DNA of 64,000 bases from assembly GCF_021028975.2 (NCBI RefSeq), contig NC_059427.1, positions 72,416,001 to 72,480,000 of the forward strand, written 5' to 3'. Positions 1 through 64,000 of the stretch are shown in pieces; position 1 is the stretch's first letter; every line of letters starts with the position of its first letter. The translations under genes and the position numbers were made by a program. The notes under the pieces were generated by a model. The model was not told the DNA's origin and did no database searches. It saw only the letters and a program-made list of their open reading frames with translations. This DNA is from Sphaerodactylus townsendi. Its lineage: Eukaryota.

Positions 1-370
1 TAACTGGAAAAAAAAGTGATTCATTTGAAATGTAGTGTTGGAGGATAGTTTTACAGATACCATGGACAGCGAGAAGGATAAATAAGCTGGTTCTAGTCAA
101 ATCAAGCCTGAATTCTCCTTAGAAGCTCAGATGACTAAACTGAGGCTACTGTACCTTGGTCACATTATGAGTAGAGTCACTGGAAAAAATAATGCTATGA
201 AAAGTTGAAGACAGCATGAAGAGGAAGACCTAACAAGATGAATTGGTTCAATCAAGGAAGCCATATCCCTCAGTTTGTAAGACCTGAGCAAGGTTGTTAA
301 TGATAGGACATTTTGAAGGACATTAGTTCATAGGGTCATCATAAATTGAAAGCAACATGAAGACCACATG
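1..370 (+). mobile_element. RTE-clade LINE, degenerate 3' fragment
   Basis: Broken translation resembles the RTE ORF C-terminus (DSFEM.CWR..LQIPWTA.., IKPE.SLEAQMTKLRL.Y.GHIM.., KVE.S..RGRP) with stops and frameshifts. Confidence 0.7.
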
Positions 371-384
371 CAAACAATGTTATA

Positions 385-3300
385 ATGACCTCTATACATA
401 GGTAAGAGGCCTCAGTTTTAGTCCAGCCCTTCGATCACTCTTCCTGCTGCTCTTTTCCTTTTTTGTTTTCTCAAGGGACACTTTCACATCACTTTTGAGT
501 CTCAGGCTGTGTGATCTGCCTTGAACCTCAGTGAGAAAAGTAGACTATAACTGACATAAATAAAACAAGCACTTTTGTGCCACCATCTCCTTTTCCTCCT
601 ACATACTACCTAAGTTCTTGAGAGCATAATTGGGAGAAGAGCAAGTGTATATGTCTAGTTTAGATGGTTTGGGTGCCTTACCTCCCCTACATCTCAGGAC
701 AAGGTGTGTTTGGTTGTGGGCTCACCATTTGACTAGGTTTGCTTTATCCATTCCAGGCATTCTACAGCCAGTATCTCTCCTGCCACTAAGGGTTCTAAAT
801 CCTCCCTGCCAATTTAAGTTTGTATGCCATTCCTAAATTTGTTGCTGTCCATTTCATCTACAGAATAATGTTTGCCCCCTGTTAATTTACATCACATGCT
901 ACATTAAATACCCAATGTACCTACTACTGCTACTACTATTTTTCTCCCTAGGGAGGCTGAGGATAGAGAAAATGAGCAGGAATGGCATCCTACCCACCTG
1001 CGTGTGACTGTCCTGCGTGCCTGCTCCCTGCGCACAAAGGGAACTGCTTGCAACCCCTATGTTGTGATCCAGCTACAAAAGCAAAAGTTTAGGACCTCCA
1101 TTTCATCCCACAGCCTAACTCCTGAGTGGCATGAGGAATGCTTACTGCAGCTGCCCAATGTGCTGGATGACTCAAAAGAGCACAGCCTCGTCCTTACTGT
1201 CATGCATCAGTCCTTGCATCATTTCAGCCAGTTCCTGGGCAGAATCTCCCTGCCCTTGGCTCAACTTTTTCAGGACAAAACAAAGAGAAAAAATGAGTGA
1301 GTATAGTCAAACAGCTAGTGCGACATCCATCCTCTCGAGTTAAGTTGAGGTCACCTATCCAAGCTGCAGAGTGGGATTAAGTATGGGATATGGGAAACTT
1401 GCAGTTTGGAGAGGGGAGTATTCTGTCTTCTCAGCTGGCAATGATTCCCAGATTGCAGGTTTGTTCTTTTAGCTTATTGGGAATATTTACACAACTGATT
1501 TATGGAGACCCTGTAGTTTTTCAAAGCAAGAGATGTTGGAAGATGATTTGTCATTACTCATTTTCACATCACAACCCCCAGTATTCCTTGGAGGTCTCCC
1601 ATTCAAATACTAAGTAGGGTCAAAGCTGTGTGACAGGCCCAAGGTCACCCAACAAGCTTACATGGCATGAATGGAGATTTGAACCTGGATTTCCCAGGTC
1701 ATAGTTTGACATCTTAACCACTACACCAGGCTGGCTCTCCATACTAGTCATTTAGTAATATGAAAGTGGCAGTGTCTATCCGGGTACAGAATCTGGCAAG
1801 TTCCATTTGCAGCAAAGTACCAGCAACACTATTTTTACCGTTTGCACTGAAGGGCAGGCAGTTGTTGTAGTGAATAAAGATAATCCTGTGCCAAGTTGTA
1901 CCTTACAGTGGTAGCTGTACAACCAAGTAAGTAGATGATCACCTAAAGGATCTTGCCAAGTGGGGACGAGTACTTTCATCAGACATCTTCCCCTACTCAG
2001 AACTCTACAGGAACTGTACAGTTCTTTTCAGCGTTCAGCAGTACCTTATAGATAAGCAGCTAACACTGTTGTTACATTCACACTATCCAGGCATATGCTA
2101 TCACACTTCTGGGTGTATGGTATCAGAGGCTGAGACTTGTTCTGCTACAGAGTCACCTTTGTTCTGCCATGGTAGCTGGCAGGAGCTGAGTACATGTGGC
2201 AGGTGCCATGCTTTTATGTCTGCAGGTGGTTTGTGCTGCAATCGAGGCATGGGAAGAAAGAGAAGATGAGAGGACAGCTACAGCTTGATATCCAGTTTCT
2301 GCAGATCTCCTCACCAAGCAATGGGCCATCACTCAGCTCTCGTGGTGGCTGGTCTCTCTTCACCAGATTTTGTGATAGCAGAAAGGGAAGCAAGTACAAG
2401 GCATACAAAGAAACTCAGTCCCACTCATCCAGCATGGTATGTAGAACCGGGCAAACCCATTGCCAGACCTTTAATTTTTCCTGTGAAGAGCCGCATGCTG
2501 CAGAAAGTCCATGATCTTATATTCAGCCATGAGGACCCAGAAGCTTTTGGGACATGTTCCATGAGGGTCATATGAATTCACTTTGCATTATCCACATGAA
2601 TGCACTCCATGAGAAACCTATCCTGGTTAGAGCATACATTCAATTTATGAATAGTTCTTTTCTACTTCCTGCCCCATATTATCACAGACATATTCCAGAC
2701 CAAAAACCATTCCTGGTATCACATTTGAAGTCTTGGCCTGAATCCAAAATAATTGGACTTAATGCAGTGCCAAGCTTCCCATGCCATAAAAACAAAAAAC
2801 ACTATTTAAGAACAAATACTACAGAACACAGCTTCCTTTAAAAGCAGCCCCCCATGTAAATAGGAGCCTGACTCCCTTTCTCACTTTCGTTGGGGAAACA
2901 AAGTAATGTTGGGGAAGAGAAGCAACATAGGCCACAAACATTACAGAAAGCTTTATAGAATATCTTGCTATAAAGTGAGGTAGTAGACAATAGATCTGCT
3001 TGAGAATTGGTGTTTGAACCACAGCATGTTTATCTCTAAGGCTGCTGTGTTGGCCATTGTATTATGCTTTTCTTTCTCAGACAAATGAAGAGGATTCATC
3101 TTCTTCCAGCGTGAACACAGAACTAGAGATCTCAACAGCAAAGTCTGGACCCAAGTTGGGGGACTCGTTGCCCATTGTAGCAGGTGACTTTGCAATGCCT
3201 CTCTAGACAGTTACAGCTCTTCACAAAGACCTCACTGGCTACAGTGAGTTGACAAATCTCTTCCTGTTGTTAATTTCTCCACACACACATGGCCCTTAGG

Positions 3301-4911
3301 TGCAGACCCTAGGGGCAGATTATCAGAGGTCGTCCCATAGTTTCATCTTTATGTCAGAAAATGAACAGCAGCGTCAAGTAATTAACCTTTAGAACATGGA
3401 GCAGAAGTTTACCTGAGGTGGAAGTACCATTCTTGGTTGGAGAAGGAAGCAAGCCAGAATGCCTCCAGGCCAATAAAATGCATGCTCAGTACCAAGAATG
3501 GCAACACTGTAATCAAACCCACCTAATATTTTTACATGTTCTTCTTCAGCATCCAAACAAGCATCAGACTCCCAAGCTCTGTAGCTGCTTAATAAGCTTG
3601 TCATACGGTCGAACAAAGAACCAGATAACTGAAGGGTAGGACTTTTAAGCCAGTCTCCTACATTGGCTATCACCAGCCCTTACCTGCTATAATAGCTTCC
3701 TTGTAGCTGAACAGTGAGATCAGAAAGCTCACACTACCAGAGGGACATGGTCTACACCTGGCAGAGGCTTGGGAAAAAGGATTGCTCTGCTCCCTTGCAT
3801 TACTGTCTCATTCAGTTCAATTTCATTGTTTGCTAGTTCTATACATACTAGGAAAGCAGCAGTCCTGTTTGCACTATGCCTTGTTCTTTTCCACATTCTC
3901 TCCATTTGCCCTGATCTTTTCACTAATGCGTATGGGAATGCCCCAAGAATGCCTTTGGTGGTAGTGGGGAGAAGGGAAATCAAAAGTGATGTCAGAAAAG
4001 GGGGAAATATGATTTTTATCTCCTTTGCAAGTACTCCAATAATTATATTAACCCCTCCCACCCACCCAAGGTTTTTGATAAGGGACCATAGATTTGGCAA
4101 TCAGTAAGTCATGCAGAGTAACCTACTTGACTGTATGGTTGAACAGCAGAAAAATTTGAAAGATTTGAATAGGGAGTATACTGGCAAGGAAAGATTAGCT
4201 GGGAGTGGGAGACAGTACAGCAGGCTCAGTGGCCTAGAAGGTGGGAGAGAACCCGGACATAACATTGAAAACCACATTGAAAACTCACTTTGAATGCAAA
4301 TATTCAACCATCTTGTGTGGTTTTCTAAAATTTCTGTCCTCCAATAATATCAGGCCAGAAATGTGAGTTTTAGGTTCCTGATGTACACTGTGTAGCAGAA
4401 TAGGCACCCTGGTATACCTCTGCCTTTTGAATGTGGTCTACAGGGCAGTAGAGGCAGTGGTAGGGAAAGCTTTAAGTGGAAACCACCCGGGGGGGAGGGG
4501 GGCGCGCTAAGAAGTCACAACTGTGTATCCCCTGTGCCTTTACTCTCTTACAGCAGCTCTAGCTGGGAGAAAACCTGCATCCACAATACAGCTGCAAAAG
4601 CTCACGTCACACAACTACAAGGACCTTTCATCTGAAGCTATGAACTTGGCAGACTGTTCAAGTCAGTCAGAGCACCCAGTTACCCTGGAACAGTTTAGTA
4701 GCATCTTCACTTTGCCTCCCAATAAAAAATCTAAGCCTCTGAAAGAAGAGAGGAGTCCAGAGGCAGCAGGTATTGCTATGGAGCCTTGGCAACCATCTCT
4801 TCTTCTGCGTGCTGCAGGACCCAGTGAAATCCCTCCACAGGCACAGACCCTTCACCTCTCTACAGTGAGCCTTCATCAGACCACTAGCTCTACAACCAGC
4901 CGCTTCCGCAG
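385..4911 (+). CDS. Divergent class-I Rab11-FIP-like C2-domain protein (3' end uncertain)
   Basis: Firm exons are 952-1296 (EWHPTHLRVTVLRACSLRTKG..NPYVVIQLQKQKFRTS..PEWHEEC.LQLP..L.LTVMH..QFLGRISLPL) and 2226-2436 (WFVLQSRHGKKEKMRGQLQLDIQF). They match the RAB11FIP1/2/5 N-terminal C2 domain and are joined by a phase-2 GT-AG intron. Phase-compatible candidate exons: 385-401 (ATG ACC TCT ATA CAT AG|GTAAGA), 3081-3183, 4554-4911 and possibly 5342-5645. Confidence 0.7.
1625..1739 (-). mobile_element. tRNA-derived squamate SINE, 5' part
   Basis: Reverse strand begins GAGAGCCAGCCTGGTGTAGTGGTTAAG (A-box) and continues to GGTTCAAATC (B-box). Related copies occur elsewhere in the window. Confidence 0.6.
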
Positions 4912-5626
4912 GTGCCAGCTGCGACTGCATAGGAGCTATCACTCCTGTCTTAGATGTTTTGGTTTGGGTTCCTGATATTGGGGTTTCAGATCTGTCTCAA
5001 AACTCTCTTGCTGAAAAACTAATTGGAAGAAGCAGCTATGTACAAATGTATCATATTCAAAAAATATCTGGGGGTGTGGCTGGTTTCTTTGATGCTGTGG
5101 AGCTCCTGGCAAGATCAAGGCTAGTCATGGATCAGAAGACTGGTTTAGGTTAGGACTCTGGATTCTAGAATTAGAAAGTTGCATTGTTAGAAAAGGAAAG
5201 TGACAGGAGAATATGACAATTCATGTGACAATGCTTACGTACATGCACTCATACATATTCCACCCCATGTTGTCCTTTCAATGTTCACTTGCTTTAATGC
5301 CCTTGTTGCAATAAGCCAGCAGTGTTTACATCATTTAACAGCCCAAATGCATGTTCCCAGGCCATGATGGGCTTCAGTAAGATGGAAGGCGGTTATGCTC
5401 TTGGAGCCAGACTGAAGACGTCAAGAAATGATCCTGCAGGGGAGTTTCACAGCAGGAACCTATGCAGATTTTGGCACACAAGAGATGCATCCTTCCAGCA
5501 ACCTGATACAGATTCTCTAAGAGCATCACCCTTAGGTGTCAGCCTGAGCAAAAAGGTCTCCAAAACAAGCTTTCAGCCTTTGTCCCCCACCCTGCCATTC
5601 AGTCCGTCCTGCTGCTTACTCTTCAG

Positions 5627-5632
5627 TTTATT
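5627..5632 (-). terminator. Candidate poly(A) signal of B4GALT7
   Basis: AATAAA on the minus strand about 350 nt downstream of the B4GALT7 stop. Confidence 0.5.
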
Positions 5633-5982
5633 AAAGTGTAGGTAAACAAGTGAATTCTTCCAGCAAAGACTATACAATCTTCAGGTAAGGTGAACCGGCA
5701 TCCTTCTTAATGGCAGGCTGCATAGCGACTCAGCTGACTGATGTTTGCAAGCAACTTCACATTCGTTGTCACTTTACAGTATCCTTGCAGGACAGGCAGT
5801 GCCCTGCATATACCTGTCACCTGATGTGACTCCTCAGCCTTCTTTTTAATCATCTGACCCACAGGCATCCATGCCCAGCTGTTAGTTTCTGTGGGGGAAT
5901 CTGTCTTCCGTGGGTTCAGCTGCAATCCTGGCAACCAGCAGCTGCTGTAGGAACGTAGTAAGAAGTCTGTGTGGCGAGCATC

Positions 5983-15555
<9,573 letters not shown>

Positions 15556-15716
15556 CCTTTGGTTTTTTTAGCGGGTCTCCCCGCCCTGCAGGGACACGCT
15601 GGCTGGGACACCAAGTCCGTCAGTTATTGTGTTCCTCCGGAAACGCTTTCCTCGTTGGCTGTTCCGTTGCGCTCTCATTCTTAGGCGAGAACAGTAGTTC
15701 CGCTGGGTCAGATATG

Positions 15717-15758
15717 AGCATCTGAAGACGTGGACAGTAATCCACAAAAGCTTATGCT
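15717..15758 (+). ncRNA. Degenerate type-I hammerhead ribozyme in a Penelope/Neptune-like 3' remnant
   Basis: agcat-CTGAAGA-C-gtgga(cagtaa)tccac-AAAA-GCTT-atgct. Stems I and II pair and loop 3 is palindromic (AGCT), but GAAA is mutated to AAAA. Confidence 0.5.
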
Positions 15759-15957
15759 GTAATGCGTTTGTCTTTAAAGCGCTACTAGAGTGTTTATCCT
15801 CACTACAACAGACTCCGCTGAAGTGGACCTATTCAGGGCCATGCTAGAATTGTACTGGTCAGCGTAGATTTCTAAGGAGTTTTGAGGCAGTGGTAAATAA
15901 CAAGGGATAAAAATTTGAGTAGAATGGTAAATTAAAACTCCAGGTAATCTTGTGCAC

Positions 15958-15958
<1 letters not shown>

Positions 15959-15996
<38 letters not shown>
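15959..15996. repeat. (AAT)n microsatellite
   Basis: About 12 AAT units. Confidence 0.95.
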
Positions 15997-15998
<2 letters not shown>

Positions 15999-16883
15999 GG
16001 CTTTTGTTTAAATTAATTTACATGTGCAAATTACCAAAACTTCATTCCAGATACTTTTTCACACTAAGTTGAAAATAACTTGCAATGTAATAAAGCTATT
16101 ACTCGATAGTTGAAGAAAAGACCATCTTTAATATTTTTTCATTCTTTATTACAGGTGCAATCAGGCTAAAATGGCCTCAAAATAAAGTAAGCATATCACA
16201 ACCCTTTGAACTGGTTCTTTACCAGTAGCTCTTTAGTTGTCAGACTCCCAGTTTGCTGTCCAGCACTTTCACACACTTTATCTGCGCTTAGTCATACAAG
16301 AGTGACAGACCACTTGATTTGTGTCTCCAGGAGCAAAAAAAAAAGGTCCTTGCGGTATGGCCAGGATACAGGAAGTCTGGATGATGTAGTTTGTGGATAC
16401 AGACTCAAATAATTCCAAATGCTTTGTACTGTGAAAACTTTAAAAATGCACACACGTGCACTCTGAACATTCCCCATCCCAGTATGCTTCAATTTGATAA
16501 AGATTCTGTAACACTGAGAATCCATATAACAAAGGAAGCTTCTTTCCTCAAGCAAGAAAGAGGACCCCCACCGCCACCAAACGGTATTTCAAAATATATT
16601 TGAAAGAAATAGTCATACAAGCAAGCCCATTTTAATATGCTCAAAATAATACTCAGATACTGAAAACATGGGAAGTTTCACCAGCTAAATTAGATTCATG
16701 GTATTCAATATGTTGTATTCCCCAGTGAGTGTAGCTCAAACCTTATTCATCTGAATCTCAAGTGCATAATTTGAACTATACAAATGACTGCATTTCCTTC
16801 TTACAGGTAATCCCTGCCTTTACTAAACTATTGTGCATTATACTTGGGCATCAAAACACATTTCTTTCTTGCATCCAGTCCAG

Positions 16884-17171
16884 AGAAGAAGAGTTGGCTT
16901 TTTAAACCCTGATTTTTCTCTGCCTTTAAGGAGTTTCAAAGCATCTTACAATTGCCTTACCTTCCCCTCACCACAACAGACCCCTTGTGAAATAGATGGC
17001 AGAGTCCTGAGACAACTGTGACTAGCCCAAGATCACCCAGCAGGTTTCTTGTTGAGGACCAGGGAAAACAAACCCGGTTCACCAGATTACAGTCTACCAC
17101 TCATGTGGAGAATAAAACCTGGTTCTCCAGATTAGAATCTGCTGCTCTTAACCACTACACCGTGCTGGCTC
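16884..17171 (-). mobile_element. tRNA-derived squamate SINE
   Basis: Minus strand has a GAGCCAGCACGGTGTAGTGGTTAAGAG head, an internal duplicated segment and a (CTT)n tail. Confidence 0.7.
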
Positions 17172-18870
17172 AAGGACCTGCTTATAAATGGTATCAATTT
17201 ATATAGTGTGTGAAACTAATGCTGAGCAAACAACATATTATCCTCTCATCTGTTACCACTAGTCTCAAGAAATGTAAATGAAAAAGTCTGAGGTCTGTAT
17301 GACAAAGATAGATGGAAAAGGCTTTCATCATATCATTTGCTTGTCCTTTCCTTATGAGTGTGTCAGTTTCACACAACCTGACAACAACAGGCCAGGGAAG
17401 CTCTTCACCAAATGGCTAATGCTTAGAACAATGGAAATCACAAACAAGTCCTTCACTTCACTCTTTTAAATATAGTACTTTTGCTCTCCTTCTCTTCCCC
17501 ACTACAGTCACAAGTTTTGGAGAGGAGCAATTAATGAGAATCCTTGGAATAATCAGGAAATGTCATCTATACAACACCAATTTGCGGAGTGCTTAAAAAT
17601 TAATTTAAAGAAATGAATCCCAAGAGTCTTAAACTGCAATATAAAGCAAGCTTACTTGGAAGGAAGTGAGTTCCACTGAAATCAGCAGGCATTAATTCCA
17701 AGTATGTACGATTAGGATTGAATTGTTGAAACAATAGCAAAATATCAAATGTTCTGACTGTAAAAGTAGCATTTTGTGAAACAAAACTTACAACTATTTA
17801 GTAAGCTTGTATTAGTGTAGAAATGGAGTACCAAATCTGCCAAAAGAACTAGCTACACTTTAACAAGAAAAACTCATTTAATTCTGTCAAACAACAGGAG
17901 GAAGACATAAAGAAAATCAAGTAAATTTTAATACTTAGCTCCTGATGAATATCTCAGTGGTTATCACATTTGCCTCTCTCCCTCCATTCCCAACACACAC
18001 ACATACACACACAAACAGTATTTTAGAAATAATCCCAATATTGCCTCTTAGCATAGCAGGCAATCACAAAATAATTTGCATTCTATTCACATTATGAATA
18101 CACTGGGCAGAAGAAGACTGTGAACAGAAAGTCCAGATATCTTCATTTAGCGCTTTCTCTTGGAGCTGCAGGCTGGTAGTGGCAAGAAATCACAGCCAGT
18201 AAAAGTTCAGCAGGACACAAAACTGGCATCATTTTCTTGGCTTATGATATTTGAAATGCTGGCTAAAGAAGGTATCCCAAGTGCCCTATACAGTGGAGTC
18301 TAACTTGGGTGACGGTGGCAGAAGTTGCCATCAAATTGTACCTAACTAATGACAGCCCCAAAGGGTTTTCAAGGCAAGAGATGAACAGAGATAGTTTGTC
18401 ATTGCCTGACTCTGCATAGCACCCCTAGACTTCCTCAGTGGTTTCCCACCCAAAGTCCTCCTCAGTTTCTGAGATTTGACAGATTCAGCTAGGCTGGGCC
18501 ATCCAGGTCAGACCTCAGCTTGGACAAGTGACCCTTTTTCAGCAAAAGGAAATGCTGCACATAGGGTCCTTCCCAAGAATTTCTCACATAGTATTAAAAA
18601 ACTGAAGGTGCCTCAGCAGCAAATAATCCCCAACTGTCTGGAGAGAATAACGCTTTGCAAGGGGCAACACTGTGTTGGAATCACAGCAGGCTGAGATGAG
18701 GAAGTGGTGGGAGGGAGACAGGCAGAGAGAGGTAGATGACACAGATCTTGGACAACAATTGTCTTGAGGAAAGGCTGATTGAGGCGAGAAGGAGGACCAG
18801 TGCAACCACCTGAAGCGCCAGGAACTGCTCCTGGGGAAGATGCAGGCCCTTTGCTGACATCACCACCCTT

Positions 18871-21800
18871 TTACACCAGCTTCTTGGCCTCAAAGAAACT
18901 TTTGAGATGCCTCATCTGCCAGACTCCAATGGCGACAAGGATGAGGGTCTGGACAATGGACCACCACAGAACCCGCTGGTTCGTGCTCTCACTGGTTTGC
19001 CGGAAGCGCTCCTCTCGCCACTGAACAAAGAAAAAATAATAGTTCAGGATTCTCCTCATGACCAAAAGCCAGCATCGTGCATTGGACATGCGTTGGGCAT
19101 GGAATATGGAGACCTAATTTCAGATCCCTCAGACATGCAACTCATTGGGTGACCCTGAAGCATTGATTGTTTCTCAGCTTATTTTACCCTCCCCCCTAGG
19201 TTATTGTGATGAAAAGCAGAGGGAGAAGAAAGACCATGGATGACACTCTCACTGGAGGAAGAGTGGTATGATGATGGTAATAATAGCAACAAATGGGTAT
19301 TTTCCCACCATGGCCTGACTCAGTGACACATATAAACAAAAGAGGCCCAGCACTGCCTTTGTTCAAGAACCAGTGCTGCAGTTTTTATTTACTTATTTTT
19401 TGCTGTCAAGCCACATCAGATTTATGACAACCCTATAGGATTTTCAAGGCAGATGTTTAAAGGTGGTTTCCCACATTTCCTGAACAAGCAGAATGACGCA
19501 ATGAAACGTGCATTTCCCATTTCTTATCCTAGCTTTACATTACAGTACAAAGAAACCATTGGTGGTCTGCCCAAGGCCTCTTACCCTTTGGTAGTTCTGT
19601 TCTTTTTGGATCTGTTCTATCTGCTCCAGAAGCTGGCGCACACGCAACTGCAGTTCACTTAGCTTGTCCTTGGCTGCAATCTCAGCATAGTCATTGGCAT
19701 GTTCACCAACCTGGATGTCAAGGTGGACCCGCTGCAGTGAGATTAGATAAGAAAGAATAGTAAACATTTTTGGTATGCACATACACATCTGGGCAAGATG
19801 CCCCATGAGCTTTTTGGAAAGCAAAACTGAGTACATACCACCCAAACAATTGCACAGAGCCTCTTACCAGCATGCCCCCTGCAAAGAGAGAAAACTTGGT
19901 GGAATTGGAATGCAGGCAGATCTGATGGTCTCCAGGTGTGTGTGACGTGAAGGTGAACCGGCCCTCTGAGCCATATTGTCGGGACAGCACCACCTGCAAA
20001 CAGAGTGAGCATAATATTTTCACGATAGTTTACACAGTTAGAAAATCTTAGGAATTTACAAGCTCTCCATTTCATCTCCTATTAATTCTCTTCAAATTTT
20101 ATTTATATCATGGGCAATGCTGTTACCAGCTACTTCCCTCTGACTCTTGAAGCTTAAAAAGAAGCTATCTCCTGGAAGGAAGCATTTGAACAGAAACTGT
20201 TTCTACTGAGGACAAAGCCTTTATGATTTGCCCTGCACCCCCCCTTTCTTGTAGATGACAAGTAGACCTGTTCTGATTGACAGAGGCTTGTTGCAACCTG
20301 TTCTGAGTCTTCATTTTGGAGAAAAGTGAGATAAAAGTACACAAATAAATAAAACCTGTTGAAGTCCCACCTTACAGCCCATGCTTAGGGCTAGTTAAAG
20401 ATTACAGTCTAGCTCAATGTTAGATCCCTGGATCTTTGCTCCCTGGATCTTTGCTCAACGGACTCTGGTATATTTCTCAGCAGCCTTTATTGTAGAGGCA
20501 GATCAGGTATAACTTGAAGAAACCCAGTTCTATATGAATTGGCAAGTTAGCCCCCTAGGTTTATCCCTCCCAATTTCCCAGAGCAAGCATCTGGTGCCTA
20601 GATTACTATTGTGTCCGGCACCAAGGTCAGCAGCAATAACACTGGAGTCACCTGGTTGTCCACGCCCGACAAGATAACCACAATAATTCCTTCCCTTGGG
20701 TCAGACATTCCGGGGAGGTCTACTTCTCTAACAAGCGTAGCAAAGCCATAAAACTCAGGACAAGGAAAGAATGCATAGATGGCAGTGGTTACATATATCA
20801 GTGGTTACAGATATCAAAGCTGGTTACAGACATTCAGTTTCAGGTTACATTCAGGTCATATCTGGCCCAGATCCTGATACTCAGTCAACAACATTGTGGC
20901 TTGTCTTTCAAACAGTACAAACCCTCACAACCAATGGCCTTCAATAAATCAGTCAAGACCCGTAGGAAGGTTGCAAAAGCCAATTACTGAGCTGCAGATC
21001 CTTCTGGAGTAGCTTTTTAAAGTTGCTTTTCGGAAAGAGATGTTCCTACAACACATATGTAGACAATAAGGGTGTTATGCCTCCTGCCTCTCTTCACACA
21101 CGTTAGGAGGAGAAGCAGTTTTCTGAGGGCATTTAATAAATTCAGGACAGTCAAAAGGAAATATTTCTTTACTCAACAATTGATTAAATTATGGAATGCA
21201 CTGCCAGCAAATATATAGATGGTCATGAGCATACATGGCTTTAAAAGAGAATCAGACTGATTCAGACAGCATAGGTCCATTAATGGCTTACTAGCCATGA
21301 TGATTATAGGAAGCCTCCATATTCAGAGGCAGCAAACCTCTGAATATCACTGCTAAGAGACAACATCAGGGGAAGGCCTTAGCTTCTACACACTCTTGGC
21401 ACTCCATAGCAATTTGCTGGCTGCGTGAAACAGTATACCAGAACAGATGGGCCACTGATTTAACTGAACAGAACTGTTATGTTCAATTTGATGGAAAATT
21501 GTGGCCTTGACACAGAAGGTCGTAGTTCTACCCCACACTTCCTGTCAAGTGAGGTGACTTCCGTTATGTGCTTGCAGCTCAGTGGGACCTATGCTGCTGT
21601 CTGGAGGTTAAAGGTGATCTGCTTGAGTCTCTGGAAAGGCTGAACAGCACTGCTCTAGAACTCTAAGGGACTACATAACAGATATAAAGTATCAAAAGGT
21701 TAGCATTTCAGGCTTATCACGAAATTCTATAATAAACGTACACATTTGTGACAGAGTTGACTACATATCATTACATTTTTACCTCAGAAGCTATGCTTCT

Positions 21801-22707
21801 TTAAGAACAAAAGAAATAGCCTCCAGAATAGCTAGCTGTGTATCCACAGTCATAAGTGGAAGCTTATCCTGGGGCAGAACACAAGCTGAAGACTGCAAAG
21901 AGGATTTCTGATATATAGTACAGATTATAATTGAAAGGAAGTCTCTGATTATCCTTAGTCAGCCATCACATGTATCTATGAAGTGATTCTAATATATTGC
22001 TTCCACAAAGAGTGACAAAGTACTTCAGATTTAGTGTTGCCTCTTCACCCCAGTTAAAGGTAACCAAAACAAGGACTTTCACTTTACAGCAAAGAAACTC
22101 CAAGAGGACACGTAGAACGTTCTGTTCTCCTCTGAAGTACACAATAGCCCCTAGACTGGAAAATGCCCCAGGACAAACCCTTGTGCTCACAAACCTTTTT
22201 ATCAGGATCCTTCACTTCCACAAACATGCCTAGTCCCGGAGTTGCAGGCAGGTATTCCTCCCTTTGCTTATCATACAGCTGTGTCCGGTAATTCCCTGTG
22301 ATGCAGAAGGAAGCAAAATGAGAGGACAGGTAAGAAGTACCCACATGGATTTCTGTGCGGGACTAATACCCCGCAGCGCTTTCGATACATACTTTCCCAT
22401 CTCAACCAGGACTTCAGCGGACACTTTATATTAAGCAGCCCCCTAAAGCTTAATCCCCCAACTTGATGCAAGCATCCTATATAAGGGGACTTCCCAGGAC
22501 ACCCCCACCCCGCACAATCAACCCCATTGTTTTTGGGCCATATGCTCCCTGCGCACCGATGACCATGGTCTCGTCCGGGATCTCCTCGATGAAACACTTG
22601 CGTTCGGTCTCGCCCAAGTGGAAATAGAGACCCCACCCAGGCGATGCAATCCCGAACACCACCAGGAGCTGCAACAGCACCCGCGACCAGCACTCCACAG
22701 CCGCCAT
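18871..22707 (-). CDS. TMED9: Transmembrane p24 trafficking protein 9 (p24alpha2), 224 aa
   Basis: complement(join(18871-19020,19585-19731,19868-19993,22195-22295,22557-22707)), 675 nt, GT-AG and phase-consistent. Has a signal peptide, GOLD domain ([21 protein letters not shown]), coiled coil, TM and the cytosolic tail FFEAKKLV. Adjacency to B4GALT7 and [12 protein letters not shown] favour TMED9 over TMED4. Confidence 0.95.
20418..21053 (-). mobile_element. Probable solo LTR in TMED9 intron 2
   Basis: TGTT...AACA termini, AATAAA on minus at 20486-20491 and an internal tandem GGTTACA-containing repeat (about 20785-20850). No clean TSD seen. Confidence 0.4.
21130..21484 (+). mobile_element. 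Old CR1 LINE 3' fragment
   Basis: FR...[15 protein letters not shown]-like translation followed by a CR1-type 3' UTR ending TTATGTTC. Confidence 0.65.
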
Positions 22708-22729
22708 CGCACCGCGCCTTCGTACACCC

Positions 22730-22960
22730 TCAAGCCACGTAATTGCTAGAGCAAAAGGCTTGCCCTCGCCGAGAGAAACTACAAAGCCCAGCAGCCCTCT
22801 GAACGGAAATGACGCAGACAACAGGAAGCGGGACGGCTCAAACAGAGGCAGGACCGCGTGATAGGTGTAGGAGCCGGAGCGTGAAAGCAGAGGGCAAGTG
22901 CAGGTACGCCGCGCCAGCCCCGTCTGCAGTGCATTACGCCCGCTTCCAACCAAACTGCCA
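22730..22960 (-). promoter_or_regulatory. TMED9 CpG-island promoter
   Basis: CpG-rich. Contains AACTACAAAGCCCAGCAGCC (ZNF143/THAP11 SBS-like, 22777-22796), CGGAAATGACG (ETS-CRE-like, about 22804-22814) and GCCACGT (22734-22740). Confidence 0.6.
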
Positions 22961-23309
22961 ATCAAGCTTCACTATCCTCTGGAGCAGCTGCTGTCTGGTA
23001 TTAGAAATTATTATGATTCTGCACGAGTTAGTATTTCCCTTGTTTATTTTTAAACCCTTCATGTATAAGTACGAAGTATAGGAAATGAAAAACCCCGCGG
23101 CTACAAGAGGATTATCGGTAGTGTAGTGGATTTTGTGATTCCTCCGTTTCTAGCGCAGGTTTGTGATTCCTCCGTTTCTTGGGCAGCTTTGCCTGCAAAT
23201 AAAGTGCAGTAGGAGCTACAAAGCTTTCACATGACAGATGTCCCTACCCCAGTCCCAAGAGTGCCCATCCCCGGGTGACTGGCTTTTTTTGGTAGACTGT
23301 AATTTTGTA

Positions 23310-23429
23310 GACAGCCCCACCTACCTCACAGGGTGTTTGTTGTGAGGGGGGAAGGGCAAGGAGATTGTAAGCCCCTTTGAGTCTCCTGCAGGCGAGAAAG
23401 GGGGGATATAAATCCAAATTCTTCTTCTT
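23310..23429 (+). mobile_element. Squamate SINE 3' part
   Basis: CCCCACCTACCTCACAGGGTGTTTGTTGTGAGG...GATATAAATCCAAA(TTC)n, homologous to the 16884-17171 copy. Confidence 0.65.
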
Positions 23430-24075
23430 TTGCATTAAAAAAAATCAGCTGTGGAATATCAATATTGTTATACTGTTGCAACAATAGGTGTAGCAGATTT
23501 TCTGAATTGCCGGTTTTGGCTTTAAAAAAACCTCTACCCACTTCACTTGTGAAAATATACCTCAAGGCAACAAGCTAGAGACTTTTTAAATGGAAGCTAT
23601 TACTACAATAACATAATATAATATTCTAGTGTAGAGTTTAACAAAAAGTAGAAACTCCTCTGGTGGGGGTGAGAAAAAATGGCTGCCCTATGGATATTGA
23701 TCAGGGAAAATGGCTATCATGTGAAACAGAAAATCTGAACAGCAGCCATCTAGGCTGTACCGCAGCCTTTCCCCAGAACTCTGGAGCAGAGAGCAGGTTT
23801 GAAAAAGACTGGAGAAAAGCCAAGTAATTTTGTAGAGGTGAATGAATGCATCATAATACTGTGGGGAAGCAGGAAAAAAGGTTTTCTCAAAAGAATGAAC
23901 AGTGCAGATAACTAGGATTGTGTGGTGGGGGCAACATCCAGGGAGAAATTTCCTTTTTCCAGGAAATTTTGACTATAGAGTTCCTAGCAATTCCAAAACC
24001 TTGTCTGGAAGTGACAAGGATATCTCTAGCAATCCTTGCTAGAACAACCTTTGTCACTTCTGGATAACTTCAGAA

Positions 24076-24285
24076 TTGTCGAAGGCTTTCACGGCCGGAA
24101 TCACTTGGGTGCTGTGTGGTTTCCAGGCTGTATGGCCGTGTTCTAGCAGCATTCTCTCCCGATGTTTCGCCTGCATCTGTGGCTGGCATGATCCTCTGAA
24201 GATGCCAGCCACAGATGCAGGCGAAACGTCAGGAGAGAATGCTGCTAGAACACGGCCATACAGCCTGGAAACCACACAGCACCCA
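24076..24285. mobile_element. Penelope-like (PLE) derived inverted-repeat element
   Basis: Two roughly 85-nt arms (GGGTGCTGTGTGGTTTCCAGGCTGTATGGCC...ACAGCCTGGAAACCACACAGCACCC) form a near-perfect palindrome. The sequence resembles squamate Penelope pseudo-LTRs. Confidence 0.7.
24192..24234 (+). ncRNA. Minimal type-I hammerhead ribozyme (intact core)
   Basis: tcct-CTGAAGA-T-gcc(agccacagatgca)ggc-GAAA-CG-TC^-agga. Stem I is tcct/agga, stem II is gcc/ggc, and a palindromic ACGT replaces stem III. Predicted GUC cleavage after 24230. Confidence 0.7.
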
Positions 24286-24879
24286 ACTTCAGAATTGTCA
24301 GGAACTTCATGGCCAGAATTTCCAGTAAACAGATAAAGCCCTTATTTTCTTTTTAAGTTTTTCTTCCCAGGAAAATCACCCCAGTTTCTGCCCATTGAGT
24401 GTTGGTGGACATGGGCTGCAATTGTCTGGAGGTCACCTGCCTTCAGTGGGCAAATGGGAACCCTACAGAAAACTTGTGGATGACATCTTTGAGGATGAAT
24501 AGCCTAGACTGGGGGAACACTGTAGCCTAATTTTTTCCTCCCTCTTAATTTTTCTCTATCCCTGTATTCTAATTCAATTCGAATCAGATGGCTAGTTGCC
24601 TTTGCTCCTCATTTTGTACATTTGCTTGAAGTTCAGTAGAATTAATTTATAGCTGGTCCTATGGCTTCTAAGCTTTAAAGTAGACCACTTTGTTACATTT
24701 TTTTTTCAATCTCTCTGGTAAAAGCTGATGCCATTAGACTTGGTGGAGCTATTCTGTACTACTACAAGTATGTTTTATATTATGCCACAGTTTGAGAATC
24801 ATACTACTCAAGAGGAAATTTAGAGCCAAAGCTAACGTCTCTGTTTTCCAGGAATGTGAAGAACAGTAAATATGTTGTA

Positions 24880-25264
24880 TTGTCGAAGGCTTTCACGGCC
24901 AGAATCACTGAGGTGCTGTGTGGTTTCTGGGCTGTATAGCCATGTTCTAGCAACAGTCTCTCCTGATGTTTCACCTGCATCTGTGGATGGCATCTTCAGA
25001 GGATCTGATAGTAGAAAAGGTAAGCAAGTGGAGTATATATACCTGTGAGTAACAATGAAGATAGCAAAGTCAAAAGGTGAGGGCATCTGAATAGAAGTAG
25101 CCTGACCTTTGTTCCCTTTGATTGTATATTGTTTATACTCCACTTGCTTTCCTTTCCTACTGTCAGATCCTCTGAAGATGCCAGCCACAGATGCAGGCGA
25201 AATGTCAGGAGAGAATGCTGCTAGAACACAGCCATACAGCCCGAAAACCACACAGCACCTCAGT
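24880..25264. mobile_element. Penelope-like (PLE) derived inverted-repeat element with two hammerhead motifs
   Basis: Inverted arms of about 130 nt around a spacer of about 95 nt. Hammerhead cores at 24961-25003 (-) and 25168-25210 (+), each with a CpG-decay change in the ACGT palindrome. Confidence 0.7.
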
Positions 25265-25500
25265 AAATTTGTTGTTGTGAAGTGCGAGAAAGTGCATTAG
25301 CATACAAGAGCAGTGAATTGAGGCATTTCTTGATTGAATTCCATCCATGAACACAAGTTTGCAATTTGCTAAAACCCAGCCTAAGCTCCTTAACTATATT
25401 ACATCAAAAGCTCTACGAAAGGCCTCTATAACTGATGCCCCCATTCCCCCCTTTCATCTCCCAAATTATGACAGACCAGCAGCTCAAGTAAATTTTCCAC

Positions 25501-25506
25501 TTTATT
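25501..25506 (-). terminator. Candidate poly(A) signal of LMAN2
   Basis: AATAAA on the minus strand about 780 nt after the LMAN2 stop. Confidence 0.5.
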
Positions 25507-26281
25507 CACACAGCCTTTCATCCACCGATCACCCTGCATACACACCTCTGACGCAGAGCACAATCCTATCACTGGAATCACAACAATGCTTAGTGGGAGA
25601 GATCAGAGCAGGGTCTGAACCTCTGTGAACAAGTTGTGGCACATATTTCACAGTGACTGGGAAAACTTAAGCCCCTTCTCTCCCTTTCCAAAGGCATCAG
25701 TTTCCATCACCAAAAGGGAATTATCAAATTGGATGGTCACCAGTTGTTTTGGCGTAAATTAGTCTCACTCTCTGCTATACAGAAATGGCCAACATTAAAT
25801 ACAAGTTCCAGGGCCAATGAGACAACAAAATACATTCACTTCAAAACACCCACCTTGGGCCTAGGCCAGGCAACTGAATTTCCTCAGCACCTAGGCCGGA
25901 CTAGACAAATACTACTACCTCCATCAGTGAAACATCCAGTAGATTCTACCTGTCAAGCAGAACCATGCCCCAAGGAGAAGGAACATTTGCCACTTCCAAG
26001 CCCTAATCACAGGACTGTAGTCTTTGTTTTTTTTAAAGTGGGTCTGATGTTTTGAACAGCAATCTAAAAGAGGAGGAAAATGGGCTCCACACTGCATTCT
26101 TGATTGTTTGCCACAGGTTGTCTGGCTCATGTGGCCAGGAAAAAACAAAACAAGATATGAAAATAATCCATATATTTCTCCGAAAAGAGCCTTTTAGAAA
26201 TTAGAGTCTATACAATTCCCCCTTCCACCCTCCCCTGTAAAAAAATGCTCCAAAGTGCCCAGAATGTAGCCCAGCTCCCCA

Positions 26282-29200
26282 CTAGTAAAACCTTTTGTTC
26301 CGTTCCTGCCGTTTCTGGAAGACCACAGCACCCACCACAGCACACACAATGATGCCAAGGAGAGCACAGAGTAGTAATAGGAACACCTTCCAGCCCGTCA
26401 AAGGTCCACTACGGAAGTTTCCTGTTGGATCATCCACATTATCTAAAGAGGGGGGGGAAGGGGGGAGAACTTAGGAAAGCATTTCCAACACATATGCTCA
26501 ACAGGAAATGATCTAAGACATTTTTAAGCCATAAAGAAGCCGAAAAACCATGATGATGGGGTTCGGTGATGAGGTTCACCTGATCCTTGCTGATGCAGTA
26601 AAGTGTTTAAATTCCACCATATTGCTACAGTGCTGCTGCCAAAAAAAAAGATTTCTTTACACCTTGATTTACTAAAGTAGGGAGGATGGCTCCCTACTTC
26701 AACTTGCCCAGTTTGGCTGTTTGGATTCCTGCCATGGCAGTCTTGAGACTAGGCTGCAGTAATGCACTCTAGCAGGTACAGAACGACATAGCTCAGTTGT
26801 GACTGGGAGCTAGGTGAAATATGCATATTGCAACTATTCTGCAGGCATTCCATTGGCTACCAGTCAGTTACTGGGTTCACATCTGTACTAGCTATTACAT
26901 ATTAAGCCCTTCGTGGCCTTGGACCCTCATGTATCCAGGCTCATGTTTCATGACATGATCTGTTACAACAGCTTGACTGAATTCAATAGGGCAGAGTTAA
27001 TGGAAACTATGGTTAGGACTACAACTGTTACCCTGGACTTCAAAGAGGACTGCCTAGCAGAAGGCAGCCATATTTTCATTTCAGTCTTTCATGCCAAGCA
27101 TTGAAAATTCATCCTGACTATTTAGCACTTATTGAACAGACAGGGGATGCTCACTTGTATTGGAGGGTGATTTCATAAATGATTCACAGAGCATCGAGAG
27201 ATCCTAGAACTCACCTTTGGGTGACTTGAGGAGGCTGACACTGGGTTCAATCTTTGTCCAATCAATATTCTCTTCTTCTGGTGGATGTTCCACCATCAGC
27301 TGGAACAACTTCATTGAGATGATGTCATGATTGTCTAGAAAACAAAAAGTCAAGTTGCAAAACTGCAGTTAAACATTTGTCTCATGCTTCAGTTCTGAGT
27401 ATGATGGTTGGAGCTAGAGCAGATCATCAGCCTAACCCCATGGTGGCGAACATATGGCACTCCAGATGTTCATGGACTACAATTCCCATCAGCCCCTGCC
27501 AGTCAATTGGCCACACTGGCAGGGGCTGATGGGAACTGTAGTCCATGAACATCTGGAGTGCCACAGGTTCGCCACCACCTAACCCTTAACTATTGGAAGC
27601 CTTCCCGCTCTTTCTAGCCTGGCTAAATACAATAAGGTGGTCAAGTCACACACACACCTTCAGATAGTAAGGCAACACCCTGCAGGAAAGAGATTTGGAA
27701 GTCTTAAGGACTAGAAACACTTCAGGAAAAGCTTATTTGACCTGGCCTAATCTGGCCAGTGGGAGGGGAAAGAGCTGAAACAGTTCTTGGGTAGGAGGAG
27801 GAGGGTCCACCAAGGCAGTCAGAGTTCTCACCTGGGGTCTATTGGTGAGGACCATTTCCATGTGCGGGATTGCAGGCTTCAAGGTAATAGGCACCCTTAA
27901 AACTGTTGCAATGTTTTAAGCTAAAGAGCCTGGCATACAGAGGGAGGGAATGGCATTTTACACTTTTCTTTTGGATCCCTTGCTCAATCTGTTGCCATGC
28001 AGAGGGTATGCATGGAGACATTTCTTCTTAATAAATACTTTTCAATTCTGGTAGAACTCCATTGCTCTGGGCATGCTATTGAAACAGGGCCTGCTGGTCA
28101 GAGTGGGGCCACCACAATAGCACAGAACACTCTATCTGAACACTCTATCTAGAATCCCACATCCAGGCAATGTGGCTAAGTCCATGTTAGCAGCCAAAAA
28201 AACCTCTCACCAGACAGATCTCCTGTACCAGCAGAAGCCCCAAAAAAGTAGCCAGTGGGTAGTCGGACTCCTGCAACATCAAAGCAGTTTTTCCATTCAT
28301 TTTTGTCTTCCACATCAGTCATCACCTACAAAGTAAATGTAATTTTGGATATGAGTGTCAATGAAGCTCTCAGCCACCTAAAAAAAGATCAACACACTTC
28401 AAAATAAAATGGATCAAGTCAACAATATTGGATAAACTAGGCTTGGAAATTCAATACTACTCACTCCACTTTCCACCCCTCAGTGATTGCAAAAGCTGTA
28501 ATAATGAATCAGCTTGGTCACACACACTCATTGTAAAACCTTGTTCGCATACAGCTAAAGCAACTCACAGACATAAATGACAACTTACTGTCAGGCGGCC
28601 CCGAGAATAGCGCACAGCCAAAAACGTGTCATGATTCTGATTACGAAGATCAGCCGTGCAGCCTGCCAACTCTGTCCAGCGGCCATCTTTACTGTGATCA
28701 TAGGTTAGGGATCCATTGTTTACCATGGCAGAAATGTACGGGAATACTCGCTGTATAAGAAATTGTAGATCAGTATCTTTACCATGATGTATGTATCCTA
28801 AATATTTCAGAAATTTCAGAAATTTACATACAGAAGCTTATGTGTGCACTCCACCTGCACATTCCTACTACTATAGAACTTAGCTTACGTAGAAATAGTT
28901 CTCATGACAGCACTTCTCACCTCTGTAGCCTCATTGTTTGGATATGTGTCCAGGAAGATAGCCAAGCCATGGAAGTTATCTTTGCTGCCAAACACAGGGC
29001 CTGAGAGAGGCAAAGCAGAGTAAGATGGAAATTATATTCTTAGGCCTTCAGACATCCAGATTTGCCTAAAGGTCACATCCTTGCTGTTTGTCTGCATCAT
29101 GGATTGACAATCCAAAGTCTGGACATGGTGAACATATTTCCTCTAATCTACTTTTACAAGCAAGGCAAAATTCAATAATGTCCAGAAGCATGGATTCCTG

Positions 29201-31577
29201 CCCTTCTGAGTGGCCACTGCTGGGGTACATTACTCAGGAGCCAGTAGCCTACACCCAGCACAATGCAGGAGCTGTCAGAAAACAGGTAGCTGATTAGAAC
29301 TCTTATAATTCTTGGGGGAGTTTGGGGAAAAACACTGGGCCTTCCTGGTCAGAGGAGTTAAAGGACAGCCAATGAACTATTTTTTGCCTATCATTTTGCA
29401 ACTAGGTTGGAAAGGGCAATGGTGTGGCCTGGAAAAATGATGAACCCTGCTGTACTTCAATTCTGAGGCCTCCACAAAATACTCGGTTATCCTTCCAGCC
29501 TGCAACATTATTGCCCCATGATGGTCTGGTCCACCACTGATAAAACCATATAAATTAGCCCACCAGTTAAAAGCACTTGGATATTTAATCTTTTATAGAA
29601 ATAACATTTCATATTTCAAACATGCAGAGGAAATAACTGGCATGGAACTTGGGAACAGCAACGGCTGTGGAGAGGCATACAAATTATCTGCTGCAGGAAA
29701 GAGTTGATATCATCTAATATATATGGATATACAGTTCAAGTATCTGCTCATTTGTGAATGTACTAAGTGGCCATAGAAGTAAGTTATTATGACAACTTCC
29801 ATTTCACCAGCAAAACAAGAATATAAATCTCAAAAGTTTTTGTTAGAACAAAGGAAATAAAAATAGAGGGGTCATATGCTGCATTTTCTTTAGCTATCAC
29901 CAATATGCACCATGGATAAAGATAACCAAACAACTGACAAGCAAGTTTTGAATACTTTAGCAACACTTTCCACCCAAGTTTCTTAACTTGCTACAAATCC
30001 CTTGTCTAGGCTATATTACATCAAATGGTAATGTGAGCTCATGGAAAGTTCTTACATATAAAAAATCTTTCCACATTTAGAAATACCCTAAACATCTGGG
30101 GAAAAGTTTAAATCACTGTGCTATTGTGGTTTCAGCAAAGTACCTGGAGTAAGGCGCTCCCGGGTGTACCACAGAGCAAATCCATCCCCATGTAGATTCT
30201 TCTTTCCTGTTCCATGGATCTTGAACTGGACATGGAGCTCCCAATCTTTCAAGAAGCAGGGCTGAAAGGCAAAATATAGCAGCTCTTGGAGAAAGTGTCC
30301 CAAAATCCCTTAAATGGAAGACTCACATACTTTTAGTAACTGTACACAGTTTTATTTCAACTAGACAGCTAAAATAGGGAGATAGGCTTCTCTTCTGGTT
30401 ACACTCTACCATTTCCTTCCAGGAAGCAACTACACTTACCACTCGGTTCCAGATAGAACCCTCCTTGCTGCGTTCATCAGGAGTCAGTCGAACGTACTGG
30501 CTAGTCAGCATTGTGCTCCCTTGAAAATCCCACAGAGGCATTGAACTGGAGCCAACTCCTAAAACACAGAGGATGCTACTGAGGCTTTGCTTTGGAGAAG
30601 GACATATTTATCATTAAAACGACACAGATAGCCAGGATTTTCCTTCTGACAGTATTCTCTTTAGCAGAAGTAAATATTTTGTAAACTTGATGGGAATTTG
30701 GAACTAACAAGCTTATAACAAGTTATTTTACTGAGCAACAAACTTTTTTCTGACTCTTAATAAGCTTTGAATCTACCTCTGTCTACAATAGACAAAAATT
30801 GGCCTTCGCTCCAGAGAACAATAGGCATATAACTACTTAAGTAAATAATAAAGTTAGAGACTCTTCCCTATTCCTTTTTACTGGCACTCATTTAATCAAT
30901 ACTGAGTTTTCGTATTCATGATGCAACCTATCATTATCATAATCTTTTTCCCCACAAAGCCAAGAACTCCTGCTACTAACACTGCAGGACTCTTCACACA
31001 AGATCAGGATTACAGTCTGAAACAAGTCCCCTGCCCCATCATTTTACAGGAAGCCCAATGATGAACTCTGGAGAACTCAAAAGACTGTACACTACATTGT
31101 ATCATTTTGATTGGTCTTGGCAAAGACTTTATTTTCTGGAACAGACTGTCCTGAAGATTTAAACCAAGTTTCTAGGTTTGTCTTGAACTTCCTTGGGAAG
31201 AAAGGTGCATAAGATGGCCAGTAGTCTCCTCCGTGGCCAAAGGGTTGTTCTCCCTACTGACTAAAATGGCACGTTCCCGCTGGCTCAAAACAGACTGGAC
31301 TTTAAGAAGGAACGCGAACTAGGTCAAGAGAAGGGAGGAGGGATCACCAGGGTCAGCGCCTGGCCCCACCGCACGCACCCTGGTAGGGCTTGATGAGTGA
31401 ATGCTCCCGTTTCAGATGCTCGCTATTCCCGTCTGTGAGCTCCGCGGTTCCTGGCAGCGCCGACAAGGCCAGGAGGAAGAGGAGGAGAACAAGCAGCAGG
31501 AGCGACAACCGCGGCGGCACCATCCTGGCCGCTGGACTTCGAGCGGATCCACCACCACCTCCCGGACCTACCACCAT
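26282..31577 (-). CDS. LMAN2: Vesicular integral-membrane protein VIP36 (L-type lectin), 357 aa
   Basis: complement(join(26282-26442,27215-27334,28211-28325,28589-28750,28921-29000,30144-30261,30440-30558,31379-31577)), 1074 nt, GT-AG and phase-consistent. Has a signal peptide, EHLKREHSLIKPYQG, LHGDGFALWY, FLDTYPN, GASAGTGDLSDNHD, a TM and the tail NKRFY. The second Met (MVPPR) is an alternative start. Confidence 0.97.
27439..27577. mobile_element. hAT-type palindromic MITE in LMAN2 intron 6
   Basis: Near-perfect palindrome flanked by an 8-bp TSD CCTAACCC (27431-27438 and 27578-27585). Confidence 0.75.
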
Positions 31578-31579
31578 CC

Positions 31580-32120
31580 TACTCCCTCCTGCCTCTCTTC
31601 TTCCTGCTTCCGGTTAGCCCTTGACCCGGATGTAAACCTGAAGCAAGCGGCAACCAGAGACTCAAGAAAGCTTGTCTGTTTGTCTCTATAGCGGAAAAGT
31701 CGCCTCCGACGCTACAGAGACAGGATAAAATGACACACGCCTCCTTTACTTCCGGCGTCGTGGAAAGTCTCGCAGAGCTTTGGTAAAAGGCGTAACATGT
31801 GGATGCTTGCAAGTGGCAGGCCGGGATAGGGTTTCCACAAATCGCTGAACGGGAGGAAATAGCCAGGTTTTCATTAAAGCAAATCCAGCGTTTCTGCCAT
31901 TCCGCCCCCTCAAGTCTGCAGTATTTAGAATGTTAGTTTCGTTTACCACCAACTTCTTAGCCTTATCAATCCATTATGAAAATTTTAAAAAATGTTAAAT
32001 AGTTGGAAATATACCGCACAGTTCATCGCTGTGATCCGAAAGAAAGAAGCTTGCTCGGGGGCGGGGGCGGGGGAACTGAAGAACACGATGGACCTAATTC
32101 ATTGCTGCGATGTAATCACG
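31580..32120 (-). promoter_or_regulatory. LMAN2 CpG-island promoter
   Basis: CpG-rich, with ETS/GABP sites ACTTCCGG (31748-31755) and CTTCCGG (about 31607) and GC boxes GGGGCGGGGGCGGGG (about 32057-32073). Confidence 0.6.
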
Positions 32121-33439
32121 GATGTCTTTTTGCTGTTCTTGCTGTTCTCTCCACTGTCAGTATTTGAAAAATAAAAATAACCAGGAAAAGTGATCTGCAG
32201 ACAAAATAATTAGGACTACTAGGCTGAGTGTGGGAATACAAATCGTTACTGGGTATAGAATGTGCATTGCTTTACAAACAGTATCCTAAATAAAGGAGAT
32301 GCCTGCGCCAAGGAATTTACAGTTCATTTATTTTGCCATAAACTTTCATAAGGCTGAGAGCTCACTTCCTCATAATGAAGGGTTTTTTTCTCCCCAGTTT
32401 CAATACCTGGGTTTTGCCCTATGCACTTTGTGCCAAGACAGTTTATAAAAGTTGGCAAGAAATGTGACTTTGGTTAATTGGGTGAACCTGGAGAATTCCT
32501 GCTGAGCTATAACCCATCCCAGCCTACGTACTTGCTCATATTTCTATATGATAGAATTACATCAAGAGAGAGAACTTAGAAAGATTGCAGGCAATCTGGC
32601 AGACTTTTCTAGACTTTTAGGGAGACTGAGCAGGTCCTATTCCTGGGAGTTCATAAAATGACTAATGAGACTGTGGAATCCTAAAGAGGGTTACACTCTT
32701 TTAAGCTTTTTTACTTTGATGTACCAAGAAGGGTGTAATGGCTTAATTTACTCTCACAACCAGTACTCCGTTTGCTCCCCCTCATTCTTTCTTTTCCTTT
32801 CTCCTTATTTTATTATTGTCCTCTTGGGAGGGTGGGTGGAAAGGGGCAAAATCAGTTATGTGTCTCTTCTTGAAGTGCAAATTTGTTGTGCAATCTGGTT
32901 ACTGAAGAGGACTGTGTTTGATATAAGCATGGTGTTTGTATTCTCGGGGAACAAATCTAAGAATTTCCTATAATGAAAATATTTACACATTTAAATTAGT
33001 TTGTAACCATTAGCCTGAAGAAGAGCTCTGGGGGAAATCAAATGTTTACTTGCTACTTTCTAACATTTTAAATTGAGCTGAACAGTTGTTTCACTACTGT
33101 TGCTTTCTGATTCCCCGCCCCTCCCAAGGGACCAGCACAGCTATTTGCCGTTTTAATCCAAATAATATTGTTTTGCATCTGACACTGATGAGACAAATGT
33201 TGTTGGTATCTTTTTCCAGTACAAGATCTTATGTTTCTCTCCTTGGAGTGACCTTGAATTCTCTTAACTCACCACCAGCCCTTAAGTGGATTATTCTATT
33301 CTCAGGCAATGTCCCTCATTTGAACTTGTCATGCTGTTGTCATCAGAGCCTAGAGGACAGCTTATCAAACCATACTTTTTCCTCACTAGTAGCAGCTCAA
33401 AAATGGATACCAGTCTGGAGACTATAGCCCAGAAATGTG

Positions 33440-33890
33440 CCTCTATTGTGTTTCAGGAAGAAATCTGCCTCTACTGTGTTTCAGGACTCGCCTTAGTAGG
33501 AGATCCTTGATCAGCAAGGACATGCTACGTTGGAGGCAGTGCTGCCAAGATGGGAGAGCTAAGGGGACAAAATAGATTCCTTTACTCCCCTGGCCCCGCC
33601 TGGTAGAACAGGCTCCCAAGGGAGACTTGCAGAGTTTCCGCAGGGCCTGCAAGGCGGACCTGTTCCACCAGGCATTTGGCCAGCCTGGTTAAGTACACTG
33701 CTCCAGTTCCATCTGGCCTCCTGTAGGTGCAGAGGGTGGGGAGGGGGGAAGAAAATGCCGCCATCTGATGTTACGTGGTTCCTGGTTTTATTAAGTGGGG
33801 TTTGAGCTGGTTTTATATTATATTTTAAAGTTATTTTATACTGTGTTTAAAGTTATATTTTATATTTGTTGTTGTTCACCACCCTGAGCT
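33440..33890 (+). mobile_element. L2-like LINE 3' fragment
   Basis: ...GAGTTTCCGCAGGGCCTGCAAGGCGGACCTGTTCCACCAGGCATTTGG followed by an AT-rich tail, resembling squamate L2 3' ends. Confidence 0.45.
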
Positions 33891-35274
33891 CTTCCCCAAA
33901 TAAATGAAATGAGAATTCCAGGAGTTCCTGTCTTCTTGGAAATTCATGGAGCTCAACAGGTCATGTGTTTATTTACTCTGTCTATATCTCATCTTCCTCC
34001 CTTTGGGAATCTAAAAAAAGTTGCATTGTCCTCCTCTCCTGCCTTTTATCCTCAGAACATCCTTGAAAGGTTAGGCAGAGAGTGCATGGCTGGGCCAAGG
34101 TCACCCAGCAAGCTCCTAGAAGTGCAAGAATGAATGTATATACTCCCCTAATTTTCAGGGATTCTTGCATCAGTCAATCACGCAATAGCAGCAATTAAGC
34201 ACATTATGAAGTATTTTCTTGTTTATTTTCTTTTTGTTTTTCTGGTAAAGTTTAGGATATTGGAAGGAACACACAGCTGTTTAGAGACTTCTTAGTGTCA
34301 CTAGATTAATTTATAATCAATTAATTAAAAAGGAATTGGGAATGGAAATAGCAAAGGCCAGGAGTTTTAAAATTCAGTCCTAGTGGTCCAGAGATCTTCA
34401 TGACAATGCAATTGTTGTTTAAAGCAGATTTATTTATTTATTACATTTTTATCTTGCCCTTCCCCCAGACAGCTTAGGATAACATTAATGGGTCCTTCTT
34501 TCTTTTTATGTATACAGGGTTCTCTTTCCCACTTCATCTTGACAAAAATCATGTGAGAAAAATCAGATGGAAAGGTTGTGAATGGCCCAAGATCACTCAC
34601 TAGACTTTACAGCAGAGTACTGATTTGACTCTAGGCCTTCCCAGTCGTAGTCCAGTCCTTTGACTGCTGGCTCCAGGAAAAAAGGGAACATCCAAGATGA
34701 GTCCTGGATTCTGGTAGATCAGCTGATACTATGAAGATGATTGCAAAGTCAACATTCACTATATGTGCTATGACAATATTCCCTTTATGCTTCCTGTTTG
34801 CTCTGGATTTTCATCTCTTCATGTAGGAATTTGGTCACAATCACAGTTCCTAGTTTGTTCCTAAATTAATTCCAGCCTTTCTTCCCAGATTGGGCATTCC
34901 TTTTGGAGGAGACCTGTCTTTTCAGAGTCATCCGACAAATTGTCTGGTAATTAAGTGGCTCAAATAGGCCTTTGTGCCCCTGTAGTACATTCAATCTCTT
35001 AGGTGCATTAACCATGAAGGATGGGATGGTTATTCACTGGTGGGTTTAGCCATTTCAGAAAACTTGAGGAACTGTTTCATGGAATTTAACTGGAGAATGT
35101 AACTTAAATTGAGAAGCTCCAGTGAGTTCTGAGATGTTGTAAAGGCAACTTCTTTTTCTACCCTGGAATCAGTGCTGGATGGTACATTTCCTGTAAATGT
35201 TGTGCACCTCTGGGACTGATGCTGAGGCCTACAGATTCTGTAGAGCCACAACTCCATTCCTGTACTCAGCAGTA

Positions 35275-38200
35275 TTACTTCTTCCGACTTGAGATCTGGT
35301 TACACATCCAGTTCATCCCATCCTAGAAAGATAAAAGTGAGCAACAGCCATTATTGGGCCCTGATTCCAGCACCAAGCATTTCCATTTATCATTGCCAGC
35401 TTTAAAACCTCCACAGACTTCTTTGATGTAGTAGTGCACTTCGCTTCGCACTCCAGCAGCCAGTGCGGTAGAACGTTGGGGACGCTAACGGACCTCGCTG
35501 GCCTTGCCGGGCAAATGACGCACTCTTCACTCCTCTCATCCCCCCCATGAGTCACGGGTCATGAACTGTCTGACTCAATCACCGGGCGCAGGGACAATGG
35601 TCTTGCCCCCAGGTGAGGATTAGGCTCAGACGCTTACGCTTCCTTCCTCAAGATCGAAATAGATGAGATCATGCATCATATGATGATCTCCTCGACTTCC
35701 CGCCTTCCGAACTCCCCGTCCTCCCTCCTACACTTCAATAGATAACAATAAAAGGTGCTGTGAACCGGCAGAGTGGAGACTCGCTAGTAGGAACAATGGA
35801 CTGGTCTCCCGCCTGGCGATCTCCACCAGATGTTATCTCCGGCTCGCTCGCTCTTCTACTTTGACCGCTGCGGCTCCACTACACTTTTGATGGTAGTGCA
35901 CTGCCTAATTCAGCAGCTGCGGGTAGAACGTGCTAGCAACTTGACCCGCTGCCTTGCCGCCGGTCGATCGCACTTCTACTCCTCATCCCCCCATGAGTCA
36001 CGGTCATAACCATGTCTGACTCCATCACCGGCGAGGACAATGGTCTTGCCCCCCAGGTAGAGGATTATTTTCAGGCTCAGACGCCACGCCCTTCCTCCGC
36101 CGCGACGTGAGCCAGATGAGATCATGCATCACATCTCCCATCTCCCGCCTCCCCGAACTCCCCCCCCGTCCTCCCTCTCCCCAATAGATAACAATAAAAG
36201 GTGCCAGGAACCGCAGACGGGAGATTTAGGAACACGGACCTCCGGCCCCCGGCTGCTGCTGAAGGAGCTCACCAGATGCATATCTCCCGCCTCGTCTTCG
36301 CTTCCACGCTTCGACCGCTGCGTGGGCTCTAATTTACACTTTGAGATCTCCTTATGTGCATATATACACAGAAATCTTTGTACCTGGACTCCTTCACCTG
36401 ATATGGCTGAACACGGTTGGATTTGCCATGGCCGGTCTCGATATGTGTGCAGGCTCAGCCCTTCAGCAATGTCTGCTGCAAGGGATGCTGTTGCCAGGTC
36501 TTGCTTGTTAGCAAATACCAGCAAAGGGACACCAATGAGATTGTCCTCTTCCACTAGTTCAGACAGCTCCTGGTAAACACACACAATGTTCTTATTTATT
36601 TGTTTATTTATACCCCACCCTACACTGAAGCCCCAGGGCAGCTTACATAATGGAATTAAAAGCCCACTTAAAACATACAATCTTCAAGGTTTCCAGCCCA
36701 AAGCGCAATGGCATATATCCTACCACTCCACTATGCAAAGTTTGAACTCTTCCACCAGAACTTCCTCCAATTTAAGTGGTTTTTCCTTCAATGAAAGAGC
36801 CACTAAAGTTGGAGGAAGGCTCCTTAAACTGGAGAACTTCCCACAGGTAGGATATACACCAGTGACATTAGAAAAGTCATATAAATTAAAACAATCAAAC
36901 AAATGTTTAAAATACACATAAGATGGTAAGAAAATCAACAGCAGCAAAACAAGCAGGCGACAAATGGCAAAATTATCTAATCAAACCACTATGAAATAAA
37001 ACTGTTTTACATTGGTGATGAAAATAGAAGAGAATAGGCACCAAAAAGTGTTTCCCGGGAGGGTATTTAGGGTGTCACTACAATAAAGGCCTTACTCCAG
37101 GTTGCCTCTCACCAGTCTTCCAAAGTCAGGGGCACCTGGAACAAGCCTCAGGTTACGACTTCTGTGAAGAGGAATATTCATACAGAAGAAGTTTGTCCTT
37201 CGTGTAGTCTAGTCCCAAACTCCTTAAGGTTAACAGGCCATTATACACCAGAAGCTAGTGCAGCTCTTTTGGCATCAATGAGGTATACTCAGTACAGGAA
37301 GTTCCAGTTAACAAAATTCCAAACTAGTCTGGGGTTTTGAATACTCTTGAAATGCAGCTGCCCCATGGTAATAATCCAACCTGGATGTGACCAAAAGATG
37401 GGTAACTGGTAAGTTTACCCTCTTCCAAGAGGAGAAACAGCTGCTGCCTCAAGTGAAGTTCATGAAATGAAGTTGATGAAAGGCATTCCAAACCATGGAT
37501 GCCACTTGGGCATCTATAGTCAGGGCAAGATCTGAAAGGGCCTCATATCTTATTTACTGTACCAAAACAGAGTAAAATAAATGTAAGAATAAAGCACTAA
37601 GTAAGAACTCTGAAAACCTAGTTCTACTGTTAGGCTGTGTAACTCCAGATAGAATTTTTTTACCTTCAGTGTTTTTCGTTTATAACCATGGTTGTACAGT
37701 TCTATACAGTCAAACTGATGGGGGCAAAGCCTGCCAAAGATTCTGCTATAGGATGGAGTTATGAGACTGTTTGAAAAAGCCTGGATATCCTACCTGCCCA
37801 GTCTCCTCAAAGCGTTTTTGGTCAGCACTGTCAATAACATAGATCTGCAATCAGAAAAAGGAGAGTAATCTACTGTCTACCTTTATCCTTATTGGTCCCA
37901 GGTCTTCTGTATCAGCTCCTATCCAAAAACAGTACTACTGGGGGTTAAAGCATCTCATACATGGTTCACTTGACTCCAAGACATTTTGTTGCCTAAGTGA
38001 GAGAATCCAAGTAGGATAATAATCCACGCAGAATATTAAAATAAAGAACTGACTATACACTGTCCTATAATGGTATCTCATAGTCTGCCACATGAAGCCT
38101 CATTTGCTGGGGATTGACCTTATCCTAGATTCCTTTGTACTTCAGAGGCAGTCAAGGTAGGGGGATGGTCCCCATGCTCACCAATACATCCGTGCTGGCC

Positions 38201-41078
38201 AGGTACTTCTTCCAGTAGTTCCGGATGGCCCGTTGTCCCCCTATGTCCCAAACACTGAGCTTGAAACCATGAGAGTGGACATTCTTAATGTTGAACCCCT
38301 GTGAAGGCAAAATGGGAAAAGATAAGCAGCAAGACATGACAGTCAGTGAGTCTGTCTAAGACACCAACTGTCTAAGACCTGAATGAGTATAATAATGGCT
38401 TGATAGCCTTCTGTGGTTGGGAAAGCTACTTCTGGTAAAGGCAATTTAGGGATCCCCCAGAATTACAGCAGATTTACAGACTACAGTGATCAGCTGCCCT
38501 GAAGAAAATGGATTTTTGGAGTGTGGACACAATGGCATGGTAGCCCACTGAGATCTCTGTCTTCCTCTGGCTCCATCTCCAAATCTCCAGTAATTTCCCA
38601 ATCTAGATCTGGCAACCCTACATTTACAAGGCTTGTAAATTGCTTGTGCCCTATTCCCCCAGGTGCCAAAGGGTACCTGGAAAACCTAAGGCAGGGGTGT
38701 CCAACTCTCGTGCCCCAGATGTTCATGGACCATGATTCCCATCAGCCCCTGCCAGCATGGCCAATTGTAGTCCATGAACGTCTGGGGTGCCAGAGTTGGA
38801 CACCCGTGCCCTAAGGCATTCAAAGCGAAGAAGAATATATGAAGGCATTGTCTCCTCTGATTGGGGCAGCTTGTGCCAACTGCAGCTTGAGAAATTCCTG
38901 AAACTTTGAAAGTAATGTCTGGAGGCACAGAGTTTGGCCAGGAAGTTCAGCAGCGATGGGATGCCATAGAATCCACCCTCTGAAGGTGGCATTTCTTCCA
39001 AGGGAATTGATCTCTATAGTCAGGAGGTCAGCTGTAATTCTGGGAGAACTCCAGGCCAGTAGCATAGTGCCAACGGGGCTGGGAGGGGGGGGCATGCATG
39101 ATGCCCCGGGCAGAGCAGCAGTGGAGGGGGTGTTGCAAGGCATTTTGGGGGCATTCCGGGGCAGGGCGGGTGTGCCACAGCAGGGGCACAGGTGGAGGCG
39201 CGCCCCAGGTGCAGTTTCCCCTTGCTCCATCTCTGCTCCAGGCCCTGCCTTCAGGTTGGCAGTCCTGGCTGCTTCTTTGTTTCCAGTCATCCTTATCAGA
39301 AATACATTGTTTGGATCTAAAATGATAATCAAAGAACTGTTTATAGGTGCATGCATATCATCCGTAGTCTGGACATTTGAGCACTCAGGAACAAANNNNN
39401 NNNNNNNNNNNNNNNNNNNNNNNNNNNNNNNNNNNNNNNNNNNNNNNNNNNNNNNNNNNNNNNNNNNNNNNNNNNNNNNNNNNNNNNNNNNNNNNNNNNN
39501 NNNNNNNNNNNNNNNNNNNNNNNNNNNNNNNNNNNNNNNNNNNCACAAGATCCATCAAGTCCAACACCCTGCCATGCAGGAAGACACAACCAAACCCCTG
39601 CTGACAGATGGTCATCCAGGCCTCCATTTAAAAACCGCCAAAGTAGTTTTTAAAACACAACACTGTTCCACTTCCTCATTGCAACTTAGAGAAAACTAGC
39701 ATATAAATTGTAATATGGGTCTAAAGATGCTTGAGAATTCAGATGAGAATTTTTAAATAAATTATATGATTTTTTTTAAAAAAATCAGTCTTTCCAGCTT
39801 TCCTGTCTAAATGCCTGAGCTACAGATCTATCATTACCAAACCTTAGAGCCACTACAGCATAGGGGTAGGGGTTGGTGGGCTGGGAATATAATGGCTAAG
39901 GCAGAATACTCTAACATTTTTGAGCCTGCAGGCACATTTGGAATTCTGACGTGACATGGTCGGTGCAGCAACAAAATGGCTCAACCTTGTGCTGTGATGG
40001 CAGCTCCTGTGAAAGCAACATTAAAAAAATTTGCACAGCCAAACAATTCTCCAATAATCAACCAGAAGTCTGATGGGCAAAAGCCCTACCTGGCTTCACC
40101 CAGCTCCTAAAAATACTTGGCAGGTACCACAAAAGGTGTCAGTGGGCACCATGGTGACCATGGGCAGAATGCTGAGGACACTTGAGTGTTTTTGCTGGCA
40201 TATTGTTTGGGGAGTGTTTCAGTTCTACTTGTTGGAGATGGGCATAGTGTAACTGCTGTAGCAAGGGTGGTGGTTTGGATCCTCCTGCTCACAAACCAGC
40301 TTCTTTAAGTCTCTATGTAATTAATTACCCAAGAGCTAAATGTCCCATCCCACCCCCTCAAGGGAGATCCTCTCTGCTGCAGTGCTTACCTGTGTGGGGG
40401 TGATGGTGTCCACCTCTTCAGATGCCAGACACTTCAGCAATGTGGTCTTGCCAGCATTGTCCAGCCCCAGTAGAACAATCCGCAAGTTTTGCTCTTCGGA
40501 GCCTTTAAGCTTTTGGATGACTGACAGAAGCCCCTGGGGTGTGAAGAAAGTGTTCATGGATAGGGCCCTGTATCCATGCCAAGAAAAAAGCAAGAGGGCA
40601 AGGATTCTATGGAAGCGCAATGGGGTGCTCCTGGGTTTGCTGTATGGATGGGGTCATACTAGAGGGTCAAGCTGGCCTTTTAGAACCTTCTTCTGAACTG
40701 TCATTTGATTCCAAAGACCTCAGAGTTGACCCTGAGCTCCTAGGCCATAGCAAAATACATACAATTTTAGCTCTACTTTTGTGACTACGTTGTTCTGACC
40801 CATATATATATTTGCTCTACTCACAATTGTACCAACCTGCCTCACCAGCCCCAGGGTTCCTTTCTATTACTTTTGGTTGTATATTACAGATTACCCCATA
40901 ATGCCAACAGGACATGTCTCTGAAACAGAGGACATAAATTTGTTCCAAGGAACAAGTTGGCTGCAAGCATCAGCGGCTAACTAGCCACACTGAGCCACAC
41001 TGTAAAAAAGGCTCTTTGCTATCCCATGCTATTTGCTGCAGATCTGAAGAACCTACTTACCTTCTTTGCTTCACCCAT
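35275..41078 (-). CDS. ADP-ribosylation factor-like 3-like small GTPase (ARL3 paralogue), 187 aa
   Basis: complement(join(35275-35322,36384-36569,37794-37844,38182-38298,40390-40533,41061-41078)), 564 nt, all phase-0 GT-AG introns as in ARL3. Starts MGEAKK|[10 protein letters not shown] and has [31 protein letters not shown] and DGMNW. It is clearly diverged from canonical ARL3. Confidence 0.93.
35427..36338 (+). mobile_element. Two tandem ~450-bp solo-LTR-like units (35427-35883, 35891-36338)
   Basis: Unit 1 has TGTAGT...ACTACA termini and both units have an internal AATAAA. CTTTGA flanks both ends (35421-35426, 36339-36344) and CTTTTGA lies between the units. CpG-rich. Confidence 0.65.
36990..37520 (-). 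mobile_element. Degenerate L2-like LINE fragment
   Basis: Contains ATAATCCAACCTGGATGTGACC and other segments resembling L2 ORF2 C-terminal sequence on the minus strand. Heavily decayed. Confidence 0.35.
38692..38808. mobile_element. hAT-type MITE (related to 27439-27577)
   Basis: TIR CAGGGGTGTCCAACTCT...AGAGTTGGACACCCGTG with an 8-bp TSD ACCTAAGG/CCCTAAGG (7 of 8 match). Confidence 0.75.
39396..39543. other. Assembly gap (148 N)
   Basis: Run of N within ARL3-like intron 2. Confidence 0.99.
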
Positions 41079-42707
41079 GATCAGGCCCTCTACATCCTCT
41101 GCCGATCCAGAGATGAAACTGCCAGTACCAGTGGCTGGATCCCTGCTGTGTGACTGACATGCCCGGCTCCAGCTACGGGAGGAAGAGGATTATGACCCCA
41201 GGATTAGCTTGTGTTTCTCCATTTACCTAGGCTATTTAGTAATACCCTATGTAATTCCCTGCTGCCAGCTGTCACCTCAGCCTGATCAGGCCTCCCTGCT
41301 GAATCTATAAGATAAAAAGCCATGTCTGCCCAGCCAATGTTATACACATACCTGAGAACTGTAGAGATTTTGCTTACATAGCTATAGTCATTCAATGAAG
41401 ACTGGAATCGCTTCTCGAGAACAGTTTAAGTGAAAATAACATCTCTCCAGGTTGGCTACGGTCCTTGCCAAAAATGAAAGGGATAGAAGATCCTGCTATA
41501 GAACAAAACAATCAGGTGGAATCCAGGTTCAGAAACTTATTTAGGAATTCTGTCAGAACAACTCACTCTTCTCCTGGATTTAGTCAGTTTATTTACTACC
41601 TTTTCCTTTCTCCAAGGAGTTCAGAGTGACCCTTTTGCCCAATTTCAGGTCTCATCCCACTTCTTGGAATGCTTGCAATTTGTGAGATTTCCTTACTTGG
41701 CAGTTCCAATTTCCATATAGAAGAGATAATTTCTATTATTTCTCTCTGGTATGGTGTCTACATGTAGTATAAAATCAACAATTGGGGGTAACCATATAAA
41801 GCTACCAATAAAAATGAATGGCATCTGACTTTCTCCCCAAACAGTTTGGTGCATGTACTATTAGACTACCTGCTCTCTTTGAGCTGGTTGTGTTTCTGTT
41901 GCTTCAGCTTCTGCCTCTTAATTGTGACCATTGCTTCCTATTTACTGCTTGGATAAAGTAAGCGCTTCTCAGCAGTGTTCTTAACCTGTTAGGACAGCAG
42001 GGTCAGCAGAGCAGTGTTAGTCAAATCAGGGCTGGCTCCTACTTTTGAGGGGCCATGAGGAGAAAGTGCCCAGGGCATCCCTCTCCTCTTCTGCTCTTGC
42101 CTCTTTTGGCACCCATTGTTCATCCATCTTGGAGCGCTCTTCCCGAGGAATGCAAACATATGCTTTGATCTAAAAGCTCTCAAATGGCTCACATGGTCTT
42201 TGTGCCCATACCAAAGTTCATATGGCATGCAGCTACTTGCACCCTTTGTGGGCAGTCTGTTTTGTATTAATAGCTTCTGCCCAGTACTTTTCTGGCAATG
42301 CTGCCTCATGCAACATGCATCTAACCATCTCAGTCAGTAATCTATTTTCCCTTTTGCCACAACCATTCATCTTAGGGTAGTAAGACACTGGTACTCTATT
42401 CCATACTGAGCCTAAGCATTAATTTCATTCCCAACATAGTCACCACCATTGTCTATGCAGATGGCCAATGGGACTTTCTGGAATTGGTTATTAACCAGTG
42501 CAGTATAATAAGCCTTATATTTGTCCAGCACTTGGCTTTTGTGTAGGAGGAAATAGGTTATAAATTATTTTTCAAGATATACTGTAAAGATTAGCAAATA
42601 CCTGCTCCTAGATGGCCTTGGCATTTTAAATGGTACACAGTCATCACTATGTATAAATTCCAGAGGAGGCTGAGTGCTCCCTCTGCTGGAGAATTTTACA
42701 AAAGACA

Positions 42708-42832
42708 CAGTATGTAACAGACTTCACTCTGCGATACACCTCTGAAGATGCCAGCCACAGATGCAGGCGAAACATTAGGAACAAGATCCACCAGACCATG
42801 GCCACACAGCCTGGAAAACCCACCACTACCAG
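42708..42832 (+). mobile_element. Penelope-like pLTR fragment with hammerhead motif, nested in the copia integrase
   Basis: cct-CTGAAGA-T-gcc..ggc-GAAA-CATT-agg at 42739-42779, flanked by a 12-bp direct repeat TTACAAAAGACA (42696-42707, 42833-42844). Confidence 0.7.
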
Positions 42833-43557
42833 TTACAAAAGACAGTTTCAGGCCATTTCCTTATATGCAAGTTTCACACCTCTCTTTCTGCTGAGTGCAC
42901 TCAACAATCTGCATATTCTTAGTTAAATCCTGGCTTTCAATTTGTTTAATTGCAGCAACATCTTGGTGTCCAAAGTGCCTGTGCCAAAAATGTATGCATT
43001 GTCTCTGAGCACAGTTTTGAACAATATTTGCTTTCTCCACATATAAATCAAGGTGATACAGTCATCCTTTCATTGTGCTCGCCTGTCAATCCTCACTGAC
43101 CATCAATGTGGTCTCCTTGTTTATGTTTGGATTCAGTTGCAAAGTGACCAATCTTTCCACAAGCATGGCATGTTAACTGCCTTTTGTCTGGTATGGTCAA
43201 GGCTTGTAAATTACTTGTGCCCTGAATAAACTCTCTCCAGATATGCTCCTCTTTTAATTCTTTAATACCTTTTGCCAAAAGTAGATGTTCCTTGCTCTGT
43301 TGTCATAACTCTTGGGAAGTAAAATCAGCAACAGTAATATTACATTATCATAATCCAAAGTCTTCCCGCCCATTTTGAGCTGACCAACCAATTTTAGCAT
43401 TTTGTTTAAATTTTGATTCAAAATACCCTCCATGAGCAATCGCTTTGTAAACAATTCTCGCTGGAGGAACATCACTGTCCCCTTTGATTTCTTTTCCTCC
43501 ACACTTTGATTTTTCCCCCAATTACTATCTTCTTTGATTTCTTTTCCCCAACACTTT

Positions 43558-43691
43558 GGCTCATTCCGCACATGCAGAATAATGCACTTTCAAACTGCTT
43601 TCAGTGCTCTTTGGAGCTGTGCGGAATAGCAAAATCCACTTGCAAACAGTTGTGAAAGTGGTTTGAAAATGCATTATTTTGCGTGTGCGGA
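43558..43691. mobile_element. PIF/Harbinger-type MITE nested in copia gag
   Basis: Reverse-complement copy of the element at 12479-12619. Confidence 0.75.
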
Positions 43692-45249
43692 GTTCTTCCC
43701 CAACTCATCCCAAATTTCTTTGGCTTTTTCAAAATCATCTACTTTCATTAGCAAGACATCAAATAGAGTTGAAACTATAATATTTCTGGCTTGGTCCTTT
43801 TGTCATCCCACACTGCTTGCTGGGCCTGCTGAGATGGTTTGTCAGTTGAAAGAAATCTCCATAACATTTCCTGTTGAAACATCCCTTTCACTCGTCATTG
43901 CCACATGCGAAAGTTCAACTCTGTTAATGGTTCAGGTTGGAGCCCGCAGCCATCATCACGAGTCGAGGCCGTCTTTTGTCTTTGTCCACTTGCTGTTCAG
44001 AGCTTCAGGGCAAACTTTTCAATCAGTGTAATTGATCCTGGGCCACATAACCAATAATGCTGGCAGATTAGTGCACACAGAAGCAGCAACACACTGACTG
44101 AATGGATAAACGTTAAATTTTTATTAGAGAATGACATTTCAGATACAAAAGGAGAGGACAGAGATAGTATGCAGCTACCTTGCCAGCTAGGGAAGAAGGT
44201 GTCTACTTAATGTCCGAGAAGAAGCAGGATATTAAATCTGAAAATATCAATCTGATGACAGACAAGAGGTGATACAATAGGACAGAGCAGTCACTAACCT
44301 TACAGCCCAATCTAGTTGACTGCTTCCCTCAGTTTCTTTGCACACTTCAATTTCCAACACCTCCAGCAAGTGAAGCATTTTTATTTTGTTTGGCATTGCC
44401 TCAGTGATCTCTCCTTCTTACACAATATTGTAATAGCTGTTGTTATACTTGGTATTTATTTTAGCTCTGATTTGATTGTTCCAGTGATTCAGGGTTTTTA
44501 ATGGTTTTAAAATGTGATTTTATTAATTATGTTTTAATTTATAAGCTGCTTTGGTGACCCTGGTGAAGGCAGAGTGGTGGGATACAAATTAGGTAAAGAA
44601 TAAAATAAATAAATAGTTCTCAAACAATAACACAATGGTATCTATGTAGCTTAAGGCCAGAGCTTTTTTCAGTCTTGCAGAGCTATTTTCAGCTTTTCAG
44701 TCCTGCAGTGAGTCTTGCAGTTAATAACTTTATTGTGCTGTAAACTTTTGTGACAATTTATTTAATCAGATGCATTAAGTGTGCCCTTAGTTAGAAAAGA
44801 CGTATTCATGGGCTTAGAGGAAAAACTGTAAACAGTGGGGTTGGAAGTAAAGAAATGCAAAAGACACACTATTACATTTTAAACAAAGCTCAGATGTTTT
44901 CAAGGTAAGCATAGTGAATGTTCACAGCAGAGGTAATCAGACTGAGCTTTACAAAGAAATATAATATGTTGCACTCTTCCATGTTATTGTCTTCTGACTC
45001 CACTGTTCACAGTGTATGCTTTTCTATGACCTTGTAAATGATTGGGAAAAATTAATGAAGCAAAGGCAGCCTGAGCTCAGTTATAATAAGCGGGTGCCAA
45101 GTCTTCCATCTAGAAAAAGAATTTATTGATGCATTAAGGCAAATACCTGATACCCCAAAGGAATCCACAGCAGTTGCAAAGATTCAAAGAACAATTTAGG
45201 GAATTACAGAAATTCTGACGTCATGATGACATAGGGACTAGTTATGTAT

Positions 45250-46103
45250 ATCCTAAACAGTAAAATGCTAAGGAATAGAATGTTGGAAAGATGAACCCTC
45301 CACAAATGAGGGAGCAGGACTCACAAAGTCCTGCTCTCTCGTTGGTGGGCATCGTCCTGACATTTGATTGGGCATCGTCCTGACACAGAGCAGCGGTTGC
45401 ACAGAACAGCTGGCCTCCTGTCTCCCCAACCATCTAGGGCGGGTGGCGAAGCAGCCCCCCCAACCCAATCATCCACATTCCACCCTCCCACCTTGCTACC
45501 ATACCTTCCAACCCTCCATCCACCCCTAGTCACCCCTTCCAACCCTCACCCCACCCCAGGCCACACTTTGCCATCCTCTCCCATTCCAATGCTAATCTTT
45601 CAACCCTTCCCACTCTAATATTCACCTATCAATCCTTCCCCCACTCCAAGCCTCACCTCCCAACCCTCTCCTATCCCAAGTCTTACCTTTAATTTAATCC
45701 CAATTCTCCCCCCACCCAAGCTTCACCTTGACACCCTCCCCCACCCCAAAACTAACCATCCAACCTTCCTTCCACACTATCCAACCCTCCTCCACCCCTA
45801 GCCATACCTTTCAACCCCGACTCCAACGCTTACCTTGCCACCCTTCCCCCACCCAACCCTCACCTTTCTGCCTTCCCCCACCCCAAGCCAATCTTCTCTA
45901 CCCTCCCCCTATCCTCAACTTCCCCCCATCCCAAGTCACACCTCTCCCACCTCCGAGCCACAGAACCATACCCAGATAAGTGGTGCACCACGAGGAAGAG
46001 TGCAGCTCCAACCCCAGTAAAGCCCACTGCGGGGGAGATGCTTCCTCTTAGATCCTTTGCTAGAGCCCATTGCACCTCCCCGGCAGTGAACTTTCCTGCC
46101 AGT
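45250..46103 (+). mobile_element. Possible non-autonomous Helitron with C-rich degenerate internal repeats
   Basis: C-rich low-complexity interior (45440-45960). The 3' end GCCCATTG..CAGTGAAC..CCAG|T resembles a decayed Helitron hairpin plus CTAG terminus. Confidence 0.3.
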
Positions 46104-46959
46104 TTATATATAACCAATAACCATTAATCAAGATGAGCATATCAGTGAAAGAAGTCTCATCCCTCCCAAAACTCAGCCCAGTGGGGTTTTGGCATCTTCA
46201 TAAACAGCACAGATGCCTGAAAAGAAGACATCCTTTAATGAAGAAACAAGATAAAATGGGCACTAACCATAACAAAGCAAGGAAAATAACTGCAACTGCA
46301 GAGTAGTTGCTAGGAAAGATAAGAAAAAGTAAACTCTCTCACTCACTAGGGCATCATATTCTTAGGAGAAGGTTTCTATTAAGGTAAAAAGAACTGCTTA
46401 ATGAAAAAAATAATACATATATATTGAATAAATCCTTTTAAAAAAACTATACGCATAAATTCCCCTTCAAATGTGTGTGTATGAGAGAGAGGGGGAGGCA
46501 ACTGAGAACATACTTCATGCATTTGATCCTTGAAAGTGCATGCCACAATAAATGGTTAATCTTTGTTTCTGCTGCAACACATTCACACAATGACGCTTTG
46601 GGAAAGAGTGTAAAGCTCTTTCTGCCTTTGCTTCTCAGGCCTGTGTGTTTATAAATGCCAATTTTGCCTATTCAACCCACCCAGGGCCCATTCTGTCACA
46701 CACAAGATGTTTTCCGCTATTTATACCACTGCCTGGCAACCAAGAGGGAACTAAAATAGGCTTCACAGAGAGAACTGCCCTCTCTTTAGCTTTGTCTGCC
46801 ACAACACAGTTTTTAGTTTGGTCATGAAGCTTTTATCACTGCCTAATCAAAGATGGTGTGCTTTCAATAGGCATTAGTAACAGCACCTATTTCATGCAGC
46901 CCAAGGACAGATTGACATATGATTCTACAAAGACGCACTTTTTTGCCAGTAACTCAAAG

Positions 46960-47120
46960 CTGATTTATATAGAGTTTTCAAGGCAAGAGTCATTGGGAGG
47001 TAGTTTGCCCCTGCAAAGCAACAGTGGACGTCCTCGGTGGTCTCCCATCCAAATGGTAATCGGGGCCAACCCTACTTAGCCTGCGAGATCTGATAACAGC
47101 AGGGCTGGCCTGTGCTATCC
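46960..47120 (-). mobile_element. 5S-rRNA-derived SINE remnant
   Basis: GGTCTCCCATCC...CTTAGC..CGAGATCTG is the reverse complement of 5S internal control region-like sequence. Similar remnants at about 1495-1620 and 18320-18510. Confidence 0.5.
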
Positions 47121-48697
47121 CAGGGATACTTTGGAGGCAAGCATAGTAATATTTGAAAGAGTCATAAACAATTTCCAAACTATAGTTACCACAGTCACAT
47201 ACTCTGTAGCTTTCAGCTGCAAACATTTCAGACATTCCATATCTCAGGGAAAGGTGTTGTTATAACATGCCTACATCTTTCATGTGCATGTAGGTCTGGT
47301 TCTTCAGAGCTATTCTGTTCAGCCCGCCCCCCCCCCCCCGCCCCGACAGTTACAAAGCAATTCTTTGGATGACATCCTGAACTTCTGGTGAACAGACTGT
47401 TTCCCTCTTCATTAGAAACCCTACAGCGAAATATTTAATGTCTGGTGATCAGAATATATGGTTTCATGCTTTCCAAGTAGTTTGAGGGCAGCATTAAAGG
47501 ATCAATTTCCTTTTGAAAGAAATTGGCAAAGACTTGAAGAGTTATATCTAATACTGTTTATTTGCAGTTATACAATTGGACACACAGCATCTGAGGCAGA
47601 ATAACATCAGTACAAAACCAAGAGCACTTGCCCAGGTAATTTTTCTGCCAGCCAATTCCAGATTTTTTTTCTCTTCCTTTGCCAGAGGAAATGTATTTAT
47701 TAATTATTAAAATATTTATATTCCACCTTTTTTCTTGGTTCAGTGAGTCATACATGCAATAATGAACAAATTACAAGTTAAAACCAAATACTCCGGTTTT
47801 AACTTGTAACCAAATTACAAGTTAAAACCTCAGATACTCCTCTCCCTCCTCAATAAATGTCTGCTGCTCCTTTCCCAGAAATCTTGACAAAGAAGAAAGC
47901 TTTGCATCACTGTTTAAAGATGCAATCAGTGGGTTCCCCATACTTCTTCAGGGAGCCCATTCCATGGATTAGGAACTGTAAAGAAAAGGTCTGGGCTGTG
48001 GTCGATGCCAGGAGACCACTCTGAGTGTGGTCCTTTCTTCCATTGGGTCTTCTCTTTCCAGCTTTCATTTCACATACATTACTGGAGATTTGGAAGTGGT
48101 GCCTGGGAAGGGTGCAGTTGTCGGTTGGGTAAGGATGTGATGCCACAGAGTCCACCCTCCAAAACTGCCATTTTCTCCAGGACAACTGATCTCTATCGAT
48201 AGACATCAGTTGTAATTCTGAGACAATGACAGACGCCATCTATAGGTTGGCAACTCTAACCTGCTAGTTTCTTCAGGGAGGCACCTGGCAGCATACTCTG
48301 GCCACTCATAGGCTGAATAAACAAGCAGCAGAAACACTTGCTGAAACTATTCAGTATGTATAAATTGTTCTCGCTCCAAAGTTTGGATTTTCATAAAATA
48401 TAGCTTTCAGAAAAAGGAAGGAGAGGCAGATGGACAGGGGCTAGTAGCTATGCAGAAGCATCAAAGTAAAGAAGCCACACTTTTGAAAGCATCACAGCAA
48501 ACAAACCACACCATTGACCACTGGAAAGGACACTGAAATATCTGGACACCCAGATATTTCTTAGTTTCTGAACATTTTGCACAGACTGCTCATATATTTT
48601 TGAGCTTTCTGGTGTAGTAACAAAGTGGGCACTTCCAACGACCAGGTGTGCTAATATGCAGCATGAGAATATGTCACCAGCTGATGAAGGTGATTGG

Positions 48698-51600
48698 CTA
48701 GTCCCCCTGATGATAGGCCTTCCACATGCACACTGTGCCATCCAGTGAGACTGACACATACTGCAGAGAAACAGAGAGGTGATAAAATCAAGGGTCTAGG
48801 CATATAGTTTCTTTCAAAGACTGGATGCATTCATGCAACACACTGGGAATGCTCCCACCAGCCATGGAAAGTTCTTGGGCACATTCTTGGTTTCCTAGGG
48901 TATATTTTTAAAGAAAAAAGCATGAACCAGCTGTAGCAGCTTAGATACAGACTAGGGTGGGCAACAGAAATGTTTCCTCCCCAGAAGGCCACAACTGACA
49001 ACCAACCCAGAAAACAGAAAATGATCAGTTAAGTGTGACCCATGTCTGCATTATCACCTTGGTTGTGAAAGGACTGGAGTGGCAGCATGAAAAAATATCT
49101 CTGTTTATACTGGAATAGTTTGGTGTAGGATGATCTTGTGCCAGTGCAACTATACTCAGTAAAGTGGGCATGACCTCACTTTGCAATGAAATACCAACTT
49201 GCACCCAGCCCTCTGATGGGGGAGGGGACTGATAGATACAGACTGAGCACACCACTTGGCCTGAATGTGGTCAGGGCAACTACTTTTAAACAGTCCTCTG
49301 TGCTAATAATGATAAAACTCCCAACCTCATATTCACTGATCTTTTTCCATACAGGGTGGTGCCACTGTCCCTTTTACCTGTTCCATTTCTGGGACATGGA
49401 TGAGGCCCTTGATGGAGTCTTGATGCCCTGTGTGACTTTGTACTTGCACCCCAGACTTAGTGTCATAAACCCTGCAAAAGAAAGAGCACAGAGCCATAAA
49501 CCCGTACACAGATCTCCTGTCCTCTCAACCTCCCTTCCCCAGTTGAATTGTTTACCTGATGGTGTCATGGACCCCTGCAACAATGCAGCCATTGACCTGA
49601 TCAATGCCAAGGCAGGTGATGCCTCTGGGGGTTCTCAGCTCCTTCATGCAGCATCCTCCATCTTCACTCTGTATGCACCATAGACAGAACTTCTATCATC
49701 CATACCACTAGCAAGCAATACTTTCTAGTCAGTTCCGAGCAAGGACCTTTGTAACAATCTGTTCCAGACATTGTTTTTCTAACTGTTCTGTGACAGACCT
49801 ACTTACTACACCTCAGATTCAGCCAAATATGGTCAGGAATTCATCCCAGTTTATCAGTGGTTGAGGAAAAATTATTTTCTTACTTCCCAGACAGCTTAGC
49901 AGTATCTATTACACTTTTATACTGCCTTTCTTCCAAGATGCTCAGAGTAGCATAAATGTAAATTCCTTTCTTCATTTTATCCTGTCAAATAGGTTAAGCT
50001 AACAGAGAATGGCCCAAAGAGCATCATGGCTGAGAGGCAGTTGGAAACCAGGTCTTTGCAATCCTGGCCCAACTCTCTACTCCACACACATACTCAGCAT
50101 ATGAAAAATGTGATGAAGCCTCTATTTGATGAAGCCCTTACCCAGAGTCGAATGCAGCCATCTTCAGAACCGCTGACCCACTTGTCCTCTAATGGATGCC
50201 AGACCAAGGCTACAACACTAACTTGGTGCCCAAGTTCAGCCAGGAGTATCAGATTGGCACAGTAAGGATTGAAAGCACAGATAAAAATTCTGCCAGTGCT
50301 AGAAGACAAAGCAAATTCTCTCCTGATAGGGTCAGGAGAGTGTGGATTGTGGATGTAAGAATGGTAATGGAGGCGAAAAGTCCTAAGCCCAAACCCAACA
50401 ATAGAGGTTTTTGAGCTTGATATTACCCCTGAGCCAAGAGGCAGATTTTGTTATATTCTCACTAGGGGCCTTCAAAGGATAAAACTACAGCTCATGAGCA
50501 CTCTGCAGCTGTGCCACGTCAGAGGCAGAAAGACTCACCCACCTCTTTGGGGAGTAGGCCATGTCAAGGATGGGCCCACTGTTCCCAGGTATGCTAGAAA
50601 ACTCATGTTGCAAGGAGCGGTTCTGCAGATCCCAGAGACACAGCTTTCCATCCCATCCCCCACTGAGCTACAATGAAAAGCAACAAGGTGAGGCTGCCTT
50701 TCAGCATTGCCTTCCCTCCCCAAAGCTGTTTATCTTGCCCACCCACATCCTCTGTCCACAACATGGATTATGAAGGCTGTCCCTGTGCGTGGGGCCTTCA
50801 ATTTGCACTCTCCCGTCTATTACTTCTGCCCAAGGACAGAAATGGAATTGTCTCCTGGCATCCCTAAAAATTTGTCCTCTTGTTCACTTACAAGGTAGGG
50901 GGAGCAAATGGTGCTGTCACTGTCTACCAACGTGAGTGCTGTTACCATGCCTGTATGCCCACACAGCACAGTTCTACAGGCAAAACCTATTCAGAGAAAA
51001 ATTGTCAAGTGAGGTAGTCATGGGATAGGGGAGGCAGCAAAGCTCTTTAAGTAGCCAGTAAAGTCCCCTGGATAGAGCTGAGGTGACTTTACCCCTGCAA
51101 AAGTATCCTTAGCCAACCCAGTCAAACCACTTTGTTCACCTGCTACACACTCTCTTGAAGACTCCTGAGCCATCTCATCTTGGGCACAGGCTGGTGCTGC
51201 TCCAGAATCTTGACCCTGTAAAGACATCATCATTACAGCATGCAAGGGGGGGGACCACAAACACTTAAGGGAGTCGCTTAAATCTTCTTCTGCAAGGCAT
51301 CTTTGAGCACTAGGTTCTTAAGACAAATCTATCCTACAAATATAAATGCTTAACTCTGACTCACATCCCAAGAACCCTGAGAATTATCAGCACCCTCATA
51401 AAACTACTGCATCCCGGAGAAATACCTTTGAGAACAGTCATGACAATTTAACAGTTGATACCTGCTACATACCCTGAAGGTATGACTGGACACCAAATAG
51501 GTGATAAAGTGCTGGCAACACTGACAGACAATTACAAATTCAGCCGTGATGACTTTGGTCAAAATTAAGTTGCAATTAAAAAGACCTTAATGAAGAATTT

Positions 51601-54600
51601 CATACAACATAACAAATGCCTCACTAGGCTAAGCTTCAACTATTAAACTAAAGATAACATGCAGAAAAACAACCTGCATGCAGAAAAATATGCCTGCGTA
51701 TAACCTGTTTTTCTATTCAACATAATGCAATTCAATTTAGTCTGTAATACAATCTGTAATCCATCAAGACTCTAGTCTAGAAGCTCTATACTGGGGATTT
51801 CCACCATGCGCTGAACATCTTTTTCTCCCACCCTGTTGAAGTTTTGTGGGGACCTCAAAAGCTTCCACACAGTTTTGTGACCTTTTGTTTGACCTAAATA
51901 CCAAAGCATTACATGACTTCTGATGTTGCCTTTCCTCCTTATCATTCAAGATTGTCCCAGGTTACTAATGGTGGAAGAGAGAATGAAGTTTCCCAAGCAC
52001 GGACCTTTGCTAGGAATGGACTAGCCTACCATGCCACACCATAGCTCAGTGTCTGCTGGTACTTTCTTAAATCCTTCAATTAAATGCATGTGAATGGCTG
52101 GCATATACTTCCTGTCAGTAACTGCCACTCTCTCCCTGCAGATGACCTACAAGGAGAAAACATTTGCCTTCCTCCTTCCAATCACTGGAATTTTTTAGGG
52201 TAAAATTTTGTTCTCACCTGACTAGGTGAGTTGAAGCTCTCAAACTCCCAGAGGTAAATGTTTCCATTATTTGCTGACACCATCAGAATGTCCAGCTCCT
52301 CAGCAAAAATGGCCCTGCCAAAGGTCCAGGGTTTTATTATTGTGGCAGCATCCTACTCAAATGCTCATCCATAATTTCTTTGACCAAAAATAGGCCAGAG
52401 AGACATTGGTGCAAATTAAGAATTACATTTTATTTATTTATTTATTTTATTTTTTAGTTTTATATCCTGCCCGGCCTTTCCCAATAGGGCTCAGTACAAG
52501 TAAAATTTTATAGTTCAAGTAAAAAATTCTTGCTGAAAGACTAGCAGATCCCCCTGAGAAAGCGTTGCGTAGATAATTGTTTACTTGTACAGTAAAATAT
52601 CATGCTTCAACTGCACCAATGGCTCTTCAGCCTTTTTTTTTTTGCTGTGATTGATGGAGCCCTTCTGGTTTCTGTTCACACTAACTTGATGACAAAACAC
52701 CACTTTAATCTCTCCTGCATATGCTGGGCAGTTCTGAGGCTGCAACTGCTAGATCCATCCAGCGTGTTCTCTCATTCCTTTTGGCAAGAATCATCTTCCG
52801 AATGCCAAGTCCAGTCCTATCTATCAATTAAGCACAATTGTAGCCTCCCCCTTCCTATATGGAGCTCAGGGTAGCATATATGGCTCTCCTCCATTTTATC
52901 CTCACAGCCCTGTGAGGTACTTTAGGCTAAGTAGCTGGCCCAAGATTGCCCAGGAACCTTCACGGCTAAGGGGGGATTTGAACTTGGTTTCTCCAGGTCT
53001 TCCACTCTAACCACTATACCACACTGACCCTCCTACATGCATGGCCTAGCATATGAGACTATTATCTCTTCTTACTGTCTCTTTGAAAATCCGTTAGCTA
53101 AATGCAAGAGGAAATAAATAAACCAATTGGTGAAAATGGCCTGGCTGACCTCCTGCTGCAACTCATATTCCCGGAGAGTACCCATTTGTATTTACCTCGT
53201 GAAGCCTATGCCTTCTTTTTGTGTGTCCTTGGCTGTTGTCCGGAATGCGCTATAGCCACTCTGGTGACCACTATAGGCCTTTCCCCATTTTCGAGAGGAA
53301 CACAGGTGGGGTTGTGGCTCTTCCTTACAGCTCTTCACCGTCTGCTGTGCAAAGGGGCCTCGTCGCTCCAAATGCGCCTCACTGATGTGGAAGGACTCCA
53401 TGCTAAATGAAAGGTAATGAATGGGGAGGGCTAGGCTGGTGATAGATTACTGCGGAGAGGATGGAGCAGGGCATTGATTGGCCATAGGTGAGAGGACTGT
53501 GAGCTTCCAAAGGCTTGAAATAGGATGGTTATATAACAACAGGGGAAGTAGCAGGGGGCAGGTGGAAGGAAGTCTTGGTGGCATGGCAAGGGGTGATAGT
53601 GGAAGGCAACAAGGAGGAAGAGGAGAGTAGTAAAGGTGAAGAGGAAAGCAAGTCTTATTTGACAGCTGACTTTTGGATAGTTCTACTGAACAGGTCAGCA
53701 CAGAGGCAGATGGTGGGAAAGAAAAACCTTTTAGAGATCCTAGTGAGAGCTGAAAAGGGAGATTCCACTCCTATCATGGCACTCCTAACGTTCTGTCTCT
53801 TGCAGGGCCAAAGATCCTAAGCTAAAGGCAGGACCATAAGAACATAAGAACTAGCCTGCTGGATCAGACCAGAGTCCATCTAGTCCAGCACTCTGCTACT
53901 TGCAGTGGCCCACCAGGTGCCTTTGGGAGCTCACGTGCAGGATGTGAAAGCAATGGCCTTCTGCTGCTGCTGCTGCTCCTGAGCACCTGGTCTGCTAAGG
54001 CATTTGCAATCTCAGATCAAGGAGGATCAAGATTGGGAGCCATAGATCGACTTCTCCTCCATAAATCTGTCCAAGCCCTTTTTAAAGCTATCCAGGTTAG
54101 TGGCCATCACCACCTCCTGTGGCAGCATATTCCAAACACCAATCACACATTGTGTGAAGAAGTGTTTCCTTTTATTAGTCCTAATTCTTCCCCCCAGCAT
54201 TTTCAATGTATGGCCCCTGGTTCTAGTATTGTGAGAAAGAGAGAAAAATTTCTCTCTGTCAATATTTTCTACCCCATGCATAATTTTATAGACTTCAATC
54301 ATATCCCCCCTCAGACGCCTCCTCTCCAAACTAAAGAGTCCCAAATGCTGCAGCCTCTCCGCATAAGGAAGGTGCTCCAATAATCAATTGTAAATTAATC
54401 AATGTAAATTAGAAAGCAGCATTAGTTAACTTTCCCCACTAGTCTTCAAACTAGCACACACCCTTTATCTAGGCACCAAATTGGTTAGACCTGCTTTCAC
54501 TTCCCAGACTGTTCTAAACATAGAAGCAGGGGTATAATGTGGGTGGGGCAAGCCAGGGCTCTTGCCCTGGGTGCCAGTTGCCTGGGATGCACTGGCTGTG

Positions 54601-57600
54601 GGGCCCCCCGCCCCCCGCTGCTACAGCCAAAATTCCTTTAACTTGACTTGATTGCTTTTAACTTAGTTCCAGGCAAGTGGCTTGGAAGAGACTGGGAGCA
54701 GGGGCGAGGCCAGGGAACGGCTCCCTTCCTAGCCTTGTCCCTATCCCCAATTTCATCCTGGCCACTTGCCTGGAACTAAGTTAAACATAATTAAATTTAA
54801 AGCAAACTCTTTAGGCTTCTTTGGCAGTGGTGGTGGGGCTGTGGGGGAGAGAAATGTGGGCCAGTTCCTCCCCCCGCCCCGCCCCGCCCCGCCCCACCAC
54901 CACCACCACCAGCACCACCACAGAATAAGAAGCCCAAAGAATTTGCTTTAAGCTTAATTATGTTTAACTTAGTTTCCTGGCTTTGTTCTCATTCCCAGGC
55001 TCCTCCCAGGCTCCCACCCCCACCCCCACTTTGCAAAATCAGGATCCAGCTTTGCAAAGGGGTGTGTGCCTATGGAGATACTGGGGGAAAGCCGACAGGA
55101 GCTGAGGTGACTTCGGTTCGGAATACAGAGTCCATGGGGATGCAGACAGAGAAGGAGGTTTTTTTAAATCAACCACACTTACAGAAGTTAGAAAAGAGCA
55201 CAACAATGTGATAGAGGTGATAGATGTCTACAAAAGGCTAGAGGGCAAAACACATAAATCCCAGGTTAGGGACAGAGACAGAGTATACAAGTGTCTCTAT
55301 GCTAATAGTAGAAGCATTCGACCTAAAATGGGGGAGCTGGAGTACAGAGTTTTGAAGGAGGACATTGATACTTAAGTGGGCATCCCACAGGAGACATGAG
55401 GTGGGGTGAGAGGAGAACCAGTGGGATGCTGTTATCCCAGGTTACAGGCTCTACAGGAAGGAAAGGATAGGACAAGAGTATTGGGGGGGGTGGAGTGGCC
55501 CTCTACATCAAAGAGAGCATAGTGTCACATAAAATAGACAATGCAGGTGGAGCTGAGGATTCCCCTACAGAGAAGCACTGTGGATATCAATACCAGAGGG
55601 GTGAAGCATGGTTTAACATTAGGAATATATTATAGTCCCCTGACCAAAGTAGCACAGAGGATTCTGAGATGGAAAAAAAGAAATTAGAGAGGCCAACAAA
55701 AGCAAAAATGTATGTAAATTAGTAATATTTTGATTTTAACTATCCTTATATAAACTGGAAAAATGCATGTTCAGGTCATAGTAAGGAGAGAACATTCCTG
55801 GATATGCCTTCTAAATGACTGTGGCTTAAGAGCAGATGGTTGTACAGAACCAACCAGGGGAGATGTGATCCCTAGATCTAATTCTATATGTAGGGACCCC
55901 AGGACCTGAGATGGGGAAGTCAGTGTTGTTGAGCCCGATAGGGAACAGCGACCACAATGCTGTCAGATTCCAGTATCTCTGCATGTTGAGACAAGTGACA
56001 ACTACTAATGTAGTTACATTTGCCTTCAGAAAGGAAATTTCTCAAAAGAGATGAGAGGGATAGTCTGCTTGAGGAAGCTGAAAGGAGAAAATCAAAGAGA
56101 GAGTCAAAAAATGTCCAAGATGCTTGGAGGTTATTTAAGAACACACAGTCACAAAAAAGCTCAGCTGGGAGAATGTGTTCCACTTGAGTTAGGAAAGGCA
56201 GCCCAGTCCAAGAAAAGCCACCATGGTTAACAAAAGGGGCGTTGAGGAATTATTAGGAAAAAAAAAGATGTCTTTTAGAAAATGGGAAGTCCAACTTAAC
56301 TGATAAGGAATACCAGAGAACACACAATGGTGGCAAAGAGAAGCAAGTTAGCTGTAGCCAAGGGCAGGCAAAAAGTTATGAGGAACACATGGCTGTGAAC
56401 ATCAAAACCAGCAACAAACAGTTCTTCAAAGTACATCAAAAGCAGGAAGCCAGCAAAGGGAGGCGGTAGGCCCGTTAGATGACAAAGGAACAAAGGGTGT
56501 GCTAAAAAAGAGATGACAGAGGAGATTGCAGAAAAGCTGAATGAATTCTTTTGCATCTGTCTTCTTCACCCAAAGGAGAGGAGGTGAGAAAATTCCTGCA
56601 CCTGAGACCAGAAGCTTCTTAGGAAGTAGAAGATCCGAGGGAACTAACAAAGATAGTGGTAGACAAAGGGAAGAAGTTCTGGCAGCCATTGATAAACTAA
56701 ATGTTACCAAATCCCCTGGCCCAGATTGCATTCACCCAAAGAGTTCTTAAAGAGCTCAAGCTTGTAAGTGCTGATCTTCTCACTTTAATATGCAACTTAT
56801 CCTTGAAATCAGGCTCCATCCCTGAAGACTGGAAGATGGCCAATGTCACACCAATCTTTTAAAAAGAAAGGATCTAGGGGGGGGACGAGGGAAATTACAG
56901 GCCAGTCAGTTTTGACATCTGTTCCTGGTAAATTAGTAGAATCTGTCATTAAAGATAAAATTATAAAACATGTAGAAAAGCAGAGACCTGCTGAGAAAAG
57001 TCAGCATGGCTTTTGCAGAAATCCTGTCTTACAAACTTACTAGAGTTCTTTGAGGGATGTAAACAGGCATGTGGATAAGGGGAACCAGTGGACATTGTCT
57101 ACTTGGATTTCCAAAAGGCTTTTGACAAAGTTCCTCACCAGAGACTATTGAGAAAACTCAGCAATGAAGGAATAAGAGGGAAGTCCTCCTATGGATTACC
57201 TCCTATGGATTAAAAACTGGTTGAGAAACAGGAAGCAAGAGTGGGTGTAAATGGGAAATTCTCACAATGGAGAGATGTAAGGAGTGGTGTCCCCAAGGGA
57301 TCCGTGTGGGACCAGTGCTCTTTAACCTATTCATAAATGACCTGGAAGTAGGTGGGTAAGCGTGGTGGCCAAGTTTGCAGATGATACCAAATTATGTAGG
57401 GTGGTGAGAACCACAAAGGATTCTTGAGGAGCTCCAAAGGACCTTGATAAATTAGGTGAGTGGGCTCAGAAATGGCAAATGCAGTTCAATGTAGCAAAAT
57501 GCAAAGTGATGCACATAGGGGCAAAAAATCCAAACTTCACATACATGCTACAGGGGTCAGTGCTATCAGTCACAGACCAGGAAAGGGATTTGGGCGTCTT

Positions 57601-60600
57601 AGTTGATAGTTCCATGGGAATGTCAACTCAATTTATGGCAGCTGTGAAAAAGGCAAACTCTATGCTGGGGATAATTAGGAAAGGAATTGAGAATAAAACT
57701 GCAAAGATTGTCATGCCCTTATATATAAAGCTGTGGATGCGACATACTTGGAGTACTGTGTTCAGTTCACAATTAGCCACATCTCAAAAAGGATATTGAA
57801 GAGATAGAAAAAAAGTGCAGAGAAGAGCGAGGATGATTGAGGGACTGGAGCACCTTCCTTATGAGGAAAGGCTGCAGCGATTGGAACTCTTTAGTTTGGA
57901 GAGGAGGCGTCTGAGGGGGGGATATGATTGAAGTCTATAAAATTATGCATGGGGTAGAAAATGTTGACAGAGAGAAATTTTTCTCTCTTTTCTCTGTCAC
58001 TAGAACCAGGGGCATTCATTGAGAAAATGCTGGGGGAAAAATTAGAACTAATAAAGGAAACACTTCTTCATAGCGTGTGATTGGTGTTTGGAATATGCTG
58101 CCACAGGAGGTGGTGATGGCCACTAACCTGGATAGCTTTAAAAGGGGCTTGGACAGATTTATGGAGGAGAAGTCGATTTATGGCTACCAATCTTGATCCT
58201 CTTTGATCTGAGATTGCAAATGCCTTAACAGTCCAGGTGCTCGGGAGCAACAGCCACAGAAGGCCATTGCTTTCACATCCTACATGTGAACTCCCAAAGG
58301 CACCTGGTGGGCCACTGCGAGTAGCAGAGAGCTGGACTAGATGGACTCTGGTCTGATCCAGCTGGCTTGTTCTTATGTTCTTATGTTCTTATGAGATGGG
58401 AACAACTCTCCTGATTTTTACAGGCACCCTGCTGGATCCCCCCTCCCTTGGCCCTGGCAAAGCTGCAGTGTTGGGGTGCGGGAGGGGGCAATTTCAGTGT
58501 TTGCCCTGAGGACCATTTCCTGTAAATAACGCCCCTGGACAGAAGGAACCATCTTTAGTAGATAAGATGTAGGAAGAGATCTGTGTAATTTCACATGCAG
58601 ATAAAAGATACTTGTACAGCAAATTGACATGCCTCTCTTTGCAGTCATTGTGAGAGATTGGCAGCTCTTTTTGGACTGTGGACAGAATAGATAAAAAATT
58701 ACCTGTAGATCAAAGGTGATATGTAGCTCCTCTCCCATTTCTGCAGTATCCCCCTGCTGTCTCCACTGAAGAGCAGAACAGGCTCCTTTTTAGCTAGAGG
58801 AGATACATTCAGAAGGTCAACCAAGTGATACCGCCCAGGAAAATAGCCAAAATATTTTCCTGAGTCAAGTTACCTGACTACACTGGCTCCAAGTCAAGAC
58901 GCAGAGACCAGTGTAGCCCATTTTATTGATGTTCCCAAATAGGTTTTGTCCCCTGATCTGCTCTGTTAAATATGTATTATGCTTCTTGTATTAGGTTTAG
59001 TATGCCCTGCTTAAGTTTAGCCTTGGTTAAGTCAAGTAAAATGTCATTTTAGGTAAACTGTATTGGAAAAATGTAATGGCTTAGAATGGTGAATATTAGA
59101 GGCACAAGGAAGTTGTGGAATTCAGTTCGAGCCAACACCCAGCCGACTTTCCAGCTGAAACAAAGACCCTCTTTGGTTTTGCAAATCGAGTTGATGATAG
59201 CGCCCAGAGGTCCCAGCTGTTGGAGAACGTGTCGGGATCGTCATTGGACTGTTTAAACTCTCTTCTGTTACGGGACTGAGGCGCGGGAGCCTCAGGTCAT
59301 AACTCAAGTAAACAGCCATCTGATAAAGCAGATAACTGGGTGCGGTAGCAAGCCCACCCAGATTCTCTGAATGGACCTTCTCCGCTCTCCTTTCAGCACC
59401 ATTGCAAGATCTCACGGGAAGACGCTTGACAGTGGGATTTCGTGATCCCATTCACAAAAGTTGAAATTGTATCTGTCTTTTGTATTGATGTTTCTTTATT
59501 GGTGTTCGGTAGGGGACCTGCCCCCTACCTGCCCCCTTCACCTGCCCCTTTGCCCTCTTTGATGTTTTGTGTATAAAAGTTCTTGCGCTTGGCTACGAGA
59601 GCGCGATTCTCCTGCCCGAGCTGTCACCACCACTTCCAAATAAAATACTTTGCCTTGAAGAAACACCGGCTCCCTGAGCCTCAATACGTTGCTGAGCTGG
59701 AATAACTTATTGTTACCTGAGAAACAGCAGTAACACAAGGGCTTGGAGAAACTCATCAAAGAGATTATTCCGCGATTCACAAAGTGCAGACTTGGCTCTG
59801 GTCAGCAGCTGGCACGGCCCTGCCAAATAAGCTTCTCCTGGCTTTCAGCTACTGCAGACGTACCCCTCAACTGATGGAGCTTATTATATTTCCCTGACCC
59901 ATCCAGGGATGATGCGGGGCTGACGCAGCTTGTGATATCCTTGGCCCCCTTACCATAAGCAAGGCACTCTGAGGCGTGTTTGCAAGGCAGCACCGTCAGG
60001 CATCCCAACTCACTGTACCTCCAGACCAGAGTTTGCTGGGGTTTTGCAGAACCTAAAAGAAGGTAAACATCTTATTGTTCAGCAGAACACAGAATTTAAA
60101 TCAGAATTTTAGATTAGCATGGGGGTTTTAAGGTCTTTTGTTTGTTTTTCCTTGAAACAAGATTAGTGGCTTTTGTTTGGGTTACTAAAGACTGTGGGAA
60201 AGAAGGCAGCATGGTATAGCTTGATCTTGTCCCATCTTGGAAGCTAAGCAATGAAGGAAGACCATCAAGAGTTTTGACCTGGACTGTGGTGCATGGGGAA
60301 GTAAGTCTTCTTCCCCTCATGACAATTTCCTGACTTGAAATACTCCCAGGAAGTCACTATGTAATCTTTTTGGAAAACATGCATGGGCTGTAAGGTCTCC
60401 CTCCACAAACCCTGGGAGCTGTTGAGGATAGACACATCACTGATGCTGTCGCTCACCCTTCTCTATGAATTTCCCGAAACTCTATAGTAAATACCCTGTC
60501 CCTGAAATTTTCTTCTGCTCACCGTACTGAGTGCAGGCAACAGAGGCAGGAATTCATCTACTGTGGGAGGGTATATGGCAACGTTATGCATATAGCCCAA

Positions 60601-62363
60601 GGGTCAGCAACGTTTAACAACCAAAGAGCCATTTAGACCCATTTTCCACGGAAAAGAAAACACTTGGAGCCGCAAATACTTTTTGACATCTAAAATGAAG
60701 ATAACACTGTATATTCTCATGCAGGGAGAAGTTCCCTTCTTTGGGGCCCATTTTTACCCATCAAAGCAAAAGGAGGGGTGTGTGTGTAAAAAGCCTGTTG
60801 TTTTGTACATGATTCAAATGACCAGCAATAGAACCCCCATTTCACACATTTCTCTTTTCTTGTGTTGAAAAACACTGATTATGCCCCCTTCCAAAAGAAC
60901 CCCCTCAAATTCCACTTGGATGGTGGATCAAAATTGGTGCCTTTAATGGGGCTGTCAACTTCTGGGGGGGCTGAACTTCTCCCCCCCCCCCCGAGAAAAT
61001 GTCTGCCATGGAGGGTGGACTCAACAGCCATATTCCTCACTGAACATGGCCTCCGCCCTGGTCCCAAAAGCCACAGTTTCTGAGAATCTACCTCCAAATG
61101 TCCGGGGATTTACCTGCCAGGAGTTGGCAACCTGTGACAACCATGGCTGAGGATGATCCTGGCCTTCCTCCCTTCCACGATCTACAAGTTTACCCTCCAC
61201 TGGCTTACTCTGAAGTAAACCTTCCAAGATCCACGTGCAAGGCTTTCCCCATGCGCTTCTGCCCTCCTTGGCAATGCAGAAGCAAACACTTCCCACCCAC
61301 CCCGCCTCCCCATCAAACAGCCCCAATGAGTGCAACCTTGCAGGGCTGCAAGTAATAACTCCTTTAAAACCTGACATCGTCTTTCTCACCTGGACTCAGC
61401 CAGGCTGCCATCCGTCAGGAAAGCCCCTGGAGCTCAGCGGGGCTGCTGGGGGATCTGCAACCCAAGGTGGTGCTACTGGGGTCCCCCATGTGGTCCCGCC
61501 CCTCAAGAAGGACTTGGGGAGGGGAAAATGAGGCCACCCAAAGCAGGGTCGACCCCTGATCCCCCATCCAAGGGTGGCAGACTGAGGTTAGCATTGCGCT
61601 GAAAATCTGTGGTCCTGCAACTCCCTCCTATTTCCTGCTCTTCGCCGCTCACCTATTCAAGAGGATCCACCAGCAATGCTCTGCCCCCCCCCCCCCGCGC
61701 CGTCATCACCGGCATCAGCCAACCAGGCAGCTGGGCAGGGAAGCTGAAAGTGGCTTGGGATAGCCGCCTTGGGCTGTGCCTCTCTAGGAATGGGGACTCT
61801 TTCCCATTAACCCTTAGGGCTACTCTCCGAAGGACGCTGAGAGGACCCAAGCCACCCGGAGCCGCACTACAAGGACGAAAGAGCCGCATACGACACTGGA
61901 GCTGTAGGTTGCAGACCCCTGATATAGCCCATCAATACATGTAGTTTCTCCAATAGGGTAAATAGTACATTCCAAGGACTATCTCTGATAGGGAAAATGG
62001 TGTGCGGGGAAGGCTTAAGCACCCTTTCCCCACCTTCTGTAGCCTCAGTCTTAATCAGCCAATTTATCTTTTCCCATGCATCCCTTTTGTACCAGTCTTT
62101 CTCACTGAGCTCTTATGACCTCCACGCTACACACAAAGACATGGCCTACCAATAAGAAAGGATGGTGAATTCACTTTCAGAATCCACACACTAGGCTAGG
62201 GACTAGGAGGAGGCCAAGGAGGGTCTTGTACTGCAGATGCCAAGGGAGGCATCCTTCTGAGATACTCACCAATGACATGCCTTGAGTCTGGCAGGCTGAA
62301 AAGCTGCTGAAGAACAAGCCCTTCCATCTGCTGGCCTCGAAATGTAGATATGAATTGTGAAAC
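48698..62363 (-). CDS. Uncharacterised WD40-repeat protein, 12 exons / 444 codons recovered, 5'-incomplete
   Basis: complement(join(48698-48760,49378-49471,49556-49668,50142-50322,50543-50667,50892-50986,51140-51215,52218-52314,53196-53402,58703-58793,59954-60052,62270-62363)), 1335 nt with no internal stop, all GT-AG and phase-matched. WD blades include [50 protein letters not shown] and [24 protein letters not shown]. Confidence 0.88.
52855..53030 (-). mobile_element. tRNA-derived squamate SINE
   Basis: Minus-strand GTGTGGTATAGTGGTTAGAG head, B-box GTTCAAATCC and core CCTCACAGGG. Confidence 0.6.
53835..54379 (-). mobile_element. Young CR1 LINE, 3' end (5'-truncated)
   Basis: ORF 54027-54380 ([46 protein letters not shown]) plus a 3' UTR and (TTCTTATG)n tail. 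Confidence 0.92.
55080..58393 (+). mobile_element. CR1 LINE with nearly complete but frameshifted ORF2 (APE endonuclease + RT)
   Basis: [16 protein letters not shown] (about 55283), [22 protein letters not shown], GVPx[10 protein letters not shown] (57371-57394), [14 protein letters not shown] and a 3' (TTCTTATG)3 tail. Same family as 53835-54379. Confidence 0.93.
58965..59690 (+). mobile_element. Probable solo ERV-type LTR in an intron of the WD40 gene
   Basis: CpG-rich block with TATAAAA (59572-59578) followed by AATAAA (59639-59644), a U3-R-U5-like layout. TGTATT...AATAC ends are plausible but no TSD was resolved. Confidence 0.5.
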
Positions 62364-64000
62364 CTGAAAACAGGTCAATACAGAGAATCTAAAGCTTTAG
62401 CATCTCTTGCTCTCTATTTCTGTCTTACACTGTGGAATGGTCCACAAGAGCCATCTTTACTTGGGAGTCAGGCAAAGTCATAATGGAAAGAGGAACCAAT
62501 CCAGTCTGCTCTGCCTCCTATAGTACATGACAGAACTCTTGATAGAGCTGTGAATTACTGTTGTCATAGTAGGTTCACAGCAATGTTAAATCACAGAAAA
62601 TTCAGCAGTGGTTCGCTTCTGAAGTGCTAATCATGCAAAAGTGAGGAAATTCCATCTATGTATATAAAAATCAAACCGTGAGTTTGTTCCTGATGGTCTA
62701 GCACAGGAACTGCTGGGCCAATTCCTCTGAAAATTTCCAGCCACTGCAGTCAGCCAGGCAAGAGTGTTTGTAGATGTTAACATACCTGAAATTTCATACC
62801 TGGCCCAGGTAAAACACCTTTTCCTGGCACTCCATGGTGAAGGACATGAAGCTGCCTGTGTTTAACTGTCAGCCTTAGAATGGGTGGCATGCAAGGGACG
62901 GGAGGGAGGGGCCAGCCAGCCTACATTCCCTGAATACTGCGGTTACAGTTCAGAAAACCAGGCACGCGTTACTTAGGAGTAAGCTCAGTAAAGCAACCAT
63001 GACATACTTTGAATGGCTGCGTCGCGCCCCTCAGAGGGTTTACTCAGAAGTGACACCCATTGCCACCAACCAAACTTACTCCCAGGTAAAGGATCATGAC
63101 CAGCCAGCCTAGATGTGTGGGAGGGGTGCCTTTCCATTACCCCCCAAGGAATGCGGTCATACACATCAATGACATCGCACAGTATCAGGCTGCGCGTTTC
63201 CATGAGCACGTACTGCTGGCCTCTGCAATTGATTTGCTGCTACTGTTCCTTTCCCATTTCACCACAATAACCCATAGCAATGCGTGGCCGGGTACCACTA
63301 GTTTTGAATATATTTAGGGAGCAACTTGAAAACTAAGAAATATAATATTGAAGCATCCATGCAATAAGAGTTGTAAATTTAGTTGTGCTTAGAATGGGAA
63401 AATACAACTAGGGAGATTATTTGAAAAGACCAAATTAAATCTTTCTTCTGTCTAATACGTGATATTTAAGAGGACTGGAACAATTTTTTAATGTAAAATA
63501 GATGTGTATGGTGTTTTTGTTATGTACGTAATATTATTTATTCATTGGTTTGTTATAACAAAAAGACTTGGCTTTGTAACTTAGGTCATTTTCAGCTGAG
63601 AATAAAGAATTTCTGTGTGGTTAAAGCCAATTTAGAATGGGCACCCTTTAAAGAAAAATCATCCCAGGTAGCAGCTTTCTGCAGGTCACTGATCCTTGAG
63701 CAATCACTTGGTACAAACTATTACATTTTGACAAATTACTAGACTGAGATATTGTACGCTGGTCTTCCCTCAAAGTCAGTTCTGAAACCTCACCTGGTAC
63801 AGAATGCCACAGTTCATCTATTATCAGGAGCGGGAAGAAGAATGCATATACTCCCATCCTGCAGGATGCCCAAAAGTGACTAGGTTCAATTCAAAGTATT
63901 AGCTAGCACACACAGAGCCCTTCATAGCCTCGGAACCTCATATATATAAGACTGCATCTCCTGTTGTGGTCCACCGTGACAGATTTGCACGTTGGATCAT

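Follow-up and report, generated by a model that had tools for sequence, protein, structure and literature searches.

An intact class I Rab11-FIP relative without a Rab11-binding domain in the gecko Sphaerodactylus townsendi, a likely ancient fourth copy

Introduction

The class I Rab11-FIPs, RAB11FIP1 (RCP), RAB11FIP2 and RAB11FIP5 (Rip11), abbreviated here to FIP1, FIP2 and FIP5, combine a C2 domain (PF00168) with a Rab11-binding domain (RBD; PF09457), and one account recognises three genes in the family, with the latter domain as their defining feature (PMC4678287). The same account states that residues R52 and K54 of Rip11 are required for phosphoinositide binding (PMC4678287).

Here we describe a relative of these genes that lies mainly within a 64-kb window, the whole stretch of DNA that was analysed, of the Sphaerodactylus townsendi genome. 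Like the class I FIPs it encodes a FIP-type N-terminal C2 domain starting at the WxPTH motif, and carries the common phase-2 intron before a Trp codon; its basic patch in amniotes matches Rip11 R52/K54. Unlike them it lacks the RBD (PF09457), is only about 380 aa long, has a Cys-rich tail, evolves faster and, in S. townsendi, possesses an extra 5' coding exon. The post-C2 segment common to class I FIPs is clearly kept in the shark RBD-less members and eroded in the tetrapod ones. Judged by its sequence, the RBD-less FIP is a descendant of the class I Rab11-FIP family and is not classed as a Rab11 effector. On balance, we regard it as an intact five-exon gene whose protein joins a C2 domain to a Cys tail through a linker predicted to be disordered, likely a fourth copy in the family and likely a Rab11-independent membrane adaptor.

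Gene Structure and Transcripts

The splice model yields five coding exons and 376 codons uninterrupted by any stop, with GT-AG at every splice site. Features are listed below in window coordinates, negative numbers lying upstream of the window.

-869..-820 (G000:C3:72415131-72415180; L010:9131-9180), plus strand: coding exon 1, 50 nt (tblastn of orthologue N-terminus, splice model, CpG counts)
1..951, plus strand: 3' part of intron 1 (tblastn, splice model), containing an earlier candidate exon at 385-401
952..1296, plus strand: coding exon 2, bulk of the C2 domain with the WxPTH start and the K-x-K basic patch (residues 60-62)
1297..2225, plus strand: intron 2, phase 2, immediately 5' of the conserved Trp codon (splice model)
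2226..2436, plus strand: coding exon 3, final two C2 strands, basic loop and eroded post-C2 segment
3081..3183, plus strand: coding exon 4, Ser-rich linker, predicted to be disordered
4554..4975, plus strand: coding exon 5, remaining linker, basic amphipathic Cys-rich terminal helix and stop codon, no RBD
4976..5645, plus strand: inferred 3' UTR, enclosing ORF 5298-5645 and, at 5630, the candidate polyadenylation signal ATTAAA
5983..13919, minus strand: convergent neighbour gene B4GALT7, last coding exon ending near 5983

An initial sequence-only reading had placed the gene at 385..5645, and these limits are revised here. No support was found for a start at 385; exon 1, which runs from the ATG to a phase-2 donor and shares 10 of 17 residues with the Paroedura N-terminus (tblastn), sits upstream of the window in a CpG-richer stretch, and the stop codon is at 4973-4975. 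Since the ORF at 5298-5645 follows this stop and shows neither a Pfam match nor similarity to orthologues, it was assigned to the 3' UTR. Several other features recognised in that reading were borne out, including the C2 domain with its RAB11FIP signature (Pfam C2 at 953-1297, E=3.3e-18; exon 2 is 88% identical to Paroedura P0001), the Ser/Pro-rich exons at 3081-3183 and 4554-4975, and the convergent B4GALT7, for which Glyco_transf_7N/7C matches occur on the minus strand in exons 8848-9174 and 13428-13919. The intron that it had placed just before the Trp is likewise real, with its donor after 1296 and acceptor before 2226, and site and phase are matched in S. townsendi FIP1 and FIP2, where both splice sites were read, and in FIP5, where the acceptor was read. 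A high-copy repeat lies inside this intron at about 1530-1740, as judged from repeat depth, and exon 5 has in-frame tandem acceptors at 4554, 4557 and 4563.

Exons 2 and 3 are joined in one contig of run X5 (depth 12), a run whose type was not recorded. The contig match begins at 950. This start agrees with five other donors, including one at -938 that would bypass the conserved ATG, and not with the conserved exon-1 donor (951) or the one proposed earlier (949). Database model P0015 corresponds to exons 2-5 and begins at Met101. Given these two starting points, the full-length protein in S. townsendi is a prediction.

Absence of the Rab11-Binding Domain

A genome-wide search with PF09457 yielded six loci, none of them near the window and the nearest on the same contig at 166 Mb. 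A custom RBD profile, built from 145 FIPs, was run on 8972 six-frame ORFs drawn from the window, a further 100 kb upstream (164 kb together) and three control loci; the best ORF within the 164 kb reached E 7.7, against E 1e-27 to 9e-31 for the controls. RBD-FIP was found in 0/30 members of the clade defined below versus 8/8 controls (E<=0.5), and comparison of the tail profiles with the RBD profile gave a probability of 0.1% or less. The sequence-only reading was thus correct in seeing no RBD, while its description of a C2-only protein is incomplete, as a conserved C-terminal Cys cluster stands in the place of the RBD.

Paralogon and Phylogeny

The S. townsendi FIP1, FIP2 and FIP5 genes, each with an RBD exon, lie on contigs C12, C8 and C10, respectively, away from the RBD-less gene on C3. 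All four contigs carry an LZTS/N4BP3 paralogue, at distances from the FIP gene of 2.4 Mb (C12), 11.7 Mb (C8), 4.0 Mb (C10) and 40 kb (C3). Sideroflexins occur on three of them (C3, C8 and C10), and an ARL3-like gene of the window has its closest paralogue on C8. This synteny, read in the S. townsendi genome alone, supports a paralogon shared by the RBD-less FIP with FIP1, FIP2 and FIP5. LMAN2 and TMED9 had also been named as neighbours: a scan of 53 window ORFs did not show the former, and the latter we take to be the gene at about 22.5-23 kb, recognised by eye, a region that gave no Pfam match. The text available of an earlier study gives a paralogon extending across human chromosomes 4, 5, 8/2 and 10 (PMC2453138).

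Within the S. townsendi genome the best paralogues are FIP2 and FIP1, with 43% and 42% C2 identity over the exon, respectively. In trees based on the C2 and post-C2 regions (about 208 columns), the RBD-less proteins group apart, in a clade that reaches from chimaera to gecko, with support of 97/95 (55 rows), 97/92 in a 29-row tree and 97/95 when the outgroup was omitted, and they fall inside the vertebrate class I FIPs, relative to invertebrates, with 100/100. The unrooted tree carries a split between the new clade plus FIP5 and FIP1 plus FIP2 (98/95), and placement of the clade in rooted trees received 52/73 in one and 58/19 in another. The AU test did not reject a grouping with FIP5 (p=0.27) and rejected those with FIP1 and FIP2 at p=0.048 only. 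Nesting with gecko FIP1, gecko FIP2 or turtle FIP5 was rejected (p 3e-116, 1e-8 and 4e-71), as was nesting with amniote FIP1 (p 0.008) or tetrapod FIP5 (p 0.013), and joining of the shark RBD-less members to shark FIP5 or FIP1 (p 0.025 and 0.002). A recent squamate duplicate, a spliced RBD exon or a disabled, silent gene had been named as outcomes contrary to the initial reading; what was found is no nesting within squamate FIP1 or FIP2 or turtle FIP5, no RBD exon, intact orthologues and one spliced contig.

The clade dates the duplication to the interval between the split from invertebrates and the divergence of sharks and bony vertebrates. Very probably the gene is an ancient fourth ohnologue of whole-genome-duplication origin, as first proposed, and the separate clade and the LZTS/N4BP3 linkage agree with this. 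A single RBD loss before the shark/bony-vertebrate split is probable, and a reasonable case can be made for a sister relationship with FIP5. It is very improbable, in our estimation, that the shark and tetrapod genes instead arose by independent duplication, or by an old duplication of a single gene, lost the RBD separately and are grouped by long-branch attraction. The stems are long in both halves of the clade (0.48-0.69) and attraction between them may have operated; moreover, the shark and tetrapod linkers and tails are little alike and no members were found on searching ray-finned fish, lungfish, coelacanth and frogs. Nevertheless, each half stays outside FIP1/2/5 once the other is removed, the AU test excludes five tetrapod-group and two shark-group nestings, both halves are alike in length (about 360-390 aa), RBD loss and terminal Cys motif, and the four-way linkage fits a block duplication. 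A decaying, non-functional copy is hardly credible, even though the sole contig may omit the start-codon exon, two database models of the locus (P0015 and P0016) are without part of the C2 and the anteater copy looks degenerate, because the frame is open, the splice sites are canonical and full-length models exist in about 20 genera. Moreover, the C2 is 90% identical to that of another gecko (118/131 residues in Paroedura, whose linker matches at 145/191 and tail at 24/27) and 82-85% identical to those of a snake and other lizards (108-112/131).

C2 Domain

Solved C2 domains of extended synaptotagmin (C2A), MCTP2, dysferlin (C2A) and the NEDD4 family have the same fold (Foldseek E about 1e-8) at only 15-26% identity, and no solved class I FIP C2 was among the Foldseek matches listed. 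At the positions aligned to Rip11 R52/K54, a basic-x-Lys pattern is present in 8/8 full-length amniote members listed; axolotl has Asp as the first of these residues, and the six listed cartilaginous fishes have an uncharged or acidic one there. Only 1/16 members keeps the Asp of the conserved [SN]DAY motif, and squamates carry Asn in place of the second conserved Asp. Quite probably the domain binds phosphoinositides or phosphatidic acid independently of calcium, via the retained K-x-K patch.

Cys-Rich Tail

At least two Cys occur within the last 40 residues of 28/29 RBD-less members, versus 0/145 RBD-bearing FIPs, the exception being P0256, which looks truncated. A CxxC[FL] motif is found in 24/29, CCxxC in 9/10 cartilaginous-fish proteins, and all 14 rows of a shark-to-gecko alignment share the last Cys; a CaaX end is absent in 27/27 members. 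The S. townsendi terminal helix spans residues 354-372 and includes Cys357, Cys368 and Cys371, which lie at -37 to -97 degrees from the hydrophobic axis, with basic residues opposite. Its hydrophobic moment of 0.64 was reached by 137 of 10000 shuffles; values for marsupials and echidna are low (0.22-0.34). In the AlphaFold monomer model for P0001, disorder at 163-356 is followed by a single 23-residue helix (357-379, pLDDT about 76-78), while no helix was found in the shark tail (pLDDT about 40). Since shark and tetrapod tails have only the CxxCF pentapeptide in common (hhalign probability 3.6%) and the shark model lacks the helix, the amphipathic helix, clear in squamates, may not be ancestral.

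Conserved Cys residues clustered next to basic and hydrophobic ones, with no CaaX end, are the pattern expected of S-acylated peripheral membrane proteins, and this terminal cluster, new here, is likely an S-acylated anchor. With slight preference, we suggest that the Cys residues are palmitoylated and replace Rab11 as the second membrane anchor. It is unlikely that the CxxC or CC is, within the same ancestry, a protein-binding or dimerising element, such as a zinc clasp between chains or two paired helices replacing the RBD coiled coil. Its favour lies in the frequent CxxC and CCxxC spacing, in the helix predicted for the gecko protein and in the dimerisation of class I FIPs via a C-terminal coiled coil (excerpts of PMC4678287), but Varanus, Lacerta and Rhineura have Phe instead of the first Cys, a replacement easier to reconcile with contact to lipid than with a role as metal ligand, the axolotl tail has only CC, the gecko Cys lie on the hydrophobic face of a basic helix, and the tail is without similarity to the RBD. 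Another improbable reading makes the protein mainly a competitor that occupies lipids or partners of the FIP1/2/5 C2 and damps Rab11-dependent recycling or signalling. The C2 is its best conserved part and, in the text available of one study, FIP2 residues 1-192 alone bind NLRP3 (PMC13144346); however, the low C2 identity to FIP2 and FIP1, the eroded tetrapod post-C2 segment and the long clade branches have the look of divergence rather than mimicry, and competition is compatible with an acylated anchor without replacing it.

Proposed Role

Two early vertebrate genome doublings would have produced the fourth class I FIP copy, which would then have lost the RBD and carried a Cys-rich tail in its place, its hold on membranes arising from predicted anionic-lipid binding by the C2 and predicted S-acylation of the tail. 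Such anchoring would imply membrane residence regardless of the Rab11 nucleotide state and no Rab11 effector role. Tentatively, a covalent lipid anchor could have replaced the GTPase-binding domain of one Rab11 effector soon after the doublings, giving a Rab-independent C2 adaptor that sharks, salamanders, reptiles, monotremes and marsupials have kept for about 450 million years and that decayed in placentals.

If so, this is a natural Rab11-uncoupled FIP that would reveal what the FIP C2 domain does alone, and a natural test of C2 function without Rab11; should the tail prove to be acylated, it also provides a clean case of a Rab effector moving from GTPase-dependent to lipid-dependent targeting. 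A persistent RBD-less fourth lineage corrects the family history, although hidden fourth ohnologues are already a known pattern, which lessens the surprise.

Distribution and Nomenclature

Relatives occur in sharks, rays, chimaera, a salamander (axolotl), turtles, snake, lizards, echidna and marsupials. The suggestion that the gene was lost in mammals does not hold: echidna, opossum, wombat and Tasmanian devil have full-length models, dunnart and tammar have shorter isoforms, and the anteater Tamandua retains a C2 exon in degenerate form. The gene would thus join those whose loss is characteristic of placental mammals. No description of the lineage was found in the literature searched, and orthologues are carried in databases as "rab11 family-interacting protein 2-like", "1-like" or "5-like" (P0003-P0007, P0014, P0022, P0058, P0065, P0207, P0211 and others), automatic names, in dozens of genomes, which point to the three paralogues, do not mark a separate RBD-less lineage and would need correction.

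Emx3 offers a parallel, being kept, like the RBD-less FIP, in marsupials and absent from eutherians; in the excerpts available it is retained in marsupials, amphibians and fishes and reported lost in reptiles (PMC4464114). Unlike Emx3, which kept its defining domain, the RBD-less FIP thrives in reptiles and lost its own. The best Emx tree in those excerpts pairs Emx1 with Emx3, and Rab11fip5 flanks Emx1 (PMC4464114), a pairing that parallels the split uniting the RBD-less FIP with FIP5.

Gene structure

The C2 domain that the sequence-only reading had recognised is encoded by an open reading frame at window positions 953-1297 (Pfam E=3.3e-18; 11 ORFs scanned). Searches by tblastn with orthologues as queries located four exons inside the window and a fifth upstream (negative positions), and enumeration of GT-AG borders yielded an uninterrupted frame of 376 codons:

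-869..-820, + strand, coding exon 1 (GT-AG enumeration and orthologue tblastn)
952-1296, + strand, coding exon 2 (GT-AG enumeration)
2226-2436, + strand, coding exon 3 (GT-AG enumeration)
3081-3183, + strand, coding exon 4 (GT-AG enumeration)
4554-4975, + strand, coding exon 5 (GT-AG enumeration)

Neither the gene start proposed earlier, at 385, nor the proposed end, at 5645, belongs to this conserved frame, whose outer borders are -869 and 4975. The intron noted ahead of the C2 tryptophan was confirmed; it is in phase 2 and is common to the gene and to FIP1, FIP2 and FIP5 of the same genome. A processed second copy was rejected on the basis of a C2-exon search of the lizard's own genome, which returned only this locus, FIP2 and FIP1 (10 candidates scored). 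A high-copy short repeat with very high contig depth, probably a SINE, occupies about 1530-1740 in intron 2.

Loss of the Rab11-binding domain

The Rab11-binding domain (RBD; Pfam RBD-FIP, PF09457) was detected in none of the 11 window ORFs scanned, and PF09457 matches in the genome are confined to six loci, none of them near the window. A profile made from 145 RBDs was run on the window, the 100 kb upstream and three control exons; the controls scored between E 1e-27 and E 9e-31, and the best match in the window and upstream region had E 7.7. Among relatives, a few of them partial, the Pfam domain occurred in 0/30 versus 8/8 controls (brachiopod, lamprey, hagfish, chimaera, sawshark, salmon, turtle and hedgehog), and when profiles of the tails were aligned to RBD profiles the probability was <=0.1%. 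These searches exclude a hidden or degenerate RBD and bear out the earlier claim that the domain is missing. Because the controls show the RBD to be ancestral, its state in this gene is one of loss. The gene descends from class I Rab11-FIPs and, since the defining domain was not found, we class it as a variant lacking the RBD and not as a Rab11 effector.

Three of the six RBD loci are the class I genes FIP1 (contig C12), FIP2 (C8) and FIP5 (C10), each with an RBD exon. The others lie on C4 at 152.6 Mb, C3 at 166.2 Mb and C6 at 24.6 Mb (L004, L005 and L008 of G000, this lizard's genome). Human has two class II FIPs, and a third in this lizard is possible.

Phylogeny and origin

Trees were based on the C2 domain and the segment after it, about 208 columns. 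The orthologues formed one clade both in a tree of 55 rows chosen from 209 (97/95) and in a 29-row tree (97/92), where FIP1, FIP2 and FIP5 were each a single group too, and when either half of the clade was taken out the remaining half still lay outside FIP1/2/5. A recent squamate duplicate was ruled out by AU tests, which rejected a grouping of squamate members with FIP1 of gecko (3e-116), FIP2 of gecko (1e-8) or FIP5 of turtle (4e-71); the nesting within squamate paralogues which the earlier reading had considered was not observed. Placement of tetrapod members with amniote FIP1 (0.008) or tetrapod FIP5 (0.013) was similarly rejected, as were trees that joined the shark members to FIP5 (0.025) or FIP1 (0.002) of sharks. 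On removing the outgroup, the new genes and FIP5 separated from FIP1 and FIP2 at 98/95, in an unrooted tree. In the phylogenetic analysis as a whole, some FIP1 and FIP5 rows bear labels taken from their position in the tree and not from a name. Pairing with FIP5 was permitted (p=0.27) and pairing with FIP1 or FIP2 was marginally rejected (0.048 each).

The gene is very probably an ancient fourth ohnologue, and its neighbourhood agrees, with an LZTS/N4BP3 locus 40 kb upstream of the gene, sideroflexins on the same contig and an ARL3-like gene in the window. The following features were annotated in and upstream of the window:

36132-36683 and 40339-40653, - strand, gene for a small GTPase resembling ARL3 (Pfam Arf)
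42864-43802, - strand, copia-type LTR retrotransposon fragments (Pfam gag and pre-integrase)
about 80 kb upstream of the window, bromodomain gene, which we take to be BRD8-like

The four loci of the LZTS/N4BP3 family are spread one to each class-I-FIP-bearing contig, and sideroflexins were found on C3, the contig of the window (G000:C3:72416001-72480000), as well as on C8 and C10. The closest paralogue of the ARL3-like gene lies on C8 at 62.2 Mb (70% identity); human has one ARL3, and this gene is possibly another ohnologue missing from human. We assume the names LZTS1-3, N4BP3, TMED9 and RMND5B for these loci, and likewise the human band positions of FIP1, FIP2 and FIP5. Human PROP1 sits between N4BP3 and B4GALT7; a homeobox recognition-helix motif was not found in the window or the 100 kb upstream (L010-L019).

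PMC2453138 describes a paralogon that spans human chromosomes 4, 5, 8/2 and 10. In PMC4464114, Emx1, which adjoins Rab11fip5, pairs with Emx3 in the best tree, and Emx3 was kept by marsupials and lost by eutherians, the same pattern as in this gene.

Distribution and annotation

Among reptiles, orthologues come from 13 squamate genera besides this one and from the turtle Mauremys; sea turtles and Platysternon have partial models. Further orthologues are present in marsupials (opossum, XP_007474216; wombat, devil, dunnart and tammar), echidna (XP_038627231), axolotl (XP_069507646), chimaera (partial) and 12 shark and ray genera (XP_055498853 is a shark member). Birds, crocodilians, frogs, lungfish, coelacanth, ray-finned fish, cyclostomes and placentals other than Tamandua contributed no member to the matches listed, in searches that were lossy, one failing to recover 4 of the 10 rows that formed its query and another restricted to one protein per 50% cluster and to the 150 best among 176 at E<=1e-30.

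The model from the anteater Tamandua (P0178, XP_076994108; 152 aa) consists of the C2 exon, with 52% identity to opossum, a substituted conserved Trp and read-through past the exon end, and it clusters with mammalian members (98/97; tree of 55 rows). We read it as a putative degenerate single-exon remnant in a placental mammal, which suggests slow decay and not a single deletion.

Orthologue models are mostly 360-420 aa, and nearly all are automatically named 'FIP2-like', '1-like', '5-like' or uncharacterised; the gene is already in databases under misleading names. The ESM Atlas yielded, at 0.92-0.94, solely C2-only clusters that bear the names FIP2 or FIP2-like and are possibly the gene's own. 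In the open literature searched, no paper describing a fourth class I FIP was found. In the lost-gene survey PMC5901865, 'rab11' is absent from the main text, and 'rab11' and 'fip' from supplements 1-12 and the elusive-gene table, the parts covered, where the gene could stand under an uninformative name; four supplements of a second survey (PMC10208646), whose table is keyed by IDs, contained no match.

The C2 domain and the cysteine-rich tail

For the Paroedura orthologue (P0001), AlphaFold with 12 rows predicted a confident C2 domain at 32-157, disorder at 163-356 and a helix at 357-379; Foldseek matched generic C2 domains only. Phosphatidic acid and phosphoinositides are ligands of the C2 domains of class I FIPs (PMC4156484, PMC4678287), and phosphoinositide binding by Rip11 requires R52 and K54 (PMC4678287). 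The aligned positions are basic-x-Lys in amniote members; axolotl and sharks keep the Lys, with a non-basic first residue. The Asp of [SN]DAY is retained in 1/16 members and in every control whose pattern was read, and a second Asp is also gone in squamates. From the losses in 15/16 members and in squamates we infer that lipid binding would be calcium-independent.

At least two cysteines lie within the last 40 residues in 28/29 members, versus 0/145 RBD-bearing FIPs, and members contain 7.2% Cys there versus 1.0% in the linker. Prenylation is ruled out, a CaaX end occurring in 0/27. In squamates the cysteines fall on, or adjacent to, the hydrophobic side of a predicted basic amphipathic helix, and S-palmitoylation usually takes place at cysteines that have basic and hydrophobic neighbours. 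FIPs are recruited to membranes via Rab11 or via C2 (PMC4156484), on which ground we propose that acylation of the tail cysteines may have taken Rab11's place as a second membrane anchor, a prediction that we favour slightly. Counting against this anchor as the ancestral state, the shark tail shares just CxxCF with the tetrapod tail and has no predicted helix. A Ser-rich stretch matching the phosphorylation region of FIP2 was dropped as suggestive in sharks only.

Expression evidence

No run recorded as RNA, among the sequencing runs on record, covers the stretch. One contig of X5, a run of unrecorded type, links 950-1296 to 2226-2435, which corresponds to the predicted exon 2-3 splice; two deep runs show long unspliced pieces among those listed. 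The contig match starts at 950, where conserved exon 1 would give 951 and the first exon of the sequence-only reading 949; if the 950 border is exact, the upstream exon is neither of these. Five of 78 donors are compatible with 950, including -938 in a CpG-richer stretch. In the stretch L010:9000-9180 (window -1000..-820) there are GC-box-like motifs, and the first exon has two possible donors (-938 and -820), of which -938 bypasses the conserved ATG and leaves just short out-of-frame ORFs ahead of Met101. A transcript without the start codon would agree with the database model of this locus, P0015, which begins at Met101. The exon 1-exon 2 junction had no read support in the runs examined, and a full-length protein in this species would rest on conservation.

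One strandless contig from X5 (window 4082-6141) and one from a second run, X1 (4886-6141), extend from the last exon of B4GALT7 across the gene's last exon, a hint that the 3' ends of these convergent genes overlap.

What the first reader, a model, noticed from the sequence alone, without database searches (positions are those of the whole stretch)
48698..62363. Hidden 12-exon WD40-repeat gene that I cannot assign to a named gene
Seen: twelve short exons splice by canonical GT-AG rules into one 444-codon open frame ([10 protein letters not shown]...[10 protein letters not shown]). It has at least three canonical GH...WD/WK blades and several degenerate ones, and the frame survives across introns invaded by CR1 and LTR elements. 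Eleven consecutive phase-matched junctions are very unlikely by chance. Inference: it does not match any human WD40 protein I recognise and may belong to an ancient, poorly characterised family lost in mammals. The ORF track shows it only as scattered fragments.
Basis: partly seen in the sequence, partly recalled or inferred. Interest (0 to 1): 0.85.

Follow-up and report, generated by a model that had tools for sequence, protein, structure and literature searches.

The report
Unnamed ancient WD40 gene, gecko copy
The twelve exons are real and form the intact 3' two-thirds of a gecko gene for a double-propeller WD40 protein; its family runs from chytrid fungi to lizards, was not found in mammals, birds or teleosts, and has never been studied, though gene-prediction pipelines already list it in related species.

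Summary
Observation confirmed.

They match residues 271-719 of NCBI's "uncharacterized protein LOC132571507 isoform X1" of the gecko Heteronotia binoei at about 82% identity. Summed exon by exon, dN/dS is 0.22. The 5' 270 codons lie beyond the window.

Three searches found orthologues in squamates, amphibians, cartilaginous fishes, non-teleost ray-finned fishes, lungfish, tunicates, amphioxus, ambulacrarians, molluscs, other spiralians, cnidarians, a ctenophore and two chytrid fungi. None was mammalian, avian or teleost, and none carries a real name.

An AlphaFold model of the gecko orthologue shows two seven-bladed propellers with two disordered loops. PDB and Pfam give only generic WD40 matches.

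An intact ARL3 paralogue lies just downstream on the same strand. The same holds in Heteronotia, Xenopus and gar.

RNA support in this species is faint, with no junction reads.

Function is unknown. I infer a scaffold, possibly cilium-related.

The scan's note s1-747538 covers the same stretch.

The parts
62270..62363 (-). Exon 1 of the window part (94 nt; [10 protein letters not shown]...RHVI). It corresponds to residues 271-301 of the Heteronotia X1 orthologue. Earlier exons lie beyond the window end.
   Evidence: AG acceptor, GTGAGT donor, phase 0 to 1. tblastn identity 94%. blastn to L001 16268-16361 covers the whole exon.
59954..60052 (-). Exon 2 (99 nt; [12 protein letters not shown]...ECLAY).
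   Evidence: AG/GT borders, phase 1 to 1. 81% identity to P0151. L001 23362-23460.
58703..58793 (-). Exon 3 (91 nt; [29 protein letters not shown]).
   Evidence: AG/GT borders, phase 1 to 2. 83% identity. L001 23722-23812.
53196..53402 (-). Exon 4, a 207-nt frame-neutral cassette ([15 protein letters not shown]...GIGFT). It is present in isoform X1 and skipped in X2 of Heteronotia. It starts with the conserved YS-ES motif and is then largely disordered.
   Evidence: AG/GT borders, phase 2 to 2. 75% identity to P0151 364-434. The family alignment keeps Y364, S365 and E367. pLDDT is below 50 at 388-427. Highest RNA depth of the gene in run X6, about 4.6.
52218..52314 (-). Exon 5 (97 nt; [32 protein letters not shown]).
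   Evidence: AG acceptor, GTGAGA donor, phase 2 to 0. tblastn hit. L001 25611-25686.
51140..51215 (-). Exon 6 (76 nt; [25 protein letters not shown]), a fast-evolving disordered linker.
   Evidence: AG/GT borders, phase 0 to 1. Aligned to P0151 470-497. pLDDT below 50 at 461-495. 0 synonymous and 6 non-synonymous differences.
50892..50986 (-). Exon 7 (95 nt; [31 protein letters not shown]), the GH start of a WD blade.
   Evidence: AG acceptor, GTAAGT donor. tblastn hit. L001 27705-27796.
50543..50667 (-). Exon 8 (125 nt; [14 protein letters not shown]...AYSPK), the WD end of that blade.
   Evidence: AG/GT borders. Partial Pfam WD40 hit, 18.2 bits. 85% identity.
50142..50322 (-). Exon 9 (181 nt; REFALSS...[30 protein letters not shown]), a complete WD40 repeat.
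   Evidence: AG acceptor, GTAAGG donor. Pfam WD40 27.5 bits, cut-off 27. This exon was the query that found P0003. 86% identity.
49556..49668 (-). Exon 10 (113 nt; [37 protein letters not shown]).
   Evidence: AG/GT borders. tblastn hit. RNA reads carry one synonymous and one V-to-A difference here.
49378..49471 (-). Exon 11 (94 nt; [31 protein letters not shown]).
   Evidence: AG/GT borders. tblastn hit. L001 29201-29293.
48698..48760 (-). Exon 12, coding part ([20 protein letters not shown] plus the stop codon at 48700-48698). The 3' UTR continues to lower coordinates.
   Evidence: AG acceptor and in-frame stop. 20 of 20 codons identical in protein to Heteronotia. RNA reads in bin 48600-48796. 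AATAAA at 47701 and 47562, not verified.
53832..58388 (.). CR1-type LINE debris inside intron 3. There is a sense-oriented 3' end at 53832-54383 and an antisense, frameshifted copy from about 55200 to 58388. The two 3' ends form an inverted pair.
   Evidence: Inverted repeats I1-I4, 92-99% complementary. RVT_1 weak hit at 57088-57213 on the plus strand. Read depth of thousands to millions.

Best explanation
**What it is (shown).** The stretch is the 3' 62% (12 exons, 444 codons) of an intact protein-coding gene on the minus strand of a gecko genome. It is the orthologue of NCBI's 'uncharacterized protein LOC132571507' of Heteronotia binoei.

**Structure (shown on the orthologue).** The full-length protein is about 720-760 residues long and folds into two seven-bladed WD40 beta-propellers. 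The window encodes the last blades of the first propeller, two disordered fast-evolving loops (exon 4, an alternatively spliced cassette, and exon 6), and the whole second propeller.

**Family (shown).** The family is single-copy and broadly vertically inherited. It is at least as old as the animal-fungal ancestor. It was not found in mammals, birds, turtles, crocodilians or teleosts. No member has a curated name or a published function.

**How it works (inferred).**
- Like other tandem-propeller WD40 proteins, it is a non-enzymatic scaffold that binds partners on its propeller faces.
- The two loops are likely regulatory.
- I lean, at roughly 40%, to a role at cilia, flagella or centrioles. 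Among fungi only flagellated chytrids were found to have it, and in bony vertebrates it sits head-to-tail with a paralogue of the ciliary GTPase ARL3.
For: **Gene model**
- 12 AG/GT exons in continuous phase, 1335 nt.
- Collinear match to P0151 residues 271-719 at about 82% identity.
- blastn matches to the Heteronotia locus stop at the exon borders.

**Constraint**
- dN 0.074, dS 0.33, dN/dS 0.22, summed exon by exon.
- RNA reads from a related sample differ at 4 synonymous and 3 non-synonymous exonic sites and keep the frame.

**Family range**
- Searches give the range listed above, including Clydaea and Lobulomyces (chytrids), Bolinopsis, Acropora, Actinia, Macrostomum, Tubulanus, molluscs, echinoderms, Glandiceps, Branchiostoma and Ciona.
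- The gene trees roughly follow the species tree.
- The chytrid locus has compact fungal gene spacing.

**Fold**
- AlphaFold2 on alignment A1: pLDDT 81.9, pTM 0.76, about 56 strands, disordered at 388-427 and 461-495.
- Foldseek hits are tandem-propeller proteins.

**Neighbour**
- All five coding exons after the start codon of an ARL3-like gene lie at 40533-35278 on the same strand; the start codon itself was not located.
- An Arf-family gene lies downstream on the same strand in Heteronotia, Xenopus and gar.
Against: - The first 270 codons and the promoter are outside the window, so the intactness of the whole gene is not shown.
- RNA support in this species is faint. Depth is 0-4.6, no splice joint reached the 3-read threshold, and one run has no reads.
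- Absence from mammals, birds and teleosts rests on predicted protein sets and a word-filtered search.
- The scaffold and cilium readings are inference. Many fully ciliated lineages lack the gene. The X-box scan was inconclusive. The binding test with the ARL3 paralogue was not run by the tool.
- Zebrafish papers mention arl3l1 and arl3l2. If either is the orthologue of this ARL3 paralogue, the two genes were not lost together in teleosts.
Confidence: 0.85

Rival explanations
1. The WD40 protein and the ARL3 paralogue downstream form one functional unit. The WD40 protein would be a dedicated partner (effector, GAP/GEF cofactor or carrier) of that GTPase, or the two would be made as a read-through fusion, as in the Paroedura X1/X2 models. 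This is compatible with the best explanation and adds a specific mechanism to it.
For: - Same-strand tandem arrangement in this window, in Heteronotia, in Xenopus laevis and in gar, where an Ig gene lies between the two.
- NCBI models of Paroedura picta splice exon 11 of the WD40 gene onto the ARL exons (P0152 and P0247).
- The ARL exon is clearly ARL3-type: 84 bits against 51 for ARF1.
That note is not independent evidence.
Against: - The Acipenser 'fusions' also swallow the intervening Ig/TM gene, so they look like merged predictions.
- There is no adjacent Arf gene in amphioxus, and none within 10 kb in Callorhinchus.
- The window gene has its own stop codon in exon 12.
- Conserved neighbourhood alone is weak evidence for binding.
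Confidence: 0.15
2. It is a decaying or unprocessed pseudogene whose frame has survived by chance.
For: - RNA depth is very low and no junction reads were seen.
- The squamate stem branch in the gene tree is long, at 0.76.
- The 5' part was not seen.
Against: - 444 codons are open across 12 exons with all 22 splice dinucleotides canonical.
- dN/dS is 0.22 against a gecko with dS 0.33.
- The last exon is identical in protein.
- The same gene is intact in many squamates.
Confidence: 0.04
3. It is a strongly diverged orthologue of a named mammalian WD-repeat gene, so the family is not really missing from mammals.
For: - The homology search scores only the 8000 candidates that share the most words, so a mammalian relative below about 30% identity could be missed.
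- WD40 repeats make orthology hard to see.
Against: - Chytrid and ctenophore orthologues at 33-35% identity were found with E below 1e-200, so a mammalian one of similar divergence should have surfaced.
- No family-specific Pfam propeller model reaches its cut-off.
- From my own knowledge of the human map, not tested here, no WD-repeat gene lies in the TMED9-RGS14 interval of 5q35.3.
Confidence: 0.05

Closest known systems
NCBI Gnomon models of the same gene in other squamates (Heteronotia binoei LOC132571507 X1/X2; Paroedura picta LOC143832194; Anolis carolinensis LOC103277907; Python bivittatus LOC103050984)
   Same: - Orthologues, with 71-86% protein identity over the window's exons.
- Same exon borders and the same cassette exon 4.
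- Same C-terminus ...CMWKAYHQG(D).
- Same downstream ARL3-like neighbour.
   Different: - A different species.
- The window copy lacks 4 plus 1 residues in the disordered loop after exon 5 and in exon 6.
- None of these models has a name, a paper or an experiment behind it.
Tandem seven-bladed WD40 proteins of the small-subunit processome (WDR3/UTP12, TBL3/UTP13, PWP2)
   Same: - Two consecutive seven-bladed propellers of similar size.
- These are the best eukaryotic Foldseek and PDB-sequence matches.
- They share the general way of working, as a protein-binding scaffold.
   Different: - TM-score is only about 0.35, with 11-14% identity.
- Pfam Beta-prop_WDR3_1st scores 126.5 against a cut-off of 154.
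- Those proteins are universal in eukaryotes, whereas this family is patchy.
- It has no C-terminal Utp12/Utp13 helical domain.
CFAP52/FAP52, a double-propeller inner protein of ciliary doublet microtubules
   Same: - A double WD40 propeller of about 620 residues.
- It appears among the Foldseek hits (6u42, 8snb, 9e78, 9e2g).
- Its phyletic pattern is tied to flagella.
   Different: - There is no specific sequence similarity.
- CFAP52 is kept in mammals.
- The match is no better than to non-ciliary propellers.
Cyanobacterial multi-WD40 proteins (Nostoc alr2800/alr3466; PDB 2ymu), from which the automatic names derive
   Same: Canonical WD40 repeats. 2ymu is the top PDB hit by summed repeat score.
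   Different: The likeness is at repeat level only, at 15% identity. The '-like' names come from best-hit naming and do not show kinship.

Membership tests
WD40-repeat beta-propeller superfamily (Pfam PF00400) | At least one repeat reaching the Pfam gathering score. | tested here: met
   Exon 9 alone scores 27.5 bits against a cut-off of 27. The orthologue P0003 scores 104.8 bits.
WD40-repeat beta-propeller superfamily (Pfam PF00400) | Four-stranded blades closing into seven-bladed propellers. | tested here: met
   The AlphaFold2 model of orthologue P0151 has about 56 strands in two propellers, with pLDDT 81.9. This was tested on the orthologue, because the joined window protein was deliberately not built.
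Unnamed orthogroup (LOC132571507 / LOC103277907 / LOC105946813 / LOC100175309) | Collinear, near full-length similarity far above that to any other WD40 protein. | tested here: met
   All 12 exons match in order at about 82% identity. Family members score 492 bits or more, against about 220 bits for the next proteins.
Unnamed orthogroup (LOC132571507 / LOC103277907 / LOC105946813 / LOC100175309) | Shared exon borders and a shared genomic neighbourhood. | tested here: met
   blastn to L001 ends at the exon borders for 8 of the 12 exons and within a few bases of them for most of the others. The ARL3-like gene lies downstream on the same strand here and in Heteronotia, Xenopus and gar.
Unnamed orthogroup (LOC132571507 / LOC103277907 / LOC105946813 / LOC100175309) | The invariant N-terminus MAM(Q/E)K... 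and the first propeller. | not testable with these tools
   Residues 1-270 lie beyond the window end. No trace of the preceding exon was found in 62364-64000.
Named family-specific propellers (WDR3, Prp19, THOC3, CDC20, WDHD1, EML, WDR55, WDR5, WDR41) | Reaching the curated Pfam cut-off of the family-specific model. | tested here: not met
   Scores against cut-offs for P0003: 126.5 vs 154, 117.5 vs 320, 96.8 vs 305, 95.1 vs 200, 87.3 vs 109.9, 79.6 vs 90, 67.9 vs 200, 49.2 vs 250, 31.2 vs 50.
Cilium/flagellum-associated gene set (phylogenetic-profile definition) | Present in flagellated lineages and absent from lineages without flagella. | tested here: inconclusive
   Among fungi, only two chytrids were found, and animals with ciliated cells have it. 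However, it was not found in mammals, birds, teleosts, arthropods or nematodes, all of which have cilia. No plant or protist member was identified.
Cilium/flagellum-associated gene set (phylogenetic-profile definition) | An RFX X-box close to the promoter. | tested here: inconclusive
   No X-box lies within 600 nt of the ATG in seven orthologous loci. Scattered matches sit 0.6-8.9 kb upstream, and the transcription starts are unknown.

The most novel reading that the evidence does not exclude
The WD40 double propeller is the dedicated partner of the adjacent ARL3 paralogue. Together they form an accessory ciliary or flagellar trafficking module that is older than animals on the WD40 side. The two genes would have been kept in tandem since the bony-vertebrate ancestor. 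The WD40 gene was then lost independently in mammals, in the turtle-bird-crocodile line and in teleosts.
Probability: 0.12. Interest if true: 0.65.

Novelty: new member of a known kind. Interest (0 to 1): 0.4.

Why it matters
The gene itself is an ordinary, already predicted orthologue. Its family is the notable part.

- It is a well-conserved double-propeller protein: 33-35% identity between a ctenophore or chytrids and a gecko, with an invariant N-terminus.
- It has no name, no paper and no solved structure.
- It is absent from human, mouse, chicken, zebrafish, fly and worm, which is the likely reason nobody has studied it.
- It is present in workable models such as Xenopus, axolotl, Ciona, amphioxus, sea stars and corals.

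Two hints give a concrete hypothesis that could be tested in Xenopus multiciliated cells or sperm. Among fungi, only flagellated chytrids keep the gene. In bony vertebrates it has stayed in tandem with an ARL3 paralogue.

Tried and rejected
**Rule followed.** The joined (spliced) protein was never built for, or sent to, any search. Exons were searched one by one by reference, and public orthologues (P0003, P0151) stood in for the whole protein.

**Searches that gave nothing specific**
- PDB by exon: exon 9 gave only generic WD40 hits and exon 3 gave none.
- ESM Atlas by features: only generic WD40 clusters.
- Foldseek against PDB: only generic tandem propellers, TM about 0.35.
- Literature: none of six LOC or '-like' identifiers occurs in the library.
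- Earlier findings near this place: none at first.

**Rejected exon guess.** My first guess for exon 2 was the open piece at about 60.4 kb (SDSISDV...). I dropped it because no acceptor fits the phase and the orthologue uses 60052-59954.

**RNA.** Read laying on 48600-54500 with three RNA runs found no splice joint at the 3-read threshold. Depth was 0-4.6, and faint reads in run X6 fell mostly in exon-bearing bins. This neither shows nor excludes expression.

**Complex prediction.** I submitted Polyodon WD40 plus the sturgeon ARL3-like domain with GTP/Mg. The tool did not fold the pair, for a policy reason. This gives no evidence either way, and I did not try it by another route.

**X-box scan.** The scan covered 10 kb upstream of seven orthologues. 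There were seven loose matches, none near the ATG, and the transcription starts are unknown. Inconclusive.

**LTR elements.** No direct repeat pair was found.

**Assembly gap.** The N run at 39396-39543 was left untouched.


Full report
**Observation**

All exon-like open pieces in 48.7-62.4 kb lie on the minus strand. Guided by an orthologue, I fixed twelve exons: 62363-62270, 60052-59954, 58793-58703, 53402-53196, 52314-52218, 51215-51140, 50986-50892, 50667-50543, 50322-50142, 49668-49556, 49471-49378 and 48760-48698.

A script read each exon in its own phase and checked only the three-letter junction codons.
- All eleven introns are GT..AG.
- Phases are continuous and no stop occurs.
- The lengths sum to 1335 nt, which is 444 codons plus a stop.
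- The model begins [10 protein letters not shown] and ends [10 protein letters not shown].

Pfam finds WD40 in exon 9 (27.5 bits) and partial repeats in exons 8 and 12.

Intron 3 carries CR1-type LINE debris. There is an inverted pair of 3' ends (53832-54379 and 57846-58388, 92-99% complementary), a weak RVT_1 hit and enormous read depth. No LTR-like direct repeat was found.

Exons were searched singly by reference, and public orthologues were used for whole-protein work.

**Identity**

Exon 9 was searched against 1.84 billion representative proteins. Among many multi-repeat bacterial proteins, it found one 650-residue protein matched over the whole exon, P0003. This is XP_060094292.1, 'uncharacterized WD repeat-containing protein alr2800-like isoform X2' of the gecko Heteronotia binoei.

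Its longer isoform X1 (P0151, 719 residues, LOC132571507) aligns to all twelve window exons in order, at residues 271-719 and about 82% identity. The 207-nt exon 4 is the cassette that distinguishes X1 from X2.

Identity is 81-86% to most gecko proteins, with an 'unverified' Gekko kuhli model at 74%, and 71-76% to a lacertid and a python. The first 270 codons are not in the window.

**Is it a working gene?**

I fetched the Heteronotia locus (L001) and compared codons exon by exon, summing the counts.
- Synonymous differences: 74 over 278 sites.
- Non-synonymous differences: 69 over 985 sites.
- dS is 0.33, dN is 0.074 and dN/dS is 0.22.
- The DNA matches stop at or within a few bases of the exon borders, so the exons are conserved islands.
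- Exon 6, a linker, is the only exon with no synonymous but six non-synonymous changes.

RNA evidence in this species is thin. Three RNA runs were laid on 48600-54500 and gave depth 0-4.6 and no joint at the three-read threshold. Run X6 shows reads mainly in the bins that hold exons, most over exon 4. Those reads differ from the window at seven exonic sites, four of them synonymous, and keep the frame.

**The family**

Three searches of the 5.8-billion-protein collection were run: with P0003, with a 23-member alignment, and with an invertebrate-weighted alignment. Cluster look-ups followed. Together they recover orthologues from:
- many squamates, frogs and salamanders;
- sharks, rays and a chimaera;
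- sturgeon, paddlefish, gar, bichir and lungfish;
- tunicates, amphioxus, a hemichordate and echinoderms;
- molluscs, a nemertean and a flatworm;
- corals, an anemone and a jellyfish;
- the ctenophore Bolinopsis;
- two chytrid fungi, Clydaea vesicula and Lobulomyces angularis.

The chytrid gene sits on a contig with compact, fungal-style gene spacing and on a very long branch, so it is not animal contamination.

No mammal, bird, turtle, crocodilian, teleost, arthropod or nematode appears. After the family, the scores drop to about 220 bits for bacterial WD40 proteins. The quick gene trees broadly follow the species tree, with a long squamate stem.

All names are automatic ('uncharacterized', 'alr2800-like', 'HET-E-1-like', 'U3 snoRNP protein 13', 'WDR5B'). 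None of six identifiers occurs in the paper library.

**Structure and likely mechanism**

AlphaFold2 on the alignment gave mean pLDDT 81.9 and pTM 0.76 for P0151. The model has about 56 strands, that is two seven-bladed propellers. Three stretches are disordered: 275-284, 388-427 (inside exon 4) and 461-495 (end of exon 5 plus exon 6).

Exon 4 begins with the nearly invariant YS-ES motif, which forms a strand of a blade. The exon-4-skipped isoform therefore lacks a conserved structural piece.

Foldseek and PDB sequence searches return only generic tandem propellers at TM about 0.35: 2ymu, WDR3, TBL3, PWP2, Apaf-1, Gemin5, AIP1 and FAP52. No family-specific Pfam propeller model reaches its cut-off.

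What is shown is a non-enzymatic double propeller. That it acts as a binding scaffold is inference from the fold.

**Surroundings**

Downstream on the same strand lies an ARL3-type GTPase gene with all five coding exons after the start codon intact (40533-40390, about 38313-38179, 37850-37794, 36572-36384, 35322-35278). Its start codon was not located. This rests. Further on there are B4GALT7-like and, by eye, TMED9-like exons.

An Arf-family gene follows the WD40 gene on the same strand in Heteronotia, Xenopus laevis and gar, with an Ig gene between them in gar. An RGS12/14-like gene lies upstream in gar and Callorhinchus. Amphioxus shows no such neighbours.

Paroedura models splice exon 11 onto the ARL exons. 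The sturgeon 'fusions' look like merged predictions.

This fits a 5q35-like block in which, from my memory of the human map and not tested here, neither gene exists in human. Zebrafish papers mention arl3l1 and arl3l2; orthology to this gene was not tested.

The attempt to test binding was not folded by the tool, and an X-box scan was inconclusive.

**Verdict**

The gene is real, constrained and unnamed, and it belongs to an ancient family not found in mammals.

It is not hidden from databases, so it counts as a new member of a known, though unstudied, kind. The cilium and ARL3 ideas are leads, not findings.

Noticed in passing
window 35278-40533, minus strand: ARL3-type GTPase gene directly downstream of the WD40 gene on the same strand, with all five coding exons after the start codon intact (the start codon was not located). 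It is about 70% identical to mammalian ARL3 in the exon at 36384-36572 and is probably a paralogue of ARL3. The same tandem arrangement occurs in Heteronotia, Xenopus laevis and gar. Paroedura gene models read through from the WD40 gene into it.
   Followed up: partly
window 9333-9665 and 13425-13841 (minus); 22477-22965 (minus): Exons of a galactosyltransferase with Pfam Glyco_transf_7N/7C hits, B4GALT7-like by eye, and a p24/TMED9-like first exon by eye only. They place the window in a block that I recall as syntenic with human 5q35.3.
   Followed up: partly
window 53832-54379 and 57846-58388: Two CR1 3' ends in opposite orientation inside the same 5.3-kb intron, 92-99% complementary over about 550 nt. 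They could pair in the pre-mRNA next to the alternatively spliced exon 4.
   Followed up: no
window 54640-54980: Short palindromes (I5, I6) and a G/C-rich low-complexity run that gives His-, Gly- and Trp-rich reading frames on both strands, inside intron 3.
   Followed up: no
L007 10001-13802 (Clydaea vesicula) and P0307 (Lobulomyces angularis): Chytrid-fungus orthologues of the family, about 1000 residues long. The two proteins are almost identical although they are filed under different genera. A weak SAXO1-2-like gene lies 7 kb away in the Clydaea contig.
   Followed up: partly
gene tree of the family: The squamate stem branch is unusually long (0.76 changes per column), and squamates lack a loop of about 18 residues (alignment A1 columns 676-693) that other vertebrates keep. 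This suggests a burst of change before squamates diversified, although present-day constraint is clear.
   Followed up: no
L005, L006 and L002, about 8.4-8.9 kb upstream of the start codon: RFX X-box-like palindromes at a similar distance upstream of the ATG in Xenopus (one mismatch), paddlefish and gar. In gar the site lies inside the neighbouring RGS gene. Meaning unknown.
   Followed up: partly
window 39396-39543: Run of 148 N in the intron between the first two coding exons of the ARL3-like gene. It was left as it is.
   Followed up: no
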